Program-made: the position numbers and the translations under genes
The notes under the pieces: model-generated
The model's input: only the letters and a program-made list of their open reading frames with translations
The model's database searches: none
What the model was told of the DNA's origin: nothing
NCBI GenBank assembly: GCA_000991405.1
Contig: LBRL01000001.1
Span: forward strand, 379,200-443,199
DNA length: 64,000 nucleotides
Source of the DNA: Candidatus Nomurabacteria bacterium GW2011_GWD2_36_14
GTDB lineage: Bacteria; Patescibacteriota; Minisyncoccia; Phycocordibacterales; UBA9973
Direction: 5' to 3'
Part shown: positions 1-64,000 of the stretch, piece by piece
How the letters are laid out: every line of letters starts with the position of its first letter
Numbering within the stretch: position 1 is the stretch's first letter

Positions 1-121
1 CAATCGAATTGTGTTATCAGCCATAACAGGATCCTCATGCCCTGAAAATGACGTATCTGAGTAAGGCAATGAAGGGTCTATCAATTCAGAACCCTGTGAT
101 TCGAAAGAGTTTGCAGGGTTT

Positions 122-1798
122 TTATATTACTTCATTCTGATAACACTTCTCACAATACACAATTTCAGGTCTATATGGAGCATATGAAGTTTCGAATTCA
201 TTTGTACACCCTTCTTTCATACACGACCGGTACCAGAGCTTATTGGGACCCCGAGATTTCATCCTTCTGTAATGTCTACAATCTGGGCAAAGTCTTGGAA
301 GAGGTACATTTAACTTTTTATAAAACAAAAATTCATTCGGTATTACCCTGTAATTCTTATTACAGGACTCACATATAAATACTTCTTTTGCAACATCAAA
401 ATCTATCTCCGAGAAACTTTCTGGCATTTGGTCTACTTTCTTGGTTTCTTTATTATAAGTCCCCCTTTCTGTATCTTCCCACCTAGAACCTTGTTTTATT
501 GCTTCATCTTTAGATAATGGAAATTGTTCATTTGCTGGGGTCTCGTTGTATCCAAAGCAAGATAAATGCTTGCCGAAGAATTGTCCATATTCTCCCTTAT
601 CTTTTAATTCACTTTTTATTTTACTTACAATTTCTTCATATTCTTCTTTCTCATATTGTTTATTTAAAATACAATAATTCTTTTTTCTCATTCCTACACA
701 CCCAAAACAATTGTTTGAATTAAAACAATACATTGAATACTCTACAAAAGAACAAGTCCAGCAAAGTGCATCACAAACCAGATTTGAATTATCAATACCT
801 GCGTTTATAGAGTTATATATACGTGAGACATTCCTACCTGCAGTATCGCAATCCATCGTGTCTTTGGCATTTCTCCATATATGTACTCCATACTTATTAT
901 CTTCTGCATCATAACAATGGAAACACGACTGACAATTCTTGGTATTCTTCATGTATGAACCAGTTGAATTAACCACTTGCATCACTTCCGCAAATTTACG
1001 AGGTTGCTTCTTTAGAAAATCTTCATACTTTTCTTTAAACATTTTAACCCCAGAATAAGTATCAAGCATTAAATCTTTCTTTATTTGTTCGTACTCTTCT
1101 TTGCTATATGACTCATTGAAAATATAATTACTTTTATTTCGTAAATTGATACAACCAATACAATCTGTGCAACCCTTACAATCAGTCAAAAAGTAACTCG
1201 TTGTACAATCATGACACCCTTTACTATATAAAAGTTTATAAGAATTGTAACAATCATCAGACTCATAAGTAAGCTCGCATTTTGAAGCAAAAGAAGTATC
1301 CACTACATCTCTGCACTCCTGAATCCAATATGAATGTATTGAATCTTCGTTGTTTGATGATTCTATAATGAAATAGCAATTCTTATTGTCGGCTGAAATA
1401 TTCGTATATTCACTGCCTGGACTACGCATATAAATAAGAGAAACCTTCGGAACAGATCTCCAAAGTTTTTCATATTGTTCAAAAAATGGAATATCTTTAT
1501 CATATTCAATTCCAAAATCTTCCCCTCCCCAATTGTCACTAAACCAACAATCGTAACACCAGACTTTAAAAGATTTATTGGGCGAATACATAGATACGAC
1601 ATCTTTTCCACATTTATCACAAGCTCTTTTATAGAAAGCTCTTTCATTACGAAAACTTAAACGTAATTGTGCTCTACAATCTGGACATGTATCAGGAGCA
1701 CATACTCTCATCTTCTCATAGAAAGAGAAATCATCCGGCTCAATAGTGAAGTCTTTCTTACAATTCTGACAATTCCTTTTTTCTTCTTTGTGTTCCAT
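122..1798 (-). CDS. Cysteine-rich multi-zinc-ribbon repeat protein (paralog A), function unknown
   Basis: 558 aa ORF with no signal peptide. Both termini carry a CxxC...CPDCR zinc-ribbon-like motif (F-x-I-x3-E-x2-F-Y-x-K-[ML]-x-V-P-x-P-x2-C-P-x-C-R). Internal repeated modules C-x-DC-x-GC-x-NLRNKSNYIFN-x-Y-x-KEEY and CFGCVGMRKKNYCILNKQYEKEEY. Clear paralog of the next ORF. Confidence 0.6.
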   Translation of the reverse strand: MEHKEEKRNCQNCKKDFTIEPDDFSFYEKMRVCAPDTCPDCRAQLRLSFRNERAFYKRACDKCGKDVVSMYSPNKSFKVWCYDCWFSDNWGGEDFGIEYDKDIPFFEQYEKLWRSVPKVSLIYMRSPGSEYTNISADNKNCYFIIESSNNEDSIHSYWIQECRDVVDTSFASKCELTYESDDCYNSYKLLYSKGCHDCTTSYFLTDCKGCTDCIGCINLRNKSNYIFNESYSKEEYEQIKKDLMLDTYSGVKMFKEKYEDFLKKQPRKFAEVMQVVNSTGSYMKNTKNCQSCFHCYDAEDNKYGVHIWRNAKDTMDCDTAGRNVSRIYNSINAGIDNSNLVCDALCWTCSFVEYSMYCFNSNNCFGCVGMRKKNYCILNKQYEKEEYEEIVSKIKSELKDKGEYGQFFGKHLSCFGYNETPANEQFPLSKDEAIKQGSRWEDTERGTYNKETKKVDQMPESFSEIDFDVAKEVFICESCNKNYRVIPNEFLFYKKLNVPLPRLCPDCRHYRRMKSRGPNKLWYRSCMKEGCTNEFETSYAPYRPEIVYCEKCYQNEVI

Positions 1799-1832
1799 TT
1801 TTTTACTAGTTACTAGAACCTAATCACTAATT

Positions 1833-3572
1833 CTATAATATCTCTCTCTTGTAACAATCATCACAGTATAAATTCCACCCATCCTTTGAATCATACGTCG
1901 TTATAATACTCTTTTCACACATATTACAAATACTACTATTCATTCTATAATCCCCCAAGTATTTATATCGATCTTTAATTCTTTTTATTTGATGAATATC
2001 AGGAAGAGGAATACTATGAATTCTATAAAATTCTAACTCCGATTCTGTAATGCGGAATGGTTTTCCTGTTTCTTTACACACAAGTGCTTTGGTAAGGATA
2101 TCATCTTCTACGTCATCAATATTGTCAGGAATATCTTCTGTTTTTACTAAATCCATACCCACTGCATTTGATTCAGTCTCTATTTGCCAAAGTCCGCCAA
2201 TTTTCTCTACTTCTTCTTTGCTCAACGGAAATACAAAATCAGAAGTTGATCCATTGTATGCATAAGTACTAAAAGGTAACGAGAAAAAATCTCCGTATTC
2301 TCCCTTTCGTAATAATGATGATTTAATTTTATCTAATTCTTTATAATATTCTTCCTTTTCATATTGACGATTAAAAATACAGTAATTCTTATTGTCTAAA
2401 CCAACACAAGCAAAACAATTATTTATATTCCTACAATTAATCAAAAGCTCTGATTCAGTAATAAACTTCGAAGCAAAGGAGAACTTCACGTTTGATGACT
2501 TGGACCCGACCGCAATGGTACTATAAAGTCTTTCAGATCCACCAGAAACTGCAGCGTCCATGGAATCATGATTTGCAATGACATTATCACAGTGTAAAAC
2601 GTGTGTTGATTTTACAGTGTCAAAAACATCATGACAATCTTTTGAATCTGAAATATTTGTTCCAGACACATTATTTACTCGCTCATGTCTCTCTGCTCTA
2701 ACTGGTTGTAATTTCACAAATTTCCAAAATTCTTCACTAATCTCTTTTATGGACTTTCTACTTTTTAAGTTTATATCTGAGATCTGTTTTCGATACTCTT
2801 CTTTGGTATATTGAACATTAAATATACAATTACTTTTATTTCTAAGATTCACACAACCAAAACAGTCAGTACAATTGTTGCAATCATACAGAAAGTTAGA
2901 GTCTATGCAGTTATCTGAGAAATATAAATATTTAGAGTTATAACATTTCTCACAAGAGACTATCTCATATGAATTCTCTCCAAAATGAACGAGTAACGAA
3001 TCCATAACATTACGAGAATCGTTCACAGTATTGCAATACCAAAGATTCTCTGAATTCCACCCTCCACTTACATAATACCCATTCTTTAAATTTCTACCAT
3101 TTATAGAATACTCACTGTTTATACTAGATGGATCTCGAATAATAGCAGGTTGAGGAACTCTCAATCTCAAATCCCAAAATTGATCTAAAAAAGTTTTTGA
3201 TTCATCATAAAAAGTTCCATAAGTATTTGAGTCAAAATTTTTAATATAACTATCTAAATCATAAACTATTAGTGGAGAAACTGGTGGTACAAAAGAAATT
3301 ATTTTACCCTCTTTTCCGGGAGCATTATTGTCTCTTTTGTATAAATTTATTGAGTTCACGAAAGCATAACGATTCATCCTCCTACATGTCGGACAATAGT
3401 TCGGTGTAGGTACCCGAAGCATTTTCAGGAATTCAATATCTTCCTTAGTTATATCAAATTCCCCTTCACAGTACTTGTGCTCTCCTTGCCACTTACATAC
3501 ACGCTTATGAGGCACCAAACTTTCAAATATCTTATCCAGAAGTGCATCAAATTGTGGGGTTTTTGTTTCCAT
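1833..3572 (-). CDS. Cysteine-rich multi-zinc-ribbon repeat protein (paralog B), function unknown
   Basis: 579 aa. Shares with 122..1798 the N-terminal F-x-I-x3-E-x2-F-[LY]-K-M-x-V-P-x-P-x2-CP-x-CR motif and the modules CNNCTDCFGCVNLRNKSNCIFNVQYTKEEY and CFACVGLDNKNYCIFNRQYEKEEY. The C-terminal ribbon is degenerate. Confidence 0.6.
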   Translation of the reverse strand: METKTPQFDALLDKIFESLVPHKRVCKWQGEHKYCEGEFDITKEDIEFLKMLRVPTPNYCPTCRRMNRYAFVNSINLYKRDNNAPGKEGKIISFVPPVSPLIVYDLDSYIKNFDSNTYGTFYDESKTFLDQFWDLRLRVPQPAIIRDPSSINSEYSINGRNLKNGYYVSGGWNSENLWYCNTVNDSRNVMDSLLVHFGENSYEIVSCEKCYNSKYLYFSDNCIDSNFLYDCNNCTDCFGCVNLRNKSNCIFNVQYTKEEYRKQISDINLKSRKSIKEISEEFWKFVKLQPVRAERHERVNNVSGTNISDSKDCHDVFDTVKSTHVLHCDNVIANHDSMDAAVSGGSERLYSTIAVGSKSSNVKFSFASKFITESELLINCRNINNCFACVGLDNKNYCIFNRQYEKEEYYKELDKIKSSLLRKGEYGDFFSLPFSTYAYNGSTSDFVFPLSKEEVEKIGGLWQIETESNAVGMDLVKTEDIPDNIDDVEDDILTKALVCKETGKPFRITESELEFYRIHSIPLPDIHQIKRIKDRYKYLGDYRMNSSICNMCEKSIITTYDSKDGWNLYCDDCYKREIL

Positions 3573-3617
3573 TGTTTTAATCTAGCCACTAGAACCTAGT
3601 TACTAGAAACTAATCTT

Positions 3618-5333
3618 CTACATCCTATCTGGTACTTCTATACCCAGAAGCCATAGGCCATTCTTCATAGTTTGTACAAATGCTTTTATAAGATTTAAGT
3701 GATAAGCCATATATTTGTTTTCATCTACAAGTATTTGAGTATTCCCATAGAAAGTATTGAAACTACTTGCAAGCTCTATCAGATAAGTCGCTATGTGATG
3801 AGGCTGTAATGTCTCGTATGAATACTTCACAATCTCATGGAATTGATACAACATTTTTTCTAAATCTGTAATCTCTGTTGGTATTTCATCCTTACCTTCA
3901 GTATTTAAATCTTTTGCTTTATTTAAGATAGAATTCGCACGCACAGAAGTATATTGCAAATATGGCCCTGAATCTCCTTCAAAAGAAATAGATTTCTCTG
4001 AATCATATATAATGTCACTACCTAAAGATGATCTAAGTATTGAATATTTCAGAGCTGAAACACCTACAATTTCAGAAATTCGGGTTTTTTCTTCTTCGGA
4101 AATTTTACTGTCCTTCATTTTCTCTTTAACAATATCCATTGAATCTCTCAATAGAGATTCGCCCGTAATTACATTTCCTTTCCTCGAAGACATTTTACCA
4201 TCAGCAAAACGCATCATGCCGTGTGTCACATGCTTCATTTTTGATTCTAAATCAGGATGAATAAGAGATATCGCCTTCTGAACCACTTTCATATACTCTC
4301 CCTGCTCTATGGCTGTTGTTGTAATTGATATATCTGGATTCTCTTTCTCAAACTTTGTAAGTGCGAGACCTATCTCTTTTGTTTCATAAGTAGGTAAACC
4401 TTGTGAATTTATAAATACACGAGTATGAAGTTTCTTGTCATAATTTTCCCCATGGAATACTATAGCACCATCTGATTCACTAAAAACTTTTGGAGCATTT
4501 GCTCGGACAATCTCCTCTCCAATAGGAGCCATCTCACTTTCAAAAAAGTAATACTCAAATTTTGTTCCTAAAATTTTATATATCTCCTCAAATGCATCAA
4601 GGGTTTCTTTTCTCCCCCAATCATAAATTTCATTTATCTTTGGATCACTTTTATCGTAAATCTTTTTATTTATCTCATCAATTTCTTTCTTAGCTTCTAT
4701 CCCCTTTGGGTGTAAAGATTCATATAATGTAGCTCCTAGAGAGTAGCATTCGCCTATCCAAAGAGCATTTTTACCTTCCATTTTTTCTCCAGAGTGTATT
4801 ATCCCCCAAATAGCCTTCGCTACATGTGGACCAACATCACCCTGATAATTTGCTCTTATAGTTTTTGCACCAGAAAATTCTACAACTCTAGAAATTGATT
4901 CACCAATTGCATTTGCCATTAAGTGACCTATGTGAAAAGGTTTAAAAGGATTTGGATCAGTGTATTCAACCATCACCTTCTTCCCTGATAGTAAGCTATT
5001 CTTCCCCCATTCCTCTCCTTTATTTAAAATTTCTTTTACACTCTCAGTGAAAAATTCTCGTGATAAATAGAAATTTATAAATCCTGGGCCAGCTACTTCT
5101 ATCTTTTCTATTCCACCGAAGCCTTGCTTCGGTAAACCCTTTAATTCTAAGACTATTTTTTCAGCTAATTCTTTTGGATTAATTTTCTGTTGTTTAGCAC
5201 ATACCATAGCTACGTTCGCAGAATAATCCCCATTCTTAAAATCAGTTGGATGTTCAACAGAAAAAGAAACATCTTCATGAATTCCAAGATTTTTCAAAGC
5301 TTCTTTTATTTGTTTTTGTATTTTATCTTTCAT
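3618..5333 (-). CDS. argS: Arginine--tRNA ligase
   Basis: 571 aa with the class I HIGH motif (PFHIGHLMANAIGESISR) and a KMSK-like KMSSRKG. Length and architecture are typical of ArgRS. Confidence 0.9.
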   Translation of the reverse strand: MKDKIQKQIKEALKNLGIHEDVSFSVEHPTDFKNGDYSANVAMVCAKQQKINPKELAEKIVLELKGLPKQGFGGIEKIEVAGPGFINFYLSREFFTESVKEILNKGEEWGKNSLLSGKKVMVEYTDPNPFKPFHIGHLMANAIGESISRVVEFSGAKTIRANYQGDVGPHVAKAIWGIIHSGEKMEGKNALWIGECYSLGATLYESLHPKGIEAKKEIDEINKKIYDKSDPKINEIYDWGRKETLDAFEEIYKILGTKFEYYFFESEMAPIGEEIVRANAPKVFSESDGAIVFHGENYDKKLHTRVFINSQGLPTYETKEIGLALTKFEKENPDISITTTAIEQGEYMKVVQKAISLIHPDLESKMKHVTHGMMRFADGKMSSRKGNVITGESLLRDSMDIVKEKMKDSKISEEEKTRISEIVGVSALKYSILRSSLGSDIIYDSEKSISFEGDSGPYLQYTSVRANSILNKAKDLNTEGKDEIPTEITDLEKMLYQFHEIVKYSYETLQPHHIATYLIELASSFNTFYGNTQILVDENKYMAYHLNLIKAFVQTMKNGLWLLGIEVPDRM

Positions 5334-5352
5334 TTACTTTATAACTTTCTAC

Positions 5353-5775
5353 TTACTTCCTTCCAGTTGATCCAAAAGCCCCTTCCCCTCTATCTGACTC
5401 ACTCAATGTATCAGTTTCCTCCAACTCTGCAATAACCACTGGCACAATAACTAGTTGCGACACTTTGTCCCCCTCTTCTACAGTATATGGCTCACTTCCA
5501 AGATTTACAAGGTGAGTATTGTATTCACCTCTATATCCAGCATCAAACACTCCTCCCATATGTATCAACCCAGCCTTAGAAATACTAGACTTATCCATCA
5601 CAATTGCCGCATTCCCAACTGGGAACTCCATAGCAAAACCATGGAAGAATCTATAATGCTCCATGGGCTTGATGGTCACAGTCTCCATAGCATACAAGTC
5701 CATCCCCACATCCCCTGGGTGAGCATACTTGGGCAACTTGGCATTCTCTTTTAATTTTTTAATTTTAATATGCAT
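5353..5775 (-). CDS. dut: dUTP diphosphatase (dUTPase family; possibly dCTP/dUTP)
   Basis: 140 aa with dUTPase motifs: GVFDAGYRGEY (motif III) and C-terminal RGEGAFGSTGRK (motif V). Motif II is KSS instead of RSG. Confidence 0.8.
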   Translation of the reverse strand: MHIKIKKLKENAKLPKYAHPGDVGMDLYAMETVTIKPMEHYRFFHGFAMEFPVGNAAIVMDKSSISKAGLIHMGGVFDAGYRGEYNTHLVNLGSEPYTVEEGDKVSQLVIVPVVIAELEETDTLSESDRGEGAFGSTGRK

Positions 5776-5781
5776 ACTTTG

Positions 5782-6033
5782 TTAACACTTATAACCATTA
5801 CTAATCATATCATCAATTCCTCCACCATTTTTTACATTTTTAAATCCATTTTGCTCCATCATAGACTTGGCTATCGTTGCTCTGCTTCCTGATTCACAAT
5901 ATAAAATTATTTCTTCATCTTTTGGAATTTCAGGAAACTTGCCATACATCATATCCATAATATCGAAAAGTTCTGCATCCTTTATATGCCCATCGTCATA
6001 CTCTTCTTTTGTCCTTACATCTATAATTCTCAT
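5782..6033 (-). CDS. Single-domain rhodanese-like sulfurtransferase
   Basis: 83 aa. The active-site loop YCESGSRA carries the Cys. Typical small rhodanese. Confidence 0.65.
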   Translation of the reverse strand: MRIIDVRTKEEYDDGHIKDAELFDIMDMMYGKFPEIPKDEEIILYCESGSRATIAKSMMEQNGFKNVKNGGGIDDMISNGYKC

Positions 6034-6034
6034 A

Positions 6035-6739
6035 TTATTTTAATACCCTCCTTACCTCTTTATAAACCATATCATGTATTTGCTCACGAGAAAGTATTTC
6101 ACCTTTCTCTGAGCAACTTATTTTACTCCAGTTCGGTTGAGTCTTCGCAAGCCAGAGTGCGCTCTTGATAGAATTCTCCATAAACTTCTCGTCAGCTTCA
6201 TGTACATCTTTGTTCTTCTTTAGATACTTTCTCTTCATCTGACTACTTTCTCTATCATTGAGAAGCTTCATTACAATCTGTATTGGTAAACTTAAATACA
6301 AAGTTAGATCAGGCTTAGGAATACCAAATTCTTCATACTCCATCTGATTGAGCCACTTTATGAAATTATTTCGCTTTCTCGTATCACTTATTTTGCCACC
6401 TTGATGAATCTGATTAGCAGAAACGTAACGATTGGCTACTACTATGTATCCTTCTTTGAGCCACTTTTCCATTTCAGTTTTTGACTGCCATCTGTCTGCG
6501 GCAAAAAGTACGGAAGCAATCTTCGGATGAACATTTATGAAGTTATAGTATTGCTCAGAAAGACAATGCCCAACAAAAGCTCCAAAGAAATTCTTGTAAT
6601 ACTCAGGAAAGTCCACAACCTTTACTTTATATCCGTCTTTTTTAAGTCTGTCAGTGAGATAATTTACTTGTGTAGCCTTTCCACTTCCATCTGTCCCGTC
6701 TATTACGATAAGCTTGCCTTTAGTTTTTTGTTTTTTCAT
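6035..6739 (-). CDS. tmk: Thymidylate (dNMP) kinase family protein
   Basis: P-loop VIDGTDGSGKATQ, a DRY-like motif NRYVSANQIHQGG (E. coli DRHDLSTQAYQGG) and the LID-adjacent PDLTLYLSL (E. coli PDLTLYLDV). It has a C-terminal extension compared with E. coli Tmk. Confidence 0.75.
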   Translation of the reverse strand: MKKQKTKGKLIVIDGTDGSGKATQVNYLTDRLKKDGYKVKVVDFPEYYKNFFGAFVGHCLSEQYYNFINVHPKIASVLFAADRWQSKTEMEKWLKEGYIVVANRYVSANQIHQGGKISDTRKRNNFIKWLNQMEYEEFGIPKPDLTLYLSLPIQIVMKLLNDRESSQMKRKYLKKNKDVHEADEKFMENSIKSALWLAKTQPNWSKISCSEKGEILSREQIHDMVYKEVRRVLK

Positions 6740-6803
6740 AAGATAACCTCAATTATACCTAAAAATTACCCTATATCAAAATCCATTAAATATATACTAA
6801 TTT

Positions 6804-6845
6804 AAAATGACACAATCTCTGCTATAGCAGAGATTGTGTCATTTT
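6804..6845. promoter_or_regulatory. Perfect 19-bp-arm palindrome (AAAATGACACAATCTCTGC-TATA-GCAGAGATTGTGTCATTTT) in the divergent tmk / PaaX-like intergenic region; candidate operator
   Basis: Read directly from the sequence. It lies between divergently transcribed genes, so it is not needed as a terminator. Confidence 0.5.
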
Positions 6846-6863
6846 AATATTTAAGTTATAATT

Positions 6864-7346
6864 ATGTATATGTCTATCGTAAGTGAAATTTTAGAAGAAC
6901 TTTGGAATACAGAACTCAACTATAAGGGAGTTAGGGTTAATCTTTTTGGTATTCCCAGATTTAGTAAATATCCACAAAGAAGTATCCGAACAACAATGGA
7001 CCGATTAAAAAAGAAAGGGATTATAGAAAAAGAGTTGGCTGGAATAGTGCTTTCTAAATACGGGAAAGAATATGTGAAAAGAAAATATGATTCACTTAAG
7101 CAATTTGAAAATCCGGGAAATCTGTCTAAGGATAGAACTTTACTTGTGATGTTTGATATACCGACAGAGAAGAAATCTCATAGAGAATGGCTACGCTGGC
7201 ATTTGAAAAGGTTTAATTATGTTATGGTTCAGAAAAGCGCATGGGTAGGACCCTACCCTCTCCCAAAGGGATTCAATGAATACTTAAAAAGAATAAAACT
7301 AGATAAATGCATAAAAACTTTTAAATTAGATAAACCTTATAAGTAA
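6864..7346 (+). CDS. PaaX-like transcriptional regulator (wHTH plus Cas2-like PaaX effector domain)
   Basis: The N-terminal QRSIRTTMDRLKKKGIIEKE resembles the PaaX wHTH recognition helix and wing (TVRTALSRLVRDGWLE). The second half, LLVMFDIPTEKKSHREWLRWHLKRFNYVMVQKSAWVGPYP, matches the PaaX core motif (sVPE..R..Rd.lR..L.w.GFG.l...vW..P.P). It also resembles the Cas2 beta1-alpha1-beta2 pattern. Confidence 0.5.
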   Translation: MYMSIVSEILEELWNTELNYKGVRVNLFGIPRFSKYPQRSIRTTMDRLKKKGIIEKELAGIVLSKYGKEYVKRKYDSLKQFENPGNLSKDRTLLVMFDIPTEKKSHREWLRWHLKRFNYVMVQKSAWVGPYPLPKGFNEYLKRIKLDKCIKTFKLDKPYK

Positions 7347-7363
7347 ACTACATGATCTTAACT

Positions 7364-7417
7364 AAAACAAAATCTATACAAATTCTGCCATGGCAGAATT
7401 TGTATAGATTTTGTTTT
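7364..7417. terminator. Perfect 25-bp-arm palindrome / bidirectional intrinsic terminator between convergent genes
   Basis: AAAACAAAATCTATACAAATTCTGCC-ATGG-CAGAATTTGTATAGATTTTGTTTT is flanked by A and T runs. It lies between the PaaX-like gene (+) and a NUDIX gene (-). Confidence 0.6.
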
Positions 7418-7444
7418 GAATTTTTGAATTTAAATTAGTTACTT

Positions 7445-7876
7445 TTATTCTTTGTCGTAAAAGTTTTTGCCAGTTTTGTATGAATCAATAATTAATTCAC
7501 TTGGATAAAAAAGAGGTGAAGGTAGATTGTCTAATGAGTACCAATTCCACTCTCCTATTTTCTCATGATCATATGTTTTTGGTTCATTCTCTTTCCAATC
7601 AGCAAAAAGTCCGATCAAAATATCTTGACGATTTTCATGTCTACAATATGTAGAAGTAGAAAGATATTTAATATTTTCAATTTTAATTCCTGATTCTTCT
7701 AATGTTTCCCTTGTAGCACAATCTACAAAAGATTCTTGAAACTCTAAGTGCCCTCCTGGCATCGAGTACTCTCCCTGACCATGACTTCCCTTTCTTTTAC
7801 CAAGAAGAATCTTGCCTTCTTTCCAGATCATTACACCTACACATGGTTTTAATTTATGTCTTTCTCCTTCTACCAT
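7445..7876 (-). CDS. NUDIX hydrolase
   Basis: Nudix box GGHLEFQESFVDCATRETLEESGI (GX5EX7REUXEEXGU). Confidence 0.8.
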   Translation of the reverse strand: MVEGERHKLKPCVGVMIWKEGKILLGKRKGSHGQGEYSMPGGHLEFQESFVDCATRETLEESGIKIENIKYLSTSTYCRHENRQDILIGLFADWKENEPKTYDHEKIGEWNWYSLDNLPSPLFYPSELIIDSYKTGKNFYDKE

Positions 7877-7878
7877 AA

Positions 7879-8205
7879 TTAATTATGTGTCTCGTTCATT
7901 TTGTTAAAATCCCAATTTCTTTCTTTGTTTGATTCAATTTTTTTAAGAACTTCCTTTTCAATATCAATACCAAAAATTCCAGCTAAATGTAAAATTCTTT
8001 GTATTGCATCACCAAGCTCTTCTTTGAAACCATCCTTGCCATCAATATTTTTATGCCTATATGCCTCATAAGCCTCAGAGACTTCTGAGTGTATTAAGGC
8101 AATTTTTTCTCCAACATTTATTTCTTCTGGTTTTGTCCCAAAACCTTTTTCTTTAGCTTGTTCTAGTATTAATGAAGTTAGCTCTCTTAAATTTAAATTT
8201 TCCAT
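7879..8205 (-). CDS. MazG-like all-alpha NTP pyrophosphohydrolase (DCTPP1-like)
   Basis: 108 aa. EVSEAYEA...EELGDAIQRILHLAGIFGIDIEKEVLKKIESNKER matches the MazG/HisE-type EExxE/D metal-binding helices. Confidence 0.6.
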   Translation of the reverse strand: MENLNLRELTSLILEQAKEKGFGTKPEEINVGEKIALIHSEVSEAYEAYRHKNIDGKDGFKEELGDAIQRILHLAGIFGIDIEKEVLKKIESNKERNWDFNKMNETHN

Positions 8206-8207
8206 AA

Positions 8208-8687
8208 TTATTTTTCTCCTAATTCTTTTAATGCTTCTAGCGCATAAAATTTTACATTTGGAATAATTTCAATTTTATTTAAATCATCTGATGTCATCCA
8301 TTTCATCTCAACCCCTTTCTCATGTTCTAAGATTGATTCAGAAATTAAATCTGTCTTTGATTTTGCAAAATAAACAAAAACAACGTGTTCATGTTTATCG
8401 TTAACTGGATGTCTACCTAAGTATCTAGGTGGAATCAAATATTTATAATTCCTATTTTTATCATCCCCATTTAATGGACCATTTGATTCACCAATTATCT
8501 CTATATCAAGACCAACTTCTTCTTTTACTTCACGGATTGCTGCTTCAATTGGGTCCTCATCTAATTCAATATGACCACCAACAGAAAGCCAAAAACCAAG
8601 CTTATCATGAATACGTAAAAGAACCTTGTTTTTATACACAATAAAAACTTCTACGCAAAAATCAATTTTTTCATTAATATGGGGCAT
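8208..8687 (-). CDS. NUDIX hydrolase
   Basis: Nudix box GGHIELDEDPIEAAIREVKEEVGL. Confidence 0.8.
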   Translation of the reverse strand: MPHINEKIDFCVEVFIVYKNKVLLRIHDKLGFWLSVGGHIELDEDPIEAAIREVKEEVGLDIEIIGESNGPLNGDDKNRNYKYLIPPRYLGRHPVNDKHEHVVFVYFAKSKTDLISESILEHEKGVEMKWMTSDDLNKIEIIPNVKFYALEALKELGEK

Positions 8688-8690
8688 ATT

Positions 8691-9866
8691 TTATTTCCCT
8701 CTCAACACCTTATCCATCCTGACTGCAAGTTTGACCATGTCGGACTCTTTCTTGCCACGGGTAGTTTCGGCACAAGTGCCTAGGCGGATACCGGAAGGAT
8801 CCATAGGAGAGCGAGGGTCGCCAGGGATTGTGTTCATATTCACTATAATTCCTGCCTTTTCTAGCTTGTCACTTGCAATCTTGCCAGGAACTCCCTTCCC
8901 TTCCATCCATGTGTCCATAAGGATAAGGTGTGAGTCTGTACCGCCAGAGATAATATGCCAACCGAGCTTTTGTAATTCTTTAGCAAGAACTTTCGCGTTC
9001 TTCACGACTTGCTTGGCATACTTCTTGAATTCGGGCTTTGAAGCTTCTAGGAATGCTACAGCCGCAGCAGCGATACTGTTCTCGTGTGGGCCACCATAGA
9101 GTCCTGGGATTATCATCTTGTCTATTTTCTTATCGAATTCTCTTTCATCTTTCTTTACAAAGATTATCGCGTGTCTTGGACCACGAAGAGACTTGTGAGT
9201 TGTCGTCATGACAGAGTCTGCATATGGAAATGGAGATGGATATGCTCCACCAGCTACAAGACCTGCGAAGTGCGACATGTCAACATGAAGAAGTGCCCCT
9301 GATGCGTCGGCTATATCTCTAAACTTTTTGAAGTCTACAATTCTAGGATATGCAGTAAATCCACAGACTATAATGTCTGGCTTCTCTGCTATTGCAATTT
9401 TCTTCAATGCTTCATAGTCTATGACTTCTGTCTTCTTATCAAGTTCGTATTGTAAAGGTTTCCAAATCTTTCCTGTCATTGATGCTGGATGTCCGTGTGT
9501 AAGGTGCCCGCCTGAGGAAAGCTTCATTCCCATTATTTTCCCTCCAACTGGAACAAGTGCTGAGTAAAGTGCAAAGTTTGCTGGAGATCCTGAAAGAGGT
9601 TGGACATTTACATGCCACTCTGTAGGCTTAAGTTTGAAAAGCTTCAAAGCACGAGCAATTGCTAAATTCTCTACTTTATCTACCACCTGATTACCACCAT
9701 AGTATCTTCTTCCTGGATAACCTTCGGCGTACTTATTTGTAAGTTTGGAACCAAGAGCCTTCAATACATCGTCGGAAACAATGTTCTCTGAAGCTATTAA
9801 ATTCACGACACTCTTCTGACGCTTTTCCTCTTCCTTAATTAGTTTCTCTATTTGTTTATCTTTCAT
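8691..9866 (-). CDS. glyA: Serine hydroxymethyltransferase
   Basis: SHMT motifs: the PLP-lysine region TTTHKSLRGPRHA and N-terminal ASENIVSDDV...KYAEGYPGRRYYGG. Confidence 0.9.
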   Translation of the reverse strand: MKDKQIEKLIKEEEKRQKSVVNLIASENIVSDDVLKALGSKLTNKYAEGYPGRRYYGGNQVVDKVENLAIARALKLFKLKPTEWHVNVQPLSGSPANFALYSALVPVGGKIMGMKLSSGGHLTHGHPASMTGKIWKPLQYELDKKTEVIDYEALKKIAIAEKPDIIVCGFTAYPRIVDFKKFRDIADASGALLHVDMSHFAGLVAGGAYPSPFPYADSVMTTTHKSLRGPRHAIIFVKKDEREFDKKIDKMIIPGLYGGPHENSIAAAAVAFLEASKPEFKKYAKQVVKNAKVLAKELQKLGWHIISGGTDSHLILMDTWMEGKGVPGKIASDKLEKAGIIVNMNTIPGDPRSPMDPSGIRLGTCAETTRGKKESDMVKLAVRMDKVLRGK

Positions 9867-9923
9867 AATATGGTGATAAATTAGATTTGTAATAAGCTAA
9901 TTTTAGCACAATAAATAAAAACT

Positions 9924-9952
9924 AAAAAGCGAGCCAAAATGGCTCGCTTTTT
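9924..9952 (-). terminator. Intrinsic terminator hairpin downstream of the deaminase-like gene
   Basis: AAAAAGCGAGCC-AAAAT-GGCTCGCTTTTT. It is followed by a U-run on either strand. Confidence 0.55.
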
Positions 9953-9955
9953 ATC

Positions 9956-10492
9956 TTAATCAAACTTATGTTTTGTAATGTTATTTGGATCTTTCTCGTT
10001 AAAGAGAACTTCACTTCCTTCCATTACATAGACATTACGAATTGGAACTTCAATCATTTTACCCCAACAGTCTTTGCATGCCCACCAATGACCCCACAGA
10101 TACAAATCAAATTGATCGCTCTTGTCAAAACCCTGCTTAATCAATTTCTTAGAAGCTCTGTATTCAGCATGATGATCCCCAGCTGCACATCCGGGACATA
10201 ACCAATATTTCTTACCAGATGGAATTCCTAGAATTCTTCTGATACAATATTTTTTATGAAGATTAATTAAACCTTCACTTGTTAATGGTGCTTTATTTGC
10301 ATCTTTAGAAACAACAACGCTATCTCGACCCCGAACTATTACTGCCCCAGTAGAAGACCGCTTGTCTGTTGATTCCTTACGAGCAACTTCTTTGGCTTCT
10401 TGCATAAACTTATTATCTTTAGGCACATACAATATAGTTCGTCCTTCGGGTAAATAAGGATAGACTATCTCTTTTTTTATATTTGTTTCCAT
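9956..10492 (-). CDS. dCMP/cytidine deaminase-fold zinc enzyme (dCMP deaminase-like)
   Basis: The STGAVIVRGRDSVVV segment resembles the vGAVIV core strand of CDA-fold dCMP deaminases. HAE followed 28 aa later by ACKDC matches the H[AC]E...PCxxC zinc motif. There is an extra CPGC just before HAE, possibly a second zinc site as in T4 dCMP deaminase. Confidence 0.55.
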   Translation of the reverse strand: METNIKKEIVYPYLPEGRTILYVPKDNKFMQEAKEVARKESTDKRSSTGAVIVRGRDSVVVSKDANKAPLTSEGLINLHKKYCIRRILGIPSGKKYWLCPGCAAGDHHAEYRASKKLIKQGFDKSDQFDLYLWGHWWACKDCWGKMIEVPIRNVYVMEGSEVLFNEKDPNNITKHKFD

Positions 10493-10500
10493 AATTTGAA

Positions 10501-11370
10501 TTGTATTATATAATAGGAATTATGACAACATTTGACACAATATATAAAAATTTAATAAAGCGAATAATGGAGGAAGGTATTGAAGAATTAAACGAAAGAA
10601 CAGGTCACAAAATAAAGATATTACCCGGCTTAACTTTCCAGACTGACATCGAGAAAGATGGGTTCCCTGTATTAACATTGCGAAAGAATCCTATTAAGTC
10701 TCCCATAGCTGAACAAGTTTGGTTTATTACTGGAGACAAAGATACAGAATTTTTAAGAAAATATACAAAAATGTGGGATGAATTTATTGAAGAAGATGGC
10801 ACTATAACTTCTGCATATGGTTATAGATGGCGTCATCATTTCGGAAGAGATCAACTAGACCAGCTAGTAAAACATTTGACCGAAGAACCTCACTCACGGC
10901 AAGGAGTTATTGTTACTTGGGATCCTGCTGATGATGGGTTATATGGAAAAGGATTAAAAGCAACTTATAAGAAAAATGCACCTTGCCCCTTTGCTTTCAC
11001 TATTAACATAATTGGAGGAAGACTTCATCTTCATAACATAGTTCGCTCAAACGACATGATGCTTGGCTGTCCTTTTGATACATTTGGTTTTAGTCTTATG
11101 ATGTGTGCCCTTGCTCAAAAGCTTGGAGTAAAGCCAGGAATATATACCCATACAATTTCGAATGCGCATATATATGACAATCATTACGAAGGAGCAAGAG
11201 AGCTTATAAAAAGAGAAAATGATCACCCTAATATATATCCCGTATTCCCTGCTGATATTTATGACCGAGCAGAGAGAAAAGATGAGACACTAGTTGATGA
11301 AATTTATCAATCTTTTAAACCATTTTTTAATCCAAGTGAACCGATAGAGGGATTAGATATAGTAAAATAA
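10501..11370 (+). CDS. Thymidylate synthase (ThyA) family enzyme carrying an Asp at the nucleotide-specificity position; predicted dCMP methyltransferase/hydroxymethylase or divergent TS
   Basis: The stretch RSNDMMLGCPFDTFGFSLMMCALAQ...SNAHIYDNH aligns gaplessly with E. coli ThyA [25 protein letters not shown]...GDTHLYSNH. The catalytic Cys sits in PCP (canonical PCH). E. coli N177 is replaced by D (PFDTFG), and D205 is replaced by N. Confidence 0.8.
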   Translation: MYYIIGIMTTFDTIYKNLIKRIMEEGIEELNERTGHKIKILPGLTFQTDIEKDGFPVLTLRKNPIKSPIAEQVWFITGDKDTEFLRKYTKMWDEFIEEDGTITSAYGYRWRHHFGRDQLDQLVKHLTEEPHSRQGVIVTWDPADDGLYGKGLKATYKKNAPCPFAFTINIIGGRLHLHNIVRSNDMMLGCPFDTFGFSLMMCALAQKLGVKPGIYTHTISNAHIYDNHYEGARELIKRENDHPNIYPVFPADIYDRAERKDETLVDEIYQSFKPFFNPSEPIEGLDIVK

Positions 11371-11373
11371 TTT

Positions 11374-11898
11374 ATGATTCTATCAATAATCTCAGCCATA
11401 GCAAATAATAATGAAATTGGAAGGAAGAATGAACTTCTATGTGATTTGCCTATCGATATGAAGCACTTCAGAGGAACAACTTCTGGACACCCAGTAATAA
11501 TGGGGCAAAGAACCTTTGAATCTCTCGGAACATCTCCAGATGGTAGTCTTGGTCGCCCTCTTCCAAATAGAAGAAACATAATACTTACTCTTGATAAAAA
11601 TTTCAAAAGAGAAGGAATAGAAATATATAATTCTATCGAAGATCTAGAAAAATCTTTAACTGAAACCATGGGGAAAGATGAGGAAGCATTTATCATAGGT
11701 GGAGGACAGATATATAAACTCTTCATAGACAAAGCAGATAGGTTATATATCACCCACGTAAATGCAGACTTCCCGGATGCTGATACTTTCTTCCCTGTTA
11801 TAGATAAAGATAAATGGAAAATTGTCTCCGAAGATAAACACGAGAAAGATGAACAAAATATATACGATTGTAATTTTGTAATATACGAAAGAAAATAA
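11374..11898 (+). CDS. folA: Dihydrofolate reductase
   Basis: The N-terminus MILSIISAIANNNEIGRKNELLCDLPIDMKHFRGTTSGHPVIMGQRTFESLG is typical of DHFR. It follows the ThyA-like gene in a classic operon arrangement. Confidence 0.85.
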   Translation: MILSIISAIANNNEIGRKNELLCDLPIDMKHFRGTTSGHPVIMGQRTFESLGTSPDGSLGRPLPNRRNIILTLDKNFKREGIEIYNSIEDLEKSLTETMGKDEEAFIIGGGQIYKLFIDKADRLYITHVNADFPDADTFFPVIDKDKWKIVSEDKHEKDEQNIYDCNFVIYERK

Positions 11899-11901
11899 AA
11901 T

Positions 11902-11938
11902 AAAAATCTCCGCTAGGTTTTGCCTAGCGGAGATTTTT
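11902..11938. terminator. REP-like hairpin / bidirectional terminator (AAAAATCTCCGCTAGG-TTTTG-CCTAGCGGAGATTTTT)
   Basis: Perfect 16-bp stem between convergent folA (+) and a MazG-like gene (-). It belongs to a hairpin family that recurs at 25705 and 27539. Confidence 0.6.
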
Positions 11939-11945
11939 ATTTTAT

Positions 11946-12275
11946 TTATGGATCTATATCTGTCTTAACTCTAATAAAGACATCTTCACCATCTGGTGAC
12001 TTTGTCTTTATATATTTACGGTTTTTATTTATTTCTATTTTCCTTACTAATTCTTTTTCTAAATCATAACCAAGTATTTCACACATACCAAGAAGAAAAA
12101 CTGCAACATCTGCAAATTCTTCTGCTACTCCGTCTTGATTTTTATTAAACTTAGAAAATGCCTCAGAAAGTTCCTCGTATGCTCGACAAAACTCCAATGC
12201 TACATCTGTAGTATTGAAACCCTTCTCAAGCTTATTCCTCATTACTTCCTTTTGTAATTCTTTTAAATCTACCAT
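11946..12275 (-). CDS. MazG-like all-alpha NTP pyrophosphohydrolase (second paralog)
   Basis: 109 aa. ELSEAFSKF...EEFADVAVFLLGMCEILGYDLEKELVRKIEINKNRKY parallels the 7879..8205 product. Confidence 0.6.
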   Translation of the reverse strand: MVDLKELQKEVMRNKLEKGFNTTDVALEFCRAYEELSEAFSKFNKNQDGVAEEFADVAVFLLGMCEILGYDLEKELVRKIEINKNRKYIKTKSPDGEDVFIRVKTDIDP

Positions 12276-12311
12276 GTTTCGTATTATATTCTATTTATTA
12301 AAAATATGCGA

Positions 12312-12926
12312 CTACCTCAACACAAAGTACCCCAGTACCATACCTGTGAAGTTTAATATAGTGTGGGAGATAGATATTAGGACTAGATTTGGATACTTGT
12401 AGTAAATCCAAGCGAAGCCGATACCTGCCACGAAGGTCAGAGGTAGAGTAAAGAAAGCTTTGAGATAGATGATATGCATCAATGCAAACAAGGAGGCATT
12501 CAGTACGATGATGAACCATTTATTGGTAAAGACTCTTCGGAGCATGTTCATCAGGACTCCACGGAAAATTAATTCTTGAAGTACGCTAAGTGGTATGAAG
12601 AGGAGCAGGAATCGAGCATTCTTCCACCAGTTCAGCATTGGGCTACTAATCTCTATTTCTTCTACGGCGAAAAGCAAAGCTATCCCTGCTATTGTAAATA
12701 GAAGATACGGCAAGAAATGACTCTTCCAATCTTTTGTAATTCCAAAGTCTTCACTATTCCACTTTTCATAACGAGCAATACCATAAATAAAAAAGGTTAT
12801 GAGAAGTAAAGCTAGAATTCGAAAGCTACTTGGTATAACCTTGTAGTAAAGAAGTAAGATCGGAATTAAGTACAAGTAAAGTATCTGCACCCAGACGAGC
12901 TCTCTTTCCTTTTTTGTATTATCCAT
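12312..12926 (-). CDS. CPBP family intramembrane metalloprotease (CAAX protease/Abi)
   Basis: Multi-TM protein with the EExxxR motif (QELIFRGVL) and a conserved His motif (FALMHII). Confidence 0.65.
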   Translation of the reverse strand: MDNTKKERELVWVQILYLYLIPILLLYYKVIPSSFRILALLLITFFIYGIARYEKWNSEDFGITKDWKSHFLPYLLFTIAGIALLFAVEEIEISSPMLNWWKNARFLLLFIPLSVLQELIFRGVLMNMLRRVFTNKWFIIVLNASLFALMHIIYLKAFFTLPLTFVAGIGFAWIYYKYPNLVLISISHTILNFTGMVLGYFVLR

Positions 12927-12989
12927 GATTTTATTATACCCCGTAGTGAAATTTTAGACAAAATTCTACTACAGGGTTATACTAGAGTT

Positions 12990-14636
12990 ATGGTTAAACT
13001 CAAATATATATTTATAATTGCATTACTTCTAGTATCATACTCGCCTGCCCTTGCTCTTGATATACAGTATGGAAGCATAAAGGGGTACAAAGGCAACGAC
13101 GTACTCGTAGAATACTATGGCATAGGCAAGAAGAAGAATTATATTTGTAATATTGCAAACTTAAAATGTTCATCTACTAAAAAAACTATACTGGGTAAAG
13201 TAAATACATCTACCCTTAAAAGTTCTATCAAGAAAGAATTGCAAGACAAGGGGGCAACTCACACTACTCTCTCAAAGTCAGGGACTTGGCTTGCATACTA
13301 TATGCCAGCTTTTGCTCCAGAGAATAAACGTTCATATATAATTCGAAATTTAAAAGACAATACAGAATATACAATATCGGAAGGTGTCTCATACTGGGAT
13401 CTGATAAATGAACAGAGAAAAGTTTTCGAATTCTCTCCCGATGAGAAGACACTACTCTATATAGACGACAAAGATGACTCTACCAACTTATACAAAGTAG
13501 AATTAAACACTCTTAAAGATACAACTTTTGATAACATCAAAATAAGTACTACAGCTTACAATATTGGGACTTTCATGTTCTACGATTCTACAAGCCTCTA
13601 CTACGTGGGAAACAGCAAAGAGAATCCATACAAGTGGTCACTCTATAATCTTGATATGAAAACAGGTGTAGATAAAGTGATAGAAACAGACGTATCGTAC
13701 GTAGATAGTATTACCAAGATAGGGACTTCACTTCTAATAATTAAACAACAGGAAAAAGGTTACGGCCCAGAAATTTATAATGTGAAAACTAGAAAGCTTA
13801 GTAGCTTCAAGGTGCCAAATATTAAAACTAAAATATTAATTAAAAATGAAGAATATGTAAAAGTTGGAACCTCTACTGGTATAGTCATGACTCCGCCCAA
13901 ATATGATGCAAAGAAGACTTACCCCGTCATGATCTGGCTTCATGGTGGACCACTAAGACAAACGAGTCTCGGCTACCATCCTTATCATAGCTACGGACTC
14001 TATGATGCCATGCTGAAATTATTGCAGAAGAACAATGTGATAGTCCTAAAGCTCGACTACAGAGGAAGCTTCGGACAAGGAAGAAGTTACTCCGAATCTA
14101 TCCGAGAGTCAGTCGGCAAGGGAGATATAGATGATGTCATGGAAGCTGTAAAGTATATGAAGGACAAATATAAAGTAAGTGATGTATACCTTGCTGGTAA
14201 TAGCTATGGAGGATACATGTCCTTAAGGGCTGTCGTAGAACATCCAGAGGTCTTTAAGGGTGTATTCTCTATCAATGGGGTAACAGATTGGGAAGCTCTC
14301 CTATTGAAACTAAAGACTTCAATCTTCAATACAGAATTCAACGGATTGCCAAATGATACGAACAGGAATCTTTATGATCAAGCATCTATCATAAATAAGA
14401 TAGGTAATATGGGCAACCAACGAATCGAAATAATCCAAGGTGAAGCTGATCGTACTATCCCCCTTTGGCAAGCTACACTACTGGCAGGCAAGCTGAAAGA
14501 TGCAGGCAAGAATGTAAACTTGGTCACCTACAAAGGCGAAGACCACGTCTTCAAAGAAAAGAAAAATATCGGTAACATCTGCGTCCGAATGTTCGGACTA
14601 ATGGGAATCAAAGCAGACAAAGAATGTAGTAATTAA
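12990..14636 (+). CDS. Secreted S9 family prolyl oligopeptidase / dipeptidyl-peptidase-like serine peptidase
   Basis: Signal peptide, an N-terminal beta-propeller-like region, and a C-terminal alpha/beta hydrolase with WLHGGP and the nucleophile elbow GNSYGGYMS. Confidence 0.75.
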   Translation: MVKLKYIFIIALLLVSYSPALALDIQYGSIKGYKGNDVLVEYYGIGKKKNYICNIANLKCSSTKKTILGKVNTSTLKSSIKKELQDKGATHTTLSKSGTWLAYYMPAFAPENKRSYIIRNLKDNTEYTISEGVSYWDLINEQRKVFEFSPDEKTLLYIDDKDDSTNLYKVELNTLKDTTFDNIKISTTAYNIGTFMFYDSTSLYYVGNSKENPYKWSLYNLDMKTGVDKVIETDVSYVDSITKIGTSLLIIKQQEKGYGPEIYNVKTRKLSSFKVPNIKTKILIKNEEYVKVGTSTGIVMTPPKYDAKKTYPVMIWLHGGPLRQTSLGYHPYHSYGLYDAMLKLLQKNNVIVLKLDYRGSFGQGRSYSESIRESVGKGDIDDVMEAVKYMKDKYKVSDVYLAGNSYGGYMSLRAVVEHPEVFKGVFSINGVTDWEALLLKLKTSIFNTEFNGLPNDTNRNLYDQASIINKIGNMGNQRIEIIQGEADRTIPLWQATLLAGKLKDAGKNVNLVTYKGEDHVFKEKKNIGNICVRMFGLMGIKADKECSN

Positions 14637-14649
14637 AATACAGATAAGT

Positions 14650-14684
14650 AAAGCTGTGCGAGGCCTTGCCTCGCACAGCTTTTA
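14650..14684. terminator. Bidirectional intrinsic terminator hairpin (AAAGCTGTGCGAGG-CCTTG-CCTCGCACAGCTTT)
   Basis: Perfect 14-bp stem with a flanking T-run, between the convergent peptidase (+) and MacB-like (-) genes. Confidence 0.6.
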
Positions 14685-14685
14685 T

Positions 14686-15909
14686 TTATTCGTACCTTAG
14701 AGCATCTATTGGATTAAGCTTTGATGCTCTTTGAGCTGGGTAGTATCCGAAAACAATTCCAATAAATGCAGACACTCCAAAAGCAAGTAATACAGACTTG
14801 ATAGAAACTTGTGCTTGTAGTATTCCTAATTTTGTTATTACCAGAGAAACTCCCCATCCAAGGAACACCCCGATAGTTCCCCCGATAAATGTAAGCATGA
14901 CGGCTTCTACTAGAAACTGTATATTCACATCCCTCCTCTTGGCTCCTATCGCCTTCCTTAGCCCTATCTCTCGAGTCCTCTCTGTGACTGAAGTCAGCAT
15001 CATATTCATAATACCTATACCTCCTACAAGTAGTGAGATACCCGCTATAGCAGAAAGAAGTAATGTAAATGTTCCTGTAACAGAAGAAGCTGTAGCAATA
15101 ATGTCTGCTTGATTCATTGTATTAAAATCAGCTAAAGTTGAATCTGAGATTTTATGAAGCTCCATAAGCTTAGTAGTAATGTTTGTCTGAACTTGAGTTG
15201 TAACTTCAGAATCTAACGCTTGCACACTTATAGAGTTGACATAACTATCTCCTGAAAAATATCTTTGTGCAGTAGTAATTGGTATATAAATCATATCATC
15301 AGAATTCTGGAAACCAGTACCTCCCTTTGCTTTTGTAATTCCTATTATTTTAAATTGATTATTTTTAATTTTGATAATCTGACCAATAACATCAGTGACA
15401 CCTTCCCCAAATAAATCTGTAACGGTAGTTGGTCCTAAAACTGCAACTTTTGCTCCACTTTGATTATTTTGAGCTGTGATAAAATTACCCTGATCTATTT
15501 CAAGATTTCGAACAGAAGTATAGTCAGGAGTTACTCCGTCGACTGTAGTATTGGTATTTGTTCCTTTTGCTGTTACTTGATAACGTCCAGACACTTCTGC
15601 TGTCACAGCTTTAACTCCCTCAATACTCTTCAAGGCTTCTACGTCAGTAAAGGTTAAAGTCTTGGCTGAACCTCTTCCTTGGTTCACTTGCTGGCCTACA
15701 CCCCTAGGTGCTCCAGGATTCACAATTATCAAATTGGAACCTATTGACTGTATCGATGCAGATATAGAATTCTGTGCACCTGTGCCTATGGCCGTCATGG
15801 CTATCACAGAAGCTATGCCTATGACAATACCAAGCATTGTAAGTCCTGAGCGAACCTTGTTGCTTGAAAGTGCCATAAATGTTTCTTCTAGTAAATCTCT
15901 TGTATTCAT
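14686..15909 (-). CDS. ABC transporter permease, MacB/FtsX family
   Basis: N-terminal TM, a large periplasmic domain, and a C-terminal FtsX-like four-TM region. It overlaps the upstream ATPase gene by 4 bp. Confidence 0.8.
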   Translation of the reverse strand: MNTRDLLEETFMALSSNKVRSGLTMLGIVIGIASVIAMTAIGTGAQNSISASIQSIGSNLIIVNPGAPRGVGQQVNQGRGSAKTLTFTDVEALKSIEGVKAVTAEVSGRYQVTAKGTNTNTTVDGVTPDYTSVRNLEIDQGNFITAQNNQSGAKVAVLGPTTVTDLFGEGVTDVIGQIIKIKNNQFKIIGITKAKGGTGFQNSDDMIYIPITTAQRYFSGDSYVNSISVQALDSEVTTQVQTNITTKLMELHKISDSTLADFNTMNQADIIATASSVTGTFTLLLSAIAGISLLVGGIGIMNMMLTSVTERTREIGLRKAIGAKRRDVNIQFLVEAVMLTFIGGTIGVFLGWGVSLVITKLGILQAQVSIKSVLLAFGVSAFIGIVFGYYPAQRASKLNPIDALRYE

Positions 15910-16610
15910 ATATTTATACTTTTCTTTTCGTGAGTCTTATCATCACTCACGATTAGTCCATCACGAATTGTGATAATACGATCAGCATGCATGGCAACAT
16001 CATGTTCATGAGTAATAAGTATAATGGTTCGACCCTGTTCTTTATTTAATTTTTGAAAAGTTCCGAGAACTATCTCTCCTGTTTTGGTATCTAAGTTTCC
16101 TGTAGGCTCATCGGCTAAAATAAGTGTTGGGTTATTCACAAGAGCCCGAGCTATAGCTACACGCTGTATCTGACCTCCAGAAAGTTGATTTGATAAATGA
16201 GAAAAATGTTCTTCGTCTAATCCAGCAGACAACAATGCTTCTTTTGCCCTCATTTCTCTTTCTGAATGAGGTACTCCATCATAAATCAAAGGTAAGACAA
16301 CATTACGTAAAACAGTAGTTCGTGGAAGTAAATTAAATGACTGAAAGACAAATCCTATTTTATCTTTTCTAATATCAGCCAATTCATCATCTGATAAAAT
16401 TGAAACATCCTTACCATCAAGATGGTAAGTGCCTCCTGTCGGGTTATCAAGAGCCCCTAATATATGCATAAGAGTAGATTTACCTGATCCAGAAGGCCCC
16501 ATGATAGCTACAAACTCTCCATCATTTATAGAGAAACTTACCCCCTTCAAAGCCTCAAATGGCTCGCCTTCTGTCCTGTATGCTTTTTTAATATTATTTA
16601 TTTCAATCAT
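15906..16610 (-). CDS. ABC transporter ATP-binding protein (MacB/LolD-like)
   Basis: Walker [13 protein letters not shown] signature [15 protein letters not shown], Walker [13 protein letters not shown]. Confidence 0.9.
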
Positions 16611-16614
16611 AATT

Positions 16615-18264
16615 CTAATGTCCAGTCACAGCTCTCATTGTTCCACTACCACCTCCTGTCCCTGTCCTCGTAGAACCACCAACAGCACCAAAAATACTTG
16701 GGGCAGAAGAAGTCGTTTTAGAAGTTGTAGAGGTAATAGTTTTAGCAACAATAATATCTCCTTCTTTTAATCCACTTAAAATTTCTGTTGAAGTATCATC
16801 CGACAAGCCAATCTTTATAGGAACTCTACTTGGTAAAGTATTAGAAGTAGAGCCTTGTTCTCCGTTAGAAGACATTAAAGGAGAACTGAACACTTCCACA
16901 TAACTTACTCCTCGTCCAGTTTTAATAGCACTATTTGGAACAACAACAACGTCCTTTGTTGTATTTATTATTATTGTGGCGCTAACACTCATGCCTGGTT
17001 TAATACGAACATCATCTGTATCAAGACTAACAGAAACATTATAAGTAACCACACCTTGACTTACTGTACCAACAGAATCGATTCCTTCCACTGTACCAGT
17101 AATAGTAAGTCCATCGATGGCATCAAATGTCAAAGTAGCCTTTTGCCCAAGCTTTATCTTTGCAATATCAACCTCATTTAAAGCTATTTTAACTAATTTT
17201 TGTTTCGCTATTAAAGTTCCTATACTTCCACTTGCACTCTGACCAACTTTAGCAGTTAATGTTGCAACAATCCCATCAAAAGGAGCAGTTACAAAATAGT
17301 CTGATAGTGCATTTTGTTTCGTCTCGACATTTAATTGTGCCTGACGAATATCAAGCTCATCTGCTCCTTCGATGGTATCATTGATGGATAGAGTAATTTC
17401 TTTAATATTACTCAAATTGACAGATAAAGTATTCACATAACTATTCACGCTTGTTGACCATGCTGTTAGATTCGTCTGGGTATCGACAAATGAAGAAGAG
17501 GTATCGTCATCAAAAAAGTTTGAAGTATAATCAAAACTTGACTGAGCTAGCTTAACAGCATTCGATATCCCTTTTGCAGTATCTAGTGATTTTTCTATAA
17601 GATTATTTATATCTTCGTTGGAGTTTGAACTTGATAATGATTTATATAATAAAGATGTTGAATCCAAACTTTTCTTTATATCCCAATATGCATTTTCAGA
17701 TATATCTAATCTATCTTTTCCTGTCTTACTTAATAAAATTTTATTTTTGTATCCTAAATATCCATTATTATATAAATCTCCTAACCCTACAACAATATTA
17801 TTCATATCGACAATAAATGAAGGCATATTGTTCCAACTTTCTGTATACGTCTTTTTTAAAGAGTTTTCTTTCTGTAGTAGTGTTAAAGTATCTGGTTTTA
17901 AAAGTTTATCTAATGAAAGCTGTGCTGTTTCTAGTGCTATCTTTGCGTCACGAGAATCTATACTTGCTATAAGTGTACCTCTTTTTACTTCCTGTCCTAC
18001 TTTAACTGGAACATAAGTAATAATCCCTGTTGCTTTAGAACTTATATCTACAGTATCTGTCGATTCTATCTGTCCACTACCTGAAACAGAAACTACAATA
18101 TTACCCTTCTTTATAATACTTGTAACATATCTCGTCTCTGCATTTGTTTTACTATTAAAGACAAAGTATGTAGTAGATAAAATAATAAGCACAACAACAA
18201 TACTCCATACTTTATGAGCTACTATGAATGATTTTATTTTTTGTATAAATGATAAGTTTTTCAT
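16615..18264 (-). CDS. Efflux transporter periplasmic adaptor subunit (MacA/HlyD family membrane fusion protein)
   Basis: N-terminal TM anchor, biotinyl/lipoyl-like and beta-barrel segments, and a long coiled-coil insert. It sits upstream of the MacB-like ATPase and permease. Confidence 0.7.
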   Translation of the reverse strand: MKNLSFIQKIKSFIVAHKVWSIVVVLIILSTTYFVFNSKTNAETRYVTSIIKKGNIVVSVSGSGQIESTDTVDISSKATGIITYVPVKVGQEVKRGTLIASIDSRDAKIALETAQLSLDKLLKPDTLTLLQKENSLKKTYTESWNNMPSFIVDMNNIVVGLGDLYNNGYLGYKNKILLSKTGKDRLDISENAYWDIKKSLDSTSLLYKSLSSSNSNEDINNLIEKSLDTAKGISNAVKLAQSSFDYTSNFFDDDTSSSFVDTQTNLTAWSTSVNSYVNTLSVNLSNIKEITLSINDTIEGADELDIRQAQLNVETKQNALSDYFVTAPFDGIVATLTAKVGQSASGSIGTLIAKQKLVKIALNEVDIAKIKLGQKATLTFDAIDGLTITGTVEGIDSVGTVSQGVVTYNVSVSLDTDDVRIKPGMSVSATIIINTTKDVVVVPNSAIKTGRGVSYVEVFSSPLMSSNGEQGSTSNTLPSRVPIKIGLSDDTSTEILSGLKEGDIIVAKTITSTTSKTTSSAPSIFGAVGGSTRTGTGGGSGTMRAVTGH

Positions 18265-18266
18265 AA

Positions 18267-18812
18267 TTATATATTTCTTTTATTAAATTCTGGTGGTAAT
18301 TCTCTACTCCTCATCGACGTCGTATTCTCAATCATTTCTTCAGGGCTGGGCATAATCCTTATTAATTTTGCTTCTATTTGACCAGATTCATTTGGATTAC
18401 CAATAACAACAATATATTTATCAATAGCTAGCTTGTCCTTTGTAAGGATTTCTCTTCTTTCGAGAATACTTGTACTGTCACTTATTATTATCACTTTTTC
18501 TGTTTGATCTTTATCTAAAACTACAATATTGGGAAATTCTATCTTTATAATCTTCCCAATAGCTCCATGAGCATTTGGTAAATCCAAAAGACCACCCTTC
18601 ATAAATGGAGGAACTTTACGCATTGGTCCAAAATTCCTTTCATAATTATCACCCCAATCACGACTAAATGATGCTTTCCTAAACCCTGCTATCATTCCTG
18701 CTTGAAAAACAAAAGATAATATAAAAAGTGCTCCTAAAACATATATAACCTTTTTAAAATTTTTTGAATCGACAAATTTATTTAATTTATTTTTTATTTC
18801 TTCTTTATTCAT
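18267..18812 (-). CDS. Membrane-anchored hypothetical protein (sigma/efflux operon)
   Basis: 181 aa with a single N-terminal TM. Positioned between the anti-sigma-like gene and the MFP gene. Confidence 0.4.
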   Translation of the reverse strand: MNKEEIKNKLNKFVDSKNFKKVIYVLGALFILSFVFQAGMIAGFRKASFSRDWGDNYERNFGPMRKVPPFMKGGLLDLPNAHGAIGKIIKIEFPNIVVLDKDQTEKVIIISDSTSILERREILTKDKLAIDKYIVVIGNPNESGQIEAKLIRIMPSPEEMIENTTSMRSRELPPEFNKRNI

Positions 18813-18814
18813 AA

Positions 18815-19219
18815 TTAATTCTGATTTAATAATAATTGACTTTTATATTGATGGACTATTTTTTTAACAGATATAAGCATAGACAACAATAGGAATGCCG
18901 AAGCTCCTAGGCTTGCAATAGGAACTGAATCAGCAAGAGATAGTAAGTACTCCTTCCAATATAAGGCAACAGCACCGCTATCAGAAAAAGCTAGGGATAC
19001 ATATTCAAAGAAACCAGACAAAGCAAATTGCTCCTTCAGATAAAAAGACATGAAAACAAAACCACCTAAAGACAAAACCCCTATCAAACTATAGGACAGA
19101 GATTGCATCTTTAAATTTCTTGCCTGTTTTAATTTTATAACACGCCAAATATCATCCGAAAGCCCTGTTTCCGGATGATTATAGGCTTGTTTTAATAATT
19201 TTGATAAATTATCACTCAT
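18815..19219 (-). CDS. Putative anti-sigma factor (membrane protein)
   Basis: 134 aa with TM segments, immediately downstream of an ECF sigma factor. Assigned by position only. Confidence 0.35.
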   Translation of the reverse strand: MSDNLSKLLKQAYNHPETGLSDDIWRVIKLKQARNLKMQSLSYSLIGVLSLGGFVFMSFYLKEQFALSGFFEYVSLAFSDSGAVALYWKEYLLSLADSVPIASLGASAFLLLSMLISVKKIVHQYKSQLLLNQN

Positions 19220-19237
19220 ACACTTACGTATACGAGA

Positions 19238-19780
19238 CTACTTTAACTTTTGGTGCAAAAGAACAAGTGCTCTCTGATGATAACTCTTCACAGTATTTAG
19301 AGGTTTATCCATTACTTCCCCTATCTCTTTGAAAGTCATGTCCTCTTGATAACGAAGTATTAGGACTTCTCTGTATTGGACTGGAGTTTCATCTAATACT
19401 TTTATTAGCATTTCTTTATCTTGTAATTTTTGATACACCTCATCTGGTAAAATTTCCTCATCTAAAACATTCTCTTCTATTAATTCTTCATCATTCAAAA
19501 AAGAAAAAGGAATAGATTTCTTCTTGCGTAAATAATCCGTAATAGAATTGCGAGCAATTGTAAAAATCCAAGTTTTAAACTGAGATTTATTTTCATCAAA
19601 ATTTTTCAAATTCTTCCAAACTTTTATAAAAACTTCTTGAGTCGTATCTTTGGCTTGCTCATAACCAACAAACCTAGATGAAAAATTGTAAATGGAAGAA
19701 GTATATCTGTCTATAAGCATTTTTAAAGAAGCTTGATTTCCATCAAGATATTTTTTTATTAAAATATGATCTCCTTCCAT
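19238..19780 (-). CDS. RNA polymerase sigma-70 family ECF sigma factor
   Basis: Region 2 (VFIKVWKNLKNFDENKSQFKTWIFTIARNSITDYLRKKK) and region 4 HTH (YREVLILRYQEDMTFKEIGEVMDKPLNTVKSYHQRALVLL). Confidence 0.8.
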   Translation of the reverse strand: MEGDHILIKKYLDGNQASLKMLIDRYTSSIYNFSSRFVGYEQAKDTTQEVFIKVWKNLKNFDENKSQFKTWIFTIARNSITDYLRKKKSIPFSFLNDEELIEENVLDEEILPDEVYQKLQDKEMLIKVLDETPVQYREVLILRYQEDMTFKEIGEVMDKPLNTVKSYHQRALVLLHQKLK

Positions 19781-19815
19781 TACACCAATATACTACTAAA
19801 TACAAAATATGAAAA

Positions 19816-20430
19816 TTAATCATTGTACCTAGGATGTTCTTCGGGTATAGAGAGTAGGTGGTTCGCATAGCGCGACATTGCAAACAATATAGATGATAGA
19901 CGATTGAGATATGCAATAGTAATAGGCCCGACCTTGCGGTGACCCTCGTCTAAGACAGCTACGATTCTCCTTTCGCATCTTCTAGCTAAAGTTCTAGAGA
20001 AGTCGAGTTCGGCACTCAATATACTTCCTCCGGAAATAGTAAAAGAAGTGATAGGGGGTAAAACGTCGCTAATGCAACTAATGATGTGTTCTACTTTGGT
20101 TAGATTCTTCTTCTTGACTGTCATATCGGAACCAGCGATTTCTGCTTGAATGATGAAAAGTGTTTGCTGGATGTCGCTTAGAATATCACTGAATAGAATC
20201 TTCTTCTTAATACTTACAGGTACTTTGGACTGCTCGGTATTGGCATAAACTTTCACTAAGCCCAAGTAAGCATTGAGTTCATCGAGAGCTCCTAAGGCTT
20301 CTATAATGTTGGCACTTTTAGAAATCCGCCCCTGATCACAATGAAAGAGCGTCGTGGTCCCATTGTCCCCCCGGCCTGTATATAAGGCAGATTTATGATA
20401 TTTGGTGTTTGATTGTGGCTTTTTGGGCAT
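19816..20430 (-). CDS. ATP:cob(I)alamin adenosyltransferase, PduO/MMAB type
   Basis: The N-terminus ALYTGRGDNGTTTLFHCDQGRISKSANIIEALGALDELNAYLG matches the PduO-type signature (YTrtGDkGeTsL...K...rv.A.G..DELns). Confidence 0.7.
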   Translation of the reverse strand: MPKKPQSNTKYHKSALYTGRGDNGTTTLFHCDQGRISKSANIIEALGALDELNAYLGLVKVYANTEQSKVPVSIKKKILFSDILSDIQQTLFIIQAEIAGSDMTVKKKNLTKVEHIISCISDVLPPITSFTISGGSILSAELDFSRTLARRCERRIVAVLDEGHRKVGPITIAYLNRLSSILFAMSRYANHLLSIPEEHPRYND

Positions 20431-20499
20431 GAATTTATTATATCCTACCCTTAAATTCCATCAAAATTTGACTTTTACTGTATAAATGTTAATATATAA

Positions 20500-20931
20500 A
20501 TGAACCCAAAAAGCAAAAAAATGTATTTACTAAAAATTTTAGTGCTGTATTCTGACGAAAAAAATCTTCTTAAATCAAAAGAGGAGATTGAGAATCGTCT
20601 TTTTAAAAGAGTCAAAGAGGATGAAAATATTGACATAATAGTATCTTCCTCTTTTATTAATAATGATATTGCAACTAATCCCGAGATATTGAAAGATATT
20701 GATGGAATTCTCTACACCTCTGATGTTCAGAGGAAGGACGTCGAGAAATTGACGCCAATATTAAAAGAAACTTCAAATGATATTGAATTTGCAAGAATTC
20801 GTGTCAGTCTAGTTGGTGAAACTGGTCCAATCGATTATGCTGTAAAAGATGTAATAACACTAACTAATTTCGACCTCTATCCATACATAATTAGGTATAA
20901 AAATATGGAGGTGGAAAAATTCTTTAATTAA
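20500..20931 (+). CDS. Hypothetical protein
   Basis: 143 aa ORF in a clean intergenic slot. No recognizable motif. Confidence 0.35.
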   Translation: MNPKSKKMYLLKILVLYSDEKNLLKSKEEIENRLFKRVKEDENIDIIVSSSFINNDIATNPEILKDIDGILYTSDVQRKDVEKLTPILKETSNDIEFARIRVSLVGETGPIDYAVKDVITLTNFDLYPYIIRYKNMEVEKFFN

Positions 20932-20978
20932 CTTTTTTTTGTTTTTAAATGTTTTTTATCATTGTTAAAAGCTAACTT

Positions 20979-21296
20979 ATGAAAATGTTATTAGTTATTA
21001 CTGGTTTTCTACAAGAAGACTTCGGGAATCGGAATGAGATTTCTAAAAAAGAATCGTCTTTTCTTTTTGAAAATAACATTGCGAATGATTGCAATGTTAA
21101 GTTCTTTCATCTTAAGCGTCAAGATCTAAGAGTCCTTGATAATCTTTTGAGGGAACATGTTTTATATAACTTGTCTGTATTTTTTACTGATGGAATATCA
21201 GAAACAGCACAAGGTATATATAAAACATATATTTCAGAAAGAAAAAGTAGTGTTACTTTCTTGGAAAAGCTACCCCGAGTTCTTGAGACTTGCTAA
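20979..21296 (+). CDS. Hypothetical protein
   Basis: 105 aa ORF followed by a strong terminator hairpin. Confidence 0.35.
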   Translation: MKMLLVITGFLQEDFGNRNEISKKESSFLFENNIANDCNVKFFHLKRQDLRVLDNLLREHVLYNLSVFFTDGISETAQGIYKTYISERKSSVTFLEKLPRVLETC

Positions 21297-21311
21297 AAAC
21301 TTGTAAATTTG

Positions 21312-21346
21312 AAGTCCCCAAATCTGTCTAACAGATTTGGGGACTT
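21312..21346. terminator. Bidirectional intrinsic terminator (AAGTCCCCAAATCTGT-CTAA-CAGATTTGGGGACTT)
   Basis: Perfect 15-bp stem followed by TTTATT, between convergent genes. Confidence 0.6.
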
Positions 21347-21364
21347 TATTATTTCAAGTAAAAT

Positions 21365-22504
21365 TTATTTATGATATTTACCCACTGCTTCACTTACACT
21401 CTTGTATCCATCCTTTCGTAAAAGCTTCGCTAGGTCTCTATTGATCTTGCCTATGACACTTGGACCTTCGTATATCATGCCGGTGATCATTTGCACAAGA
21501 CTTGCTCCTCTTTTGATCTTCTCATAAGCATCTTTACCTGTGAAGATTCCTCCGCATCCTATAATTATAAATCTATCTTTGTATTTCTTGTAAACTTCAC
21601 TTATCAGATTATTGGAAAATTCTTCGGTAGGTTTACCGCTAAAGTTCCCCTTCCCTGCATTCTTTATTTCCGTCTGATCAAAGCAAGCATTTTCTCGATT
21701 CTTGACCAAGTTGGACATTATGACTCCTGATATCCACTTGTATTTATCTGCCACAGCAAGCAGTGCTAAAGTCTCTGCCACGCTTTTCTCGGCGTGCATT
21801 TTTATAAACAAAGGTTTGTTGATATTCAAGTATGAAAGCTTATTTAGAAGAATTGCGAATCCGACAGGATCATCGAACTTCTCTTTCAAGTTCTCAACAT
21901 TTATAAGATTCGGGCAACTTATATTGAGTTCATAATAATCAAAATAATTCACCTTCAAAGCAAGCTCAAAGGAAAGGTAGACGTCATCGGCCATATCCTC
22001 TATCTTTTTATAAGCTCTATTGGTCGCACCAATACTGAGTCCTAGGGGTATAGTACCCGCCTCTTCGGACTGATGCCGCCCTCGAGGCGACTCCTTAATT
22101 TTCTTTAATACAGCCTCCATGCCCATACTTTTGAAACCTTTGTTTACAAGCAAAGACTTGGACTTGGGAAGTCGTCCGAGCATAGGTCTTGGATTGCCGG
22201 CATAAGGTAAGTGGGTTACAGTCCCAATAGTATGAAAACCGAAACCAACAGAAGGAAGTACTTCTATCAGATCAGCATCGTAGTCAAAGCCAGCCGAAAG
22301 ACCGACCGGATTGGTGAAATTAATACCAGCAACTTTTGTATTTAATACAGAATCTTTGTAAGGCAAAATCTTACTAAGTAAATTTTTAGTAAAATTTATA
22401 CTACCTAAAAGCCTTCCTCTCTTTAAGAAAAAGGTATGAACATCATCCGCAGGGAATTTGAAAAGTATGGGTTTAATAATTTTCTTATAGATAAATCCAA
22501 TCAT
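21365..22504 (-). CDS. pyrD: Dihydroorotate dehydrogenase (quinone)-like, PyrD class 2 family
   Basis: N-terminal membrane-association helix region plus the C-terminal FMN-binding motif IIGCGGIFTGKDAYEKIKRGASLVQMITGMIYEGP. Confidence 0.65.
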   Translation of the reverse strand: MIGFIYKKIIKPILFKFPADDVHTFFLKRGRLLGSINFTKNLLSKILPYKDSVLNTKVAGINFTNPVGLSAGFDYDADLIEVLPSVGFGFHTIGTVTHLPYAGNPRPMLGRLPKSKSLLVNKGFKSMGMEAVLKKIKESPRGRHQSEEAGTIPLGLSIGATNRAYKKIEDMADDVYLSFELALKVNYFDYYELNISCPNLINVENLKEKFDDPVGFAILLNKLSYLNINKPLFIKMHAEKSVAETLALLAVADKYKWISGVIMSNLVKNRENACFDQTEIKNAGKGNFSGKPTEEFSNNLISEVYKKYKDRFIIIGCGGIFTGKDAYEKIKRGASLVQMITGMIYEGPSVIGKINRDLAKLLRKDGYKSVSEAVGKYHK

Positions 22505-22554
22505 ATACTACTCAGTATAACATTTTATTTGAAAATTATAGATATTGACGAATT

Positions 22555-22592
22555 AGTAATTCTAAATTCTTAATTCTTAATTCTTAATTTCT
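22555..22592. repeat. Short tandem heptamer repeat (T/A)AATTCT x5 at the zwf 3' end / pyrD upstream region
   Basis: TAATTCTAAATTCTTAATTCTTAATTCTTAATTTCTT read directly from the sequence. Confidence 0.5.
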
Positions 22593-23911
22593 TCTACAGT
22601 ACTACCTTTCTTATAAATTATTAAATCATAAGTACTAGTTGACCAAGCCTTCTGTAGTCCGTCTAATATACGCCAAGTTTCTATAACTTCTTCACTCGTT
22701 GAGAAGAGACTATGGTCACCATTGATAGCATTGAAAAGCACTTGCTCATAAGCTTCTGGAAGTGCAGTATAGTGATCCTTGAAAGAGAAATTTAGTGCAT
22801 GACGACTGACTTGATGCTCATACCCCGGACGCTTGGCCCAGACAGAGAAAGATATCCCCTCGTCTGGCTGAAGTCTCAAAAGTAATTCGTTGGATTCGCG
22901 ATCATTATCTTTTCTATAAAGAATTTTTATTTCTGTAAATTTGTCTTTCAGAGCTTTCCCTGTGGTAAGATTAATCTTGACTCCTTGCCACTTTGGATCA
23001 CTAGAGACTAAGTCTATCGAGGCAAAAGTCTCTACCATACTGTGCGGATTCTGTACTTCTTCTCGGTAGCCATGATATTGACCACGCTTTACATGAGCTG
23101 ACAATGAAGGAACGGATGGAATACTAATCTGCCTCAAAGCTTCATAACGTAAGTTGGGGACTTCTTCGATGTGCCCTTCCTCTGGAATATCCATGAGGGT
23201 CAAGGCTAGAAGCTGAAGTAAGTGACTTTGAATTAAGTCTCGAAGTGCCCCAGTCTGCTCGTAAAAGTTTGCTCGGCCTTCTATTCCGATTTCTTCGCTG
23301 ACAACAATTTCAATCTTGTCAATAAAATCTTTGTTCCAAGTTTTCTTGAAAAGAGAATTCCCTTCACGGAAAACTATAATATTCTGGGCTGTTTCCTTGG
23401 CCAAGTAGTGGTCAATACGATAGATCTGCTCTCTCTTGAAATATTTATCGATATGCTCTACTAACTCCGTCGCACTTTCTAAATTAATACCAAAAGGCTT
23501 CTCAAGCAAAAGCTTGGTATTGTCCTTCTCGGCAAAACCTTCTTTCCCCAAGAATTCAATAATCGACTTGGAAGTGTTTGGGGGAACTGAAAGATAAAAT
23601 AAATACTGAGCAGAAGTTCCAAACTCTCTTTCGATTTCTTCTAAACGAATTCTTAACTTTCGATAATCTTCCTCTCTCAGAAGATTCATTTCAAACATTT
23701 CCGTACTCTTCAGGAGATAATCCTTGTTGACTGTATGTTTTAACAAATTTTCTAAATTAATATCTGACTGACGAGTAACACCAATAATTCGAAAATTTGA
23801 AGGAATCATGCCAGTCATGGCAATCTGCCCGATAGCCGGAAGAAGCTTCCTCTTCGATAAATCGCCAGAGATTCCGATAATAATTAAAATTGTTGGTTGA
23901 TCATTTTTCAT
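22577..23911 (-). CDS. zwf: Glucose-6-phosphate 1-dehydrogenase
   Basis: G6PD active-site region RIDHYLAKE, the dinucleotide-binding N-terminus GISGDLSKRKLLPA, and EKPFG. Confidence 0.9.
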   Translation of the reverse strand: MKNDQPTILIIIGISGDLSKRKLLPAIGQIAMTGMIPSNFRIIGVTRQSDINLENLLKHTVNKDYLLKSTEMFEMNLLREEDYRKLRIRLEEIEREFGTSAQYLFYLSVPPNTSKSIIEFLGKEGFAEKDNTKLLLEKPFGINLESATELVEHIDKYFKREQIYRIDHYLAKETAQNIIVFREGNSLFKKTWNKDFIDKIEIVVSEEIGIEGRANFYEQTGALRDLIQSHLLQLLALTLMDIPEEGHIEEVPNLRYEALRQISIPSVPSLSAHVKRGQYHGYREEVQNPHSMVETFASIDLVSSDPKWQGVKINLTTGKALKDKFTEIKILYRKDNDRESNELLLRLQPDEGISFSVWAKRPGYEHQVSRHALNFSFKDHYTALPEAYEQVLFNAINGDHSLFSTSEEVIETWRILDGLQKAWSTSTYDLIIYKKGSTVEEIKN

Positions 23912-23916
23912 TACTT

Positions 23917-24822
23917 TTATTTCTCATTTATTTTGTGTCCTCCGAAAGCATTCCTCATAGATGCGACCAACTTCGTCGCATAGTTTACAAGTCCCTTTTG
24001 AGAGTCCAGTCGAACATCAAAGGAAGACTGTATGGCCCGAGTCTCAATGTTGAATTCTTTAGCTACTTCGAGAGCCCAACGTGCCTCACCTGACTCTGTG
24101 ACCTTGCCTTCTACTCCATCTTGGTTTGGATTTACTTTCATTATATCTCTTGTAAGTTCATTGAGCCATGAAGTGATAACGCTATGATGTTGCCAGACCT
24201 CACCTGCCTTGTACAAGTCTATATCTTTATATGGACCTTCCTTAAGTATATGATACCCTTCGGCCAAGCTTTGCATCATGCCGTATTCGATAGCATTGTG
24301 AACCATCTTCACATAGTGCCCCGATCCACTTTCTCCGAAGTGGGCATACATACCTTCGGGATTCTTCAATGTTTCAAGTATGGGCTTTATAATTTCAAAG
24401 GAAGCGCTATCTCCACCTACCATCATTGAGAAGCCGTTCTGATAGCCCCAGACGCCGCCCGACGTGCCTATGTCGATAAGTGTTGATCCCTGAGCCAAGA
24501 CTGCTTCAGCTCTTCTCTTCGTATCACTCCATTTAGAATTCCCACCGTCAATCAGAATACTGCCGACAGGTACTAGCCTGAGCCATGTGTCTAGCTCAGC
24601 ATCGACTGTATCGGATGGTATCATGAGCCAGACGATAACTTGATCAGTTCCAAAAGAAGATACAACTTCCTCTTTCGTATAAGCACCGATCATACCCAAA
24701 CTTTTCATTTCATCTACTGCACCACTGCTCCTGTTGGAAGCTATGACCGTATGCCCGCCCTCGTGCAACTTGCGAGCTATCTGTGAACCCATTTTGCCTA
24801 AACCAACGATTGCTATTCTCAT
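23917..24822 (-). CDS. gnd: 6-phosphogluconate dehydrogenase (decarboxylating), short Gnd/YqeC-like form
   Basis: N-terminal Rossmann MRIAIVGLGKMGSQIARKL and the 6PGDH C-terminal helical domain. About 300 aa, typical of the short form. Confidence 0.8.
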   Translation of the reverse strand: MRIAIVGLGKMGSQIARKLHEGGHTVIASNRSSGAVDEMKSLGMIGAYTKEEVVSSFGTDQVIVWLMIPSDTVDAELDTWLRLVPVGSILIDGGNSKWSDTKRRAEAVLAQGSTLIDIGTSGGVWGYQNGFSMMVGGDSASFEIIKPILETLKNPEGMYAHFGESGSGHYVKMVHNAIEYGMMQSLAEGYHILKEGPYKDIDLYKAGEVWQHHSVITSWLNELTRDIMKVNPNQDGVEGKVTESGEARWALEVAKEFNIETRAIQSSFDVRLDSQKGLVNYATKLVASMRNAFGGHKINEK

Positions 24823-24927
24823 CCGCCTAAATTTTTTACTAAATTAACGTTTATCATTAATGATATATTAATAAAGAAAAAAGAAATTAAATTTATAATA
24901 ATTAATATTTTAAAAATTTTGGTGGAT

Positions 24928-25593
24928 TCATTCCACTTTATAATCTGTAAAAATTGTAAATAATGGAACACTCTTCAGTATTTGTGCTGGCTCTTCGTCG
25001 ATAGATACGTCAGTCGCCAGCTTCTCTATTGCTGGCCATTTATTCTCTCCTACTGCGTAGAGTACTGCTTCATCGAGCATCTTGATAGTCTTCCCTGTTA
25101 TGGTCATACGATCATGTAAGTCCGTCTCGTATGTGCACACCAACTCTTCGCTCTTTACCGCTTCTGTATGAGGTAGGATACCTGCAGTATGACCGTCTAT
25201 ACCTATCCCGAAAATTCCAATTTTATATTCTGCATTTTTCAATTCCTCTGATAAAGCTTCTCTTATATCTTCTGTCGTTTCCTTCATGTCCTTTCCAGAG
25301 AGGAATGGTATTATCTTGGCTTTCAGTATCCTAAATCCAGAATTTGTAAGCTTGAACCAATTGGATTCAGGATGTCCAAGATGACCAAATCTTTCATCAC
25401 ATAGTGTTACAACTAACGTCCCTGATAAGCTTATATCTATCTTGTCAGCAATTTTCACTTCTACGGGAATAGCCGAGCCACCAGAAACAAACCAGAGAAC
25501 CTTCTTCCCTTGTTTTAGCTTTTCGTTTATAGATGAGGATACAAACTCCACTACCTCTTCTATGTCTTTAATTGTTTTAATATTTAAATTCAT
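24928..25593 (-). CDS. pgl: 6-phosphogluconolactonase (glucosamine-6-P isomerase/Pgl family)
   Basis: LWFVSGGSAIPV motif. It sits in an operon with zwf and gnd. Confidence 0.7.
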   Translation of the reverse strand: MNLNIKTIKDIEEVVEFVSSSINEKLKQGKKVLWFVSGGSAIPVEVKIADKIDISLSGTLVVTLCDERFGHLGHPESNWFKLTNSGFRILKAKIIPFLSGKDMKETTEDIREALSEELKNAEYKIGIFGIGIDGHTAGILPHTEAVKSEELVCTYETDLHDRMTITGKTIKMLDEAVLYAVGENKWPAIEKLATDVSIDEEPAQILKSVPLFTIFTDYKVE

Positions 25594-25656
25594 AATATAT
25601 TATATTTTGCACCTCAATGTATATTATACCATTATCGTCAAACTTTAATACAAACT

Positions 25657-25683
25657 AAAATAAGGCCATTTTGGCCTTATTTT
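25657..25683. terminator. Hairpin AAAATAAGGCC-ATTTT-GGCCTTATTTT
   Basis: Perfect 11-bp stem with flanking A/T runs, downstream of the relE-like operon (minus). Confidence 0.5.
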
Positions 25684-25704
25684 AGTTATATTTATCATCT
25701 GTAA

Positions 25705-25746
25705 ACCAAAATCTCCGCTAGGCCTTGCCTAGGGGGAATCCCCCCC
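25705..25746. repeat. Degenerate copy of the REP-like hairpin element (ACCAAAATCTCCGCTAGGCCTTGCCTAG...)
   Basis: The first 28 nt are identical to the 27539..27579 element. The 3' arm is replaced by GGGGGAATCCCCCC. Confidence 0.45.
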
Positions 25747-25771
25747 AGTCCGACTGGTGGGGAAATCTAAT

Positions 25772-26038
25772 TTATAAGGATTTATAAATATCTTTTCTGT
25801 GTCCTATTGCGAATAGAATGACATTGTCACAAGATAGACGGAAGATACCTCTATAGACCCTCGTAATTCTAAAAGAGTACACATGCTCATCGGGGAATCC
25901 TTTTAACTTTTTAGTGTGAAGTTTTGAATCAAAAATATCTTTTACCAAAAGTTTTTCTTGTTCAAATAGTAAAGCTTTATCTTTCTTTGGTAAAGAAGTA
26001 ACACTTTTCTTGTAATTCTTAGTTTTTAAAAGAATCAT
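25772..26038 (-). CDS. Type II toxin-antitoxin system toxin, RelE/ParE superfamily
   Basis: 88 aa. The C-terminus YSFRITRVYRGIFRLSCDNVILFAIGHRKDIY is typical of RelE/YoeB-like toxins. Confidence 0.6.
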   Translation of the reverse strand: MILLKTKNYKKSVTSLPKKDKALLFEQEKLLVKDIFDSKLHTKKLKGFPDEHVYSFRITRVYRGIFRLSCDNVILFAIGHRKDIYKSL

Positions 26039-26041
26039 ATA

Positions 26042-26329
26042 TTATTTGAATTCTTTCAAAGACTCTTGATAAGCGGAAAGAATTTCTTTCTTGTTGATAT
26101 AAGAATCCAAGCTCTCAGTGGGCATCTTAGAAATTGTTATTCCTTGGTTGATTATAAATTGTCGGAGAGATGCATTTACAACATCAGCCAAAGAAAGCCC
26201 TAAATCTCTTGCTAGATCTTGTGCTTGTAACTTTAAATCCTTCTTGGTTTTAATTAAAATTGTTGTATCCATATTCAAAAGTATATACTTTTGAATAATA
26301 GAAGTCAAGCATTCTAAGAGGATAAACAC
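26042..26329 (-). CDS. Type II antitoxin (RelB/DinJ-like)
   Basis: 95 aa, encoded immediately upstream of the toxin with a 3-bp gap. It has an RHH-like segment LKLQAQDLARDLGLSLADVVNASLRQF. Confidence 0.5.
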   Translation of the reverse strand: MFILLECLTSIIQKYILLNMDTTILIKTKKDLKLQAQDLARDLGLSLADVVNASLRQFIINQGITISKMPTESLDSYINKKEILSAYQESLKEFK

Positions 26330-26332
26330 AAA

Positions 26333-26358
26333 GGGTCGGCGACTACTGTCGCCGACCC
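26333..26358 (-). terminator. Terminator hairpin GGGTCGGCGAC-TAC-TGTCGCCGACCC
   Basis: Perfect GC-rich 11-bp stem downstream of the 26381..27472 gene. Confidence 0.5.
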
Positions 26359-26380
26359 AAATTATGCTTTATTTTAAAGG

Positions 26381-27472
26381 TTAAAATATTTTAACTGATG
26401 CCATAATTTTATCAAGATCTAACAGTTCTGAATCAAGGAATTTATCCACATCAGTAGGAAATGTATAAGTAGATGGTCTTTCGTTATTTCCTAGACCAGA
26501 AAGCCTTTCTTCTATTATGTAACATTTATCTGTTGATTCGTAAAAATATTTTCTCCATTTAGATATTGAACTCATCCCACTCGTTTCTCCCCAATCAGGA
26601 TCTACAAACATATAAGAGGTTCCATTTATTACCCTTTTTTGTGTTGGTGAAGTTGGTAAGTAATCACTACAACTACTTTTACGAATAGTAAAATTTATTC
26701 CTTTTGAAGTCCAAGCATCATAATGGGTTTTAAAAGGAAGACTAACTGTTATTACAGATCCTTGAGTTAAATCAGTCCTACCTAATTGCTTTTCTGTAAT
26801 ATTTGCTGTTGATGGATAATCAAACTCAATTCCATATTCTTTATTAGTGTATGTCTTCAGATTTGAAGTAGAAGTTGCAGAATTTATTGTAAAATAATTA
26901 TCTGAATCATCGTTATACACAGCCCATTGAGGTTGTCTTCCTTCTGGCATAGGACCAGTGTATTTTTCTGTAAATACATAGTTTAAACGAATTTTAAATT
27001 TATTACCTAAAATAAACTTTTGCATATCTTTTTGCTCAGTAAGATAAATAGTCTCAATCCCATCATTAGGTGTTTGCTGTATAGCAACATTGTCAGCTAC
27101 TGTAAGTGGGTTTGATTTTAATTCATTTAATATATCTATTCCTATATCAACACCCGCTGGTATATTACAGCTCTTCCATTTTACATCCACTTTCTGATTA
27201 AGAACGTATGACTCTCCCCCATTTGGAGAAACAAGAATAATCCAAGGGGTTGTATCTTTTTCACAAACAGCAGACCCTCTTGATGGAACTTGTTCTTTGT
27301 TACCAATATCTCCATCACTACTATTTGATAAAGTATTACCATCTATAATTACACCTGTATTCCACTTATCGGTACTCTTCCCTACATAATACGCTCCTCC
27401 ACCAACGACCACTATACCCAAAACAATTGCCAATACTAGACCAATACCTATAATGCCTTTGTTTGTTTTCAT
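26381..27472 (-). CDS. Membrane-anchored extracytoplasmic hypothetical protein
   Basis: 363 aa with an N-terminal TM (IIGIGLVLAIVLGIVVVGGGAYYV). No known motifs. Confidence 0.45.
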   Translation of the reverse strand: MKTNKGIIGIGLVLAIVLGIVVVGGGAYYVGKSTDKWNTGVIIDGNTLSNSSDGDIGNKEQVPSRGSAVCEKDTTPWIILVSPNGGESYVLNQKVDVKWKSCNIPAGVDIGIDILNELKSNPLTVADNVAIQQTPNDGIETIYLTEQKDMQKFILGNKFKIRLNYVFTEKYTGPMPEGRQPQWAVYNDDSDNYFTINSATSTSNLKTYTNKEYGIEFDYPSTANITEKQLGRTDLTQGSVITVSLPFKTHYDAWTSKGINFTIRKSSCSDYLPTSPTQKRVINGTSYMFVDPDWGETSGMSSISKWRKYFYESTDKCYIIEERLSGLGNNERPSTYTFPTDVDKFLDSELLDLDKIMASVKIF

Positions 27473-27538
27473 TTGTTTTTAATTAGATTGTTAATAAATA
27501 ACTATTAATATTATATACTTCTACTTTTGAAAGTACAA

Positions 27539-27579
27539 ACCAAAATCTCCGCTAGGCCTTGCCTAGCGGAGATTTTGGT
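27539..27579. repeat. REP-like hairpin element / terminator (ACCAAAATCTCCGCTAGG-CCTTG-CCTAGCGGAGATTTTGGT)
   Basis: Perfect 18-bp stem. It is the same core as the 11902..11938 hairpin. Confidence 0.6.
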
Positions 27580-27586
27580 AATACAT

Positions 27587-28009
27587 TTATCTATTTGTAA
27601 ATTGACCTTGGCCCATCATTCCCATACCTCTAGCTCCTCTCTGTCCTCCTTTCATCATTGCTACTCTGTTCCTTACTCCATCTGGTGTTCTTAAACCCAG
27701 CTCTTTTCTTATAATATTTGCTTCTTTGATTTTGCCTTCTTTTGCTAGTCTCCATGCTTCAGCAAACTTTGGAAAATTCTCTCTTGTGATTAACTCATCG
27801 ACTCTACCCACTTTATTCTCTACAAGATTTCTCCAGCCATCATAATCGTTGTTCAGCATAACCCTAGTCATCTCTGATTCAAATTCTTGGCTATAATTTG
27901 GCCCTTTTTTTGTATAATCTCCTTGATAAGCAAAAGTTGCACTCGATACTCCTAAGCCCAACGTTAATGCGAGTAATCCACTCATTATTAATTTATTTCT
28001 ATTTTTCAT
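27587..28009 (-). CDS. Small secreted protein with a Gly/Met-rich C-terminus (possible periplasmic stress/metal-binding protein)
   Basis: Signal peptide and a C-terminal MMKGGQRGARGMGMMGQGQ. Any Spy/ZraP-like resemblance is weak. Confidence 0.4.
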   Translation of the reverse strand: MKNRNKLIMSGLLALTLGLGVSSATFAYQGDYTKKGPNYSQEFESEMTRVMLNNDYDGWRNLVENKVGRVDELITRENFPKFAEAWRLAKEGKIKEANIIRKELGLRTPDGVRNRVAMMKGGQRGARGMGMMGQGQFTNR

Positions 28010-28114
28010 AATTATAAGTATTATTTTGTTTTACACTACAAAATATATTGTTAGATTTTTAATCCATAAGTAATCGTCATTACTTACACTTATAATACGC
28101 AAGGTTTTAGTATT

Positions 28115-28846
28115 TTATCTCATCATACCTCTTCGCATTCCTATCCAAGGTCTTATCTCGTCTGCAATACAAATAGTCTCCATACATTTACCTATAATTT
28201 TTATTCTTTCACCTATTTCTATCTCTACCCTTCCTCGAAGGTACACATCTTGCATATTTATAATCCAAATAAAACCATCAGAATCAATAACTTCTACCTC
28301 ATTGTCCATAACACGTATGATTCTACCAGAAAGGAATCCAGCTTCCGGATGAGACCAAACTTCATATCTATTGAGCATAACATGACGATAAATGGGCGCT
28401 TCGTTCTCTAAAGACTGCTCTATCAACCTACCTGTTCCAATTAGATAAAATAAAGAACCGAAAACAGTTGTAGATACCAAATAAACTCCCATGATTAAAA
28501 TAAAGCCACGTCTATGCCCCAAATATGTTTTTCTATAATAATATTCTCCTAAAACAGTAAAAACAGCCAAAGAAATTAACCAAAAATAAGGTAGGGTTCT
28601 AAAAATAAAACTAAATCCAATTTTATTATACAAATCCCAATCATTATTAAATAAAGCAGACAATACAAGTGAGAAAGTAATAGCTCCAATTATAAATGAA
28701 CTGGCAACTAAAACCCAGAAAAGTACTCGCTTGATACTAAAAATATTCCGTGAAATTGGTTTAATCCCCTCATCCTTTATTCTTTCTATTGCTATTTGAC
28801 TTATATTTCTATTTTCCATAATATTTTTTAATAATGTTTTATTCAC
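28115..28846 (-). CDS. Membrane protein, putative anti-sigma factor
   Basis: 243 aa with multiple TM segments, directly downstream of an ECF sigma gene. Confidence 0.4.
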   Translation of the reverse strand: MNKTLLKNIMENRNISQIAIERIKDEGIKPISRNIFSIKRVLFWVLVASSFIIGAITFSLVLSALFNNDWDLYNKIGFSFIFRTLPYFWLISLAVFTVLGEYYYRKTYLGHRRGFILIMGVYLVSTTVFGSLFYLIGTGRLIEQSLENEAPIYRHVMLNRYEVWSHPEAGFLSGRIIRVMDNEVEVIDSDGFIWIINMQDVYLRGRVEIEIGERIKIIGKCMETICIADEIRPWIGMRRGMMR

Positions 28847-28854
28847 TATGACGA

Positions 28855-29433
28855 CTATACACTGACTCCTATTAATTTTTCATATTCATATTTAAAAAGC
28901 TTTTTACCTCTTAATATCAAGTTCCCTACTGTACTTACTGGTTTCTTTAGAATATCGGATATCTCCACATAATCCTTCTCGTCTAGGAATCGCAAGACCA
29001 ATACTTCCCTATACTTTTCGTCTAAATTTGAAAGAGCTATATCTATCGCTTTCCTATCTATAGAATTATCTACATCTTTAACCATATCAAAAACATCTCC
29101 AAATTTCTCCAAGTCTCCCTCTTCTAGATAGAGAGTTGGTCTAGCAACTTTCTTTCTTATAGCACTTACTGCTTCATTGTGAGCTATGCGATATATCCAA
29201 GAAGAAAATTTAAGACTAGGATCAAAACCATTCAAATTGTAATAAGTTTTAATAAAGACCTCCTGAAGAACATCTTCGGAGTCTTCTCGACTAAATTTTG
29301 AAATATGTGTGATGTACCGCAATAACTTTTCTTCATATCTTTTCGATAAGCAAAAAAAGTAATCAGAATCTTTCAGGGACAATCCGACTAGTTCTTCATC
29401 TGTTTTACTTTCACAAGATCGCGTATCTATCAT
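28855..29433 (-). CDS. ECF-type sigma-70 family sigma factor
   Basis: Region 2 (VFIKTYYNLNGFDPSLKFSSWIYRIAHNEAVSAIRKK) and region 4 (YREVLVLRFLDEKDYVEISDILKKPVSTVGNLILRGKK). Confidence 0.75.
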   Translation of the reverse strand: MIDTRSCESKTDEELVGLSLKDSDYFFCLSKRYEEKLLRYITHISKFSREDSEDVLQEVFIKTYYNLNGFDPSLKFSSWIYRIAHNEAVSAIRKKVARPTLYLEEGDLEKFGDVFDMVKDVDNSIDRKAIDIALSNLDEKYREVLVLRFLDEKDYVEISDILKKPVSTVGNLILRGKKLFKYEYEKLIGVSV

Positions 29434-29482
29434 ATGATATATTGTACCCTTAATACGCAGAATATATCAATATTATCTCAAA

Positions 29483-29511
29483 AGAGGGGCAGACCTACGG
29501 TCTGCCCCTCT
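29483..29511 (-). terminator. Terminator hairpin AGAGGGGCAGACC-TAC-GGTCTGCCCCTCT
   Basis: Perfect 13-bp stem downstream of the 29532..30308 gene, with a U-run on the minus strand. Confidence 0.55.
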
Positions 29512-29531
29512 CGTTTATTAGTAAAAATCTT

Positions 29532-30308
29532 TTATTTAACTTCTTCTTTTGGAGTCTCTACAACCTCTGGAACTACTGGGTTCACAACAGTAGCAACTGG
29601 AGTTGGTCCTACAACACTAGACTTCACAAGCTCACGATAGAGCATGACTATCACTATCATAGCGATAGGATAAGTCACGACAATTCCAATAAATAATGCG
29701 AAAATACCAACAACAGCAAATAGACCTATTACAAAAGTCTTCCAGAAAATATACCATCCGTAACCTTTTGTAATCTCCCATGCTCCTTTTATACTCATTA
29801 CTGCCCCTTGACCCTTATCAATAGACATATATATTGAAGGAAAAAGACGACTAGCAATATACATACCAGGGATAATCAATATGGCGATAACTGGAATTAA
29901 ATATGGAAGGAAAACTACTCCCAGCAATAAAGATGGAAGAATAGAGATTGCTATAACTATAAACATAGGAATTATGATTATAGGAAGGATACACAATATA
30001 AGTAGTAAGTACGTCTTAAAAAAATTCCAAAACAAAGGCCAAGTAGGAAGTACTTCTCTTGAAAACGGATGAAATCCTTTACTGTCCAAAAGATTCAAAT
30101 TAGCTTTAATCCCTAGATACAAAAAGAAAGTATTGATAATAAAAAATACTAACGAAACAAAAGCGTTACCATCCTTTCCTGAGAGAACACTGCTAATCGT
30201 TTGAATGATAGCTAAAACTATAACAAACAAAATTATATTCCCAAAATTCTCTTTATAAAGAGGCCATGCCTCCTTAATCTTTGCACCAACTTTAAATGTG
30301 AATGGCAT
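29532..30308 (-). CDS. Polytopic membrane protein, unknown function
   Basis: 258 aa with about 6 TM segments and a Pro/Val-rich C-terminal tail. Confidence 0.45.
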   Translation of the reverse strand: MPFTFKVGAKIKEAWPLYKENFGNIILFVIVLAIIQTISSVLSGKDGNAFVSLVFFIINTFFLYLGIKANLNLLDSKGFHPFSREVLPTWPLFWNFFKTYLLLILCILPIIIIPMFIVIAISILPSLLLGVVFLPYLIPVIAILIIPGMYIASRLFPSIYMSIDKGQGAVMSIKGAWEITKGYGWYIFWKTFVIGLFAVVGIFALFIGIVVTYPIAMIVIVMLYRELVKSSVVGPTPVATVVNPVVPEVVETPKEEVK

Positions 30309-30369
30309 AAATTTAATATAAATTATTAATATATTAATTATACCACTTTAATATGGTATAATCTACCTT

Positions 30370-31377
30370 ATGTCGCACAAAATAGAGGGTAGCAAGTCAG
30401 TAACCGCAGCACTTTTCGGGAATGTCTTTGTGACTATTATTAAGACTATTGTAGCCGTCACTTCTGGCTCTGCCAGTATGTTTGCCGAAAGTGTACACAG
30501 TTTCGCTGATACTCTCAACCAATCTTTGTTGCTTGTAGGACTCAAAAGGTCAAAGAGGCCAGCCGACCTCTCTCGTGGATATGGATACGGTATCGAAAGA
30601 TTCTTCTGGTCTCTCATATCTGCTTGTGGAATTCTATTCATAGGAGCTGGGGTCACTATATACCATTCTATTGATTCTATCCTGAAAAATGAAGGGGGTG
30701 TAACTCATGATTTTAATTATTTTACTATTATTGTACTTTGTATCGCATTCTTTGTAGAAGGAGCAACCTTGATAATTGCAATTAGAGAGCTCAAGAAAAA
30801 GCAAAAATTTTCGAAGAAAATTTTTGCTGATGCTGATCCTGTAACCCTAGCTGTCGTCTACGAAGACAGTGCCGCGGTACTTGGTGTGGTAGTTGCCCTC
30901 GTAGCTCAATTCTTGATGCATTTTACAGGGAACAATATATATGACTCCATCGGGGGAATCGTCGTCGGATTCATCCTTGGATTCTTGGCAATCATATTGA
31001 TTATTAAAAATCATCAATACATTATAGGTAAATCCTTGGATCAAGAAAGAACAGATGAAGTTATAGAATTTCTATTAAAAGATCCTTGTATTGAAAATAT
31101 TTCTGAATTCAAATCTGTAGCTATAGATGTAAATAAATATAAAATATATACGACAGTGGAGTGGAATGGCTCTCCCCTCTATGAAGAGATCTATGAAGCA
31201 GGAGATCTAAAAGAAGAGTTCGATAATATCAAAGATGATTTCAAAGAATTTACAAAGTTAATGTTCAAAACAACCGACAGAATTCCTAGACTCATAGGTA
31301 GCCACATAGACGAGATAGAGAAAAGAATCCGTGAAGAATTCCCGGAAATTATATATGTGGATATAGAGATTAACTAA
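30370..31377 (+). CDS. Cation diffusion facilitator (CDF) family metal efflux transporter
   Basis: TM region with SMFAESVHSFADTLNQ (TM2 metal site) and a C-terminal cytoplasmic domain. The annotated start may be slightly downstream. Confidence 0.8.
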   Translation: MSHKIEGSKSVTAALFGNVFVTIIKTIVAVTSGSASMFAESVHSFADTLNQSLLLVGLKRSKRPADLSRGYGYGIERFFWSLISACGILFIGAGVTIYHSIDSILKNEGGVTHDFNYFTIIVLCIAFFVEGATLIIAIRELKKKQKFSKKIFADADPVTLAVVYEDSAAVLGVVVALVAQFLMHFTGNNIYDSIGGIVVGFILGFLAIILIIKNHQYIIGKSLDQERTDEVIEFLLKDPCIENISEFKSVAIDVNKYKIYTTVEWNGSPLYEEIYEAGDLKEEFDNIKDDFKEFTKLMFKTTDRIPRLIGSHIDEIEKRIREEFPEIIYVDIEIN

Positions 31378-31382
31378 CAGAA

Positions 31383-32384
31383 TTAATCTCTTTTATTCTT
31401 TCGTTCCTCTTTATGCTTTATACCATTCTTGAAAAGAATATTGGCTTCTTTGATAGAACTCTCAGAGTCTAGAAGCGAAGAGTAAGCTTCCTTCCAATCA
31501 CCCTCTTTATCTTTCATGGTCGAATCCTCTAGATATTCCCTGGCCTTATCTATAGTTTTATGAGTATCATCCTCTGTGGATATTTCTATCTTATTTTCAT
31601 TTTGATTAGTATATTTGACCTTCTCGTCTGTGTTCTCAATCAGGGACTTGACCTCTTCTTTTTTAGAATTATATTTTACTATATTTTCTTTGTTTATTTT
31701 ATTTGATATTTTCTTTATCTTTTCTGCATTTACCTTGGCTGTATTTGAAATTTTATTGTCTTCCTTCTCTACTTCATTATCATTACTCTTTTTCTGCTTC
31801 TGTTTCTCCTTAATAACTGCTAGAACCTTGGCATGAGCATTCATCTCTGCACGGAAGCTAGTACTTATATCTTCTATAGTTTCTGTTGCATTAGTATCAT
31901 CAACTTTTTCTAAAGCTTTATTCAAGGATATAGTATGCAGAGTCAGAAGATTATTTATCTTTTCTTCATTGGAAGAATTTAATTTACCAGCTTTTGCCAA
32001 AGTTTCGGCTTCAATCAAGCGCTTAGTAGCAAGGCCACTTTCATGTTTGGCTTTTGCTGTATTTGAAAAAGCTAAAGCTCCTTCCATAGGTTCTAGAACC
32101 TTCACCTTGATAGGATAAAGTATATTGTCTGGCAAGCTATCCTGCGAAGCAAAGACCACTCCCCCACTAGAAAGTATAATGATAAGCGGTATAACTATGT
32201 AGTATACCAACCTATTGCTTTGAAGCATTGCTACAAAAGAGAAAGTTACCCAAGGGCTTTTAATAGGTTTTGAATTACTAGTAGAAGCTTTCAAGATATT
32301 GTCAAAGACGCGCGCTTTCTCACTGTCGGTCATGACAATACTTCTAATCTCATTTATTCCATTTTTTAATTTATTATTTTCCAT
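31383..32384 (-). CDS. Anti-sigma factor-like membrane protein with a DUF5667-like extracytoplasmic domain and a K/E-rich tail
   Basis: N-terminal cytoplasmic segment, a TM, an LYPIKVKVLEP...KRLIEAE domain, and a lysine-rich low-complexity tail. Directly downstream of an ECF sigma gene. Confidence 0.4.
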   Translation of the reverse strand: MENNKLKNGINEIRSIVMTDSEKARVFDNILKASTSNSKPIKSPWVTFSFVAMLQSNRLVYYIVIPLIIILSSGGVVFASQDSLPDNILYPIKVKVLEPMEGALAFSNTAKAKHESGLATKRLIEAETLAKAGKLNSSNEEKINNLLTLHTISLNKALEKVDDTNATETIEDISTSFRAEMNAHAKVLAVIKEKQKQKKSNDNEVEKEDNKISNTAKVNAEKIKKISNKINKENIVKYNSKKEEVKSLIENTDEKVKYTNQNENKIEISTEDDTHKTIDKAREYLEDSTMKDKEGDWKEAYSSLLDSESSIKEANILFKNGIKHKEERKNKRD

Positions 32385-32925
32385 AACCTGCTATTTTTCT
32401 TAATTCTATAATTCCTCTATTAATCCTGACTGATACTGCATTGGCTGATATATTCAAAATCTTTCCTATCTCTCCCGGCGATAAGTCTTCGATGAATCGC
32501 AGGTACAGTGGATCTCTATAGGAAGGCTCAAGATCATTTATCTTCTCTAGTAAGTACCTACCCTCTATGCCGATCGTCAATTTATCATCTACCGTTTTTT
32601 CGTCTACTATATCATATGTGCTATCTTCCCTTTCCGACATCATACTGTCTAACGACAAACTCTTCTTCTTCCGATACCAGTCTATGATAAGACGACGTGC
32701 AACAGTAAACAAGAAGGCTTTATTATTCAAAATTTCTTTATCTGAAAGCAGGCTTTGCCATAAACGCAAGAAGGTCTCTTGTGTGATATCTAAAGCTTGT
32801 TCACGCGAAGAAACGCGAAGCAAACAGAATCGGAATATTGCATCCGATTCACTTTTATATATTGCTTCAAATGTACTCTTGGTATTTTTGTTGTTTACCT
32901 TCATATATGTAGACGTATCTCTCAT
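32374..32925 (-). CDS. ECF-type sigma-70 family sigma factor
   Basis: Region 2 (TFLRLWQSL...AFLFTVARRLIIDWYRKKK) and region 4 (YRDPLYLRFIEDLSPGEIGKILNISANAVSVRINRG). Confidence 0.75.
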   Translation of the reverse strand: MRDTSTYMKVNNKNTKSTFEAIYKSESDAIFRFCLLRVSSREQALDITQETFLRLWQSLLSDKEILNNKAFLFTVARRLIIDWYRKKKSLSLDSMMSEREDSTYDIVDEKTVDDKLTIGIEGRYLLEKINDLEPSYRDPLYLRFIEDLSPGEIGKILNISANAVSVRINRGIIELRKIAGYGK

Positions 32926-33147
32926 GTATTTCTTACATTGTCTATATACTTAAAGTACAACAAAAACAAATAAATGTCTATGTAAGGAAAGTGTATGCTC
33001 CCTCGTCTACTCTATTGTGAGGTCGTAATTAAGTGGAATATGAATCCACCAAAACTTTCTCACAAATAAAATTATAAATAATATATTCTGTTTAATCACA
33101 TATTATTTCTTGAAAATAAACATGAGTTAAATGGAAAGTTTAGGCGG

Positions 33148-34323
33148 ATGAAAAATTATAAATCGTTAATCACTAGTTCTCTTCTCTTGGCTCTTATCAT
33201 AGCTACTCCTATTGCAAGTTTTGCAGAGGGTAACGATAAAGACAAGGAGGACCGCAACGAAAAGAAGTTTAAAATCGAACAAGTTCAAAAAGATAAAGAA
33301 GATGACGAAGACAAGAAAGAAAGAGGTAATTCTTTCAATCGTGGCTTTGCCAATTGGTTTAATAAAAGAATCAATGCGAAAGCAAACGTAGAGGTCAACT
33401 TGGCACCTTCTATAGAAGGAATCACGGCACCAACCGTCCTTAAGGTTGGAGAAGTAGGCACTTGGATAGTTAAAGCATCAGATCCAAAGAATACGTCACT
33501 TAGTTATGCAGTTGATTGGGGAGACAATAATATCGTTTCTAAATCATTGTCATTACTATCACAGCAAGTATTTGTTCAAACAGGAACATTCACCCATACT
33601 TACGCAGACAAAGGTGAGTATAGAGTAATGTTTACTGTAAGTAACGAAGCTGGATTGAAAACAGTATCTTCAGTCACAGTACACGTAAGAGATACAGAGG
33701 ATGTAGTGGCTCCTGTTATAAGTAACCTTAATGTAACAAATGTTAAAAGTCATAAGGCTACTATAAACTGGACAACAGATACAAAGTCCAACACAATGGT
33801 GTGGATTAGCAAGACTTCCCCTGTTGATACAAATCTAGCCAAGTATTCAAGAAAGGCTTTAGTCTTAAACCACAAAATGGAATTAAAGAAACTCGAAGCA
33901 AATACAAAATACTATGTCGTTGTCGGATCAAAGAATAAAGCTGGAATAACCAAGTCTGCTGAGATGTCATTCACAACTTTAGTATCTAATCCAGATATTA
34001 CTCCTACACCTACTCCTACACCTACCCCAGATACAACTGCTCCAGTAATAAGTGCAATCACAACAAACGTTACAGGTATAAATGCTGTGGTCTCATGGAC
34101 AACCAATGAGCCTGCAACATCCAATGTATTCTACTCTACAGGTACACCCGTAGATACAAATGCAATACTTACACCAAAAGTAACAGATGGAGCACTTACG
34201 ACAAGTCATTCACTCAGTATTCCAAGTTTAACATCAAGCACTCTCTATCACTTTGTTATAAAGTCTCTTGATGCATCAAACAATGTAGTATTATCTAGTG
34301 AATCTACATTTGCAACTAACTAG
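33148..34323 (+). CDS. Secreted protein with tandem Fn3/PKD-like beta-sandwich domains and a (TP)5 linker
   Basis: Signal peptide and a repeated APVIS...VTN...INWTT...VDTN module with a TPTPTPTPTP linker. Confidence 0.55.
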   Translation: MKNYKSLITSSLLLALIIATPIASFAEGNDKDKEDRNEKKFKIEQVQKDKEDDEDKKERGNSFNRGFANWFNKRINAKANVEVNLAPSIEGITAPTVLKVGEVGTWIVKASDPKNTSLSYAVDWGDNNIVSKSLSLLSQQVFVQTGTFTHTYADKGEYRVMFTVSNEAGLKTVSSVTVHVRDTEDVVAPVISNLNVTNVKSHKATINWTTDTKSNTMVWISKTSPVDTNLAKYSRKALVLNHKMELKKLEANTKYYVVVGSKNKAGITKSAEMSFTTLVSNPDITPTPTPTPTPDTTAPVISAITTNVTGINAVVSWTTNEPATSNVFYSTGTPVDTNAILTPKVTDGALTTSHSLSIPSLTSSTLYHFVIKSLDASNNVVLSSESTFATN

Positions 34324-34358
34324 AGTTATTAGAAGCGAAATCATATAACATAGCCGAT

Positions 34359-34389
34359 AAAAAAACTACACGTTATGTGTAGTTTTTTT
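34359..34389 (+). terminator. Intrinsic terminator AAAAAAACTACAC-GTTAT-GTGTAGTTTTTTT
   Basis: Perfect stem with a flanking T7 run, downstream of 33148..34323. Confidence 0.6.
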
Positions 34390-34555
34390 ATTTATAATTA
34401 ATCTTCAATTTCCTTACCACACCTAATAATTTTTATTACTCAACTGTAAAACAGAGAGAACTAGAATTAAAATACCCATACCAAAGAAAACAATTTACTG
34501 AAGAAGACGATTAGTCTTCCTCATCTTCTTCGCACACAATACTTTTTAATTTCTC

Positions 34556-35326
34556 TTATATCCCCGACACTCCGAACAATTTCCCTATAGCAAAAGTAAT
34601 AACCATAGCAAAGACTCCTCCTAAGACAACTCTGGTGATAGCTTTCAGCTTGCTGGCACCACCAGCATGAGCACTAAGTGTCCCTGTAATAATAAGCGCA
34701 ATAACGACAGCAATAAATGTAACCGGTATCTGCCATGTTGCCGGAGATATGAGTATAGCTAAGACTGGTATGATAGCTCCAGATAGGAAGGCGATTCCTG
34801 AGGCATAAGCAGCGTGGAACGGATTGGTAAGATCATCGGGATTGATACCAAGCTCAGCATCTACATGGGCAGCGAAAGCATCGTGGAGAGTTAGCTCTTT
34901 TGCTACTAACTCGGCGGTTTCTTTCGATAAACCTTTATTCTCATAAATTCCTGCAAGCTCCTCGAGCTCAGCTTCTGGTTCTGTCGCAAGCTCAAAACGC
35001 TCCTTCTCAAGTAAGGCCTTCTCAGTATCCTTCTGAGCACTGACTGATATATACTCTCCGACAGCCATAGAGAGTGCCCCCGCTACAAGACTAGCAATAC
35101 CCGCGGTGAGAATAATTAACCTAGAATTTGTCGCTCCAGCAACTCCGACGATAACAGAAGAAATAGAGACTATGCCATCATTGGCACCTAAAACAGCCGC
35201 CCGAAGCCAGTTGAGCCTTGAGCTATCAGTGGCACTATGCAGTTCGTTATGTGTTCTAGGATTTCGTAATTTGATCATGAGATTAGTTGTCTCCTTCGTT
35301 ATTATTTTCATCTTCGTTATCTTCAA
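34556..35326 (-). CDS. VIT1/CCC1 family iron/manganese transporter
   Basis: WLRAAVLGANDGIVSISSVIVGVAGA, the GxNDG core motif of the VIT family, plus a C-terminal TM bundle. Confidence 0.7.
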   Translation of the reverse strand: MKITKMKIITKETTNLMIKLRNPRTHNELHSATDSSRLNWLRAAVLGANDGIVSISSVIVGVAGATNSRLIILTAGIASLVAGALSMAVGEYISVSAQKDTEKALLEKERFELATEPEAELEELAGIYENKGLSKETAELVAKELTLHDAFAAHVDAELGINPDDLTNPFHAAYASGIAFLSGAIIPVLAILISPATWQIPVTFIAVVIALIITGTLSAHAGGASKLKAITRVVLGGVFAMVITFAIGKLFGVSGI

Positions 35327-36383
35327 CGCCCCTTAAGTGTTCTTTGATTTGATTCTGTTCTTCCTTGAGGTCTTCTTGCTCTTTGTTGAGTTCTTCAATC
35401 TTTTGCTTCATTTCTTCCTTGATTTGCTTGGCTTCTTCTTTATCGGCATCTTTTAATTTATTTTCAAGTTCACTCTGAAGCATCTTCTTCTCATCATTGA
35501 GATCTTCCTTGTCTTCTAGAGTATTACTAAAATCTTCTAAATTCTTTATCAATTTCTTCAAGCTTTTCTTGGCTTCCTTGGCTAGATTCTTGGCTTCTAC
35601 ATACTTCCCTGCATCAAAGGCAGTCTTGGCTTGAGAAAGCAAGGCATCGAAGCTTTTAACTACTCCATCGGGGATTGTAATATTCCCTGCTTCTACTTCT
35701 TTCAAGAATTCCGCCTTGGCTTCTTCAGCTTCCCTTATCTTCTCTGAAGCAGATTTCTCTAGACCTAGTACTTCATCTAGGTTATCATTCTCCTCTTCTA
35801 TATTGTCATCATTATCATCTTCATACTTACCTAGAAGTTCTTCTTGTGCCTTAAGGTCAGATATTTCCTTTGTTAATGATTCAACTAAGGTTGTATCTAG
35901 GGCCAAGCGAGCTTCACTAAGCTTTACTTTCAAAGCTTCTATTTGAGCTTCTATCGCATCCTTCTCAGATTTGAATACAGACTTCAGCTCCTTGTGAGCT
36001 GGGTCAAGTTCATCTGATATTTCCTTACTAAGAGCACTTGAATCCTTGCCTTCCTTCTTCTGGTCGGTAACGATGCTTGTAGCATTTGCTAGATTCTTGC
36101 CTAGTTGCTCTTCGGCTACACTAAGACCCTTGGCATTGACTCCATTTTTCTCAAGAATTACCTTTATCTCAGCAATTCTTTCCTTGGCAAATGATATTTC
36201 TAGCTTGGCTTTACTTTCAGGACTAAAGGTAAAGAGCCTTTGTAGTGCCTCGCCTAGCTTATCGAAAAAGTAAAAAGAACTTTGAGGTGTAACACCTGCT
36301 TCAGGTAAGACTACTGAATTCTCAGCTGAGACAAGAAACGGAATAAAGATTAATGACATTAAAACGATTCTAATTATTTTCAT
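35283..36383 (-). CDS. Secreted coiled-coil protein with a DUF5667-like N-terminal domain
   Basis: Signal peptide, then SSFYFFDKLGEALQRLFTF (similar to the domain in 31383..32384), then a long E/K-rich coiled coil. Confidence 0.45.
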   Translation of the reverse strand: MKIIRIVLMSLIFIPFLVSAENSVVLPEAGVTPQSSFYFFDKLGEALQRLFTFSPESKAKLEISFAKERIAEIKVILEKNGVNAKGLSVAEEQLGKNLANATSIVTDQKKEGKDSSALSKEISDELDPAHKELKSVFKSEKDAIEAQIEALKVKLSEARLALDTTLVESLTKEISDLKAQEELLGKYEDDNDDNIEEENDNLDEVLGLEKSASEKIREAEEAKAEFLKEVEAGNITIPDGVVKSFDALLSQAKTAFDAGKYVEAKNLAKEAKKSLKKLIKNLEDFSNTLEDKEDLNDEKKMLQSELENKLKDADKEEAKQIKEEMKQKIEELNKEQEDLKEEQNQIKEHLRGVEDNEDENNNEGDN

Positions 36384-36441
36384 ACATGTTTATATATTTA
36401 TATTATTAATAATAACTTTTACTTCTTCACAATTTTATTAT

Positions 36442-36621
36442 TTAAATTTGTAAGAATTGCAATAAATGATAGACGAGTACTCCGGGCCATACAATCGACT
36501 TCCCTATAGCAAGCATAATAGCTCCAAAAGTTACAGCCCCTTTTAAGAAATACACCAACGAACCTATGAGAGCAAGCCCATAGATACAACCTCCGCCACC
36601 ATTTGATATATTATTTTTCAT
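36442..36621 (-). CDS. Small membrane protein (59 aa), absent from the ORF track
   Basis: My manual translation gives MKNNISNGGGGCIYGLALIGSLVYFLKGAVTFGAIMLAIGKSIVWPGVLVYHLLQFLQI, a hydrophobic hairpin-like peptide in an otherwise empty 370-bp gap. Confidence 0.3.
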   Translation of the reverse strand: MKNNISNGGGGCIYGLALIGSLVYFLKGAVTFGAIMLAIGKSIVWPGVLVYHLLQFLQI

Positions 36622-36751
36622 ACATGTATATTATACTACCATTTTCTTGTGTAGCAATAATAAAACGTAAATATGACATTAAAATGAGATGAATTTACGT
36701 TTTTTAAGCGATAATTATTGCAAATCTATAGTTGATTGAATTAAAGGTGAA

Positions 36752-37189
36752 TTAATATTGTTTTATAAATCTTACTTCATCAGATAACACTTTGCCTTCT
36801 TTAAAATCATTAAATATTTTCTCTGGTAAGAATTTTATATCTTCATCTCTACTCTTCCAGCAAATTTCAGATAGTTCAAACGCATGAGTACGATTAACAT
36901 TTTCTAAATCTAAATAATCTTTACCATTTTTAACTTCAAATATAAAATCCAGACATTGTTCTGTTCCTTTTAAAATAAAATTATTTACATATAATAACCT
37001 TCCAATTTTAGGTTTAATACCCAATTCTTCAACAAGCTCTCTTTCCAAACACTCTTCTATCCCCTCATTAAAATCCAGCTTACCTCCCGGTAAACAATAA
37101 AAATTATTATGGGGCATTTTAACAAGAAGAAATTTATCATCGTGCAAAATAATACCCCTTACTGTAATTGATAATTTATTTAATTCCAT
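36752..37189 (-). CDS. NUDIX hydrolase
   Basis: Nudix box GGKLDFNEGIEECLERELVEELGI. Confidence 0.75.
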   Translation of the reverse strand: MELNKLSITVRGIILHDDKFLLVKMPHNNFYCLPGGKLDFNEGIEECLERELVEELGIKPKIGRLLYVNNFILKGTEQCLDFIFEVKNGKDYLDLENVNRTHAFELSEICWKSRDEDIKFLPEKIFNDFKEGKVLSDEVRFIKQY

Positions 37190-37206
37190 AATTTTATTAT
37201 ACTTCT

Positions 37207-37524
37207 TTATTTAAATTCAAACAAAACGTCTCTGAAATTCACAATCCTATTGTTCTTATCTAGCTTAATCCCCTCCTTTTTGTACAGGGCGAACCTTTTC
37301 TTCTTATACTCATCATTTATCCAGACTTTCCCATCTGCATATACAATCCGGTGGAATGGAATATTCTTCACCCCTGCCATATGCGCCTTCCCTAAAATAT
37401 TCGTAATACTCTGCGAGGCCATAGGCCCTGCCCCCGCTGCCCGCGCAATTCTACCATAAGTAGTGACTCTACCTTTTGGAATGGCTAATGCTATTTTGAT
37501 AACACGGTCAGAGAAAGTAAGCAT
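37207..37524 (-). CDS. Alkyltransferase-like protein (ATL; MGMT/Ogt DNA-binding domain lacking the catalytic cysteine)
   Basis: 105 aa. IPKGRVTTYGRIARAAGAGPMASQSITNILGKAH...IPFHRIV matches the MGMT HTH and PCHRV active-site context, with Phe replacing the Cys (PFHRI). Confidence 0.6.
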   Translation of the reverse strand: MLTFSDRVIKIALAIPKGRVTTYGRIARAAGAGPMASQSITNILGKAHMAGVKNIPFHRIVYADGKVWINDEYKKKRFALYKKEGIKLDKNNRIVNFRDVLFEFK

Positions 37525-37560
37525 AAATTAATTAACAAAATAACAGTTAAAAACCCTGAT

Positions 37561-38241
37561 TTAAATTAAAGCTATTAATCTAATTGGCGATTCTGTCCCA
37601 TCTTTTATTTTCATTGGTAATACGAAACTTTTTGCCCCGATTGGTGGTAATTCTTTTGCGTTTGCAATGTTCTCTACGAGGTATTTATCAGCACCTAGGA
37701 TTGCATTATGAACAGGAAATCCATTTGTACCAGTATCAGCAGAAAGAGTATCAATACCTATCCCTGCTATGTCTCTCTTTAAAAGAAGTTCTGCGGTAGA
37801 GACATCTACACTAGGGAATTTATGATCATTATTGTACTTTTCTCTGTCGTCCCAATATTTGTCCCAGCCAGTATAAAAAATAACAAAGCTATTTGGCTTT
37901 ATTTCCCCGTGTTCTTTTTCAAATTTCTCAACAACCTCTGGTAATACTATATAATCTTCGCCTGCTTCCGCACTAACATCAATAACTATGCAGTCAGTCA
38001 CCAATTCCTCTAAAGAAAGCTTGTCTATTGTCCTCCCATTTGGAATGACATGTGCAGGTGCATCCATGTGTGTTCCTATCCCTGCCCCACATTTTATTTT
38101 CTGTACACGAAATAGATTTGGAGATATACAATCTTTATAATCAGTACCAATAGACAATTCAAAACCGCAACTTCCATCCCAAGTCGGAATTTCAGACGAG
38201 AGTTGGTGAGTAAGATCTACTAATTTAAATTCTTTATTCAT
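37561..38241 (-). CDS. Cyclase family protein (kynurenine formamidase KynB-like)
   Basis: Metal-binding motif GAGIGTHMDAPAHV (HxGTHxDxPxH). Confidence 0.7.
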   Translation of the reverse strand: MNKEFKLVDLTHQLSSEIPTWDGSCGFELSIGTDYKDCISPNLFRVQKIKCGAGIGTHMDAPAHVIPNGRTIDKLSLEELVTDCIVIDVSAEAGEDYIVLPEVVEKFEKEHGEIKPNSFVIFYTGWDKYWDDREKYNNDHKFPSVDVSTAELLLKRDIAGIGIDTLSADTGTNGFPVHNAILGADKYLVENIANAKELPPIGAKSFVLPMKIKDGTESPIRLIALI

Positions 38242-38337
38242 GATACTAGTATATCAAAATAACAGCTAAAAATCCTAGCTAGCTGGGCCACTGTTGGAAG
38301 TTATTAAAGATATAACAGGAAGAATCTTTACTATGAT

Positions 38338-38700
38338 TTAGAATAATAAAGATATTAGACTATATAATATACCTAATATTAAAAATAAATTAATGAAAAT
38401 TGCTGGGATAAAACCTAACCATAAGATCCAAGATCTTTCACCTTTTCTGTATGCAATAATACCCAAAATAAAAACTGGTATCGAAGTAATAATCTCAATC
38501 ATTACAATCTTTAGTAATCTCGATACCCCTTCTATCTTCATGTCATATATATCAGGATAAATATTTTGATTTAATGGAATTGTACGCATTATCATATATG
38601 CAATAATTCCTAAAATTAAATAAACAAAAAATCCAAAAACCCACCAAGTAATTTTTAATTTAGGTAATTCTTTAAACTTACTTATTATTTGTTTTTCCAT
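38338..38700 (-). CDS. Small membrane protein
   Basis: 120 aa with 3-4 TM helices. Confidence 0.4.
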   Translation of the reverse strand: MEKQIISKFKELPKLKITWWVFGFFVYLILGIIAYMIMRTIPLNQNIYPDIYDMKIEGVSRLLKIVMIEIITSIPVFILGIIAYRKGERSWILWLGFIPAIFINLFLILGILYSLISLLF

Positions 38701-38778
38701 ATTTCAATTATAGCAAAATAACCACCCAAAACCCTAGCTGGCTATCTAAGTAATACTGAAATCTATTTAAAAATGATC

Positions 38779-39744
38779 TTAATTAAAATAAGGAATCTTC
38801 CACCATATACCAGGATTAACAAAACGCAAGTTTCTATTAAGCTCTTGAATTATCTTCATTTCTTCTTCCGATAATTCAAAATCAAATACATCTATATTTT
38901 CTTTTATTCTTTCTGGTGTAGTGCTCTTTGGTATTAAAACTGTGCCCCTCTGTATACCCCAACGAATTAATACTTGTGCTGGAGACTTTTTATGGTTATT
39001 TGCAATTTCTTTGATAGTCTTATCCTCGATTAACTCTGGGAAACCTTTGTCCTTGTAATTACCAGGGGATCCAAGTGGAGAATAAGCCGTAACAACGACA
39101 TTGTTGTATTTGCAAAATTCTACTAATTCAGATTGTTGTAGGTATGCATGTAGTTCTATTTGATTCACAGCAGGTTTGACTTTGGCATAAGAAATTAAAT
39201 CATTCAGCATAGGTGCAGTAAAATTTGATACACCTATAGCTTTTACAAGACCTGCTTGTACAAGCTCTTCCATTGCCTCCCATGTTTCTCTAATAGAAAC
39301 TTTCTCTGTGAGAAGAAAACCATTTTCATCGAGTTGTTCATTCCACCTTCCAAGTGGATTGTCTGTCGGTGTATCATTGTAAGGGATAGCTACCCCCCAG
39401 TGCATAAGGTATAGGTCTAAATATTCAAGGTTTAAATCAGCAAGAGTTCTTTCGCATGCTTTTCGTACAGATTCTTTATGATGTTCAGAATTCCAAAGCT
39501 TACTAGTAATGAAAATATCTTCCCTTTTTACTTTTCCACTTCCAAATACTTTTATAAAAGCTTCTCCGATTTCTTTTTCATTACGATATATAGCCGCACA
39601 ATCGATATGACGGTAACCACTTTCTAAAAGTGAATACTCAACTGCCTCTCCTGCCTTATCTGGCGCAGACTTCCAAGTGCCAAGACCTATTATCGGCATT
39701 ATGGCACCTGTATTTAAGATTAAATTTGTTTTTATTGAATTCAT
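38779..39744 (-). CDS. Aldo/keto reductase
   Basis: AKR signatures: GLGTWKS, the catalytic-tetrad context, and IGVSNF. Confidence 0.85.
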   Translation of the reverse strand: MNSIKTNLILNTGAIMPIIGLGTWKSAPDKAGEAVEYSLLESGYRHIDCAAIYRNEKEIGEAFIKVFGSGKVKREDIFITSKLWNSEHHKESVRKACERTLADLNLEYLDLYLMHWGVAIPYNDTPTDNPLGRWNEQLDENGFLLTEKVSIRETWEAMEELVQAGLVKAIGVSNFTAPMLNDLISYAKVKPAVNQIELHAYLQQSELVEFCKYNNVVVTAYSPLGSPGNYKDKGFPELIEDKTIKEIANNHKKSPAQVLIRWGIQRGTVLIPKSTTPERIKENIDVFDFELSEEEMKIIQELNRNLRFVNPGIWWKIPYFN

Positions 39745-39746
39745 AA

Positions 39747-40334
39747 TTATATTATAGGTTTAAATAATTCTATTAATTCATCTTTCTTATTCTTATCAAG
39801 TTTTGCTTCATAAAAATGATTAACAATTTCTCGTTCAGAAAAATTCTTTTTAATCCCTTCTTCAATTAATTCATCAAGTGTAACAAACATTAATTCTATT
39901 TTTTCTCCTGAATCTAAATGTGCTTCATCTATCTTTCTTAACCCTTTTGCAATAAAGGTATATACCACCCAATCAATCTTACTAGTTGGATGTTGAGCAT
40001 CCCATAGAATAAATTCTTCAGCTTCATAACCACTTTCTTCCAATAGTTCTCTCTTTGCTGCAGATAATATATCTTCACCTTCGTCTACTCTTCCTCCTGT
40101 AGTTCCAATAAATGGCTCTTTGCCGGGTTGTTCCTGTTTAGTTAGAATTATTCTTCCGTCATTAAGTACAGGAAAAACAACGACGGTATCAGATCTCTTT
40201 ATCTTTTCAAAAGTTTTCTTACTTCCATCAAACTGTTCTTGGTCCCAGTGATAAACATCGAACAATACACCTTGAAAAACTTTTGTAGCATGTTCTGGTA
40301 TTGGTTGTTTTGATTCTGGTCTTTGAATATTCAT
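39747..40334 (-). CDS. NUDIX hydrolase
   Basis: Nudix box GGRVDEGEDILSAAKRELLEESGY. Confidence 0.75.
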   Translation of the reverse strand: MNIQRPESKQPIPEHATKVFQGVLFDVYHWDQEQFDGSKKTFEKIKRSDTVVVFPVLNDGRIILTKQEQPGKEPFIGTTGGRVDEGEDILSAAKRELLEESGYEAEEFILWDAQHPTSKIDWVVYTFIAKGLRKIDEAHLDSGEKIELMFVTLDELIEEGIKKNFSEREIVNHFYEAKLDKNKKDELIELFKPII

Positions 40335-40358
40335 GATTTTATTATACCAAGATAATGA

Positions 40359-41015
40359 TTAATTGATTTCTAAAAATTCTCCTTCACTAATAATTTTTAT
40401 AATACCATCAACAACTTCTATGGCTGAATTATCATCGAGTACATATACTTTATTTTTTATATCTTTAATTGCTTCTAAGATATTTTCTTTATTTCTTACA
40501 GGATGTTCATTTTTAAGATGAGGAAGTATATAAAAATTAACAAGGTTAATTCCATTTATATTTTCTGTTTTTTCTAAATCTTCTTTATATAATTTTTGTA
40601 ATGTATTTAATAACAAATCTGGACTTAGTATCATACTACCAGCACTTACACCTACATATACTTTTGTTTTTAATAATTCTGGCAATATTTCCCCTAAACC
40701 AGATTTATTCATCCATTCCATTAAATGAAAAGTATTACCACCCTCAAAATACAAAACATCCGCCTCTTTTAATTGAGGTTCCCATATATTCCTTTCAATA
40801 GCAGAAATATCTACTATACTAATAGATTTTAGGTTCAAATTTTTTAGAACAATAAGATCTTTAATAAACCAGTCTTTCTTATCTCCCTTTTCTACATTTG
40901 AAGCAGTTGGAATAAAAGCCAAAGATATATCTTCTGGTTTCTTACCCACTAAATCAAAAAATGATTTCTTTATAGAATCATTTGATATCCCCGCTGATGT
41001 TAATAATAGTTTCAT
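40359..41015 (-). CDS. Peptidase S51 family protein (dipeptidase E / cyanophycinase-like)
   Basis: KLLLTSAGI, FEGGNTFHLM and the nucleophile context VYVGVSAGSMIL. Confidence 0.65.
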   Translation of the reverse strand: MKLLLTSAGISNDSIKKSFFDLVGKKPEDISLAFIPTASNVEKGDKKDWFIKDLIVLKNLNLKSISIVDISAIERNIWEPQLKEADVLYFEGGNTFHLMEWMNKSGLGEILPELLKTKVYVGVSAGSMILSPDLLLNTLQKLYKEDLEKTENINGINLVNFYILPHLKNEHPVRNKENILEAIKDIKNKVYVLDDNSAIEVVDGIIKIISEGEFLEIN

Positions 41016-41043
41016 AATTTGATTATATACGATATTTCAAAAA

Positions 41044-41538
41044 TTAAAGATTATCTCTAATTTTCATCCAGATATTTCCAAGCATATTCTTTCCGTCCTT
41101 ATTTGGTCCTATACCCCAAAAAATATCAACTGGAGAATTCTCGATTATCTTTCTTCCTCCTGCCATCTTGAGTGCATCTTGAACATCCTCATGTTGTTTA
41201 CACTTAGCTCGTAATATTTCTTCCATAATTGTTATTTTTATTTCCGCCCAATCTTTTGGCTGTTTACTTTTATTAGCTTTTGAAATTTTAAAAACTGCAT
41301 ATGGACTTCCAGCTAATAGAATTTTATTTGCAATATCAGGCTCTATTTCAGAAAACTTTTTCCATTGAAATGCATGCTCAGAAGTTGGAAAGTCAATTCC
41401 CCAAATATTAACTTTATGTGAAGACCAGTTATTTAATGGTTCAAAAGGAACAGTAAAAAAGTATATGCTGTCCTCTGTTTCTTTATTTAATCCTTCGCTT
41501 GAATTTGGGTACATAAATTTATAAACTAATATTACCAA
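41044..41538 (-). CDS. NADAR domain protein (YbiA-like N-glycosidase / ADP-ribose processing)
   Basis: TSEHAFQWKKF...WAEIKITIMEEILRAKCKQHEDVQDALKMAGGRKIIENSPVDIFWGIGPNKDGKNMLGNIWMKIRDNL matches the NADAR/DUF1768 consensus. Confidence 0.6.
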   Translation of the reverse strand: MVILVYKFMYPNSSEGLNKETEDSIYFFTVPFEPLNNWSSHKVNIWGIDFPTSEHAFQWKKFSEIEPDIANKILLAGSPYAVFKISKANKSKQPKDWAEIKITIMEEILRAKCKQHEDVQDALKMAGGRKIIENSPVDIFWGIGPNKDGKNMLGNIWMKIRDNL

Positions 41539-41879
41539 ACAGAAGCCTTAGTCTCAACTTCATTTTCTGGCTTCCATGATGGTGTTGTTATCAACACCAT
41601 TTTTAATTTACCTTTATAATAAATTCTAGTGTTAGGCTCAATTGAAATCATATCTCCTTTTTCGACTTCTACTTCTACATCATCTAAGAAAAAAGAGCCG
41701 TTGCCTTCTAAAACAATATAAACAAAAGTTGATTTTAAATTAGAGAACTCTTCATTGTGCCCTGTTTCTGTAGAAACTAGAACAATTCCACAATCATTAA
41801 CATTTGGATAAACATCTAGATTAGCCCCAAATTTCCCCTTTTTCTCTGTATCTGTGTTTTTAGTTAATTTATATTTCAT
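41532..41879 (-). CDS. Cupin domain protein
   Basis: 115 aa beta-rich protein with a cupin-like G-x5-H/E pattern. Weak call. Confidence 0.4.
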   Translation of the reverse strand: MKYKLTKNTDTEKKGKFGANLDVYPNVNDCGIVLVSTETGHNEEFSNLKSTFVYIVLEGNGSFFLDDVEVEVEKGDMISIEPNTRIYYKGKLKMVLITTPSWKPENEVETKASVW

Positions 41880-41944
41880 AATTTTATTATATCAAAGTTC
41901 CAAAGTGATAAACAGGTACTAAAAATTTGCCTTATAAATAAAGC

Positions 41945-42511
41945 TTAAAAATCTTCTGGCAACTCCATATCAATAGGTAAACCCATTTGAGCCATAGGAT
42001 TTTTAGTTAAGTCTTTGACGGTAAAGTTTTGATTGTTTAATAGAAACTCCTCTTGAAGTTTGAACGGTATATATATTTTATTTGAAGGAGATTTTATGTT
42101 TCTTAAATAAAGATTTCTCAGGTTGAAAGTTAATTCATCTAGTATAGTAATAATTTCTTGTGAGTTTGACTTAGACCCAGCCTCTCCGTAGCGATGTGTC
42201 AAATAACCCTCAGATAATTGGTTTAAAAAATCAACCTTATGGATATCATCAAGTATTGAGCTGAAGTATGAATCTCTATTTTTGTACTTTTCTAAAAGCT
42301 TAACAAGGTCATGTCCTTTTTCCTGCTCATGATTAAGCTTAAGAATTGCTTTTATATAAAGTTCCATAGATTGATGTGCGTTTGAACAACCAACTGGTAT
42401 CCATCCATAAGCCAATGCTCTGCGTGCACTTATATAAAAACCATCTGCATTGGAAAAGAGGAATATAAATTGGAGTGTAGAATCTTTTATTAATTCAAAA
42501 GGGCTGGGCAT
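41945..42511 (-). CDS. Hypothetical helical protein (possible HEPN-like domain)
   Basis: 188 aa, predicted all-alpha, with the segment ELYIKAILKLNHEQEKGHDLVKLLEK. No definitive motif. Confidence 0.35.
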   Translation of the reverse strand: MPSPFELIKDSTLQFIFLFSNADGFYISARRALAYGWIPVGCSNAHQSMELYIKAILKLNHEQEKGHDLVKLLEKYKNRDSYFSSILDDIHKVDFLNQLSEGYLTHRYGEAGSKSNSQEIITILDELTFNLRNLYLRNIKSPSNKIYIPFKLQEEFLLNNQNFTVKDLTKNPMAQMGLPIDMELPEDF

Positions 42512-42538
42512 AAAAATTTAAATGACAATCTAATATGT

Positions 42539-43306
42539 TTAAATCAGATTTGTTCTATCTTTAATTAGCTTTAGTGATGTTGCATATGCAATACTGAGAG
42601 GAACTCTCATTGAAACTGGCTGCAAATTAGTCTGGCCATTTGGATTTACTTGTGAAACAAGTAAATCATCTCTTCCCCAATTCATATTTCCATTAATAAA
42701 ACCAACAACAGTTTTCTTGTCTTTCAAGAAAAGAGGCGCTCCACTATTACCACTTAAATTGATTGCATTAATTTTTATATGTTCATAATTCTCTCCACCA
42801 ATAATTGTCGTGGGAAAAGAAGAGATAATACCTTCAGTATATGCAAATGGCGTCGTGTCATGAGTATATCCAAATTGACTTGGAAAACCACCAAACGAAA
42901 CTGAATCCCCATATTTCGGGATTGATTTGATGTTTAGTTTACAAACATTTACACTCTTTTTTTCAACAGAAACTTTTAATGTAACAAGATCATAGAACTC
43001 ACTAAAGTCATTAAGTTCAGCTGTTACTCTACTCCCATCATCCAACTCAATAAATACAGATGGAATTTTATTTTTATAAAAAATATTTAATCGCTCGTGT
43101 TCATTGATATGTTGAATAGTGTTAAATTCAGGCAAGCTCCTGATGTTACGCAACTCTCCACCAAAAACAACATGGAAGCAAGTTACAAACTTTTTCTTGT
43201 TTACAAAAAAACCTGAACCTGATGATTCATTACCATTACTATATCTAATAATAATTCTATAGACTCGCTCTTTTACAAATTCTCCGTGAGGTAACTTTTT
43301 TACCAT
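42539..43306 (-). CDS. Cytoplasmic trypsin-like (S1/chymotrypsin fold) serine protease
   Basis: No signal peptide. It has His (TCFHVV), Asp, and the Ser nucleophile elbow GNSGAPLF. Confidence 0.65.
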   Translation of the reverse strand: MVKKLPHGEFVKERVYRIIIRYSNGNESSGSGFFVNKKKFVTCFHVVFGGELRNIRSLPEFNTIQHINEHERLNIFYKNKIPSVFIELDDGSRVTAELNDFSEFYDLVTLKVSVEKKSVNVCKLNIKSIPKYGDSVSFGGFPSQFGYTHDTTPFAYTEGIISSFPTTIIGGENYEHIKINAINLSGNSGAPLFLKDKKTVVGFINGNMNWGRDDLLVSQVNPNGQTNLQPVSMRVPLSIAYATSLKLIKDRTNLI

Positions 43307-43558
43307 ATTTATATTGTACCGCCATCAGAGACTTTTACAAAGTCTATATAAAATTATATTAGCGTTTCATTGATGCTCTTCGAGCTATGCTCAAATTGGC
43401 TGCGAGACCTGGACCACGAGTACGTTTCTCGAACCTTACAGGTTCAGTACACCTTTTCCATTCGTGAGTACACTCACACGGAAAAGGTTTTCTCGTCCAG
43501 GGCGTATGTGAAGCAGTTCACATACTTCTGGCAGAAAAACTCGCTGCACTCGTTTTTG

Positions 43559-43629
43559 CTGCCAGACCTGGACTCGAACCAAGATAACCTCCTCCAGAGG
43601 GAGGTGTCCTACCATTAGACGATCTGGCA
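43559..43629 (-). tRNA. tRNA-Gln(CTG)
   Basis: My manual fold of the reverse complement gives acceptor UGCCAGA/UCUGGCA with U1:A72 and discriminator G73 (both tRNA-Gln hallmarks), D-stem GTCT/GGAC, anticodon loop CTCTGGA, and T-arm CTTGG-TTCGAGT-CCAGG. Confidence 0.8.
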
Positions 43630-43747
43630 ATGTTTATATAACTAAGCCCACAGACAAAAGCGGATGGACTGGTAATATTAAGTGACAAGAACATATTACC
43701 ATAAAACGCCAAAAATTCAATTGAAAGAACCCATAGAATAAGGTAGA

Positions 43748-44482
43748 ATGATATCCATGACAACAGAAACAAAATATGAGCCTAGGCACATAACGACAGA
43801 TGATATTAAAAATGGTTGTATAACTCTGACAGGGGGCGATGGTGAGGAAACGAAGCTCTGCATGATACAGGAAGAATTCCGTGAAGGAATAGATACTGTG
43901 AAGGTACTGGGTCCTTCGGTCACTTTCTATGGCTCAGCTAGACTAAAGCCCGACCATCCTGAATACCAGAAAGTTTACAATCTAGCATATAGAATAGCAA
44001 AGGAACTAGGAGATGTAATAATTACAGGTGGAGGAGGCGGTATTATGGAAGCGGCGAACAAGGGCGCATACGATGCGAAAGTAGAATCCATAGGTATGAC
44101 TATAAGGCTTCCTCGTGAGCAAGCTACGAACCCTTACGTTACAAAGGAATTGCCCTTCCACTTCTTCTTTGCTCGCCAAGTCTCCATGCAATACACAACT
44201 GAGGCTGTCGTCTATTGTGCGGGAGGTACTGGCACTATGTATGAATTCTTCGAAATGCTGACCCACCTACAGACTGGTAAAGTAGGACCAATTCCTATGA
44301 TTCTATATGGTACAGAATTCTGGACTCCAATAAAGAAGATACTCGAAGAGCAGTTCGTAGAAAAGTACAAAACAATCTCCGCAAGCGATCTAGAAAGATT
44401 CATAATAACTGATGACGAAGATCAGATACTCGAAATCATAAAGTATAGTAAAGTGAGAAACGGAGAGGATGAGTTGAATTAA
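43748..44482 (+). CDS. LOG family protein (TIGR00730 Rossmann-fold nucleotide-binding protein; cytokinin riboside 5'-monophosphate phosphoribohydrolase-like)
   Basis: GSARLKPDHPEYQKVYNLAYRIAKELGDVIITGGGGGIMEAANKGA (GGGxGxMEA) and the PGGxGTxxE-like context AGGTGTMYEF. Confidence 0.75.
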   Translation: MISMTTETKYEPRHITTDDIKNGCITLTGGDGEETKLCMIQEEFREGIDTVKVLGPSVTFYGSARLKPDHPEYQKVYNLAYRIAKELGDVIITGGGGGIMEAANKGAYDAKVESIGMTIRLPREQATNPYVTKELPFHFFFARQVSMQYTTEAVVYCAGGTGTMYEFFEMLTHLQTGKVGPIPMILYGTEFWTPIKKILEEQFVEKYKTISASDLERFIITDDEDQILEIIKYSKVRNGEDELN

Positions 44483-44610
44483 AAATACATAATAAAAATG
44501 TTCTCGAGCGAACACTTGCGCAGGCCGACTGGGCCGAGCAGAGCAAAATTTCAGCAGAAATTTATGCGTGGTGAGTCCGAGAATTTTTTTATGGAGTATT
44601 TTTAATTCAA

Positions 44611-46284
44611 CTAAACTTTCTTCTTGCCTTGGCAAGCTTTTATAAACGCTGTGAATAGTGGGTGGGGGGCTAGGGGTCTAGCTTTGAATTCTGGGTGGTA
44701 CTGTGTACCTAGGAAGAAGGGATGCGAGCTTGTAGGTAGCTCGGCTATCTCACAAAGGGTACCATCGGGAGAATGACCCGAGAACACCAATCCTGCGTTC
44801 TCTAAACGCTCTCTGTAAGCATTATTGACCTCATAGCGATGTCTATGACGCTCTGTGATCATGTCTGCCTTATAAGCCTTGTGTGCCACTGTACCCTTCT
44901 TTAAATGAGCTATATATGCACCAAGACGCATACTACCTCCCATATTTTTACTTTCTATTTTGGCCTTCTGGTCTTCCATGATATCTATTACTAAATTCTT
45001 CGAATTTGGGTTCACTTCACGAGTATTGGCATCTTTCAGACCAAGCACATTGCGAGCGTACTCTATAACCATCAGTTGCATACCATAGCAAAGCCCAAAG
45101 TAAGGAATCTTATTTTCTCTAGCATACCGAATAGCAGAAATGATACCTTCAATACCACTTTCACCAAATCCTCCCGGAACGATAACTCCATCGAACTTTT
45201 TCAACATAGATAATGGAATCTTCTTCGATTCAAAATCTTTGGAATTCACACAGGCAATCTCGATCCCCACTCCTGACTCATATGATGAAAACTTCAATGC
45301 TTCAAGTATAGAAATATATACATCCGAAAGGACGAAGTCACCAGAATCAAAGTACTTGCCCACTACGGCTATCTTGATCTTCTCTTTGCCATTTTTGGTC
45401 TTTGATACAAACTTTTTCCAATTTGAAAGATTGGCCGTCCTCTTAGGTAAGCTTAGGACTCTCTCGAGAGTCTCGCCCATTTTATCTTTCTCAAAGTTTA
45501 AAGGAATATCATAAATACTTTTCACATCGGGAGCAGATATGACGTTGTCTTCAGGAACATTACAGAACAATGCAATCTTCTCCTTGCGTTTCTTGTCCAA
45601 GGCAATAGGACCACGAGCTATGATAATATCGGCTTGAACTCCAGCAGAATTTAATGTACGTGAAGCATACTGAGTAGGTTTGGTCTTCATCTCTCCTAAG
45701 TTGGAAGGTACAGGCAAATAAGACACGAGTACAAAGGCAACATCGGCAGGATTCTTGGTCTTCAACATACGGGCCGCTTCTAGGAATAGAACATTCTGAT
45801 ACTCACCGACAGTGCCACCGATCTCTATAATTGTTATGTCCGAGCCTGTAATACGTGTAGCTTCCTTGATACGGTGAATAACCTCAAAAGGTACATCAGG
45901 AACTACTTCTACGTTCTTGCCTTTATATTCTAAATTACGTTCCTTGCGAATAACCTCCTCGTACACACGGCCAGTCGTCATGTAGTTGGTACGGCAAAGA
46001 TCAACTCCCAAGAATCGCTCGTAGTTACCCATGTCCTGATCGCATTCGTCACCATCATCTAGGACAAAGACTTCGCCATGTTCTGTCGGATTCATGGTCC
46101 CTGCGTCAATGTTGATATATGGGTCAATCTTGATAGAAGTTACTTTGTGACCTCTTGCTTGCATAAGAAGACCAATAGAGGAAGCGGCTACCCCCTTCCC
46201 AACGCCAGAGATGACTCCACCAACTACAAAGATATACTTGCAGTTAGATAATTTATTCTCTAGCTTTGATACGGATGATTTCAT
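44611..46284 (-). CDS. pyrG: CTP synthase
   Basis: N-terminal synthetase domain (YIFVVGGVISGVGKGV) and a C-terminal glutaminase with GLCYGMQLMVIEYARNV. Confidence 0.9.
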   Translation of the reverse strand: MKSSVSKLENKLSNCKYIFVVGGVISGVGKGVAASSIGLLMQARGHKVTSIKIDPYINIDAGTMNPTEHGEVFVLDDGDECDQDMGNYERFLGVDLCRTNYMTTGRVYEEVIRKERNLEYKGKNVEVVPDVPFEVIHRIKEATRITGSDITIIEIGGTVGEYQNVLFLEAARMLKTKNPADVAFVLVSYLPVPSNLGEMKTKPTQYASRTLNSAGVQADIIIARGPIALDKKRKEKIALFCNVPEDNVISAPDVKSIYDIPLNFEKDKMGETLERVLSLPKRTANLSNWKKFVSKTKNGKEKIKIAVVGKYFDSGDFVLSDVYISILEALKFSSYESGVGIEIACVNSKDFESKKIPLSMLKKFDGVIVPGGFGESGIEGIISAIRYARENKIPYFGLCYGMQLMVIEYARNVLGLKDANTREVNPNSKNLVIDIMEDQKAKIESKNMGGSMRLGAYIAHLKKGTVAHKAYKADMITERHRHRYEVNNAYRERLENAGLVFSGHSPDGTLCEIAELPTSSHPFFLGTQYHPEFKARPLAPHPLFTAFIKACQGKKKV

Positions 46285-46287
46285 ATT

Positions 46288-47208
46288 TTATTTTCTTAAA
46301 TACCTACTAATAGCAAAGAAGCTTGAAATACTTCCGAGCAGAACACCAGAACCAAGCATAATAACAAATAGTTGTAAGAAGTTGGACTTATAGTATTGAT
46401 ATAGGTTTATCCCTATAAAGTCGGTCATGTGATTCCCTAGCCAAATAGAAATAGGAATGAAGAGAAGAATCGTCAAGAGAGAAGCACAAATACCTACCAG
46501 CATACCAGAGACAATGAATGGTCCTTGGACATACTTGTGCCCTGCCCCTACTAGCTTCATGACACTAATCTCGTCTTTCGACATATATATAATGAGGCGA
46601 ATAGTATTGAAAGTAATAATAATAGAAATAATGATGAGAACGAGAGATACGGCAAAGCCTAGACTCTTGGCCCCATTGATAATGGAAGTGAGCCTGTCTA
46701 TGACCATCTTGTTCTGATGGTAGTCAATCTTGTCGATAATAGTTAGAGCTCCTTTGGATAGAGCGTTGTCGTTCTCGAAATACTTGGCAATGCTTTCGTA
46801 TTGCGAAGGATCGTTGGCTTTAATATTGAGAGACGCACCTAGAGGATTCTCGCTGAGCTCGTCGAGAGCCTGAAGAGTTAGATAGTCGTTGGAGTGCTTG
46901 TCTTTGAAATTGGATAGAGCTTCTAGTGCTGAGGTATATGTGATACTCTTGATCTCTGGTAACTTGACCAAGGATTCTTCCACTTTCTTTATAGAAGGCT
47001 CGTCGGCCCCTGGTACAAAGTAGATAGTAACGTCTACCTTTTCTTTAATATCACTTAATGATGCATTAAGAGAAGCTTGCACAAAGATAAGTGAAGTAAT
47101 GACAAAGAGAGTGATAGTCATGATCAGAATACTAGCGATGGAAGTAAAGCCACTGCGTATGAAGCTATGCCAACCTGATCGTATTATTCTTTTTGCATGA
47201 ATTAACAT
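46288..47208 (-). CDS. ftsX: Cell division ABC transporter permease FtsX
   Basis: Four-TM FtsX-like permease with a periplasmic domain. The motif is ISVMKLVGAGHKYVQGPFIVSGM. It sits downstream of ftsE. Confidence 0.8.
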   Translation of the reverse strand: MLIHAKRIIRSGWHSFIRSGFTSIASILIMTITLFVITSLIFVQASLNASLSDIKEKVDVTIYFVPGADEPSIKKVEESLVKLPEIKSITYTSALEALSNFKDKHSNDYLTLQALDELSENPLGASLNIKANDPSQYESIAKYFENDNALSKGALTIIDKIDYHQNKMVIDRLTSIINGAKSLGFAVSLVLIIISIIITFNTIRLIIYMSKDEISVMKLVGAGHKYVQGPFIVSGMLVGICASLLTILLFIPISIWLGNHMTDFIGINLYQYYKSNFLQLFVIMLGSGVLLGSISSFFAISRYLRK

Positions 47209-47216
47209 ATACTCTA

Positions 47217-47942
47217 TTATAACATATACTTACCTTCTTTATCATCTCGGATGATGCGACCATTCTCGAGAGTTATAACACGCTTCTTTATACTATCGAC
47301 TACTCCCTTGTTGTGAGTGGTTAGAATTATGGTGGTACCTAGGTCGTTGATCTTCTTAAGGATATTTATAACTTCGTTGGCATTCATGGGGTCGAGGTTA
47401 CCTGTAGGCTCGTCGGCAATGATCAAGTCGGGCTGAGTAATGATAGCGCGGGCTATGGCAAGGCGTTGCTTCTCTCCTCCGGAAAGCTGGTGTGGGAAGT
47501 GGAAAGCTCTGTTTGTAAGATCTACGAGTTCAAGCACATGAGGAACGTCTTCTCTTATCTCATCGTCGCTCTTACCAGTGGCCTCCATGGCAAAGGAGAT
47601 GTTCTCATAGGCGGTCTTGCCTGGAAGAAGACGGAAATCTTGGAAGACGACGCCCACCTTGCGACGAAAGTTCATAAGGTCACGCTTGGAAAGCTTGTTG
47701 ATATCTGTAGATTCGAAGAAGACAGTCCCAGAAGTTGGAATCTCTTCTGCCAAGATAAGCTTGGTCAAAGTCGTCTTGCCTGCACCAGAGTGCCCGACGA
47801 TGGACACGAACTCCCCTGCGGCTATAGACAGCGTTACTTCTTCAAGAGAAGAATTATCTTTGTATTTTTTTGTAACATTATCAAAGTAAATCATCAATTC
47901 ATTAATTTTATCACATTTTCGCTTCTGCCTCAATAAATTCAT
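47217..47942 (-). CDS. ftsE: Cell division ATP-binding protein FtsE
   Basis: Walker A GHSGAGKTT, signature LSGGEKQRLAIARAI, Walker [12 protein letters not shown]. Confidence 0.85.
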   Translation of the reverse strand: MNLLRQKRKCDKINELMIYFDNVTKKYKDNSSLEEVTLSIAAGEFVSIVGHSGAGKTTLTKLILAEEIPTSGTVFFESTDINKLSKRDLMNFRRKVGVVFQDFRLLPGKTAYENISFAMEATGKSDDEIREDVPHVLELVDLTNRAFHFPHQLSGGEKQRLAIARAIITQPDLIIADEPTGNLDPMNANEVINILKKINDLGTTIILTTHNKGVVDSIKKRVITLENGRIIRDDKEGKYML

Positions 47943-48798
47943 CTATCATGCCACTTTCAAGCACGGCGTCAACATCACGTACTTCTACCTCCGTCCTATG
48001 ATCCTTGACCATCTTGTAAGGATGAAGCACGTATGAGCGAATCTGGCTTCCCCATTCTATGTCGGTCGTTTTTGAAATTGAAAGTCCTGCCTTTTCTCGC
48101 TCTGCGTCAACTTCCCTTTTCCGGAAAAGCTTACCTTTGAGCATTTCTATGGCCTTCTCTCTGTTCTGTTCTTGCGAACGCTCTGTCGATACAGCCACTG
48201 ATATGTTCGTGGGTAGGTGCACTACTCGTACGGCCGTCTCGCGCTTGTTTACATTCTGACCTCCGGGACCACCTGACTTTGAGAATTCGATTCTCACCTC
48301 TTCGGGAGGAATTATGATAGCGTCATTGTTCTTCTCTAACTTTGGAATAACTTCTACAAGAGAAAAGGAGGTGTGACGAAGCCCCTTGGCATTGAATGGC
48401 GAGGTACGGACAAGTCGGTGAACGCCAGATTCGTTCTTGAGTGTGCCATAAGCCCCCTTGCCTGTGATTTCGATAGATACATTCCTGTACCCCCCCAGTT
48501 CATTCTTGTTCTCATGTATAAGAGTAGCTTGCCAGCCCTTACTTTCTATATATTTTAAATACATACGAAGAAGCATAGCAGAGAAGTCCTCAGCATCGTC
48601 CCCTCCTGCACCCGAAAGAATAGAGAGAATGGCATTGCCCTTGTCATACTTGAGAGAACCTAGGAGTTCATCCTTGAGCTCTCCAATTCTTTTTATAATA
48701 GCTTGGGCCTTGACCTTATCCTCCCAGAAATTCCCTTGGGACATCTGCGATTCCAAGTCTTTTAACTCTTTCTTTATTTCTTCTGTATCCATTGCCAT
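47911..48798 (-). CDS. prfB: Peptide chain release factor 2
   Basis: SPF tripeptide (VRTSPFNAKG) and the GGQ motif (GGPGGQNVNKRETAVR). It is 295 aa and starts directly after a GGGAGG Shine-Dalgarno, only 35 nt from the upstream stop. Confidence 0.85.
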   Translation of the reverse strand: MAMDTEEIKKELKDLESQMSQGNFWEDKVKAQAIIKRIGELKDELLGSLKYDKGNAILSILSGAGGDDAEDFSAMLLRMYLKYIESKGWQATLIHENKNELGGYRNVSIEITGKGAYGTLKNESGVHRLVRTSPFNAKGLRHTSFSLVEVIPKLEKNNDAIIIPPEEVRIEFSKSGGPGGQNVNKRETAVRVVHLPTNISVAVSTERSQEQNREKAIEMLKGKLFRKREVDAEREKAGLSISKTTDIEWGSQIRSYVLHPYKMVKDHRTEVEVRDVDAVLESGMIDEFIEAEAKM

Positions 48799-48833
48799 CC
48801 TCCCATCATACCAAAATATAAAATTTTTAGAAA

Positions 48834-49772
48834 TTAATGAATTTTTGTGCCGAGGTTGTCGAAGTTGATGAAGGAGCGGATGGTAACTTCTATATTCTGG
48901 TCCAAGCTTGAGATTGAGTCTGGGCGAACAACGAAGGAATTGTTCTTCTCTGTGTTGGCAATGTATTCCTTGCGGGTCATTGCGTTTATTAGTTTGGCTT
49001 CAGGGTTCTTCACTGGGTTCTCTTCGTAGACTCCATCAACGTCCTTCCAGAAAGTTAGCAAAACTTTCTCATTCGTCTTCACTAGAGAGCTTGCAAACTT
49101 CCCTGCGGAGTAGTCACTACCATCAAACCCGACAACAGTATTCACCCCACTACTATCGCGCCCTATGAATCCCTGACTTATGAGGATGTCACTACCTGAA
49201 AAAAATCCTTGGAAGCCCTCTTTGATACTTAGTATCTCTGCTTCTTTGGTATTGCTATCGGTCACGACATACTCACGTGCATCGAACCATTTATTGCTAA
49301 GTCCTATATGATTGGCATAACTACTAAGTATTTGAGAGCTAGCAAGCTCGCCGAACTGTAAGACTGTCGCATAGAATTCATCTTTACTTTCTTCACTACT
49401 ATAACTACTAATAACTTTCTCTAAGGTATTATAAAGACTTTCGAAATTACCTATAACTCCCTCTCGCTTTTCATCGGGGAATAATTCAAAAATAAATTCC
49501 ATATGAGCTCTCTTAAACTCATTCATACAAAGCGTGGTCATGAGCTTCTTCAACTCTTCATCTATCTTCACTTCTGTCTTAATAATATAAATCAGACGAA
49601 GTAGCCTAGTGATACCATTCATAGCTGAAATGACAAAAAGCGTCTTGTGGCTCTTGAGAGAGTCCTCTTCTTGCTTGAAGAAAGATTTAACAATGTTTGT
49701 TACGAAGAACTTTCCGCCACATTTATATACTTGAGTTTGCATACTAAGAATAATTCTTCTCGTTATAGACAC
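48834..49772 (-). CDS. lysC: Aspartate kinase-like amino acid kinase (catalytic domain only, no ACT domains)
   Basis: N-terminal VYKCGGKFF...LFVISAMNGITRLL and the C-terminal GFIGRDSSGVNTVVGFDGSDYSAGKFASSL...WKDVDGVYEENP match the AK catalytic-domain motifs. It overlaps asd. Confidence 0.65.
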   Translation of the reverse strand: MSITRRIILSMQTQVYKCGGKFFVTNIVKSFFKQEEDSLKSHKTLFVISAMNGITRLLRLIYIIKTEVKIDEELKKLMTTLCMNEFKRAHMEFIFELFPDEKREGVIGNFESLYNTLEKVISSYSSEESKDEFYATVLQFGELASSQILSSYANHIGLSNKWFDAREYVVTDSNTKEAEILSIKEGFQGFFSGSDILISQGFIGRDSSGVNTVVGFDGSDYSAGKFASSLVKTNEKVLLTFWKDVDGVYEENPVKNPEAKLINAMTRKEYIANTEKNNSFVVRPDSISSLDQNIEVTIRSFINFDNLGTKIH

Positions 49773-50766
49773 CTAGTAATTTACCTAAGATGGCGACAGC
49801 ATTGTAAGCAGCACCGACTCGCAGATTATCCGAAGCTATGAAGAATTCGAAACACTTAGGATTATTCACATCTTGGCGGAAGCTTCTGACTATTACATAG
49901 TCCTTGCCGATCGTATCATAAGGACCAAGAGGCTCTTCGGAGTACTTTATCTGAGGAGCATTCTTCAGTATATCTATAAGCTTTTCTTCACTCTGTTCTT
50001 CCTTAAAGAAGACTCTCATCATGGCACTGTGCCCCCTAGGTACTGGCACACGATTGGACTGCGCAGAAATCTTTATGGACTTGCCTAAAATCTTTGGAAC
50101 TTCAAACATCATCTTGGCTTCTTCGTCGTTGTATTTAGGAACTGTCGCACTCATAGAAGTAGCAGGAATAATGTTGCCAGCAATATTGGAAACGAAGGTA
50201 GAAATAGAAGCTTTGGCTCCGTCATTATTCTTGAGCTCTTCTTCTAAAGCTTTGGTACCTTTGTATCCAGCTCCCGAGACAGATTGCATAGCACTTACTA
50301 GAATCATATCTGCTCCTAAGTCTACAAATGGAGCAATGGCGATAGCGATCATGATGGCAACGCAGTTTGGATTGGCAATAATGCCAGAAGTCATACTCTC
50401 GTCTAAAGATGGATTGGGAATACTTGGAACGATTAGAGGTATTTCTGGTAATGTCCTCCATGCAGAAGAATTATCTATAACTATGGCTCCACTTTCTACA
50501 AACTTTGGGGCAACTTCTTTTGAAAGAGTCGCTCCTGCTGACATGATCACATAGTCTGGCTTCTTGCTTATAGCTTCCTCTACCGACATAACCCTTACGT
50601 CTTTACCCATGAAAGGAATTACCTTGCCGACAGACTTGTCTGAAGCCACAAAAAGAAGATTATTAGTATTGATATGCGGAACAATCTTTTCTGAAGCCAA
50701 TATTTCAAGAACAACACCTCCCACTAGACCTGTCACACCTACGATTGCTAATTTCTTGTTTTCCAT
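49744..50766 (-). CDS. asd: Aspartate-semialdehyde dehydrogenase
   Basis: N-terminal Rossmann KLAIVGVTGLVGGVVLEIL, the active-site Cys context IANPNCVAIMIAIA, and SGAGYKG. Confidence 0.85.
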   Translation of the reverse strand: MENKKLAIVGVTGLVGGVVLEILASEKIVPHINTNNLLFVASDKSVGKVIPFMGKDVRVMSVEEAISKKPDYVIMSAGATLSKEVAPKFVESGAIVIDNSSAWRTLPEIPLIVPSIPNPSLDESMTSGIIANPNCVAIMIAIAIAPFVDLGADMILVSAMQSVSGAGYKGTKALEEELKNNDGAKASISTFVSNIAGNIIPATSMSATVPKYNDEEAKMMFEVPKILGKSIKISAQSNRVPVPRGHSAMMRVFFKEEQSEEKLIDILKNAPQIKYSEEPLGPYDTIGKDYVIVRSFRQDVNNPKCFEFFIASDNLRVGAAYNAVAILGKLLGVYNEKNYS

Positions 50767-50910
50767 ATAAATTCATTTTATCAAAGTTGGTAATTTTCCA
50801 CAAATGGACAAAATTTCAATTTGTTTTAGAAAATAAGGGCTTTTTGCTATATGGCTTCATTTTTGATAGAATTTATATATTAGAAACTATTTAACTTTTT
50901 ACAAATTATT

Positions 50911-51648
50911 ATGAATATCGCTATCATCGGTTTTGGTTCTATGGGAAAGTCTCTAAAGGAAATCGCGGAGAGCCGTGGGCATAAAGTTGATATCATAATT
51001 GATAGAGTTGACCCAAAAGCTACTCATACAAATCTGACCGATGCACCACTTGAAAATGTAGACATAGTAATAGACTTCTCCTCCGCTAACTCTGTAGTGG
51101 AGAATGCTAAGGTAGTAGCCCTCGCAAAGAAAAGTCTGGTCATAGGCACGACTGGCTGGTATGCACAAATGCCCGAGATTGAGAAAATTGCCAAAGAAAA
51201 TGACACTGGAATAATGTGGTCAGCCAACTTCTCTATTGGTGTAAATATGTACTATCAGATAATAGCCAAAGCAGGAGAACTTATAAACAAGTACGATGAG
51301 TACGATATATGGGGGACAGAACTTCACCACAACAACAAAGCCGACTCCCCTTCAGGCACCGCAAAAGAAATAGCCAAAATTCTCTTGGAAAAAATTGATA
51401 GGAAAGATGAAATAATCTACGACAAACTAGACAGGAAAATAAATCCAAATGAGATTCACTTCTCTTCTACTCGTGGTGGACCTGTAAACTTTAGTCACAC
51501 TATAGGGTTCGACTCTGTGTCTGACACTATTACTCTTACACATAGTGCTAGAGACAGAGGTGGCTATGCACTAGGAGCGATAAAGGCTACAGAGTGGCTA
51601 GCAAATAAAAAAGGTCTATTTAATATGAATGATTTTTTAAATAATTAA
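50911..51648 (+). CDS. dapB: 4-hydroxy-tetrahydrodipicolinate reductase
   Basis: N-terminal NAD-binding MNIAIIGFGSMGKSL, ELHHNNKADSPSGTA (the E(L/A)HHxxKxDxPSGTA DapB signature), and a C-terminal tetramerization domain. Confidence 0.8.
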   Translation: MNIAIIGFGSMGKSLKEIAESRGHKVDIIIDRVDPKATHTNLTDAPLENVDIVIDFSSANSVVENAKVVALAKKSLVIGTTGWYAQMPEIEKIAKENDTGIMWSANFSIGVNMYYQIIAKAGELINKYDEYDIWGTELHHNNKADSPSGTAKEIAKILLEKIDRKDEIIYDKLDRKINPNEIHFSSTRGGPVNFSHTIGFDSVSDTITLTHSARDRGGYALGAIKATEWLANKKGLFNMNDFLNN

Positions 51649-51649
51649 T

Positions 51650-52540
51650 ATGAATAAATACAAAGGTGTGTGGACAGCAATGATAACCCCCTTCAACGAA
51701 GATGGAAGTATAGACTGGAGATCTTTCGACAATCTTGTAGAAAGACAAGTGGAAGCGAAAGTAACAGGAATCATAATCAATGGCACAACAGGAGAATCTC
51801 CTACTATAACCGACGAAGAGTGTATAGATCTGATAAAGAGAGCTAAAGAAAAAGTAGCGGATAAATGCCTGATAATGGCAGGGACTGGCACGAACAATAC
51901 AAAGAAGTCAGTAGAGAAGACAAAGTCCGCAGAAGAAGCTGGAGCAGACATAGTACTACTAGTGAATCCTTACTACAACAAGCCAACACAAAATGGACTC
52001 TATCTTCACTTTAAAGCAATAGCAGAATCCACAAGTCTTCCGGTATTCTTATACAACATCAAAGGGCGCACAGGGGTAAACTTGGAAACTGATACTCTTA
52101 AAAAATTAGCAAATGAAGTCAAGAATATTGTAGGAGTGAAGGAAGCCTCTGGAGACTTGAACCAGATCAAAGCCGTCTGTGAATTAGGATTGGAAGACTT
52201 CGTGATCCTCTCTGGTGATGACAATATCACACTTGAGATTATCAAAAGTTACGGAGCCGATGGGGTCATATCCGTCGCTTCAAACATAGTACCATCCGAT
52301 ATGGTAAGTATGGTGGGTAGTGCTCTAAAGAAAGATTATACAAAAGCTGAAGAAGTAAATACAAAGCTAGCCGACTTATTCAAAATACTTTTTATAGAGA
52401 CGAATCCAATACCAGTAAAGTATGCATCTTATAAAATGGGACTATGTCAAAACATTTACAGACTTCCAATGTGTAAAATCGGAGAAGAAAATGGAAAGCA
52501 AGTAGAAGCAGTACTTGAACAAATGAATATTATAAAATAA
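51650..52540 (+). CDS. dapA: 4-hydroxy-tetrahydrodipicolinate synthase
   Basis: GTTGESPTIT, the YNIKGRTG context, and the Schiff-base lysine region VGVKEASGD. Confidence 0.85.
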   Translation: MNKYKGVWTAMITPFNEDGSIDWRSFDNLVERQVEAKVTGIIINGTTGESPTITDEECIDLIKRAKEKVADKCLIMAGTGTNNTKKSVEKTKSAEEAGADIVLLVNPYYNKPTQNGLYLHFKAIAESTSLPVFLYNIKGRTGVNLETDTLKKLANEVKNIVGVKEASGDLNQIKAVCELGLEDFVILSGDDNITLEIIKSYGADGVISVASNIVPSDMVSMVGSALKKDYTKAEEVNTKLADLFKILFIETNPIPVKYASYKMGLCQNIYRLPMCKIGEENGKQVEAVLEQMNIIK

Positions 52541-52568
52541 GTTGTTACACTTTAAATTCAAATAAAAT

Positions 52569-53750
52569 ATGGAAATAACAGGCTCAGATAAATTAAATAA
52601 AATCGGAGGCTATGCCTTTGATGAAGTCAACAAAATAGTAGCCAAGTTGAAAGAGGAAGGCGTAACTCCTATAGACTTTGGTGTGGGAGACCCCAGTGCT
52701 CCTACTCCCGAATTTGTGAGAAATGCTGTGAAAGAAGCCTTGGGTACTTATTCGAAAGCTGGCTACCCAAGCTATGTAGGACAGAAAGAATATAGGCAAG
52801 CCGTATCCAAATGGATGGAGAAAAGATTTGGAATAGAAATAAATAGTGAGACTGAAATTTGTTCAACAATCGGCTCAAAAGAAGCAGTGTTTCACTTTCC
52901 TCAAGCTTTTATAAACGATGGCGACATTGTAATACTCCCAAATCCCGGCTACCCCCCTATGAAAACTGGAACAATATTTGCAGGAGGAATACCTTACTTT
53001 GTTTCTTTGAAAGAAGAAAATAATTTCTTACTAGATTATAAGTCCATACCCGAAAACATAGCAGAAAAAGCAAAAATAATTTGGATCAATTATCCAAACT
53101 CCCCTACAGGCGTCTGTGCTAATCGAGAATACTATGAAGGCTTAATCAACTGGGCCCACAAGCACGACATAATAATAGCAGCTGACGAGGGGTGCTATAT
53201 AGATATTTATTTTGAAGAAAAACCAATCTCAATACTTGAAGTTGCAAGAGAAGGTGTTATAACTTTCTATTCTTTGAGCAAGAGAAACAATATGACAGGA
53301 TATAGGGTCGGATGGGTAGCAGGAGATGAAAGAATAGTAGAGAAATTTAAAAAGTTGAAAACAAATATAGACTCGGGAACGGCAGACTTTATCCAAGCTG
53401 GAGCTATCTCTGCACTCGAAGATGAAACGCATGCGAAGGAGATGAGAAACGAATATAAAGAAAAGAGAGAGGTAATGCTAGAAGCCTTCAAGCAAGTGGG
53501 TTGGACAGATTGTAAAAGTGAGGCAACTTTCTACTTGTGGCTTAAAACTCCTAAGGGTTTGAAGAGCGTAGAATTTGCTAAACAACTTTTGAGTAAAGAA
53601 GTGGCCGTAGTAGTCACTCCCGGAGCATGGATATCCGACGTAGATAAAGATGGATTTAACCCGGGAGAGAATTATGTCCGATTTGCATTAGTACCTCCTC
53701 TTCTGAAAGTCAAAGAAGCGGTAGAACGAATTAAAAAATTCTATAAATAA
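52569..53750 (+). CDS. PLP-dependent aminotransferase class I/II (LL-diaminopimelate aminotransferase DapL-like)
   Basis: PLP-lysine context SLSKRNNMTGYRVGW. It sits directly after dapB-dapA, suggesting the DapL route. Confidence 0.65.
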   Translation: MEITGSDKLNKIGGYAFDEVNKIVAKLKEEGVTPIDFGVGDPSAPTPEFVRNAVKEALGTYSKAGYPSYVGQKEYRQAVSKWMEKRFGIEINSETEICSTIGSKEAVFHFPQAFINDGDIVILPNPGYPPMKTGTIFAGGIPYFVSLKEENNFLLDYKSIPENIAEKAKIIWINYPNSPTGVCANREYYEGLINWAHKHDIIIAADEGCYIDIYFEEKPISILEVAREGVITFYSLSKRNNMTGYRVGWVAGDERIVEKFKKLKTNIDSGTADFIQAGAISALEDETHAKEMRNEYKEKREVMLEAFKQVGWTDCKSEATFYLWLKTPKGLKSVEFAKQLLSKEVAVVVTPGAWISDVDKDGFNPGENYVRFALVPPLLKVKEAVERIKKFYK

Positions 53751-53775
53751 ATTGAGTCCTTAAGGACCGTCTACA

Positions 53776-53808
53776 GGTGTCCATCAATACTGATGGACCT
53801 GCGTTTTT
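53776..53808 (+). terminator. Intrinsic terminator GGTGTCCATCA-ATAC-TGATGGACCTGCGTTTTT
   Basis: Stem-loop followed by T5, downstream of the aminotransferase gene. Confidence 0.5.
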
Positions 53809-53838
53809 AACAATCCGAGTACAGCTTAAAAAAATGGG

Positions 53839-53911
53839 AGCCATCCCCGAGACTCGAACTCGGCACCTATTCATTACGAATGAATTGCTCTACCAGATGA
53901 GCTAGGATGGC
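53839..53911 (-). tRNA. tRNA-Thr(CGT)
   Basis: My manual fold gives acceptor GCCATCC/GGATGGC, D-arm GCTC-ATCTGGTA-GAGC, anticodon stem ATTCA/TGAAT with loop TTCGTAA, and T-arm CCGAG-TTCGAGT-CTCGG. CCA is not encoded. Confidence 0.8.
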
Positions 53912-53963
53912 TTACAACTGAGTACTTTAACGAGAAAAATCCATGATGTTGATTCTAGCTCAT

Positions 53964-54146
53964 CTATATACATTTTTTAATCAAATCCAAACATTCTTCA
54001 TAAGCATCTGCTTTACCACCAATAAATTCATTCAATCCATATTCTTCAATATTCTCACTTTCCCATAAGTCCTCCTTCCAATCATCCCTATAATTTTTTG
54101 CTAATGCTGTTATTTCTTTTTCTAATAATTGTAATTTTGTATTCAT
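53964..54146 (-). CDS. Small acidic hypothetical protein (60 aa)
   Basis: ORF only, in the islet between two tRNA-Thr genes. Confidence 0.3.
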   Translation of the reverse strand: MNTKLQLLEKEITALAKNYRDDWKEDLWESENIEEYGLNEFIGGKADAYEECLDLIKKCI

Positions 54147-54183
54147 ATACTATAATCTTTGATCAAATAAAATATAAAGTCAA

Positions 54184-54951
54184 CTACTTAAGTCGGTATT
54201 TTCCAGCCTCAATAAACTCAATATAATTTTTATCTCTTAAAAATTGTAACTGCTGTCTTATTTTAGGCTTTATATTTTTATTTTCAGGATGTATAACAGC
54301 CAAATCTTTTTCAAAATCATATACATCTTGTAGTATAAACTCTTTCTTATTTAAAGCATCAATGCAGTTCATAATATCTAAAATCCAACCTTTGGCATTT
54401 GATTTTTTAACCTGTTTTAGAAATACTGTTTTCTGCCATTTTTCCAATACATCTTTTTTGTCAACCTCTTTTCCATTTTCAATATAAAAAATTTGCCCTG
54501 CTTTTGGAATTTTTGAGAATAGTATATTTGAACCAACCCAGCCAGCTCGTCTAGCACTTTCTGCGAGTGGTTTTCGCTCTTCTATAATTTCGGATACAAA
54601 AAAGTGTTTTGGAATAACAAAAAAATCATTCACATCCCACATCTTGACCATATAACCCATAAAAAAGAAATTCGGTTTTTGGAGTGAATTGATTCTCTTT
54701 ACCATTTGAGAATAAGCACCCGCAGAAACTTTTTTACCGATTCTCCCCTTTTTAGATTTCAACTCAAAATCTTCCGAGCATTTTTTACAATAAAAATCTG
54801 CGACTGGCTTATTATTAACATAATCATAAATACTATTACCACAACTCGGGCAATATATTTCTCTCAATACCCAATCTTCAGTCAGTACTCGTGCTTTTTG
54901 AGAATAGCTTGTGTACTTATCAGCTATTTTCGTCTTAAAAGTTAGGTTCAT
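54184..54951 (-). CDS. DpnI-like methyl-directed (Type IIM) restriction endonuclease
   Basis: 255 aa, collinear along its full length with S. pneumoniae DpnI (254 aa) as I recall it. N-terminal SQKARVLTEDWV...YCPSCGN...ADFYCKKCSEDFELKSKKG, a central PNFFFMGY / RKPLAESARRAGWVGSNI catalytic region, and a C-terminal winged-helix KIRQQLQFLRDKNYIEFIEAGKYRLK. Confidence 0.65.
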   Translation of the reverse strand: MNLTFKTKIADKYTSYSQKARVLTEDWVLREIYCPSCGNSIYDYVNNKPVADFYCKKCSEDFELKSKKGRIGKKVSAGAYSQMVKRINSLQKPNFFFMGYMVKMWDVNDFFVIPKHFFVSEIIEERKPLAESARRAGWVGSNILFSKIPKAGQIFYIENGKEVDKKDVLEKWQKTVFLKQVKKSNAKGWILDIMNCIDALNKKEFILQDVYDFEKDLAVIHPENKNIKPKIRQQLQFLRDKNYIEFIEAGKYRLK

Positions 54952-54954
54952 ACA

Positions 54955-55797
54955 TTATTTTCCAAGCTTATCTACCTTTTTCAAGCCTTTCTTTTCATCA
55001 GATTTTAATTTTCTTTCAATTTTCTTGATATCTTCTTCTTTTGGTAACCGTTCTGGAATAATTCCACGACCAATGAGTGTTTTTCTCACGCTACGATTAT
55101 TTGTAATGTGTTCCTCTGAAATAGCTTGTTCTGTTTTTAAATTTTTGCTCTTTGAATTGAAAATAGTAATCTCTGTTGCGAAATCTTTTGCTTTCAAAAT
55201 AATTGTTGGCTGGAAATCAGCAAGTGCTCGACTTTCTGGAACACCAAGTCGCTTTTTCATTTCTCCTGTCGTAAATCCAAACAAGGCTTTATCTCCCTTA
55301 CTTCTAATCAACCCAAAATTCTTGTCGCTACCAGTCTGCTGATAAATAACACCCGATAATTCTTTTTCAGTTTCTGTTAATTTTTGTCTAGCAGTAACTC
55401 GTTCAAATTCTTGTATTCGTTTTTCGATAATTTCAAACTTTCTTGTTTGCACTGCAAAATAATTTTGAGCAAATGCAATTTCTTCTTTGCGTGGGTCACC
55501 ATTTTGAGCTATCAAGTAAGAAGCATACCTAGTAAACATTATGTCCACGATTTCTCGCTCGCTTCCTGAACCAAGTTTAACCATTTTCCCGACATCGGCA
55601 AAATGGTCAGAAACTACTTGTTTGTTATTTTCACAAGCTATTTTTGCCTTTGATATAACTTTTATAAAATTATCCCACTTATCATATCCTAAAAGCTTTT
55701 GTAAATCACGTGCAAGCCAAAACTCAATACCCTCGTCAGTCTTATGTGAATTTGATTCAAAATTACTTATATGTGATTTTATAATTTCTATCTTCAT
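54955..55797 (-). CDS. dinD: DNA-damage-inducible protein D (DinD) / Bro-N domain protein
   Basis: EGIEFWLARDLQKLLGYDKWDNFIKVISKAKIACENNKQVVSDHFADVGKMVKLGSGSEREIVDIMFTRYASYLIAQNGDPRKEEIAFAQNYFAVQTRK aligns closely with E. coli DinD. I placed the start at the internal MKIEII, because the track ORF extends antisense into the tRNA. Confidence 0.7.
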   Translation of the reverse strand: MKIEIIKSHISNFESNSHKTDEGIEFWLARDLQKLLGYDKWDNFIKVISKAKIACENNKQVVSDHFADVGKMVKLGSGSEREIVDIMFTRYASYLIAQNGDPRKEEIAFAQNYFAVQTRKFEIIEKRIQEFERVTARQKLTETEKELSGVIYQQTGSDKNFGLIRSKGDKALFGFTTGEMKKRLGVPESRALADFQPTIILKAKDFATEITIFNSKSKNLKTEQAISEEHITNNRSVRKTLIGRGIIPERLPKEEDIKKIERKLKSDEKKGLKKVDKLGK

Positions 55798-55856
55798 ATA
55801 TAAATATATCTTAACATAATTTAAATATTTTACCCAAAATGATTTGGGTTTGATTG

Positions 55857-55931
55857 TGGAGCCGTCGGTGGGAATCGGACCCACGGTCTCTGTCTTACCA
55901 AGACAGTGCTTTACCACTAAGCTACGACGGC
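55857..55931 (-). tRNA. tRNA-Thr(GGT) with encoded CCA
   Basis: My manual fold gives acceptor GCCGTCG/CGACGGC, D-arm GCTT-AGTGGTA-AAGC, anticodon stem CTGTC/GACAG with loop TTGGTAA, and T-arm GTGGG-TCCGATT-CCCAC. The T-loop is slightly unusual, reading U54-C55. Confidence 0.7.
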
Positions 55932-55978
55932 TAAAACTGGCTTAATTCATACTACTATATATAACCCATATTTTCAAT

Positions 55979-56006
55979 TTGCATAATCTGTGTTTTTAAG
56001 TATAAT
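55979..56006 (+). promoter_or_regulatory. Candidate sigma-70-like promoter for the tRNA-Met/Met/Asp cluster (TTGCAT-16 nt-TATAAT)
   Basis: -35 TTGCAT at 55979-55984 and -10 TATAAT at 56001-56006, about 30 nt upstream of the first tRNA. Confidence 0.35.
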
Positions 56007-56036
56007 AGTCAAGTATAAGAAATATCTTATTAATAT

Positions 56037-56107
56037 AGCGGGATAGAGAAATGGTATCTCGTAAGGCTCATAACCTTAAGACGGTCGTTCGATTCGACCT
56101 CCCGCAA
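56037..56107 (+). tRNA. tRNA-Met(CAT), initiator-like
   Basis: D-arm GAGA-AATGGTA-TCTC (A11:U24), anticodon stem TAAGG/CCTTA with loop CTCATAA, and T-arm GGTCG-TTCGATT-CGACC. The acceptor is AGCGGGA/TCCCGCA with an A1.A72 mismatch, consistent with a bacterial initiator. The exact ends are uncertain by 1 nt. Confidence 0.6.
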
Positions 56108-56181
56108 CAATTCGGTAAGTGACATACCACAAAATATGTCCATGAACCCGAAGAAGAATCTGGGTGATTATTTTGTATTAT

Positions 56182-56255
56182 GTCGATGTAGCTCAGCTGG
56201 TTAGAGCGTGGGACTCATAAGCCCAAGGTCGGAGGTTCGAGCCCTCCCATCGACA
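56182..56255 (+). tRNA. tRNA-Met(CAT), elongator type (or tRNA-Ile2 if lysidinylated)
   Basis: Acceptor GTCGATG/CATCGAC fully paired, D-arm GCTC-AGCTGGTTA-GAGC (C11:G24), anticodon loop CTCATAA, and T-arm GGAGG-TTCGAGC-CCTCC. Confidence 0.75.
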
Positions 56256-56300
56256 CAATAAAATGGAATTATTTTCTATTTTATGTTATGTTTTAAAAAT

Positions 56301-56374
56301 GCAGTCGTAGCTCAACTGGTTAGAGCACCCGCCTGTCACGTGGGAGGTTGAGGGTTCAAGTCCCTTCGACTGCG
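56301..56374 (+). tRNA. tRNA-Asp(GTC)
   Basis: Acceptor GCAGTCG/CGACTGC with discriminator G, D-arm GCTC-AACTGGTTA-GAGC, anticodon stem CCCGC/GTGGG with loop CTGTCAC, and T-arm GAGGG-TTCAAGT-CCCTT. Confidence 0.85.
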
Positions 56375-56382
56375 CATATAGA

Positions 56383-56405
56383 AAAAGCCTCGAAAGAGGC
56401 TTTTT
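56383..56405. terminator. Bidirectional terminator AAAAAGCCTC-GAAA-GAGGCTTTTT
   Basis: Perfect stem with a GNRA-like loop, flanked by A5 and T5. It ends the tRNA cluster (+) and the 56410..57024 gene (-). Confidence 0.6.
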
Positions 56406-56409
56406 CTAT

Positions 56410-57024
56410 TTAAATAACTCCCAGTCCTTCAAATACGTTTTGATACAGCTTTACGATTCGTCGCCCTTCGACTTGGGTCAAAGGATAGTCTAGGCCTTCG
56501 TGGGCAATCTTGTTGCGGATTAAGTGTCCGTCCCATGCATTCTGAATACTTGGATAGCCATTCAACTTTGCCTCTTCTAAAAGCTCCGACATTGTAGTCC
56601 CTACCAAGCCACGCTCTTTGAAAGTCTCTTCAAGTAGTGAGTCGGCTTCCATAATAGCCACTCGCCAGTCGGACTCATTGGGACTCTCTATCAAGGTTAA
56701 AATATACTTCCAACGTGGATTGAGAGTTCTGTCTCTTTCTTTGTCTTTCGCTAGGGCATGATTGATCTCATGCTCTATCTCTTCACGATCGAAAACTTGG
56801 ATTTCATACAAACGTACAAGAGAGAATATTATTATAATAAGAGCAAGTATAGAAATAGATACGGAAATCATACCAATAATCTCCCACGTATGAGCATTAG
56901 TAATGAAAACATAAGTTGACTGCAAGGAATTGGCCAGCTTGTCGAAAACATACTCTATGTTCAAATAGGTCGGATCAAAGAGAGGCTTTTGTACGATAGT
57001 ATTTATGGGAGCTGTCGGTTGCAT
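56410..57024 (-). CDS. Membrane-anchored hypothetical protein
   Basis: 204 aa with one central TM (IIGMISVSISILALIIIIFSLV). No motif recognized. Confidence 0.4.
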   Translation of the reverse strand: MQPTAPINTIVQKPLFDPTYLNIEYVFDKLANSLQSTYVFITNAHTWEIIGMISVSISILALIIIIFSLVRLYEIQVFDREEIEHEINHALAKDKERDRTLNPRWKYILTLIESPNESDWRVAIMEADSLLEETFKERGLVGTTMSELLEEAKLNGYPSIQNAWDGHLIRNKIAHEGLDYPLTQVEGRRIVKLYQNVFEGLGVI

Positions 57025-57034
57025 ACTTTTATCA

Positions 57035-58453
57035 TTATACTAGTTTTTCAAAATCTTTCCCAATCGTAAAGAGGATATCTTCACGTAGATATGGAGAGGT
57101 GAACTGAATACTGAAAGGTAAACCCCCTTCTGATTTACCAGATGGAATAGCAATGGAAGGTATATCAGCTAAATTTGCAGGAGCAGAAAATAGATCTGAT
57201 AAATACATACCTATTGGATCATCAAGTTTCTCCCCAATTTTGAAAGGCAAGAATGGAACAGTTGGGGTCATAAAAGTGTCAAAATCTTTAAAGAAGTTAG
57301 TTAATTCATCTTTAATCATCTGACGAACTTTCAAGGCTGAATTATAATAAGCATCATAGTAACCATGAGAAAGTATATATGTGCCCAGAAGTACACGGCG
57401 ACGAGTCTCCTTGCCGAAGCCTCTCCCTCTGCTCTTCGCATATACATCATATAATTTCTCACCATCAACTTGCTTCCCATATCTTATACCATCAAAACGA
57501 GCTAGATTACTAGAAGCTTCAGCTTGCATGAGAACATGATAAACAGCAAGTGAATATTTAATAGACGGTAAGTCAACATCTATTAGTTCATATCCGGCTT
57601 TTTGTAATTTATCACAACTTTCTTCAAAATTCTTCATTACTTCCTTATCAATACCCTCCCCAGACAGGAATTTGCGCGGAATCCCAATCTTCTTTTTTAT
57701 AATATTATTTTTTATAATCCTCATATTATCTGGAATAGATGTACTATCTTTTGCATCATGTGAAGATATAGTATTAAAAATTATCTCAGTATCTCTTACT
57801 GTTCTTCCTAGAGGACTAACCTGATCCAAAGAACTACCCAAGGATATTACCCCAGAACGAGAAACCATACCATAAGTAGGCTTCAACCCTACAAGTCCAC
57901 AAAAGGCTGCGGGCTGTCTTATGGAACCACAAGTCTCAGTCCCCAAGGCTACAAGGGCCATATCCCCTGCTACAGAAGCAGCTGGACCACCCGAAGAACC
58001 ACCTGGTACCAAAGATTCATCCAAGGGATTTCTAGTAATTCCAAATGCACTTGTCTGAGTAGAACTTCCCATGGCAAATTCGTCCATGTTTGTTCTACCA
58101 AGAAAGATTACCCCCTGTTCTTTCAACTTTTTAACAACAAAAGAATCATAAGTAGCTACATGGTTCTCAAGAATTTTTGAAGAGGCCGAAGCTACATGCC
58201 CCTCCAATAGAATATTATCTTTTAAAGAGAAAGGAATACCTGTCAAAACTGTAGCCGTACCATTCTTAAACATTTCTTCGGCTTTTTTTATTTGAACGTC
58301 TATATCGTTATAAATTTCTAGATATGCATTTATTCTTTCATTATTATTTTTGATTACTTTTAGATATTCATCTACTAATTCTCGTACAGTAAAATCACCA
58401 TTTTTATAATGATTATTTGTCTTTTCTATTGTTAAATTCTTTAGGTCAATCAT
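57035..58453 (-). CDS. gatA: Glutamyl-tRNA(Gln)/Aspartyl-tRNA(Asn) amidotransferase subunit A
   Basis: Amidase signature GGSSGGPAASVAGDMALVALGTETCGSIRQPAAFCGLVGLKPTYG. Confidence 0.9.
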   Translation of the reverse strand: MIDLKNLTIEKTNNHYKNGDFTVRELVDEYLKVIKNNNERINAYLEIYNDIDVQIKKAEEMFKNGTATVLTGIPFSLKDNILLEGHVASASSKILENHVATYDSFVVKKLKEQGVIFLGRTNMDEFAMGSSTQTSAFGITRNPLDESLVPGGSSGGPAASVAGDMALVALGTETCGSIRQPAAFCGLVGLKPTYGMVSRSGVISLGSSLDQVSPLGRTVRDTEIIFNTISSHDAKDSTSIPDNMRIIKNNIIKKKIGIPRKFLSGEGIDKEVMKNFEESCDKLQKAGYELIDVDLPSIKYSLAVYHVLMQAEASSNLARFDGIRYGKQVDGEKLYDVYAKSRGRGFGKETRRRVLLGTYILSHGYYDAYYNSALKVRQMIKDELTNFFKDFDTFMTPTVPFLPFKIGEKLDDPIGMYLSDLFSAPANLADIPSIAIPSGKSEGGLPFSIQFTSPYLREDILFTIGKDFEKLV

Positions 58454-58749
58454 AGTATTTGTTTTACTTTAAGATATCCATTTTCTGTATTTGGGGCAAT
58501 ATCCATAATCTTGTCCGTATACTCACCACTTTTATTTGTAACAATATCTTCTCTCATAATATTGAACAAATGATAGCTCTCTGGAACTTTTGAAACTTCT
58601 CCTCTAACTCCACCCTCTGTAGCAGCTTCTTCTACCTGCCCAATATACGCCAAAATAGTATCAAAATCTTTAGCGATTTCGCCTATTTCAACCTCCTCCA
58701 TATCAATACGAGCCAAATTTGCTAACTTCTTTACAACTTCTAACTGCAT
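58450..58749 (-). CDS. gatC: Glu/Asp-tRNA amidotransferase subunit C
   Basis: 99 aa, LANLARIDMEEVEIGEIAKDFDTILAYIGQVEE. It overlaps gatA by 4 bp. Confidence 0.8.
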   Translation of the reverse strand: MQLEVVKKLANLARIDMEEVEIGEIAKDFDTILAYIGQVEEAATEGGVRGEVSKVPESYHLFNIMREDIVTNKSGEYTDKIMDIAPNTENGYLKVKQIL

Positions 58750-58786
58750 TTACTTAGAATAACATATTTTAAGAGTTTTTTAAAAT

Positions 58787-60796
58787 TTAGAACATTTTTA
58801 GAAATTCTGATTCAGATAAGATTTTGACTCCTAGCTTCTTTGCATCTTCATACTTACTCCCCGGCTCTTCACCTACTAGCACATAGTCAGTCTTACTTGA
58901 GACAGAAGAAGATACCTTGCCTCCATTGTCTATTATTTTCTTCTTAGCATCTTCCCTTGATAAGGTCGGGAGTGTGCCAGTAAGAACAAATATTTTCCCA
59001 GTTAGATTACCTGTCTTCTTTTGTTCTAAAATAATTTCTACTCCATTTTCAAAAAGTTTATCTAAGAAGTGAATATTATTCTTGTCTTGAAAATAATGAA
59101 AAATACTTTCTGAAACTGCAGGCCCAATATTCCCTATATTATTTAATTCTTCTATACTGGCTTTTGATAAATTTGTAAGAGAATGAAAATGATCAGCCAA
59201 GTCACGAGCCGTCTGTTCGCCTACATGAATAATCCCAAGAGCATAGATAAATCTCCACAGAGAAATCTTTTTATGAATTTCAATAGAATTTATAATATTA
59301 TCGGCTGATTTCTCTCCAAAACGATCAAGTCCTGAAAGGTCTGCTCTTTCAAGAGTAAATAAGTCTGCGCTATCACTAATAAGTCCTTCGTCTTTAAGCC
59401 TATCTAAAATTTTTGGCCCTATCTCGTAAATCTCGAATATATTTACAAAATGTTGCATACCTCTCCTGCTTCTTGCAGGGCAAAGCTTGTTCGTACAGTA
59501 ATATGCTACAGAGGATGAGCCTTCTCCGAATCCTGCCTTGCGTTCTATATTAGAATTACAGACTGGACAAGCCTCTGGCATTTTGAATTTCTTTTCTTTG
59601 CCTGTCCTCATATTTACAAGTACTTCTACCACTTCCGGTATGACGTCGCCTGCTTTCTGGATAACTACAGTATCTCCGACTCTTATATCTAGACGTTCTA
59701 TCTGGTCCATATTGTGGAGTGTTGCTTTTGAAATAGTTGAGCCTGCTACCAAAGTAGGGTTAAAGTGTGCAAGAGGAGTCATGACCCCTGTACGCCCTAC
59801 ATTGACAGTGATATCAGTCACCACTGTCGTAGCCCGCTCCGCAGGATATTTATAAGCTGTCATATAACGAGGGGCCTTCCCTACTATTCCTAAATTTTCT
59901 TGTAACTCTAATTCATCTACCAATATAGCCACACCGTCTGAACCATAAGGCAAACTTTCTCTTATTTTTCCTATCTCTTCTATAAAAGAAAATACTTCTT
60001 CTAAATTCTTAGCTTTTTTCTCGTGAGAGTCCAAAGAAAATCCTAATTCTCTTAAAAGTTTGTGTTTATCACTATGAGTTTTGATGTTTATTTCTTTGTC
60101 ATCATATTTGATAGAAGCTAAATCCCAAGGGAAGAAATCTAATCTTCTCTCTTTCACAATCTTTGGGTCTAACTGTCGAAGTGACCCAGCAGCAGCATTA
60201 CGAGTATTTGCAAAAGTTGGCTTACCCTCTTTTGTATTATTTTTATTTAAAACTTCCCAAACTTTTTTAGGCATTAGAACTTCTCCACGAACTTCTAAAT
60301 AAGAAGGGTATGGTGATTTTAATTTAAGAGGAATACTATTTATCATCTTCAGATTTTCCGTTACATCTTCTCCTATAAATCCATCCCCCCTTGTAGAACC
60401 TTCTACAAAAATACCATTTTTATAAATAAGAGAGGCTGACAATCCATCAAACTTCACTTCACAAAAATATGAGTGCTTTTTATTTAGAAGTTTATATATA
60501 CGAGTCTCCCAATCTTTTATTTCATCAAATGAAAAGGTGTCATTCATTGAGAGCATTCTTATTTCATGTTTTACTTTTTTAAATTTGTCTAAAGGTTTAC
60601 CTGCTACTCTGTCTATCTTACTATCTATTTCGATAAATTCTGGATATTTAGCTTCCAAATTATGCAATTCACGAGTAAGAGACTCATATACATCATCCGT
60701 CACTTTTGGATTGTTCCTCACATGATACTCTTCTCTCAAACGAGAAATCTCCTCCCGAAGTTTCGCTATTCGGTTTTTTGCATTATTGTCCTTCAT
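58787..60796 (-). CDS. ligA: NAD-dependent DNA ligase
   Basis: Adenylation motif KxDG (CEVKFDGLS), an OB fold, a Zn finger (CPVCNSNIERK...C), HhH motifs and a C-terminal BRCT. Confidence 0.9.
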   Translation of the reverse strand: MKDNNAKNRIAKLREEISRLREEYHVRNNPKVTDDVYESLTRELHNLEAKYPEFIEIDSKIDRVAGKPLDKFKKVKHEIRMLSMNDTFSFDEIKDWETRIYKLLNKKHSYFCEVKFDGLSASLIYKNGIFVEGSTRGDGFIGEDVTENLKMINSIPLKLKSPYPSYLEVRGEVLMPKKVWEVLNKNNTKEGKPTFANTRNAAAGSLRQLDPKIVKERRLDFFPWDLASIKYDDKEINIKTHSDKHKLLRELGFSLDSHEKKAKNLEEVFSFIEEIGKIRESLPYGSDGVAILVDELELQENLGIVGKAPRYMTAYKYPAERATTVVTDITVNVGRTGVMTPLAHFNPTLVAGSTISKATLHNMDQIERLDIRVGDTVVIQKAGDVIPEVVEVLVNMRTGKEKKFKMPEACPVCNSNIERKAGFGEGSSSVAYYCTNKLCPARSRRGMQHFVNIFEIYEIGPKILDRLKDEGLISDSADLFTLERADLSGLDRFGEKSADNIINSIEIHKKISLWRFIYALGIIHVGEQTARDLADHFHSLTNLSKASIEELNNIGNIGPAVSESIFHYFQDKNNIHFLDKLFENGVEIILEQKKTGNLTGKIFVLTGTLPTLSREDAKKKIIDNGGKVSSSVSSKTDYVLVGEEPGSKYEDAKKLGVKILSESEFLKMF

Positions 60797-60798
60797 AA

Positions 60799-61305
60799 TT
60801 AATATTTGATTAGAAGAGAGCGTTGCACGGTTCTCATATTGGTCATATTACAAATATTATATCCATCTATAATAATCGTAGTTTCTACAAAATCATCTGG
60901 ACTTTCTTTTGTAATATTTGCTCGAAAACACTTATTACCACTCGTAGAAAGTGTAGAATCTGGAAACATTGTATATGTTGATGTTAATCCAGAATCAGAG
61001 GTTGTATTCATAACATAAGAATCTCCTCCACAATTAAATCCAACTTCTGGGTTACCATATGAAGGGAATAAATCGTTATTATCCGCGTACATAACACATT
61101 CTGAACCCAAGTCAGCTTCGTAGAATGCCGTCGTCGAGTCACGAGCAACTCCTGATAGGATTATCTGCTTTAAAGCTGTATTGGCAAGCCCCATAGAAAT
61201 CATAGATATAATACTTATAACTACTAGTGTGAATAGTACCGCGTAGCCCTTCGAGTACTCAGGATTGCCATCTACATTATTTATTTTTATATTTCTTTTT
61301 TTCAT
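60799..61305 (-). CDS. Pilin-like/minor pseudopilin protein
   Basis: N-terminal hydrophobic helix GYAVLFTLVVISIISMISMGLA plus a Cys-containing beta domain. Last gene of the pilin tandem array. Confidence 0.45.
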   Translation of the reverse strand: MKKRNIKINNVDGNPEYSKGYAVLFTLVVISIISMISMGLANTALKQIILSGVARDSTTAFYEADLGSECVMYADNNDLFPSYGNPEVGFNCGGDSYVMNTTSDSGLTSTYTMFPDSTLSTSGNKCFRANITKESPDDFVETTIIIDGYNICNMTNMRTVQRSLLIKY

Positions 61306-61326
61306 TTTTTTAAAATCACAATACCA

Positions 61327-61977
61327 TTAATTCTGCCAATTTAGCAGATTCATTTTTAATGTTCGAATTTTGAAAGTTGTACCATTGGGGTATTCAACTG
61401 TCACAGTTACTTCTACTTTATTTGCATCAGTACTAACCATTTTTACTTGTCTTTTAAATCTACTAGCACTCCCACTTGTGCTTGAGTAGTAACTGCCACC
61501 CTGTGCACTATCATCGTATTGCAAAGCAGAACATGGAATAGTTGAACCTCCCAAACCTTGAGTATCGGCAGTACAAGCAGAAACAAAAGTACTAGGAGTT
61601 CCAGGAGTAAAATATGAACCAATTGAAACTCCACAACCATTATTAGAGAAACAACTACTACTAGTATCTTTCCCATATGCAGTTAAAAATGCGCTCCAAT
61701 TGGTAGCGTTGACTCCAGATTTTTGAAATACCATTGTATCCCTACTATTCCTTATGGCATCTACCGCTTCTTGTAAGAGATAGTTCGCGGTAAGTTCATT
61801 GTTGGCATACTTAGCCGAAGAGTAGCTTGAAACAGTGAGCCCAAGCATGGCAGAAATAGAAATGGAAAGTATAAATACGGCAACTATTGCCTCGACTATT
61901 GTAAACCCCGACACCAAATTTGGTGTTGTATTTCTATTGTGTCGCTTTATTAAATTTTTAAAAAATTGAATCTTCAT
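61327..61977 (-). CDS. Type IV pilin-like protein with prepilin-type N-terminal cleavage/methylation domain
   Basis: MKIQFFKNLIKRHNRNTTPNLVSG|FTIVEAIVAVFILSISISAM has a G-F cleavage site with a long leader. Ser/Thr-rich C-terminal domain. Confidence 0.65.
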   Translation of the reverse strand: MKIQFFKNLIKRHNRNTTPNLVSGFTIVEAIVAVFILSISISAMLGLTVSSYSSAKYANNELTANYLLQEAVDAIRNSRDTMVFQKSGVNATNWSAFLTAYGKDTSSSCFSNNGCGVSIGSYFTPGTPSTFVSACTADTQGLGGSTIPCSALQYDDSAQGGSYYSSTSGSASRFKRQVKMVSTDANKVEVTVTVEYPNGTTFKIRTLKMNLLNWQN

Positions 61978-62003
61978 ATATTAAATATTATATTATCCCC
62001 CCT

Positions 62004-62633
62004 CTAATTTTCTGTTGAACGTTGGGACGCTATGGACTGGAGTATAAATGGTGTAGTTACTCCACCTATTGTTACGGCCCCTTTCATTATAATTCTAACA
62101 CTGGGTTGGATTGTATCATTGCTGGCTGATCCCTTCACATAAAATTTCAAATCTTGTACATCCACATTATCAGCAACTATTGAAGGACAACTTGATGGCA
62201 ATGAATTATCTGCACATCTTACTAAAGTATTACTAGTTCCAATTGATCTTGCTTGTTTATAATAACCTACTCTATCTGGAGCACCTGTAACTCGTTGTGG
62301 CGTAAATGCAATAACTCCACCACCTAGAGGGCAATCAGCTACACTGTTAGTAGTCATATGAACAGTTCCTGCACATTCATAATAAGTTCCTACACGCAAC
62401 TCTCTCGTCATACTTTCCATTGCAAAGTTTACATTATCCATCGCTATTCGAAGTCTCTGAGCAGCCTTGGCGGAATTCGAAGAGACTATGAGTGACCCCA
62501 CCCCCATAAGCATAACTATAGAGAATATAGTCGTCGCTACCATGAGTTCTATCAGCGTAAACCCCGACACCAAAATTGATGTTGTATTTTTGTTGTGTCG
62601 TTCTATTAAATGTGTAAAAAATGGAATCTTCAT
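62004..62633 (-). CDS. Type IV pilin (prepilin-type N-terminal domain)
   Basis: MKIPFFTHLIERHNKNTTSILVSG|FTLIELMVATTIFSIVM is the canonical GFTLIE pilin N-terminus. It has a C-terminal disulfide pair. Confidence 0.7.
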   Translation of the reverse strand: MKIPFFTHLIERHNKNTTSILVSGFTLIELMVATTIFSIVMLMGVGSLIVSSNSAKAAQRLRIAMDNVNFAMESMTRELRVGTYYECAGTVHMTTNSVADCPLGGGVIAFTPQRVTGAPDRVGYYKQARSIGTSNTLVRCADNSLPSSCPSIVADNVDVQDLKFYVKGSASNDTIQPSVRIIMKGAVTIGGVTTPFILQSIASQRSTEN

Positions 62634-62735
62634 ATATTAAGTTTAAAATTATAAATATTGAAAATACTACACAACGACATCAATTTTGGTGTGGGGGTAA
62701 ATGCACTATTCTTTTTTAATATTTTTGTTCTCATA

Positions 62736-63434
62736 TTATTGAATGCTTATCTGTCCAGTATTTTGGACTGTTATCGTTTTAGTTTTCTCATTTGTTTGCC
62801 CGTTGGATACAACAATACTTACTGAAGTAATATCGGGTTTACAACTATTCTCATCACCACTTGAGTTCCTATAGCAAAAGTGGGCACTAGATTCTGGTCG
62901 AGTAAAATAAATATCTACAGATTCTTTGTTGTTACCACTATTACCAGACCCCCCAGATACTGAAATATCTTTAATCTTATCTGTACTTGTAATGTTAAAG
63001 AATTCTATGCATTGATTTACCCCCTTACCACAATCCCCTGTTTGATTTTTGCTATATCCAGAATCACCTTTTGGCATAGAAAATATTAAGAATGATTTAT
63101 CAGAACCATCTAGCCCAGAACCATTTACATTCGTAGAAAAGTGAATACCATAACTTCTGTCAAAGACCTTGGTACTACCTTCTGCTCCAAATCCATGAGC
63201 TCCTATAGCATAGCTTTGCGCCTTGCGGATAGATAAGGCTACAGTATCAGTATTGTTCTGTAAAGAAACACTGGACTTAAAGTCACCATAATTCACAAGA
63301 GTGACACTAGTGATAATAAGAAATATAGAAATAGTCACCATTAATTCAACTAAAGTAAATCCGCCGAAAATGCTATGCATATTTTTGCGGACAAGCCCAC
63401 TATCTTTTATTCTTCTGTAATTCTTTTTATTCAT
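62736..63434 (-). CDS. Type IV pilin-like protein
   Basis: MNKKNYRRIKDSGLVRKNMHSIFGG|FTLVELMVTISIFLI is a prepilin N-terminal domain. Confidence 0.65.
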   Translation of the reverse strand: MNKKNYRRIKDSGLVRKNMHSIFGGFTLVELMVTISIFLIITSVTLVNYGDFKSSVSLQNNTDTVALSIRKAQSYAIGAHGFGAEGSTKVFDRSYGIHFSTNVNGSGLDGSDKSFLIFSMPKGDSGYSKNQTGDCGKGVNQCIEFFNITSTDKIKDISVSGGSGNSGNNKESVDIYFTRPESSAHFCYRNSSGDENSCKPDITSVSIVVSNGQTNEKTKTITVQNTGQISIQ

Positions 63435-63442
63435 TAATTAAA

Positions 63443-63991
63443 TTAAAATTGAAAGAGTGATGCTAAAGAAAAGATATCTAAATTAAATAGAAAGACTATA
63501 AGGGTACTTAAGATTAAGAATGGAGCGAATGGTATTTCGGTCTTCATGGTTATTTTCTGGCGAGAGATAAACATTATAGAGAGACTCACAACTGCTCCAA
63601 TCCAAAATGCCAATATAATAGAAGCCAATCCTAAAGAGGCCCCGAGCATCCAGCCGATACCAAGCATTAGCTTCGCATCACCCAAGCCCATCCACTGGCC
63701 CTTAGATACAAACCAAAGGAAAGCAAATGGCAGAGCAAGTACAGGTCCCGCAACAATGAAAGAGAGAGATGGAAGTGTAAACAAACTTCCAAACGTAGAG
63801 TGATTCACAAAGATCGAAAGGAACGAGACAAAGGCATAGACATATACGAGCTTGTCGGGGATAATCTTGTGACGAATATCGTAGACAGAGATAACTATAA
63901 GAATAGAGAAGATGAAAACAAAGAAGCTCAATAGGAATAAGTATGAAATTGGGGAGAGGGACAATACAGGTAGAAAATGATACGCGATCAA
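63443..63991 (-). CDS. Prepilin peptidase (A24 family), short form
   Basis: Polytopic membrane protein with the catalytic Asp contexts SVYDIRHKIIPD and GLGDAKLMLGIGWMLG. Confidence 0.7.
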   Translation of the reverse strand: MIAYHFLPVLSLSPISYLFLLSFFVFIFSILIVISVYDIRHKIIPDKLVYVYAFVSFLSIFVNHSTFGSLFTLPSLSFIVAGPVLALPFAFLWFVSKGQWMGLGDAKLMLGIGWMLGASLGLASIILAFWIGAVVSLSIMFISRQKITMKTEIPFAPFLILSTLIVFLFNLDIFSLASLFQF

Positions 63992-64000
63992 GACGAATAC

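Follow-up and report, generated by a model that had tools for sequence, protein, structure and literature searches.

Two adjacent genes for long, cysteine-rich proteins next to the arginyl-tRNA synthetase gene pose the question of what such proteins are and with which partners they might work. In the 64-kb stretch of DNA analysed here (the window), gene A (122..1798) encodes a protein of 558 aa and gene B (1833..3572) one of 579 aa; these and all other features described below lie on the minus strand. The two reading frames bear out the preliminary description, which had reported tandem paralogues of 560-580 aa: their products align over the full length with 33% identity (BLASTP, E 9e-93). A has all four terminal zinc sites of the family to which the pair belongs, and B is its divergent paralogue, with an N-terminal extension of 22 aa. 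Protein A is 100% identical to 'hypothetical protein A2467_01355' of Candidatus Nomurabacteria bacterium RIFOXYC2_FULL_36_8.

Gene order and spacers

The argS gene (arginyl-tRNA synthetase, 3618..5333) lies directly upstream of B in the same orientation. Because A, B, and argS are all on the minus strand, the pair is downstream of argS, not upstream as had been stated. The apparent gene string is tmk-rhodanese-dut-argS-B-A, with spacers of 45 nt (argS-B) and 34 nt (B-A), and the pair is probably co-transcribed with argS in the source genome. The local order there, argS-B-A-leuS, is also present in the close relatives L005 and L017; in two others, L004 and L006, it is argS-A-leuS. Since these two retain A at the locus without B, the genes do not form an obligate adjacent pair.

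Each spacer contains a CTAG-rich element. The one between argS and B (3581..3607) is a dyad or hairpin (UCUAGU-A-ACUAG-GUU-CUAGU-G-GCUAGA) and the densest CTAG cluster of the window; the second copy (1805..1831, B-A spacer) is a hairpin of the same shape, and the two have 20 of 21 nt in common in one alignment register. The sequence ACTAGAACCTA occurs exactly twice in the 64 kb, once per spacer (1812 and 3588), so each gene does have its own copy upstream, as first described. The proposal that a promoter was duplicated together with the gene is rejected, because this is a general intergenic element whose core precedes unrelated genes elsewhere (dnaJ in L002, an 83-aa gene in L006). The core also lies between argS and the B orthologue in L017. 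The 21-nt element was not found at the closest orthologous loci (L004-L006), and the core is absent from the four other family copies of the source genome. Just past the stop codon of A, a hairpin AACCCUG...CAGGGUU (90..120), which lacks a T-run and is not significant against shuffles, may mark the end of the transcript.

A large family of the Patescibacteria

The multigene family to which A and B belong is very large and cytoplasmic, and the two are ancient paralogues within it. We rejected a local duplication because each of the two has its own orthologues across Patescibacteria (Paceibacteria and relatives), with identities across different candidate phyla of 58-88% in the A set and 44-88% in the B set. 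The pair is no two-gene curiosity, and belongs to a family of thousands: there were more than 6,443 family matches among the 8,000 candidates scored, and at least 2,218 clusters at 50% identity (E <= 1e-30). Among the matches listed, lengths range from 450 to 730 aa, nearly all between 530 and 600. Species-representative genomes account for at least 580 matches, with Patescibacteria or unclassified as the label of nearly all; in the databases searched here, the family was seen almost only in ultra-small Patescibacteria. It was not met in phages: tblastn gave no match in 50,697 phage records, IMG/VR a single partial match at a contig edge, and BFVD matches were limited to isolated zinc-ribbon proteins.

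Two or more family copies are present at 50 of the 83 loci studied, in arrays of 2-7, with a maximum of seven per 13-kb locus. All adjacent family pairs (77 of 77) are on the same strand, and one locus (L029) shows a gene-conversion-like mosaic. The source 0.8-Mb scaffold carries at least six copies. The N-termini of the pair (MEHKEEKRNCQNC... and METKTPQFDALLDK...) are hydrophilic. Inspection of the translations, made by eye rather than with a predictor, showed no hydrophobic stretch, and neither a signal peptide nor a membrane anchor was seen in them, in agreement with the preliminary description. On the same grounds, we rejected a family of secreted or surface variable proteins.

Zinc fingers at the ends

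The layout of both proteins is well supported as Z-M-M-Z, i.e., a double zinc-finger module at each end and two M modules between them. There is good support, too, that each terminal module consists of a treble clef of the zf_Tbcl type and, after it, a CxxC-x17-CxxC finger. In A, the N-terminal module (1538..1783, residues 6-87) carries site N1, a zf_Tbcl-like treble clef (C10, C13, C38, C41) with the motif F-x-I...FY...CPxCR, and site N2 (C60, C63, C81, C84; CDKC-x17-CYDC). Its homologue at the other end (134..385, residues 472-555) carries site C1 (C476, C479, C504, C507) and site C2 (C526, C531, C549, C552; C-x4-C-x17-CEKC), the latter both LIM-like and zf_Tbcl_2-like. The N- and C-terminal modules match each other in hhalign with P 99.6% (E 3.6e-24), and the two M modules do so with P 99.8% (E 3.7e-29); with both internal duplications solid, the distinctive shared architecture noticed at the outset is real.

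B has kept only N1 and C2 of the four terminal sites, having lost N2 and C1. Its N-terminal module (3258..3497, about residues 26-105, mapped from the pairwise alignment) keeps N1 alone, as C-x8-C ... CPTCR; in the C-terminal module (1845..2090, about residues 495-576), C1 is degenerate and C2 is kept (CNMC-x17-CDDC). The initial claim of zinc ribbons at both ends thus holds fully for A and not for B: CPDCR stands at both ends of A (residues 38-42 and 504-508), CPTCR at the N-terminus of B only, where the C-terminal counterpart is degenerate (PDIHQIKR).

Family alignments show that the motif C10-x2-C13...F17...FY...C38-P-x-C41-R is invariant and that the C-terminus is conserved up to the last residue. 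In each of the three clades, conservation is 90% or more for the cysteines of N1, of C2, and of the CxxCxxCxxC motif of M1. The Pfam profile PF13451 (zf_Tbcl, gathering score 24 bits) gave no match at E <= 1 in A and B of the window; it scores above cut-off in the A orthologues P0022, P0029, and P0059 (24.8-25.1 bits, residues 3-46 or, more narrowly, 9-44) and matches 14 of 52 aligned family members. That of zf_Tbcl_2 (PF23477 / TIGR04272, cut-offs 27 or 36 bits) is faint and below cut-off in B (PF23477, residues 544-576, 10.5 bits), exceeds it in the B orthologue P0201 (27.9 bits, residues 547-579), and matches 15 of 52 members. Zinc binding has been shown experimentally for small CxxC-x17-CxxC proteins (PMC12704099), and we infer that the metal of the A and B sites is zinc; the CxxCxxCxxC motif of M1 could hold an Fe-S cluster instead.

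Solenoids between the fingers

The M modules, of about 110 aa each, are well supported as homologous, cysteine-rich beta-solenoids with 12-residue coils, each closing with a conserved Cys cluster. Their hydrophobic period is 12 residues in M1 and in M2, and they end in ...GC-x-NLRNK...KEEY and a helix. In A, M1 (1064..1399, residues 134-245) ends with C207-x2-C210-x2-C213-x2-C216, then NLRNK...KEEY, then the helix, and M2 (611..955, residues 282-396) with CFGCVGMRKKNYCILNKQYEKEEY and a helix. Pairwise alignment places M1 of B at 2766..3107 (about residues 156-269, ending DCNNCTDCFGCVNLRNKSNCIFNVQYTKEEY) and M2 at 2319..2657 (about residues 306-418, ending NCFACVGLDNKNYCIFNRQYEKEEY). The motif of the first module reads CTDCIGCINLRNKSNYIFNESYSKEEY in A and CTDCFGCVNLRNKSNCIFNVQYTKEEY in B. 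The second module, with CFGCVGMRKKNYCILNKQYEKEEY in A and CFACVGLDNKNYCIFNRQYEKEEY in B, is a diverged copy, and its linker is therefore similar to that of the first, not identical as had been thought.

An AlphaFold2 model built from 150 sequences has a pLDDT of 88.4 and a pTM of 0.89. The domain arrangement is therefore defined, and the prediction that A and B each form one compact fold is well supported; by module, pLDDT is 86-98 in M2 and of moderate confidence (60-75) in M1. Foldseek returned weak matches only (110 with E <= 10), nearly all of those listed being beta-helix proteins. The best were hexapeptide acyltransferases and gamma-carbonic anhydrases, and all have E >= 0.05, low TM-scores, and an RMSD of about 10 Å.

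Column entropy in M1/M2 is 0.81/0.97 bits within the A orthologues and rises to 1.89/1.95 when paralogues are compared, with the zinc modules and the ends of the M modules still conserved. Solenoid faces that are strongly conserved within an orthologue group and very different between paralogues probably bind paralogue-specific partners. Many of the solenoid Cys positions vary across the family, and the family alignments contain no invariant His. Some acidic and aromatic positions are conserved (E151, D167, and Y178 in M1; D313, D316, and Y328 in M2). They may belong to a site for catalysis or for binding a ligand, and a role that is structural alone would then be less likely.

Neighbouring ATPases and the possible role of the family

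VirD4/TrwB/HerA-like ATPases without transmembrane segments are encoded at 24 of the 83 loci (31 genes in about 0.95 Mb). Such soluble VirD4/TraD-like ATPases are about 15 times commoner there than in a rough background estimate, a ratio whose base rate comes from the literature, where other criteria of detection were used. According to passages of PMC12102498, Patescibacteria have about two VirD4 homologues per genome, 148 of 5,713 near virB4, and T4SS that lack relaxases and are thought to do something other than conjugation. The passages of this source on VirD4/T4CP homologues name no partner family, and zinc is absent from its text. One ATPase type shares the CxxC-x17-CxxC finger of the family (C2 profile against ATPase finger, E 2e-8 to 2e-4), and 8 of 11 finger-bearing type-2 ATPases are encoded directly upstream of an array. 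Direct adjacency of ATPase and family genes (22 cases) is no more frequent than when gene order is shuffled within loci (mean 18.2); hence, the enrichment exists at the level of the locus only. About 70% of the family loci have no VirD4-like ATPase within 6 kb, and there is none in the window or at the second family locus of the source genome. DnaJ is encoded at 12 loci; the annotated neighbours include no virB4 or channel gene. Among PADLOC profiles, the ATPases nearby resemble only HerA/mad8, in the generic manner of P-loop proteins.

The best explanation overall, to which we give a probability of roughly 40%, is that the family consists of putative non-enzymatic, zinc-stabilised scaffolds or adaptors working with orphan VirD4-like ATPases. 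The terminal fingers and module ends, common to all paralogues, would dock on a common partner or on each other. The likeliest candidate for this partner would be the hexameric, soluble VirD4/TraD-like 'orphan' ATPase seen repeatedly at family loci, with DnaJ as a frequent third neighbour that may take part. B, with one finger lost per end, would most simply be a specialised or hetero-oligomerising subunit. A bolder version, which we regard as unlikely, makes the family the missing partner set of the approximately two orphan VirD4-like ATPases per Patescibacteria genome, in a new CPR-specific ATP-driven system. The arrays would then supply metal-plugged 12-residue beta-solenoid adaptors or cargoes, each with a different surface, and a soluble coupling-type ATPase would load or move these solenoids via the shared CxxC-x17-CxxC finger, with DnaJ assisting. 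If true, such a system might serve episymbiosis, e.g., host interaction or macromolecule uptake, and the solenoid, with its four-cysteine coil, would add a new type to the repeat folds that metal stabilises.

The same neighbours allow other readings. Were the proteins themselves effectors, translocated as cargo by the type IV secretion machinery of Patescibacteria, the arrays would encode diversified substrates without Sec signals; the VirD4-like ATPases would recognise these by their C-terminal zinc module, which is conserved, and DnaJ would maintain their competence for secretion. This accords with the absent signal peptide, the tandem arrays with divergent bodies and conserved termini, the C-terminus conserved to its last residue, the mosaic in L029, the T4CP-like ATPases and DnaJ at the loci, and a T4SS described in passages of PMC12102498 as relaxase-free and thought non-conjugative. 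We nevertheless find it improbable, because the adjacent ATPases lack transmembrane segments and neither virB4 nor a channel gene is annotated nearby. In addition, about 60% identity remains among A orthologues from different candidate phyla, and the solenoid surface is their best-conserved part, a pattern not expected of effectors, which evolve fast. Proteins with several zinc sites and a tight fold are also, as a rule, poor T4SS substrates. It is likewise improbable that the terminal zinc ribbons grip DNA or RNA, as they would in a factor for DNA uptake or processing, transcription, or RNA beside FtsK/VirD4-type DNA pumps. Zinc-ribbon and treble-clef classes are frequent in nucleic-acid-binding proteins, some members bear the JGI name 'Zn ribbon nucleic-acid-binding protein', neighbours include relatives of VirD4/TraD/CedD-like DNA translocases, and one copy of the source genome adjoins pilB-pilC-pilin. 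However, the proteins are acidic to neutral (pI 5.8 for A, 5.5 for B, family median 6.1), they have no helix-turn-helix, OB, or nuclease domain, and their fingers are closest to zf_Tbcl and to LIM, whose modules mediate protein-protein contacts.

The solenoids could also suggest enzymes or redox proteins, either beta-helix acyltransferase-like, gamma-carbonic-anhydrase-like, or of a CxxCxxCxxC Fe-S type. The best weak fold matches point there, as do the invariant CxxCxxCxxC cluster, the E/D/Y positions conserved in both modules, and a GNAT acetyltransferase fused to the relative P0366. The poor scores of those matches, the period of 12 residues instead of 6 or 18, the absence of any Hexapep, Fer4, or radical SAM Pfam match at E <= 1, the lack of a conserved His, and a Cys spacing unlike that of ferredoxin or radical SAM leave this only a slight chance. 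Very improbable is an accessory factor of translation or of aminoacyl-tRNA synthetases, as the argS/leuS position in the source genome and in L004, L005, L006, and L017 might imply. Other copies do lie near tgt, frr, rsmE, and a class-II aaRS gene, but translation genes are a large share of tiny genomes, and such neighbours are therefore expected by chance. In addition, the synteny is confined to close Nomurabacteria relatives, A- and B-type genes have quite different contexts elsewhere, and multi-copy arrays fit a single housekeeping cofactor badly. We give just as little credence to a metal or thiol buffer, for zinc storage or protection from redox or metal stress. Cysteine makes up 4-7% of residues in the family (median 34 per protein), and genes for CutA1, DnaJ, thioredoxin-like proteins, and DsbB are adjacent at some loci; yet storage needs neither such length and architecture nor the many conserved non-Cys positions and paralogue-specific solenoid surfaces, and many solenoid cysteines vary.

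Comparison with known families and folds

No curated family covers A or B. Searches of Pfam, NCBIfam, PHROGs, PADLOC, PDB sequences, and Foldseek gave nothing beyond zinc-finger modules and a weak beta-helix resemblance; Pfam enzyme families gave no match, and PADLOC anti-phage defence profiles none at E <= 0.1. The earlier impression that the pair matches no characterised family is thereby upheld, with no confident match to a radical SAM, ferredoxin, or adhesin family. For 4Fe-4S ferredoxins and radical SAM proteins, rejected in the absence of Fer4 or Radical_SAM matches (Pfam at E <= 1; NCBIfam), the motifs CxxCxxCxxxCP and CxxxCxxC differ in spacing from the C-x2-C-x2-C-x2-C of the family.

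The terminal modules carry fingers of the zf_Tbcl, zf_Tbcl_2, and TIGR04272 kind (N1 near PF13451; C2 and, in A, N2 near PF23477, with the exact CxxC-x17-CxxC spacing). Each of those families is one domain of about 40 aa and accounts for less than 15% of proteins of 560-580 aa; a module of two fingers, present in duplicate at the N- and C-termini, sets the A/B family apart from them. LIM domains (CRP1, muscle LIM protein) are also double zinc fingers, and the C-x2-C-x17-C-x2-C segment with its 'YCxxCY' ending aligns with theirs. The PDB profile match of C2 to CRP1 (E 7e-4) covers the second finger only, and PF00412 matches 5 of 52 family members at E <= 0.01. A LIM domain is a C2HC + C4 double finger scoring at least 22.9 bits; membership was rejected on a best score of 17.1 bits (P0022, 504-556) and the absence of a His ligand. 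In A and B the first finger has an FY helix and is a treble clef of the zf_Tbcl kind, and LIM domains are eukaryotic; they act as protein-protein adaptors, the role we infer for A and B.

In their short-strand coils with Asn, Cys, and hydrophobic ladders, the M modules resemble beta-solenoids, left-handed beta-helices being the only consistent Foldseek matches. Membership among hexapeptide-repeat transferases or gamma-carbonic anhydrases, defined by an [LIV]-[GAED]-x2-[STAV]-x repeat with 18 residues per turn, was rejected on the period of 12 and the absence of Hexapep matches at E <= 1. Compared with the left-handed beta-helix enzymes, A and B lack trimer-interface catalytic residues and gave no significant sequence or structure match in our searches, and each solenoid is capped by a Cys cluster and a helix. 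The 12-residue period and Cys-rich coils recall insect antifreeze proteins, of which that of Tenebrio is a narrow 12-residue solenoid; because A and B are cytoplasmic, zinc or thiols are likelier in them than disulfides. The orphan VirD4-type T4CP homologues described in passages of PMC12102498 resemble the family in occurring in Patescibacteria, in several copies per genome and mostly away from virB4; they are P-loop ATPases, and their homology to A and B is that of the finger alone.

The gene pair and its surroundings

The two genes lie in tandem on the minus strand, A at 122..1798 (558 aa) and B at 1833..3572 (579 aa), and their products align over their full length with 33% identity (BLASTP, E 9e-93). 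The argS gene (3618..5333) is on the same strand, 45 nt from B, which is itself 34 nt from A. The pair is therefore downstream of argS, and not upstream of it as the preliminary description had placed it. Upstream of argS on the same strand are three genes that their translations suggest to be dut, a rhodanese-like gene, and tmk. A sigma-70-like site (11/12 matches) precedes tmk at 6779-6752; sites found by the promoter scan are no more numerous than expected by chance. On the source scaffold, A is followed by leuS. The leucyl-tRNA synthetase encoded 3' of A (fetched locus L087, 5172-7677) has ~1,200 aa and carries an unusual insertion, a histidine-phosphatase domain (Pfam His_Phos_1) between two tRNA-synt_1 matches, as well as a DUF5915 match.

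Scanning positions 1-7000 with Rfam revealed no RNA family in the spacers and only sub-threshold matches, at a hairpin near 6.8 kb. This hairpin (6802-6847), with a perfect 20-bp stem, lies between the divergent tmk operon and a gene at 6864-7346; its matches to the BSnc120 sRNA, on both strands, score 29.8 bits where the gathering score is 114, and it is probably a bidirectional terminator. Elsewhere in the window, the 29-nt palindrome ATCTCCGCTAGGnnTTGCCTAGCGGAGAT (12-bp stem) occurs at 11906-11934, 25711-25739, and 27545-27573, where none is expected by chance. Two copies are exact, and the third differs at 3 positions. The palindrome probably serves as a bidirectional terminator, or else represents a REP-like repeat.

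An array-forming family of Patescibacteria

A hypothetical protein of Candidatus Nomurabacteria bacterium RIFOXYC2_FULL_36_8 has the same sequence as protein A (100% identity), and orthologues of A at 58-87% identity occur in Jorgensenbacteria, Minisyncoccia, and other Patescibacteria. The orthologues of B form a separate set (44-88% identity), and A and B are ancient paralogues. A profile search against 1.84 billion representatives returned 5,479 clusters at E <= 1e-3, of which 2,218 reach E <= 1e-30; the best 150 matches are 450-730 aa long, nearly all 530-600. One protein from the representative search, P0366 (731 aa), has a GNAT acetyltransferase domain (42-124) N-terminal to a full-length family member; the fusion is either real or the product of merged gene calls. 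The at least 580 matches in species-representative genomes are mostly labelled Patescibacteria or unclassified ("uncultured bacterium"). Two have proteobacterial labels, "Burkholderiales" (L020) and "Gammaproteobacteria" (L058), and are probably mis-binned MAG contigs. L020 has its full gene order in common with the Nomurabacteria locus L021, and L058 is a 2.2-kb contig with the family gene alone. The distribution of the family is dominated by Patescibacteria.

The family is organised in arrays. Among 83 fetched loci scanned with the family HMM, 50 contain two or more copies, with same-strand arrays of up to seven genes, and all adjacent family pairs (77/77) are co-oriented. Most paralogues fall into a "cloud" whose members have 35-45% identity to A and 30-35% to B. 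A and B are the only copies in the window; the same 800,830-bp scaffold carries four more at 20-42 kb (locus L085, 20.5-42.2 kb), one of them immediately flanked by thioredoxin-like/DsbB genes on one side and by a pilB-pilC-pilin cluster on the other. Another two form a tandem pair that precedes a gene for a class II ribonucleotide reductase. Gene order varies between genomes: argS is followed by B and then A in the window, the close relatives L004 and L006 have argS-A-leuS without B, and in a distant genome (L002, 6187-9761) another family member is followed by a B orthologue, with a VirD4-like ATPase gene before the pair.

Two internal duplications in the protein

We compared the protein's modules by profile-profile alignment of slices of a 52-sequence alignment (A1). 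The N-terminal zinc module (6-87) matches the C-terminal one (472-555; P 99.6%, E 3.6e-24), and the internal Cys-rich module M1 (134-245) matches M2 (282-396; P 99.8%, E 3.7e-29). Because of these two internal duplications, the layout is Z-M-M-Z, where Z is a terminal double zinc-finger module with two four-Cys sites (N1 and N2, C1 and C2). One site is a treble clef, C-x2-C...F-x-I...FY...C-P-x-C-R, which exceeds the cut-off of Pfam zf_Tbcl in some A orthologues. The other is a CxxC-x17-CxxC finger, with a zf_Tbcl_2 match in B orthologues. Small proteins with such fingers bind zinc according to ICP-MS (PMC12704099), and the family proteins presumably do as well. Across 150 sequences, the cysteines of N1, C2, and the M1 motif C207-x2-C210-x2-C213-x2-C216 are near-universal, and N2 and C1 are lost in B-type proteins. 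All motifs quoted in the preliminary description are found in A and B, with two qualifications. The second internal module exists, but as a diverged copy (GMRKKNYCILNKQYEKEEY in A) and not an identical one, and the CPxCR motifs described at the protein ends are missing from the C-terminus of B.

A first AlphaFold2 model, from 52 sequences, left the M modules uncertain. The model based on a 150-sequence alignment (A3) has a mean pLDDT of 88.4 and a pTM of 0.89, with pLDDT of 86-98 in M2 and 60-75 in M1, and its M modules contain short strands only. Strands 6 residues apart in the model suggested hexapeptide repeats, but Fourier analysis of hydrophobic occupancy gave a dominant period of 12 residues (in M1: Y142, I154, V166, Y178, L190, Y202, I214, I226), and we rejected this assignment. 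Foldseek found no significant match in the PDB; nearly all of the 50 matches listed (110 at E <= 10) are beta-helix proteins, such as gamma-carbonic anhydrases, LpxA/D, GlmU, DapD, and PglD. The repeat is solenoid-like, and we infer that each M module is a narrow beta-solenoid whose last coil has a Cys at every third position, so that four thiols could encircle one metal. No Pfam family covers the module and no relative has been solved, so that a structure would probably establish a new kind of metal-capped beta-solenoid repeat.

Column entropies differ between the two groups of proteins. M1 and M2 are the best-conserved parts among A orthologues (0.81 and 0.97 bits) and the most variable structured parts among cloud paralogues (1.89 and 1.95 bits), where only helix-1 and interdomain linker segments exceed them. 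The zinc modules and the module ends (201-220, 361-380, 401-420) are conserved throughout. Such a pattern is expected if a shared scaffold or docking apparatus presents binding surfaces specific to each paralogue. The three tandem paralogues of one array (L029) share a near-identical block of ~240 nt (around 2430-2640, 4150-4360, and 7580-7790), made of the end of the preceding gene, a spacer with the hairpin TTTTTCACG-TGG-CGTGAAAAA, and the first 120 nt of the next CDS. Outside the block these genes have ~30-40% DNA identity, which suggests a gene-conversion mosaic or, as this is a MAG, an assembly artefact.

Association with VirD4-like ATPases

The ORFs of these loci that do not belong to the family were grouped into clusters, and cluster representatives were searched against Pfam and NCBIfam. 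The neighbour encountered most often is a VirD4/TraD/TrwB/HerA-like P-loop ATPase (31 genes in 24 of the 83 loci), in which no transmembrane segment was found. Type 1 has ~490 aa and usually adjoins dnaJ, and DnaJ is encoded in 12 of the family loci. In type 2 (600-870 aa), the ATPase domain is followed by a zf_Tbcl_2/TIGR04272 finger (48-54 bits); the two models describe the same domain, and the profile of the family's C2 site matches this ATPase finger. Type-2 genes are directly upstream of a family array in 8 of 11 cases. Other recurrent neighbours are a 6-TM protein of 196 aa and CutA1, and the remainder are housekeeping genes.

A 2025 survey counts 5,713 VirD4-type coupling protein (T4CP) homologues in 2,918 Patescibacteria genomes, of which only 148 are near virB4, and leaves their role open (PMC12102498). 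Relative to this base rate of ~2 per genome, the 31 ATPases in ~0.95 Mb of family loci represent an enrichment of ~15-fold (PMC12102498). Direct ATPase-family adjacency (22 observed) is not above expectation in a within-locus shuffle (18.2). Because these counts are almost equal, we dropped adjacency as a statistic and restrict the claim to the locus level, at which the family is associated with finger-sharing VirD4-like ATPases. The ATPase is absent from both family loci of the window's genome.

A recurrent intergenic element

The spacers upstream of A and B each contain a CTAG-rich dyad with the core YTAGGTTCTAG (1805-1831 and 3581-3607). The two copies have 20 of 21 nt in common (GATTAG[T/G]TTCTAGTAACTAG on the coding strand), and within the window the exact 11-mer occurs in these spacers only. 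Both fold into the same hairpin (6-bp/bulge/5-bp, GUU loop), no more stable than shuffled sequence. In ~1 Mb of related loci, the core recurs at 8-9 independent intergenic sites, against an expectation of roughly one. Among them are those in L002 (6127, 9766), with a site upstream of dnaJ; L006 (2172-2203), upstream of a gene for 83 aa within the tmk-argS operon; L017 (4267), between argS and the B orthologue; and L062 (2776). The element is absent from the closest orthologous loci, L004-L006, where the B-A spacer of L005 is 12 nt, and none of the four further family copies in the window's genome has the core.

The element is conserved in several Nomurabacteria/Paceibacteria genomes, before unrelated genes as well as family genes. 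Because the core precedes unrelated genes and misses other family copies, we regard the dyad as a lineage-wide short intergenic element, for example an operator, an RNA element, or a miniature repeat. The earlier proposal that each gene was copied together with its promoter does not hold: the shared element is a general one, and we reject a recent duplication on the basis of the separate orthologue sets and of the element's absence from the closest loci.

Possible function

The family proteins may act as non-enzymatic scaffolds or adaptors that would dock through their termini, with the VirD4-like ATPase as a putative partner and B as a possible hetero-oligomerising variant. Other roles can be envisaged: cargo of a T4SS, nucleic-acid binding, an enzyme or Fe-S protein, a translation cofactor, or a metal buffer. 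Each of these faces specific counter-evidence. With a median pI of 6.1, the proteins range from acidic to neutral, and no invariant His is found in them.

Patescibacteria genomes are tiny (~0.8 Mb), and in this one at least six family genes of ~1.7 kb take up >1% of the coding capacity; the family is conserved at ~60% identity across candidate phyla. That a streamlined genome should invest so much suggests an important role specific to the lineage. The ATPase neighbourhood offers a testable handle on the role of the thousands of T4CP homologues away from any T4SS.

Relation to known families

CPR genomes hold many uncharacterised families, and we found no description of this one in the literature. 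Searches of A and B against Pfam, NCBIfam, PHROGs, and PADLOC gave nothing except zinc fingers; we discounted as noise the matches at E 0.0015-0.5, which were to SH3_14, Lip_prot_lig_C, RNase P component 3, and phrog_15341. Assignment to LIM, ferredoxin/radical SAM, defence, or phage families failed the defining tests, as did assignment to hexapeptide beta-helix proteins by sequence profile and repeat period, and a phage origin was rejected, the family being absent from the phage collections searched. A single-sequence search of the PDB gave no match below E 0.06. Membership is supportable at the domain level only, for zf_Tbcl and zf_Tbcl_2, and the window's own A and B are below threshold even for these. 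The family is built from known kinds of parts and possibly has a new function. The only match of the PDB profile search is a LIM-like finger, and the CxxC-x17-CxxC finger of the Z modules resembles the second finger of LIM domains.

Follow-up and report, generated by a model that had tools for sequence, protein, structure and literature searches.

Our results suggest that the gene cluster described here has at its core the cellular counterpart of the 5-methyl-dC nucleotide module of Xp12 type, serving as the organism's route to thymidylate, a reading that we favor with somewhat better than even confidence. If it is true, a large group of the ultra-small CPR/Patescibacteria probably makes thymidine from 5-methyl-dC nucleotides, a route that to our knowledge has so far been found in phages only. 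Judged from the sequences, this large CPR group probably carries an Xp12-type dCMP methylase in place of an ordinary thymidylate synthase at the locus. The sequence-only reading of the window (the whole 64-kb stretch of DNA analyzed, from a genome of ~800 kb) had claimed twelve ORFs in ~7 kb; all twelve are present, and each of its domain calls was reproduced by profile searches (Table 1). It had also suggested two possible outputs, of which the second, the conversion of dCMP to 5-methyl-dCMP and then to dTMP, is the one favored by the comparative evidence.

Table 1. Features of the cluster, with positions in the window
Feature	Position	Strand	Evidence and context
Dut, bona fide trimeric dUTPase	5353..5775	-	TIGR00576 117.8 vs cut-off 102.55; NF001862 110.9 vs 103
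Rhodanese	5782..6033	-	Domain call reproduced
Tmk, type-I (eukaryote-like) thymidylate kinase	6035..6739	-	PF02223 E 4e-20; TIGR00041 79.6, just under 83.25
PaaX_M/Cas2-like	6864..7346	+	Domain call reproduced
NUDIX hydrolase A	7445..7876	-	PF00293 E 2e-19; last of the SHMT-NudB-MazG1-NudA string; lineage-specific
MazG-like copy 1	7879..8205	-	PF12643/PF03819 weak, just below Pfam gathering score; PDB match 1vmg
NUDIX hydrolase B	8208..8687	-	PF00293 E 3e-14; 3 bp after SHMT; lineage-specific
SHMT, serine hydroxymethyltransferase	8691..9866	-	PF00464 E 2e-153
Terminator-like hairpin	9923..9953	-	14-bp stem, 6 GC pairs, T tail; between deaminase stop codon and SHMT
CDA-fold deaminase	9956..10492	-	PF00383 32.8 bits vs GA 25
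Divergent intergenic region, 29 bp	10493..10521	.	Deaminase/thyA gap; TATAAT and AGGA; promoter-like sites on both strands
ThyA-family enzyme	10522..11370	+	PF00303 E 7e-55
DHFR	11374..11898	+	PF00186 E about 4e-54 (3.5e-54); 3 bp downstream of thyA
Bidirectional intrinsic-terminator-like hairpin	11898..11942	.	20-bp stem, 7 GC pairs, T-runs on both strands; convergent folA/mazG2
MazG-like copy 2, all-alpha	11946..12275	-	PF12643 25.2 bits, just under GA 27; PDB matches

Members of the deaminase family are found in 286 GTDB species, and we examined 80 species-level loci, 48 of them with enough flank and 76 with a scorable ThyA; all are from Patescibacteria except one short, probably mis-binned contig. 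ThyA lies next to the deaminase, head-to-head, in 78 of the 80 loci and is present in all 48 with full flanks, DHFR is found within 3.5 kb in 47 of these 48, and a gene of one of two NTP-pyrophosphatase types likewise in 47. The conserved unit, which is only part of the 7-kb cluster, consists of the deaminase, ThyA, DHFR and one NTP-pyrophosphatase-fold gene; in this genome the deaminase stands head-to-head with the ThyA homologue, followed by DHFR and then by the convergent MazG-like copy 2. Genes often found close by are SHMT (29/48 loci within 3.5 kb; next gene downstream of the deaminase in 24/80), Tmk (26/48 and 13/80 by the same measures) and a true Dut (within 8 kb in 19/48). Synteny supports the functional tie that had been drawn between ThyA and the deaminase, DHFR, SHMT and NTP pyrophosphatase, and the notion of a clustered unit survives for the core, which is kept across 80 species-level genomes. 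It does not survive for the NUDIX genes (A within 3.5 kb in 3/48 loci; B in 0/48, and in 2/80 overall), for the rhodanese (0/48), or for the PaaX-like gene, whose billing as a dedicated regulator does not agree with its presence in only 6/48 relatives at varying positions. In this genome the NUDIX genes and MazG-like copy 1 follow SHMT with a spacing of 2-3 bp and are probably co-transcribed with it.

The ThyA homologue belongs, by its sequence signature, to a distinct Asp-type subfamily. The position of E. coli N177 is occupied by Asp, RSNDMMLGCPFD being aligned to RSADIFLGVPFN of solved thymidylate synthases, so that the dCMP-specificity Asp had been correctly recognized. It is retained in 118/118 cases where the motif was found among the 120 nearest homologues, and in all 76 scorable syntenic ThyA genes of the 80 loci. 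Co-varying with it are H147P, W83F and R127Q, plus an insertion and a deletion; among the 150 best representatives (50% identity), 126 combine Asp with H147P, W83F and R127Q/H, while the 17 Asn-type matches keep H147 and R127 in every case and W83 in 16. Translation most likely starts at the ATG at 10522, which gives 282 aa as in the homologues, and not at the TTG at 10501. One fusion protein joins an Asp-type enzyme to the deaminase (P0254), and another joins one to PRA-PH (P0312). The exchange N177D/N229D makes thymidylate synthase take dCMP in place of dUMP, with 5mdCMP as the product (Hardy & Nalivaika 1992; Liu & Santi 1992; as given in PMC8670742). We predict that the homologue is a dCMP 5-methyltransferase converting dCMP and CH2-THF to 5-methyl-dCMP and DHF, and the earlier proposal of an Asp-type, dCMP-directed enzyme is supported by the Asp at N177, its invariance in relatives and the Xp12-type grouping. 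The presence of DHFR in the thyA operon points to DHF as the product and hence fits methylation and not hydroxymethylation, in which THF is not oxidized to DHF. A concern is that R127, a phosphate ligand in thymidylate synthase, is Gln in the homologue, which counts against the favored reading. A second thymidylate synthase was not found within the 64-kb window, and a canonical ThyA/ThyX is presumably absent from the rest of the genome.

The deaminase is a divergent CDA-fold zinc enzyme with a putative second Zn site. Its invariant residues are H108-x-E110, C139-x-x-C142, H79, C83, C99 and C102; the extra CxxC remarked on earlier is thus real and invariant, as C99-P-G-C102 together with H79 and C83. 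Profile matches include the dCMP deaminases 2hvv and 4p9c, and Foldseek matched an AF2 model (pLDDT 81) weakly with TadA, PBCV-1 bi-DCD and T4 Cd. Because the CPR deaminase is only remote kin of the phage deaminases (hhalign probability 14%), its substrate was deduced from pathway logic alone, which predicts a 5-methyl-dC nucleotide deaminase yielding a dT nucleotide. The step would most likely be 5-methyl-dCMP to dTMP. Deamination at the monophosphate level is favored by the place of Tmk directly downstream of the deaminase in 13 loci and by its 'LFAADRW' motif, which aligns with 'LFSANRW' of human TMPK (F72/R76); this F/R pair binds thymine, the Arg contacting thymine O4. Since that Arg is kept, the protein looks like an ordinary dTMP kinase and not like the promiscuous T4 gp1-type dNMP kinase that had been suggested. 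Against the monophosphate-level reading stands mSCD-B5, the only characterized 5mC-selective deaminase of this context, whose substrate is 5mdCTP rather than 5mdCMP (bioRxiv 10.1101/2024.12.05.627091).

MazG-like copy 2 is predicted to be a dCTP (or 5-methyl-dCTP) pyrophosphatase. It matches 1vmg, 4qgp and MazZ 7ody in the PDB, its weak AF2 model has weak fold matches to 1vmg, DCTPP1 7mu5 and 5ie9, its acidic motifs E35/E38 and E52/E53/D56 are invariant, and its identity is 83% or higher across 120 clusters. Of the two small MazG/DCTPP1-like genes originally described, both are present, but the module's conserved member is copy 2; copy 1 (35% identity to copy 2, BLASTP E 4e-15) is a lineage-specific paralogue, and relatives have a single MazG-like gene, on the folA side. 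Across the 80 loci, 28 carry a MazG-like gene, 40 a Dcd-like gene and none both, an either/or distribution that amounts to non-orthologous displacement. The Dcd-like protein passes TIGR02274, yet its catalytic Glu is Pro in 40/40 loci, and this variant also adjoins the deaminase-TS fusion; we propose that in other Paceibacteria it is a pyrophosphatase without the deamination glutamate.

Taken in order, and with substrate specificities that we infer throughout, the route would run from dCTP through dCMP, 5-methyl-dCMP and dTMP to dTDP, and dUMP would never be an intermediate. An NTP pyrophosphatase (MazG-like here, Dcd-like in other Paceibacteria) would convert dCTP to dCMP, which the Asp177-type ThyA homologue would reductively methylate with 5,10-methylene-THF, releasing dihydrofolate. 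DHFR from the thyA operon would regenerate the folate cofactor together with SHMT, which is predicted to restore 5,10-methylene-THF. The deaminase would then form the dT nucleotide, and Tmk would convert dTMP to dTDP. Dut would separately keep dUTP low and out of DNA, and the genomic DNA itself would presumably stay unmodified. The retention of Dut also counts against this scheme, since it yields dUMP, for which the scheme has no consumer.

In principle, the 5-methyl-dCMP could instead be carried on to 5-methyl-dCTP and incorporated as in Xp12; 5mC would then make up much, or even all, of the genomic C. The pyrophosphatase would clear dCTP, and the deaminase would channel a share of the 5-methyl-dC pool into dT, the role put forward for it in that phage. 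This appears unlikely, at perhaps one chance in several, although the same gene set occurs in phages whose DNA has 5mC replacing C, relatives of the deaminase adjoin ThyA(Asp) on IMG/VR contigs, 5mC would escape Illumina-based metagenomics, and a dCTP-type pyrophosphatase is near-obligatory in the module, as is gp56, with its DCTPP1/MazG-like fold (PMC13326640), in T-even phages. However, no conserved 5-methyl-dCMP kinase was found, the module's sole kinase keeps the thymine-specific Arg, and the conserved neighbors Tmk and Dut suit the supply of dTTP. CpG, TpG and CpA frequencies speak neither for nor against 5mC in the DNA. Wholesale replacement of a base is also not known from any cellular organism.

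The ordinary thymidylate cycle would have the deaminase convert dCMP to dUMP and the ThyA homologue methylate dUMP despite its Asp, with DHFR, SHMT, Dut and Tmk in textbook roles and the pyrophosphatases as general house-cleaning enzymes. Such a cycle offers a canonical counterpart for each of the genes, Dut lies nearby, the homologue passes TIGR03284 thym_sym (118.4 vs cut-off 108.35) and is labeled 'thymidylate synthase' in public annotations, and it keeps the catalytic Cys, R21, R166, D169, Y94, H207 and Y209. The last two are the 3'-OH contacts, and their retention makes a MilA-like ribonucleotide substrate unlikely. We nevertheless give the dUMP-based cycle a low probability: the Asp is an established dCMP determinant and invariant (76/76), the homologue falls in with the dCMP methylase of Xp12, whose activity has been verified by experiment, and not with canonical enzymes, and its scores stay far below all NF0024xx ThyA equivalog cut-offs (e.g. 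150.6 vs 327). In addition, the partner Dcd-like protein has lost the Glu needed for dUTP/dUMP formation, and a score of 15.9 against a cut-off of 219 sets the deaminase apart from canonical ComEB/DCTD.

Lower still we place a T4-like dCMP hydroxymethylase making 5-hydroxymethyl-dCMP for hm-dC DNA or another hydroxymethyl-pyrimidine product. T4 gp42 shares the Asp (Asp179, at the N177 position), and the dCTPase-like, deaminase, DHFR and kinase genes recall the T4 gene list. The hydroxymethyl-dC headline of the sequence-only reading is nevertheless unsupported, given the weak similarity to gp42 (21% identity over 147 residues), the DHFR linkage in 47/48 loci despite hydroxymethylation yielding no DHF, and the lack of any glycosyltransferase or other hm-dC follow-up enzyme within the window.

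A phage or prophage cassette of recent acquisition, without a role in host metabolism, is hardly credible as an explanation: the nearest characterized ThyA relatives are phage enzymes and the deaminase-ThyA pair also turns up on a small number of IMG/VR contigs, but the module is found across 286 species-level genomes, the local gene order is stable, argS adjoins the module here in DNA of uniform GC content, neither an integrase nor phage structural genes were found nearby, the CPR deaminase has no kinship with that of Xp12 beyond the fold, and the cellular, chromosomal location that had been assumed is borne out by a 75%-identical relative with the same core flanked by ribosomal-protein genes.

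The kinship with known systems returns us to the Xp12-type 5-methyl-dC module as the model for this core. Among 50,697 phage records, the best matches of the ThyA homologue are from Xp12, PaMx74, PaMx28 and AAT-1, and the BLASTP scores are 185 bits for the Xp12 enzyme, 108 for E. coli ThyA and 38.5 for T4 gp42; on these scores, and with DHFR in the thyA operon, T4 gives way to Xp12 as the closest analogue. By sequence, the closest characterized relative is the dCMP methylase from Xp12, a 5mC phage; the homologue and this enzyme have the insertion and the deletion in common. The Xp12 enzyme and five of seven other Asp-type thymidylate synthases tested made 5mdC in vivo (bioRxiv 10.1101/2024.12.05.627091). 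Phages Xp12 and PaMx74 carry an NTP pyrophosphohydrolase, thymidylate synthase, deaminase and DHFR side by side, the four kinds of gene that also form the CPR core.

Our results lead us to predict that the thymidylate synthase (ThyA) homologue of the cluster is a deoxycytidylate 5-methyltransferase (EC 2.1.1.54) of the type found in phage Xp12. What marks it as such is the combination of an Asp at the pyrimidine-specificity position with a clade signature, a sequence nearer to the Xp12 enzyme than to ThyA or T4 gp42, and linkage to DHFR and deaminase genes. The protein matches PF00303 in Pfam (E 7.4e-55, residues 14-244), the catalytic Cys (E. coli C146) is present, and the 282-aa length of its homologues makes the ATG at 10522 the most likely true start. 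In HMMER alignments its 'RSNDMMLGCPFD' lies opposite 'RSADIFLGVPFN' of solved thymidylate synthases, so the residue at E. coli Asn177 is Asp, as the sequence-only reading had claimed. The Asp is kept in 118 of the 118 motif-bearing sequences among the 120 nearest homologues. It is also present in all 76 scorable ThyA genes syntenic with the deaminase, by a position-mapped test that allows for motif variation. Assignment as canonical dUMP-specific ThyA (EC 2.1.1.45) was rejected because the Asn177 that hydrogen-bonds dUMP O4/N3 is replaced; the NCBIfam scores are 150.6 against a cut-off of 327 for NF002497, 142.6 against 327 for NF002495 and 118.4 against 108.35 for the older TIGR03284. PMC8670742 describes N177D in E. 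coli and N229D in L. casei as the classical substitutions by which TS becomes a dCMP methylase.

The Asp does not vary by itself. We searched 1.84 billion cluster representatives and scored the best 150, of which 126 are Asp-type; in these the Asp co-varies with W83->Phe, R127->Gln/His and, mostly, H147->Pro, whereas the Asn-type proteins among the same 150 keep His147 and Arg127 in 17 of 17 cases and Trp83 in 16 of 17. The window protein retains Cys146, R21, R166, D169, E58 and Y94 together with the deoxyribose 3'-OH ligands H207 and Y209, from which its substrate should be a 2'-deoxynucleotide and its chemistry TS-like. A MilA-like CMP hydroxymethylase was rejected on the same 3'-OH ligands and on the neighbouring genes, which belong to dNTP metabolism.

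A tblastn search of 50,697 phage genomes gave Xanthomonas phage Xp12 and Pseudomonas phages PaMx74, PaMx28 and AAT-1 as the top ThyA matches, with further matches in related Achromobacter and Xanthomonas phages. Pairwise BLASTP of the window protein yields 185 bits against Xp12 TS (35% identity, E 1e-61), 108 bits against E. coli ThyA and 38.5 bits against T4 gp42 dCMP hydroxymethylase (21% identity over 147 aa; the gp42 query was checked against PDB 1B49). The last comparison rules out membership of the gp42 family, and the best 60 PDB matches of the window protein include no gp42 structure. Common to the window, Xp12 and PaMx74 proteins are a 'DPA(D/E)DGL...G' insertion before the catalytic Cys, the motifs 'PCP' and 'WDxF', and, in alignment with E. 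coli ThyA, a shortened 'YGYRWR-HFGRDQ' segment that reflects a deletion after Y94. Xp12 is the classical phage in which 5-methylcytosine (5mC) replaces C. Genes for DHFR, a dCMP-deaminase-family enzyme and a nucleotide pyrophosphohydrolase of MazG/PRA-PH type border the TS gene in both Xp12 and PaMx74, and the same four functions are found at the window gene. Xp12 TS and five of seven other Asp-type TS gave 5-methyl-dC (5mdC) in vivo (bioRxiv 10.1101/2024.12.05.627091). Natural fusions join Asp-type ThyA to a PF00383 deaminase (cluster representative P0254, L085:8001-9302, 433 aa), a PRA-PH/MazG-like domain (P0312, 424 aa) or an HNH endonuclease (P0269, 432 aa). An RNR gene is close to the deaminase fusion on its 58-kb contig, and a 210-kb contig was also recorded.

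The deaminase of the window (178 aa) matches PF00383 with a score of 32.8 against a gathering threshold of 25, and its CDA-fold zinc motifs, H108-x-E110 and C139-x-x-C142, are invariant across 45 sequences. The extra CxxC noticed in the sequence-only reading is part of a second invariant cluster in these sequences, H79, C83, C99 and C102, which to judge from the residues looks like a structural zinc site. A PDB search with the single sequence gave no real match, only a spurious nanobody; the 45-sequence profile found the dCMP deaminases of S. mutans and cyanophage S-TIM5 (E about 6e-6 to 1e-5). Assignment as an equivalog-level dCMP deaminase (ComEB/DCTD/T4 Cd) was rejected, since TIGR02571 scores only 15.9 against 219. 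The AlphaFold model (pLDDT 81) has weak matches to TadA, PBCV-1 bi-DCD and T4 Cd (Foldseek TM about 0.4-0.46), and taken together the weak Foldseek matches of the deaminase and MazG2 models (TM about 0.4-0.5) support the fold and do not address specificity. Between the CPR deaminase family and the Xp12 deaminase the hhalign probability is 14%. This remote relation indicates that the module is not simply a transplanted phage cassette, and a simple phage-cassette origin for the whole module was rejected on this value. The deaminase is encoded in cis with the Asp177 ThyA, head-to-head in 78 of 80 loci, the remaining two being truncated. A PF00383 deaminase in cis with an Asp177 ThyA was the selection criterion for 5mC-selective deaminases in a 2024 preprint, which reports the activity to be polyphyletic (bioRxiv 10.1101/2024.12.05.627091). 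From its pathway context we predict that the CPR deaminase acts on 5-methyl-dC nucleotides.

The third component is a nucleotide pyrophosphatase, for which the module uses two folds. MazG1 and MazG2, paralogues with 35% identity, fall below the Pfam gathering threshold of 27 for PF12643 (20.3 and 25.2, respectively) and are supported by PDB matches to MazG proteins. In MazG2 the metal-binding E-x-x-E ... E-x-x-D motifs (E35/E38 and E52/E53/D56) are invariant, and its four-helix model best matches, weakly (E about 0.1), 1vmg (SSO MazG), human DCTPP1 7mu5 and Bacillus MazG 5ie9. A C-terminal beta-hairpin extension (…KSPDGKDIFIRVKTDIDP) is conserved in MazG2 and missing from MazG1. The 109-aa MazG2 is at least 83% identical across 120 clusters, with an identical (100%) copy on 38 contigs, and is thus far more conserved than its neighbours, whose best cluster representatives reach 91% (ThyA) and 93% (deaminase). 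A MazG-like gene adjoins folA in 28 of 80 loci. In 40 others (within L031-L083, e.g. L042 and L072) a Dcd-like gene of about 200 aa lies between thyA and folA; the two never occur together in the 80 loci, and one or the other is found in 47 of the 48 loci with full flanks. The Dcd-like protein passes the NCBIfam dCTP deaminase model TIGR02274 (122.8 against 92.8), yet all 40 loci have Pro in place of the Dcd catalytic Glu (E. coli E138; 'TLE' in the M. tuberculosis and B. halodurans enzymes), and the motif before it, 'VDSGYEGQL', is reminiscent of Dut motif 3. A Dcd-like gene with this Glu->Pro change (L085:9335-9973, minus strand) adjoins the deaminase-TS fusion on an unrelated contig. In tblastn against phage genomes the Dcd-like protein found generic Dcd/Dut of archaeal viruses and enterobacterial phages and no functional precedent, and the variant appears uncharacterised.

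That two unrelated NTP-pyrophosphatase folds swap at one position suggests a single shared function, and the Dcd scaffold points to a cytosine nucleotide as substrate. We therefore infer that the pair converts dCTP to dCMP + PPi, with 5mdCTP to 5mdCMP the less likely reaction. The Dcd-like protein is probably a Dcd-fold dCTP pyrophosphatase. The T-even dCTPase gp56 is itself DCTPP1/MazG-like (PMC13326640).

The window is cellular CPR chromosome and not phage. Genes for ArgRS, CTP synthase and a dihydroorotate dehydrogenase-like protein are also present, GC content is uniform (about 0.30-0.42), and positions 1946-22275 match a 266,964-bp JGI contig and an 800,830-bp metagenomic scaffold at 100% identity. 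The closest homologues carry the public names Candidatus Nomurabacteria, Paceibacterota and Patescibacteria. We scanned one genome per GTDB species for the deaminase, found the family in at least 286 species, and examined the best 80 loci. All of these are from Patescibacteria except one 5.9-kb contig labelled 'Flavobacteriaceae bacterium' (L084, JBLHIK010000027.1), which carries a CPR-type deaminase, ThyA with the Asp, SHMT and Tmk and most likely comes from Patescibacteria through mis-binning. In a relative with 75% identity the deaminase, ThyA, DHFR and MazG-like core sits between ribosomal-protein genes. Five IMG/VR contigs (L088-L092, 6.7-42.6 kb) hold relatives of the CPR-type deaminase at 34-40% identity and could represent phages of CPR bacteria or wrongly binned CPR DNA; in three a ThyA homologue 45-59% identical to the window protein adjoins. 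Each of these three homologues has Pro after the catalytic Cys, and the Asp was confirmed in one. The presence of such pairs on a few IMG/VR contigs makes exchange of the module between CPR and their phages likely.

Features of the window, with the number of loci in which a gene was found by profile searches within 3.5 kb of the deaminase (48 loci having at least 3 kb on either side)
Feature	Position	Strand	Loci of 48	Remark
CxxC-rich ORF, 558 aa	122-1798	-		directly downstream of argS
CxxC-rich ORF, 579 aa	1833-3572	-		adjacent to the 558-aa ORF
Dut	5353-5775	-
Rhodanese	5782-6033	-	0
Tmk	6035-6739	-	26
Palindrome, 46 bp	6802-6847
PaaX_M/Cas2-like	6864-7346	+	6	positions vary
Palindrome, 54 bp	7364-7417			perfect; end of SHMT unit
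NUDIX-A (NudA)	7445-7876	-	3
MazG1	7879-8205	-
NUDIX-B (NudB)	8208-8687	-	0
SHMT	8691-9866	-	29
Terminator-like hairpin	9923-9953			after deaminase
Deaminase	9956-10492	-
ThyA homologue	10522-11370	+	48
DHFR (folA)	11374-11898	+	47
Bidirectional terminator	11898-11942			common to thyA-folA and mazG2
MazG2	11946-12275	-
Dihydroorotate-dehydrogenase-family	21365-22504	-
6-Phosphogluconolactonase-like	24928-25593	-
Run of small-molecule/nucleotide-related genes	36752-44482
NUDIX hydrolase	36752-37189			within run
NUDIX hydrolase	39747-40334			within run
NADAR domain protein	41044-41538			within run
HEPN protein	41945-42511			within run
LOG/SLOG family protein	43748-44482			within run
CTP synthase	44611-46284			after run
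DpnI-family endonuclease beside Bro-N domain protein	54184-54951, 54955-55917	-, -

The twelve ORFs from Dut to MazG2 that the sequence-only reading proposed are all present, and its domain calls for them were reproduced with Pfam and NCBIfam, the two MazG-like proteins lying just under threshold. It had asked whether the cluster is conserved in relatives; this holds for the deaminase, ThyA, DHFR and pyrophosphatase, the deaminase being linked to ThyA in every full-flank locus. The NUDIX, rhodanese and PaaX-like genes do not share this conservation and were rejected as module members on the same counts; the supposed dedicated PaaX-like regulator has only a PaaX_M/Cas2-like domain match in addition to its scattered occurrence. 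Two palindromes flank this gene exactly. They are the only perfect ones that an inverted-repeat scan found in the 64-kb window, they are mutually related (…CTGC(T/C)AT|AT(A/G)GCAG…), and the shorter sits between the best-scoring tmk promoter and the paaX-like start codon. The pair may serve as an operator or as an insulating terminator, or may mark the paaX-like gene as a mobile insertion.

Probable transcription units were drawn from gene spacing and hairpins. The thyA and folA genes, 3 bp apart, would form one unit that meets the convergent mazG2 at a shared bidirectional terminator, and the deaminase a unit of its own, followed by a hairpin. SHMT, NudB, MazG1 and NudA follow one another on the minus strand with gaps of 2-3 bp, a spacing that makes joint expression of all four probable in this lineage, yet the NUDIX and MazG1 genes stand outside the conserved module. 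A further minus-strand unit comprises tmk, rhodanese, dut and argS (gaps 1-19 bp). Tmk lies immediately downstream of the deaminase in 13 of 80 loci. It matches PF02223 (E 4e-20), falls marginally under the cut-off of TIGR00041 (79.6 against 83.25), and aligns best with eukaryote-type TMPKs (human, yeast, Candida), keeping 'LFAADRW' and 'NRY'. The Phe/Arg pair of 'LF..(D/N)RW', which contacts thymine (the Arg is human R76), is retained, and on these residues we read the protein as a true dTMP kinase and not as a 5mdCMP kinase, contrary to the earlier suggestion of a T4 gp1-like dNMP kinase. Dut passes both equivalog cut-offs (TIGR00576, 117.8 against 102.55; NF001862, 110.9 against 103).

The most economical reading of these observations is a route from dCTP through dCMP and 5-methyl-dCMP to dTMP and dTDP, its steps inferred from comparative genomics, from individual residues and from homology to a phage enzyme that has been characterised. 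The MazG-like or Dcd-like protein would convert dCTP to dCMP, which the Asp-type ThyA would methylate with CH2-THF to give 5-methyl-dCMP and DHF; the deaminase would turn 5-methyl-dCMP into dTMP, and Tmk would phosphorylate it to dTDP. DHFR and SHMT would close the folate cycle, and Dut would serve sanitation. Such a route mirrors the canonical Dcd -> Dut -> ThyA sequence with methylation and deamination swapped, and the swap would explain together the Asn->Asp change in ThyA, the Glu->Pro change in Dcd and the new deaminase family. Deamination could instead act on 5mdCTP, for which mSCD-B5 is a precedent, but the frequent adjacency of deaminase and tmk favours the monophosphate.

The same enzymes would also be needed if Paceibacteria with the module swap much or all of their genomic cytosine for 5mC, as Xp12 does. 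The pyrophosphatase would then clear dCTP and the deaminase would draw T from the same 5-methyl-dC pool. We consider this unlikely. A dedicated 5mdCMP kinase was not seen; base composition and k-mers (CpG O/E 0.68, TpG 1.02, CpA 0.98) give no signal of 5mC deamination either way. A canonical dUMP cycle uses the same folds, but the invariant Asp, the affiliation with Xp12 and the lost Dcd Glu leave it little chance. In the window we found no other TS homologue and no ThyX RHRxxSxxxxSxR motif (64 kb of a genome of about 800 kb). The T4-like hydroxymethyl-dC logic in the headline of the sequence-only reading fares worse still and is highly improbable, the similarity to gp42 being weak (38.5 bits, against 185 for Xp12) and the linkage to DHFR tight. 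That the genes are a passive prophage cassette is scarcely credible given their broad and stable synteny.

Elsewhere in the window, the DpnI-family endonuclease (Dam-replacing, m6A-dependent, GATC) matches PF06044 (E 1e-73) and DpnI_C, and GATC is under-represented (observed/expected 0.58). The two CxxC-rich ORFs look like paralogues and have no Pfam match. The run of small-molecule and nucleotide-related genes also holds a cyclase-family protein, an aldo/keto reductase and a peptidase S51. Between the dihydroorotate-dehydrogenase-family and 6-phosphogluconolactonase-like genes, which suggest some pyrimidine and pentose-phosphate capacity despite the CPR affiliation, lie ORFs that by eye resemble G6PD and 6-phosphogluconate dehydrogenase.

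Textbook routes to cellular thymidylate are those of ThyA and ThyX, both from dUMP, and 5mC-selective deaminases are currently in demand for methylome sequencing. The searchable literature yielded no account of an Asp-type ThyA, or of the module, in any cellular genome, CPR included; papers on CPR regard thyA-folA as canonical, and the 2024 preprint on Asp-type TS covers viral contigs only (bioRxiv 10.1101/2024.12.05.627091). The enzymology thus has phage precedent, in Xp12 and in that preprint. What would be new is the housekeeping role in cells, the first such case, together with a deaminase family that is distinct and an unnoticed Glu-less Dcd-like partner. If the proposed pathway is true, dCMP in a very large lineage of bacteria is methylated before deamination yields dTMP, a third cellular thymidylate route, free of uracil nucleotides and earlier seen solely in phages, and thousands of CPR 'thymidylate synthase', 'dCMP deaminase' and 'dCTP deaminase' labels would need re-annotation. 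It would also point to two apparently uncharacterised variants, a putative deaminase of Zn2 type for 5-methyl-dC and a protein of Dcd fold that lacks the catalytic Glu. The pathway would further bear on dTTP supply in ultra-small symbionts of minimal metabolism and on symbiont-phage gene flow, and it raises the possibility that some cellular genomes contain 5mC instead of C. Were that so, cellular organisms would for the first time be known to use a non-canonical base wholesale, and nucleic-acid-feeding episymbionts could distinguish their own DNA from that of the host.

The module of Xp12 and PaMx74 is alike in its four functional components, the adjacent DHFR and the proposed origin of T from deaminated 5-methyl-dC nucleotides, and its ThyA is the closest characterised relative, with Asp177, PCP, WDxF, the deletion and the insertion in common. 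The CPR module, in contrast, belongs to a bacterial chromosome, and its conservation spans an entire class of Patescibacteria; its deaminase is of another, highly divergent lineage with the extra invariant His/Cys3 cluster and is encoded divergently from thyA in a different gene order, its pyrophosphatase is a minimal MazG or, in other genomes, the Dcd-like protein, and SHMT, Tmk and Dut are linked. The canonical ThyA-FolA-GlyA cycle, fed by Dcd/Dut or dCMP deaminase, shares the TS, DHFR, SHMT, dUTPase-superfamily, CDA-type deaminase and Tmk folds, the thyA-folA operon layout and the net conversion of dC nucleotide to dTMP. It differs in that the proposed route would methylate before deaminating, without dUMP as an intermediate, and in the Asp for TS Asn177 and the Dcd-like partner without the deamination Glu. 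The T4 module (gp56, gp42, gp1, cd, frd, td) has the same logic of dCTP to dCMP to C5-modified dCMP, a MazG/DCTPP1-like dCTPase and Asp at the pyrimidine-specificity position; however, gp42 is only remotely similar and has no need of DHFR, dTMP in T4 comes from a separate td, the Tmk of the CPR module is of thymine type and unlike gp1, and the window contains no glucosyltransferases. In mammalian salvage DCTD deaminates 5-methyl-dCMP to dTMP and the MazG-like DCTPP1 hydrolyses 5-methyl-dCTP, so that salvaged 5mC nucleotides become T and stay out of DNA. By analogy the CPR module may likewise pair a dCMP-deaminase-fold enzyme for 5-methyl-dCMP with MazG-like removal of 5-methyl-dCTP, but in mammals this is a sanitation side-path, whereas here biosynthesis would run mainly through it, with a dedicated dCMP methylase as its supplier.

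Follow-up and report, generated by a model that had tools for sequence, protein, structure and literature searches.

A ThyA-fold gene among housekeeping genes of Candidatus Nomurabacteria predicted to encode an Xp12-type deoxycytidylate 5-methyltransferase, with a divergent deaminase as its neighbour

The stretch of DNA analysed here (the window, 64,000 nucleotides) comes from a tiny groundwater bacterium, Candidatus Nomurabacteria, and contains an island of nucleotide-metabolism genes. Within it, a gene of the thymidylate synthase (TS) family (10522..11370, forward strand, 282 aa) shares an operon with a DHFR gene (11374..11898, forward strand; PF00186, 183 bits), whose start lies 3 nt past the TS stop, as read from the junction sequence. 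Upstream and divergent from the TS gene is a gene for a divergent enzyme of the cytidine/dCMP-deaminase fold (9956..10492, reverse strand), past which lies a terminator-like hairpin (9923..9953, reverse strand). Convergent with the DHFR gene is a gene for a MazG-like all-alpha NTP pyrophosphohydrolase (11946..12275, reverse strand), and a bidirectional terminator-like hairpin with a 20-bp stem (11898..11942) ends both this gene and the TS-DHFR operon. The initial annotation had drawn the TS open reading frame at 10501..11370 on the forward strand. The frame is real, but its TTG start at 10501 was not upheld: the homologs all start MTTFD..., an AGGA at 10515-10518 stands ahead of ATG 10522, and the TTG would leave just 8 bp before the divergent deaminase gene, so that ATG 10522 is the most likely start.

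Beyond the deaminase gene, and all on the reverse strand, are the genes for a serine hydroxymethyltransferase (SHMT, 8691..9866; PF00464, 511 bits), a thymidylate kinase (Tmk, 6035..6739; PF02223, 72.6 bits) and a trimeric dUTPase (5353..5775; PF00692, 94 bits). Across 80 Patescibacteria species genomes, DHFR adjoins TS in 59, SHMT is within 10 kb of it in 22, and the dUTPase and Tmk are near it in 21 and 16, respectively. The periphery of the island also has two Nudix hydrolases, one (8208..8687; PF00293, 53.7 bits) with weak NCBIfam matches to the NudB and NudG types, under the cut-offs, and another at 7445..7876 (PF00293, 70.5 bits); between them is a second MazG-like NTP pyrophosphohydrolase (7879..8205), found near TS in 1 of the 80 genomes only. 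The first MazG-like protein, a possible dCTP (or 5-methyl-dCTP) pyrophosphatase, scores 25 bits against PF12643, under the cut-off, and matches the MazG-like structures 1VMG, 4QGP and 7ODY weakly; its type adjoins the module in 48 of the 80 genomes. Searched against solved structures for their specificity, the two MazG-like proteins gave weak generic MazG matches alone. The dUTPase has canonical motifs save that motif II has Lys where Arg is usual, and scores 90 bits against solved dUTPases. We rejected a T4 gp56-like dCTPase as an identity for it, as gp56 belongs to another family (dUTPase_2) and the motifs of the window protein are close to those canonical for trimeric dUTPases.

The TS gene is chromosomal and has a housekeeping setting. 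The window encodes ArgRS, LigA, GatA, CTP synthase and RF, and in a relative with 75% identity the module is located between the S12/S7/EF-G/EF-Tu/S10 operon and L11/NusG/SecE. A prophage or viral island was thus discarded, given the housekeeping flanks here and the ribosomal protein operons on both sides of the module in the relative.

The assignment to the ThyA family, first made from the letters alone, is borne out by Pfam (PF00303, Thymidylat_synt, 186 bits) and by an AlphaFold2 model (pLDDT 88.6), for which Foldseek gives TM scores of 0.74-0.84 to solved TS, i.e. a TS fold. All the databases label the product thymidylate synthase. The protein is 27% identical to E. coli ThyA, and among the NCBIfam equivalog models for TS only TIGR03284 is passed, just (118.4 vs a cut-off of 108.35); the protein stays under the cut-offs of TIGR03283 and of six PRK-type models, far under for five of the six matched (e.g. 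150.6 vs 327).

Alignment by HMMER with five solved thymidylate synthases sets RSNDMMLGCPFD on RSADxFLGVPFN, aPCPfaf on pPCHxxF and tiSNAHIY on tlGDAHIY. The three substitutions proposed in the initial annotation thus stand, namely Asp for the Asn at E. coli N177, PCP for PCH (H147 to Pro, with the catalytic Cys retained) and Asn for D205, and the worry that they might come from a shifted alignment is removed by a MAFFT alignment including E. coli ThyA, which maps the residues identically. In the 282-aa protein, counted from ATG 10522, the pyrimidine-specificity position is D186 (GAT, 11077-11079), the catalytic cysteine (E. coli C146) is C155 (TGC, 10984-10986), P156 replaces H147 (CCC, 10987-10989) and N214 replaces D205 (AAT, 11161-11163), all on the forward strand. 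Further substitutions are Phe at W83 and Asn at L143 (N152; AAT, 10975-10977), the latter falling with Cys155 and Pro156 in a single N-A-P-C-P motif (10975..10989, forward strand). Kept, in E. coli numbering, are Cys146, Glu58, Tyr94, Arg21/126/166, Asp169 (Asp178 here), His207 and Tyr209; the phosphate-binding arginines (listed as Arg26/126/175) are present along with Cys155, as is a C-terminal tail that aligns to the E. coli C-terminus.

These features are not peculiar to one genome. In the 120 closest homologs (67-91% identity), the ...PFD form is found in 117 of the 117 where the motif search found the site, 3 being unmatched by the pattern; 118 have PCP and 119 have Asn at the D205 position. 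Likewise, Asp occupies the N177 position in 79 of 80 GTDB Patescibacteria species representatives, the last one being unmatched by the motif search, and KKN[VAIL]PCP occurs in 75. Such retention of the Asp, Pro and Asn in nearly all relatives rules out a sequencing error or a chance substitution.

The replacement of Asn177 by Asp is the classic substitution by which a TS comes to prefer dCMP over dUMP (cited in PMC8670742 and PMC13326640), and no two positions tell phage TS homologs on cytosine-modified contigs from other phage TS homologs better than 177 and 147 (PMC8670742). The engineered enzymes E. coli N177D and L. casei N229D, with this single change, prefer dCMP and give 5-methyl-dCMP (PMC8670742, PMC13326640); unlike theirs, the Asp found here is natural and ancient, and residues 143, 147, 83 and 127 have changed along with it. 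The protein keeps the fold, the catalytic Cys, Glu58, Tyr94, the phosphate-binding Args, the tail and the DHFR coupling of canonical ThyA (EC 2.1.1.45), and differs from it in the specificity residue, which in ThyA is the Asn177 that hydrogen-bonds uracil N3-H/O4, in three neighbouring active-site residues (His147, Leu143 and Trp83 in ThyA, placed about the pyrimidine and the pterin) and in falling under most of the curated equivalog cut-offs.

A search of 1.84 billion representative proteins with the window TS gave only Asp177 proteins, wherever the site was covered, at ranks 1-98 (297 to 139 bits), the first Asn177/His147/Leu143 protein appearing at rank 99. Asn143 is found in 113 of about 128 Asp177 representatives and Asp or Glu at that position in none, whereas Leu143 and His147 occur in each of the 17 Asn177 representatives. 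In a neighbour-joining tree, as the initial annotation had advised building, 121 of 123 Asp177 sequences fall into one clade free of any Asn177 sequence, which takes in the window TS and those of phages Xp12 and PaMx74 with moderate bootstrap support (56%); its inner branches are without support and give no direction for any transfer from phages to Patescibacteria or back. When 4373 phage records that contain a TS homolog were compared with the window TS, Xp12, PaMx74, PaMx28, AAT-1, ZQG1 and Mallos came out closest.

The window TS is 35% identical to the Xp12 TS (QNN97214.1) over its full length (E 5e-62), an enzyme that is an experimentally proven dCMP methylase and served as the positive control for 5mdC production in a study in which 5 of 7 metagenomic Asp177 homologs made 5mdC in vivo and 2 made none (bioRxiv 10.1101/2024.12.05.627091). 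Both proteins have a ThyA fold in which N177 is replaced by Asp, H147 by Pro, L143 by Asn and W83 by Phe, and they share the motifs AYGYRWR.HFGRDQL and WDPA.DGL...KN.PCP, the site reading KNVPCP in Xp12 and KKNAPCP here. They differ at the D205 position, where the window protein has Asn and the Xp12 protein His, and at R127, with Gln and Arg, respectively. The likeness extends to the gene neighbourhood, as Xp12, PaMx74 and the window all combine TS(Asp177) and DHFR with an all-alpha NTP pyrophosphatase and an enzyme of the cytidine-deaminase fold in one module. In the two phages, the DNA of which is fully 5mC-substituted (bioRxiv 10.1101/2024.12.05.627091), the order is PRA-PH-type NTP-PPase, directly upstream of TS, then TS, dCMP-deaminase-fold enzyme and DHFR. 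In contrast to Xp12, where the gene belongs to a phage and the PRA-PH domain is fused to a C-terminal domain, the window gene is on a bacterial chromosome amid housekeeping genes, the pyrophosphatase is a small MazG-like protein, and the partner deaminase is of another, very divergent subfamily.

An enzyme with Asp at this position could in principle act as a hydroxymethylase, and the initial annotation had predicted a cytosine-directed methyl- or hydroxymethyltransferase. Homology, signature residues and gene context support that prediction and narrow it to a methylase. T4 gp42 shares with the window protein the Asp at the N177 position, for which a cytosine substrate is expected, and also a Ser two residues before the catalytic-base Tyr (S94-N-Y96 in T4, S97-A-Y99 here), although S-A-Y is found in Xp12 as well, a methylase. 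Identity to gp42 is only 21%. The published signature of the T4 hydroxymethylase is an acidic residue (Asp or Glu) at Cys-3 together with the lack of a C-terminal tail, and the T4 mutant D145N, altered at Cys-3, makes no 5hm-dCMP; the window protein has the non-acidic Asn152 at Cys-3, retains the tail and is coupled to DHFR. The spacing of 3 nt between the TS stop and the DHFR start implies a reductive reaction with release of DHF, as first proposed from the presence of the downstream DHFR, and a translationally coupled DHFR would be pointless for an enzyme that releases THF (logic in PMC6400193). The 5-hydroxy-dCMP synthases of the RB69 gp48 / DLP3 gp80 type are defined by D169N plus L143E (PMC13326640), and were ruled out since the protein has Asp178 at D169 and Asn152 at L143; the MilA type was ruled out on signature residues. 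An enzyme like T4 gp42 that hydroxymethylates dCMP, or some other non-methyl C5 modifier yielding 5-hydroxymethyl- or 5-hydroxy-dCMP, is on these grounds very improbable.

The deaminase-fold neighbour contains the H-A-E and C-x-x-C zinc/catalytic motifs, and H108-A-E110, C139 and C142 are invariant in its family, together with H79/C83/C99/C102. Its match to PF00383 is weak (32.8 bits), it scores 15.9 against a cut-off of 219 for TIGR02571 (ComEB), and no PDB entry was matched by its sequence; its AlphaFold2 model (pLDDT 85) is closest by Foldseek to the T4 dCMP deaminase (1VQ2) and the PBCV-1 dCMP/dCTP deaminase (7FH4). Judged on these scores, it is not a standard dCMP deaminase of the ComEB/DCTD type. 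We also looked for a sequence link to the Xp12 and PaMx74 deaminases and detected none (BLASTP E 0.76; family HMM E 0.006, to PaMx74 only). The analogy with them is functional and positional rather than one of close homology, and since no sequence similarity to the Xp12 deaminase is detectable, its predicted substrate, a 5-methyl-dC nucleotide, is purely one that we infer.

The linkage of the two genes is nonetheless strong. The deaminase family adjoins TS in 72 of the 80 Patescibacteria species genomes, 3 of the 8 misses being contig ends, and the association is kept where the orientation switches from DEAM-/TS+ to TS+/DEAM+. Taking the deaminase as the anchor in metagenome loci, TS is found within 5 kb in 78 of 80, and the enzyme is Asp177 in all 70 where the site was readable, the family being seen in these loci beside Asp177 enzymes only. 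A similar association is known from phages, where co-localisation of deaminase and TS rises from 6% on unmodified contigs to 70% on modified ones, and where pairs of TS(Asp177) with the deaminase mSCD-B5, whose closest known structural homolog is PBCV-1, were proposed to make dT nucleotides from 5-methyl-dC nucleotides (bioRxiv 10.1101/2024.12.05.627091). The window pair resembles these in having a deaminase-fold gene in cis with an Asp177 TS, and differs in its cellular setting and deaminase subfamily.

In textbooks, cells make thymidylate by ThyA or by ThyX, both of which methylate dUMP. We think it probable, on the residues and the clade membership, that the gene at 10522-11370 encodes instead an Xp12-type deoxycytidylate 5-methyltransferase, and that dTMP is obtained by methylation followed by deamination, which would be the main route to dTMP in this cell. 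Cys155 would attack C6 of dCMP, and Asp186 would accept and donate protons in a manner fitting cytosine N3/N4 and not uracil N3-H/O4. Carbon and hydride would both come from methylene-THF, giving 5-methyl-dCMP and dihydrofolate; the folate would be recycled by the co-transcribed DHFR and the nearby SHMT, the latter regenerating methylene-THF. The deaminase would then convert the 5-methyl-dC nucleotide into the dT nucleotide, acting on the monophosphate or, like mSCD-B5 of phages, on the triphosphate, and the probable task of the MazG-like pyrophosphatase at 11946-12275 is to furnish dCMP from dCTP or to clear 5-methyl-dCTP. The net effect would be an order reversed with respect to the textbook dCMP to dUMP to dTMP.

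The same set of genes (deaminase, TS, DHFR, SHMT, NTP-PPase and Tmk) fits the textbook order equally well. It is thus only the active-site residues and the clade membership that point to the reversed one, and the Asp177 rule itself derives from engineered mutants and phage enzymes. One might accordingly take the protein for a genuine dUMP-dependent TS, or a methylase of both dUMP and dCMP, in which Asp at N177 is tolerated, with the deaminase making dUMP from dCMP and the dUTPase adding dUMP from dUTP. In favour of this are the name given by every database and the score just above the TIGR03284 cut-off; the fold and all the catalytic residues except 143/147/177/83 are kept, the cell needs dTMP, and a gene beside DHFR, SHMT, Tmk and a canonical-looking dUTPase would serve that need, with a context that does not tell the two orders apart. 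Moreover, the near-canonical dUTPase of the island makes dUMP, the fate of which is unexplained if the TS refuses it. Yet the very residue to be tolerated is the classic switch to dCMP, its correlated partners His147Pro, Leu143Asn and Trp83Phe are common to the proven Xp12 methylase, the scores are far under five of the six matched PRK-type cut-offs, and the deaminase that would have to make dUMP is non-standard and keeps company with Asp177 enzymes only. We hold this dUMP-dependent or dual activity, and the supply of dUMP by deaminase and dUTPase that goes with it, to be unlikely.

A second thymidylate synthase was also sought. By phmmer, with the window TS in all flanks and with E. coli ThyA too in 80 metagenome loci, neither query found another match in the 64-kb window and about 2 Mb of flanks. 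The ThyX motif RHRxxxxxxxS gave a single, chance-like match and no plausible one in the window and 80 flanks, and a Pfam scan found no TS domain among ORFs of at least 110 aa not inside or antisense to a larger called gene.

If the Xp12-type methylase is indeed what this gene encodes, one may ask whether its product is used as in Xp12, the 5-methyl-dCMP being phosphorylated and incorporated so that 5mC replaces much or all of the cytosine in the bacterial DNA, while the deaminase sends only a share of the pool towards thymidine and a MazG-like enzyme removes dCTP. The four-function module shared with the fully substituted phages Xp12 and PaMx74 would suit such a use, as would the one or two MazG-like NTP pyrophosphatases and the Nudix enzymes of the island. 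The same TS-deaminase pair also occurs on phage-like contigs, the TS on one of which (L094) is 59% identical to that of the window and 68% to other Paceibacterota TS. The thymidylate route explains the module equally, though; the first MazG-like type is absent beside TS in 32 of 80 genomes, no dedicated 5mdCMP kinase was identified, and the sequence itself reports nothing on base modification. We know of no cellular organism with wholesale replacement of C by 5mC. Both the replacement and the partition of the pool that it calls for seem improbable to us, and a supply of dTMP is the probable outcome here, unlike in Xp12. A still wider proposal would be that a whole lineage (Paceibacteria/Parcubacteria: Nomurabacteria, Uhrbacteria and Kaiserbacteria) has no dUMP-dependent TS and runs the Xp12 chemistry as housekeeping, in its extreme form with genome-wide 5mC; we give this little credence, although in the extreme form it would make these the first cellular organisms with a wholesale non-canonical base.

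To our knowledge, the only cases described to date of a dCMP methylase acting ahead of a deaminase come from phages in which 5mC replaces C, and a literature search found no report linking Patescibacteria to an Asp177 TS or to dCMP methylation. The kind of enzyme is thus already known; the cellular housekeeping setting appears to be new. Were the favoured reading of methylation before deamination correct, a large bacterial radiation would make its thymidine nucleotides by way of 5-methyl-dC nucleotides, at least 80 species-level genomes, and related public proteins in the hundreds, would carry a mistaken "thymidylate synthase" annotation, and metabolic models of such ultra-small bacteria would need to be changed. 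The question would also arise whether 5-methyl-dCTP reaches their DNA. In addition, an exchange of genes between these bacteria and their phages would be indicated, and new 5mC-directed deaminases and methylases, of a kind now used in methylome sequencing, would become available. Fusions also occur within the Asp177 clade, one protein (P0134) joining a deaminase to TS and another (P0192) a PRA-PH domain to TS.

The open reading frame first proposed at 10501-11370 (+) is real, with a Pfam Thymidylat_synt match of 186 bits, but it probably does not start at the TTG at 10501. The ATG at 10522 is the likelier start, since all 120 close homologs begin with MTTFD and are 277-282 aa long, AGGA stands before this ATG, and only 8 bp separate the TTG from the start codon of the divergent neighbour. 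The residues of the resulting ThyA-fold protein (TS, 10522-11370, +) were mapped by HMMER alignments against five solved thymidylate synthases and by a MAFFT alignment including E. coli ThyA. The substitutions noticed in the initial annotation, Asn to Asp at E. coli N177 (Asp186 in TS), PCP for PCH (H147, Pro156) and D205 to Asn (Asn214), are the same in both; in addition, L143, W83 and R127 are replaced by Asn152, Phe88 and Gln127. The catalytic Cys155 is retained, as are Glu64, Tyr99, Arg26/126/175, Asp178, His216 and Tyr218. Among the 120 closest homologs, Asp occupies the N177 position in all 117 in which the motif was found, and PCP is present in 118; among 80 GTDB species representatives, 79 have the Asp and 75 the motif KKN[VAIL]PCP. 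Judged by this conservation, the substitutions are ancient and selected, rather than noise.

A phmmer search with TS against 1.84 billion representative proteins gave 148 matches below 1e-30. Within ranks 1-98 (297 to 139 bits), Asp177 (E. coli numbering) is present in all proteins that span the site, Pro147 in most and Phe83 in nearly all; classical His147/Asn177/Leu143 proteins appear at rank 99 at the earliest. Position 143 is Asn in 113 of about 128 Asp177 representatives and Asp or Glu in none, and it is Leu in all 17 Asn177 representatives. In a neighbour-joining tree (200 bootstraps), 121 of 123 Asp177 sequences form one clade without any Asn177 sequence, with a bootstrap support of only 56% and unresolved inner branches. 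TS homologs are present in 4373 of the 50,697 phage records searched, the best matches being Xp12, PaMx74, PaMx28, AAT-1, ZQG1, Mallos and the Achromobacter JWX group. The window's TS is 27% identical to E. coli ThyA and 21% to the T4 dCMP hydroxymethylase gp42; against the enzyme of Xanthomonas phage Xp12 the value is 35% over the full length (E 5e-62), with the motifs AYGYRWR.HFGRDQL and WDPA.DGL...KN.PCP in common. All C in Xp12 DNA is replaced by 5mC, and a screen for 5mdC production used the ThyA homolog of this phage as its positive control; of seven other Asp177 homologs screened, five made 5mdC in vivo and two made none (bioRxiv 10.1101/2024.12.05.627091). Cytosine-modifying TS homologs of phages are best distinguished by two positions, 177 and 147 (PMC8670742).

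It had been predicted at the outset that TS is a cytosine-directed methyl- or hydroxymethyl-transferase, and of the two the methylase is upheld. Two published features mark dCMP hydroxymethylases: three residues ahead of the catalytic Cys (Cys-3) they carry Asp or Glu, the residue that activates the water used as substrate, and they lack the folate-closing C-terminal tail. The T4 D145N mutant gives no product (PMC6400193, PMC13326640). Both TS and the Xp12 methylase instead have Asn at Cys-3. The C-terminal tail of TS is present and aligns with that of E. coli ThyA, and its AF2 model (pLDDT 88.6) superposes full-length on solved thymidylate synthases (TM 0.74-0.84). A T4-type hydroxymethylase was thus rejected on the Cys-3 residue and the tail, and a 5-hydroxy-dCMP synthase on the absence of its marker, D169N. 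DHFR is required only where the reaction releases dihydrofolate, that is, in reductive methylation. The DHFR gene starts 3 nt past the TS stop, so the earlier argument that it favours a reductive methylase was right. Taken together, these features predict the reaction of a methylase.

Upstream of TS lie minus-strand genes for a near-canonical dUTPase (5353-5775), thymidylate kinase (6035-6739), a Nudix protein (7445-7876), a MazG-like protein (7879-8205), a second Nudix protein (8208-8687), SHMT (8691-9866; 650 bp from TS, past the deaminase gene) and a deaminase-fold protein (9956-10492). Downstream follow DHFR (11374-11898, +), a bidirectional terminator-like element with a 20-bp stem (11898-11942) and another MazG-like gene (11946-12275, -). 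Xp12 and PaMx74 share the window's four core functions and have them in one operon, as PRA-PH-type all-alpha NTP pyrophosphatase, TS, dCMP-deaminase-fold protein and DHFR, and natural fusions inside the Asp177 clade join TS to a dCMP-deaminase (P0134, 433 aa) or to a PRA-PH NTP pyrophosphatase (P0192, 424 aa). A member of the deaminase family adjoins TS in 72 of 80 species-level genomes of Patescibacteria (Nomurabacteria, Uhrbacteria, Kaiserbacteria and other Paceibacterota; 55-92% identity), and of the eight exceptions three are contig ends; DHFR adjoins TS in 59 and a MazG-like gene in 48. The TS-deaminase pairing is kept when the order changes from divergent to co-directional. Metagenome loci anchored on the deaminase have TS within 5 kb in 78 of 80 cases, the remaining two being truncated, and Asp177 in 70 of 70 with a readable site.

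The deaminase itself is strongly divergent (32.8 bits against PF00383); a PDB sequence search gave no match, and no similarity to the Xp12 deaminase was found. Among the matches listed, all homologs with a source name are from Patescibacteria. The catalytic zinc motifs H-A-E and C-x-x-C are conserved in these homologs, together with four more invariant His/Cys that resemble a second metal site. The nearest structural matches of the AF2 model (pLDDT 85) are T4 dCMP deaminase and PBCV-1 dCMP/dCTP deaminase (E ~5e-4, TM ~0.45). In the phage screen, the deaminases encoded in cis with an Asp177 TS were 5mC-selective; one of them, mSCD-B5, acted on 5mdCTP and not on monophosphates, and the authors propose that it makes dTTP from 5mdCTP (bioRxiv 10.1101/2024.12.05.627091).

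In the route proposed here, a MazG-like enzyme would hydrolyse dCTP to dCMP, and TS, as its residues, clade and DHFR coupling suggest, would convert dCMP and methylene-THF to 5-methyl-dCMP and DHF. DHFR and SHMT would recycle the folate, the linked deaminase may act on the 5-methyl-dC nucleotide to give a dT nucleotide, and Tmk would pass on dTMP. The net chemistry would be the textbook dCMP to dUMP to dTMP with two steps exchanged. The same gene set would also serve the textbook order, and the exchanged one is favoured only by clade membership and the residues of the active site. The near-canonical dUTPase, a producer of dUMP, lies within the island (and near TS in 21 of the 80 genomes). Two of the seven Asp177 enzymes screened gave no 5mdC. 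Searches of the window and ~2 Mb of flanks with TS, with E. coli ThyA in the metagenome loci and with a ThyX motif revealed no second TS.

The window is part of a cellular Patescibacteria (CPR) genome: its other genes include those for ArgRS, NAD-ligase, GatA, CTP synthase, G6PD, a release factor and six tRNAs, and identical TS, deaminase, DHFR and MazG-like proteins are recorded in Candidatus Nomurabacteria bacterium GW2011_GWE2_36_115 and RIFOXYC2_FULL_36_8, on contigs of up to 800,830 bp. In a relative with 75% identity, the module is flanked by the S12-S7-EF-G-EF-Tu-S10 cluster on one side and L11-NusG-SecE on the other; the TS gene is core chromosomal, rather than part of a mobile island. 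The deaminase family also occurs on four IMG/VR contigs. Two of these, phage-like, have the arrangement Dut-deaminase-TS(Asp177) (L093, 5516-7725; L094, 2367-7219) beside genes for a RecE-like exonuclease, a ParB-like nuclease, a DNA polymerase exonuclease and an endolysin. The L094 TS is 59% identical to ours and 68% to other Paceibacterota TS, which suggests that module genes have been exchanged between Patescibacteria and phages. This kind of enzyme is already known from the Xp12 dCMP methylase, the N177D/N229D mutants and the MetaGPA rule. Our literature search found no paper describing an Asp177 ThyA, or thymidylate synthesis by way of dCMP methylation, for Patescibacteria or any cellular lineage, and every source naming the TS protein calls it thymidylate synthase. 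The system would therefore be a cellular, housekeeping version of the phage pathway, and the surprise for specialists of nucleotide metabolism or DNA modification would lie in its host and context.

Several minor observations concern the module. The dUTPase has Lys for the conserved Arg of motif II (mdKSSis vs vrpRSGla), its other motifs being canonical. Three long, near-perfect palindromes with 20-bp stems, at 6802-6847, 7368-7413 and 11898-11942, lie between convergent or adjacent genes and resemble bidirectional terminators; a terminator scan of the 8-kb stretch gave 16 sites where 4.3 were expected. A lone 160-aa protein with a Cas2-like/PaaX_M domain (6864-7346, +) lies between thymidylate kinase and Nudix, on the opposite strand to its neighbours. 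With two further Nudix genes at 36752-37189 and 39747-40334, the window has four, plus the two MazG-like pyrophosphatases, a heavy investment in nucleotide-pool hydrolases. P0149 is an HNH-TS fusion. A further variant of the TS-deaminase module is the run at 6950-10153 of contig L010: a dNMP/deoxynucleoside-kinase-like gene, a distant Asp177 TS (P0125, 41% identity), a 286-aa deaminase of the same divergent family and a nucleoside 2-deoxyribosyltransferase-like gene; the contig also encodes a 2228-aa protein.

Elsewhere in the window, two adjacent large ORFs of 558 and 579 aa (122-1798 and 1833-3572, -) have no Pfam match, and a gene for dihydroorotate dehydrogenase precedes an oxidative pentose-phosphate cluster of G6PD, 6-phosphogluconate dehydrogenase and 6-phosphogluconolactonase (21365-25593). 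The stretch 53835-55931 has the appearance of a small island integrated at a tRNA: between two tRNA-Thr genes it holds a DpnI-family (m6A-dependent) restriction endonuclease (54184-54951, -) and a Bro-N domain protein (54955-55917, -), with a local G+C of 0.32 against about 0.38-0.40. Three ECF-type sigma factor genes within 14 kb, unusually many for a genome below 1 Mb, have two DUF5667 proteins nearby as possible anti-sigma partners (19238-19780, 28855-29433, 32374-32925, 31383-32384 and 35283-36383).
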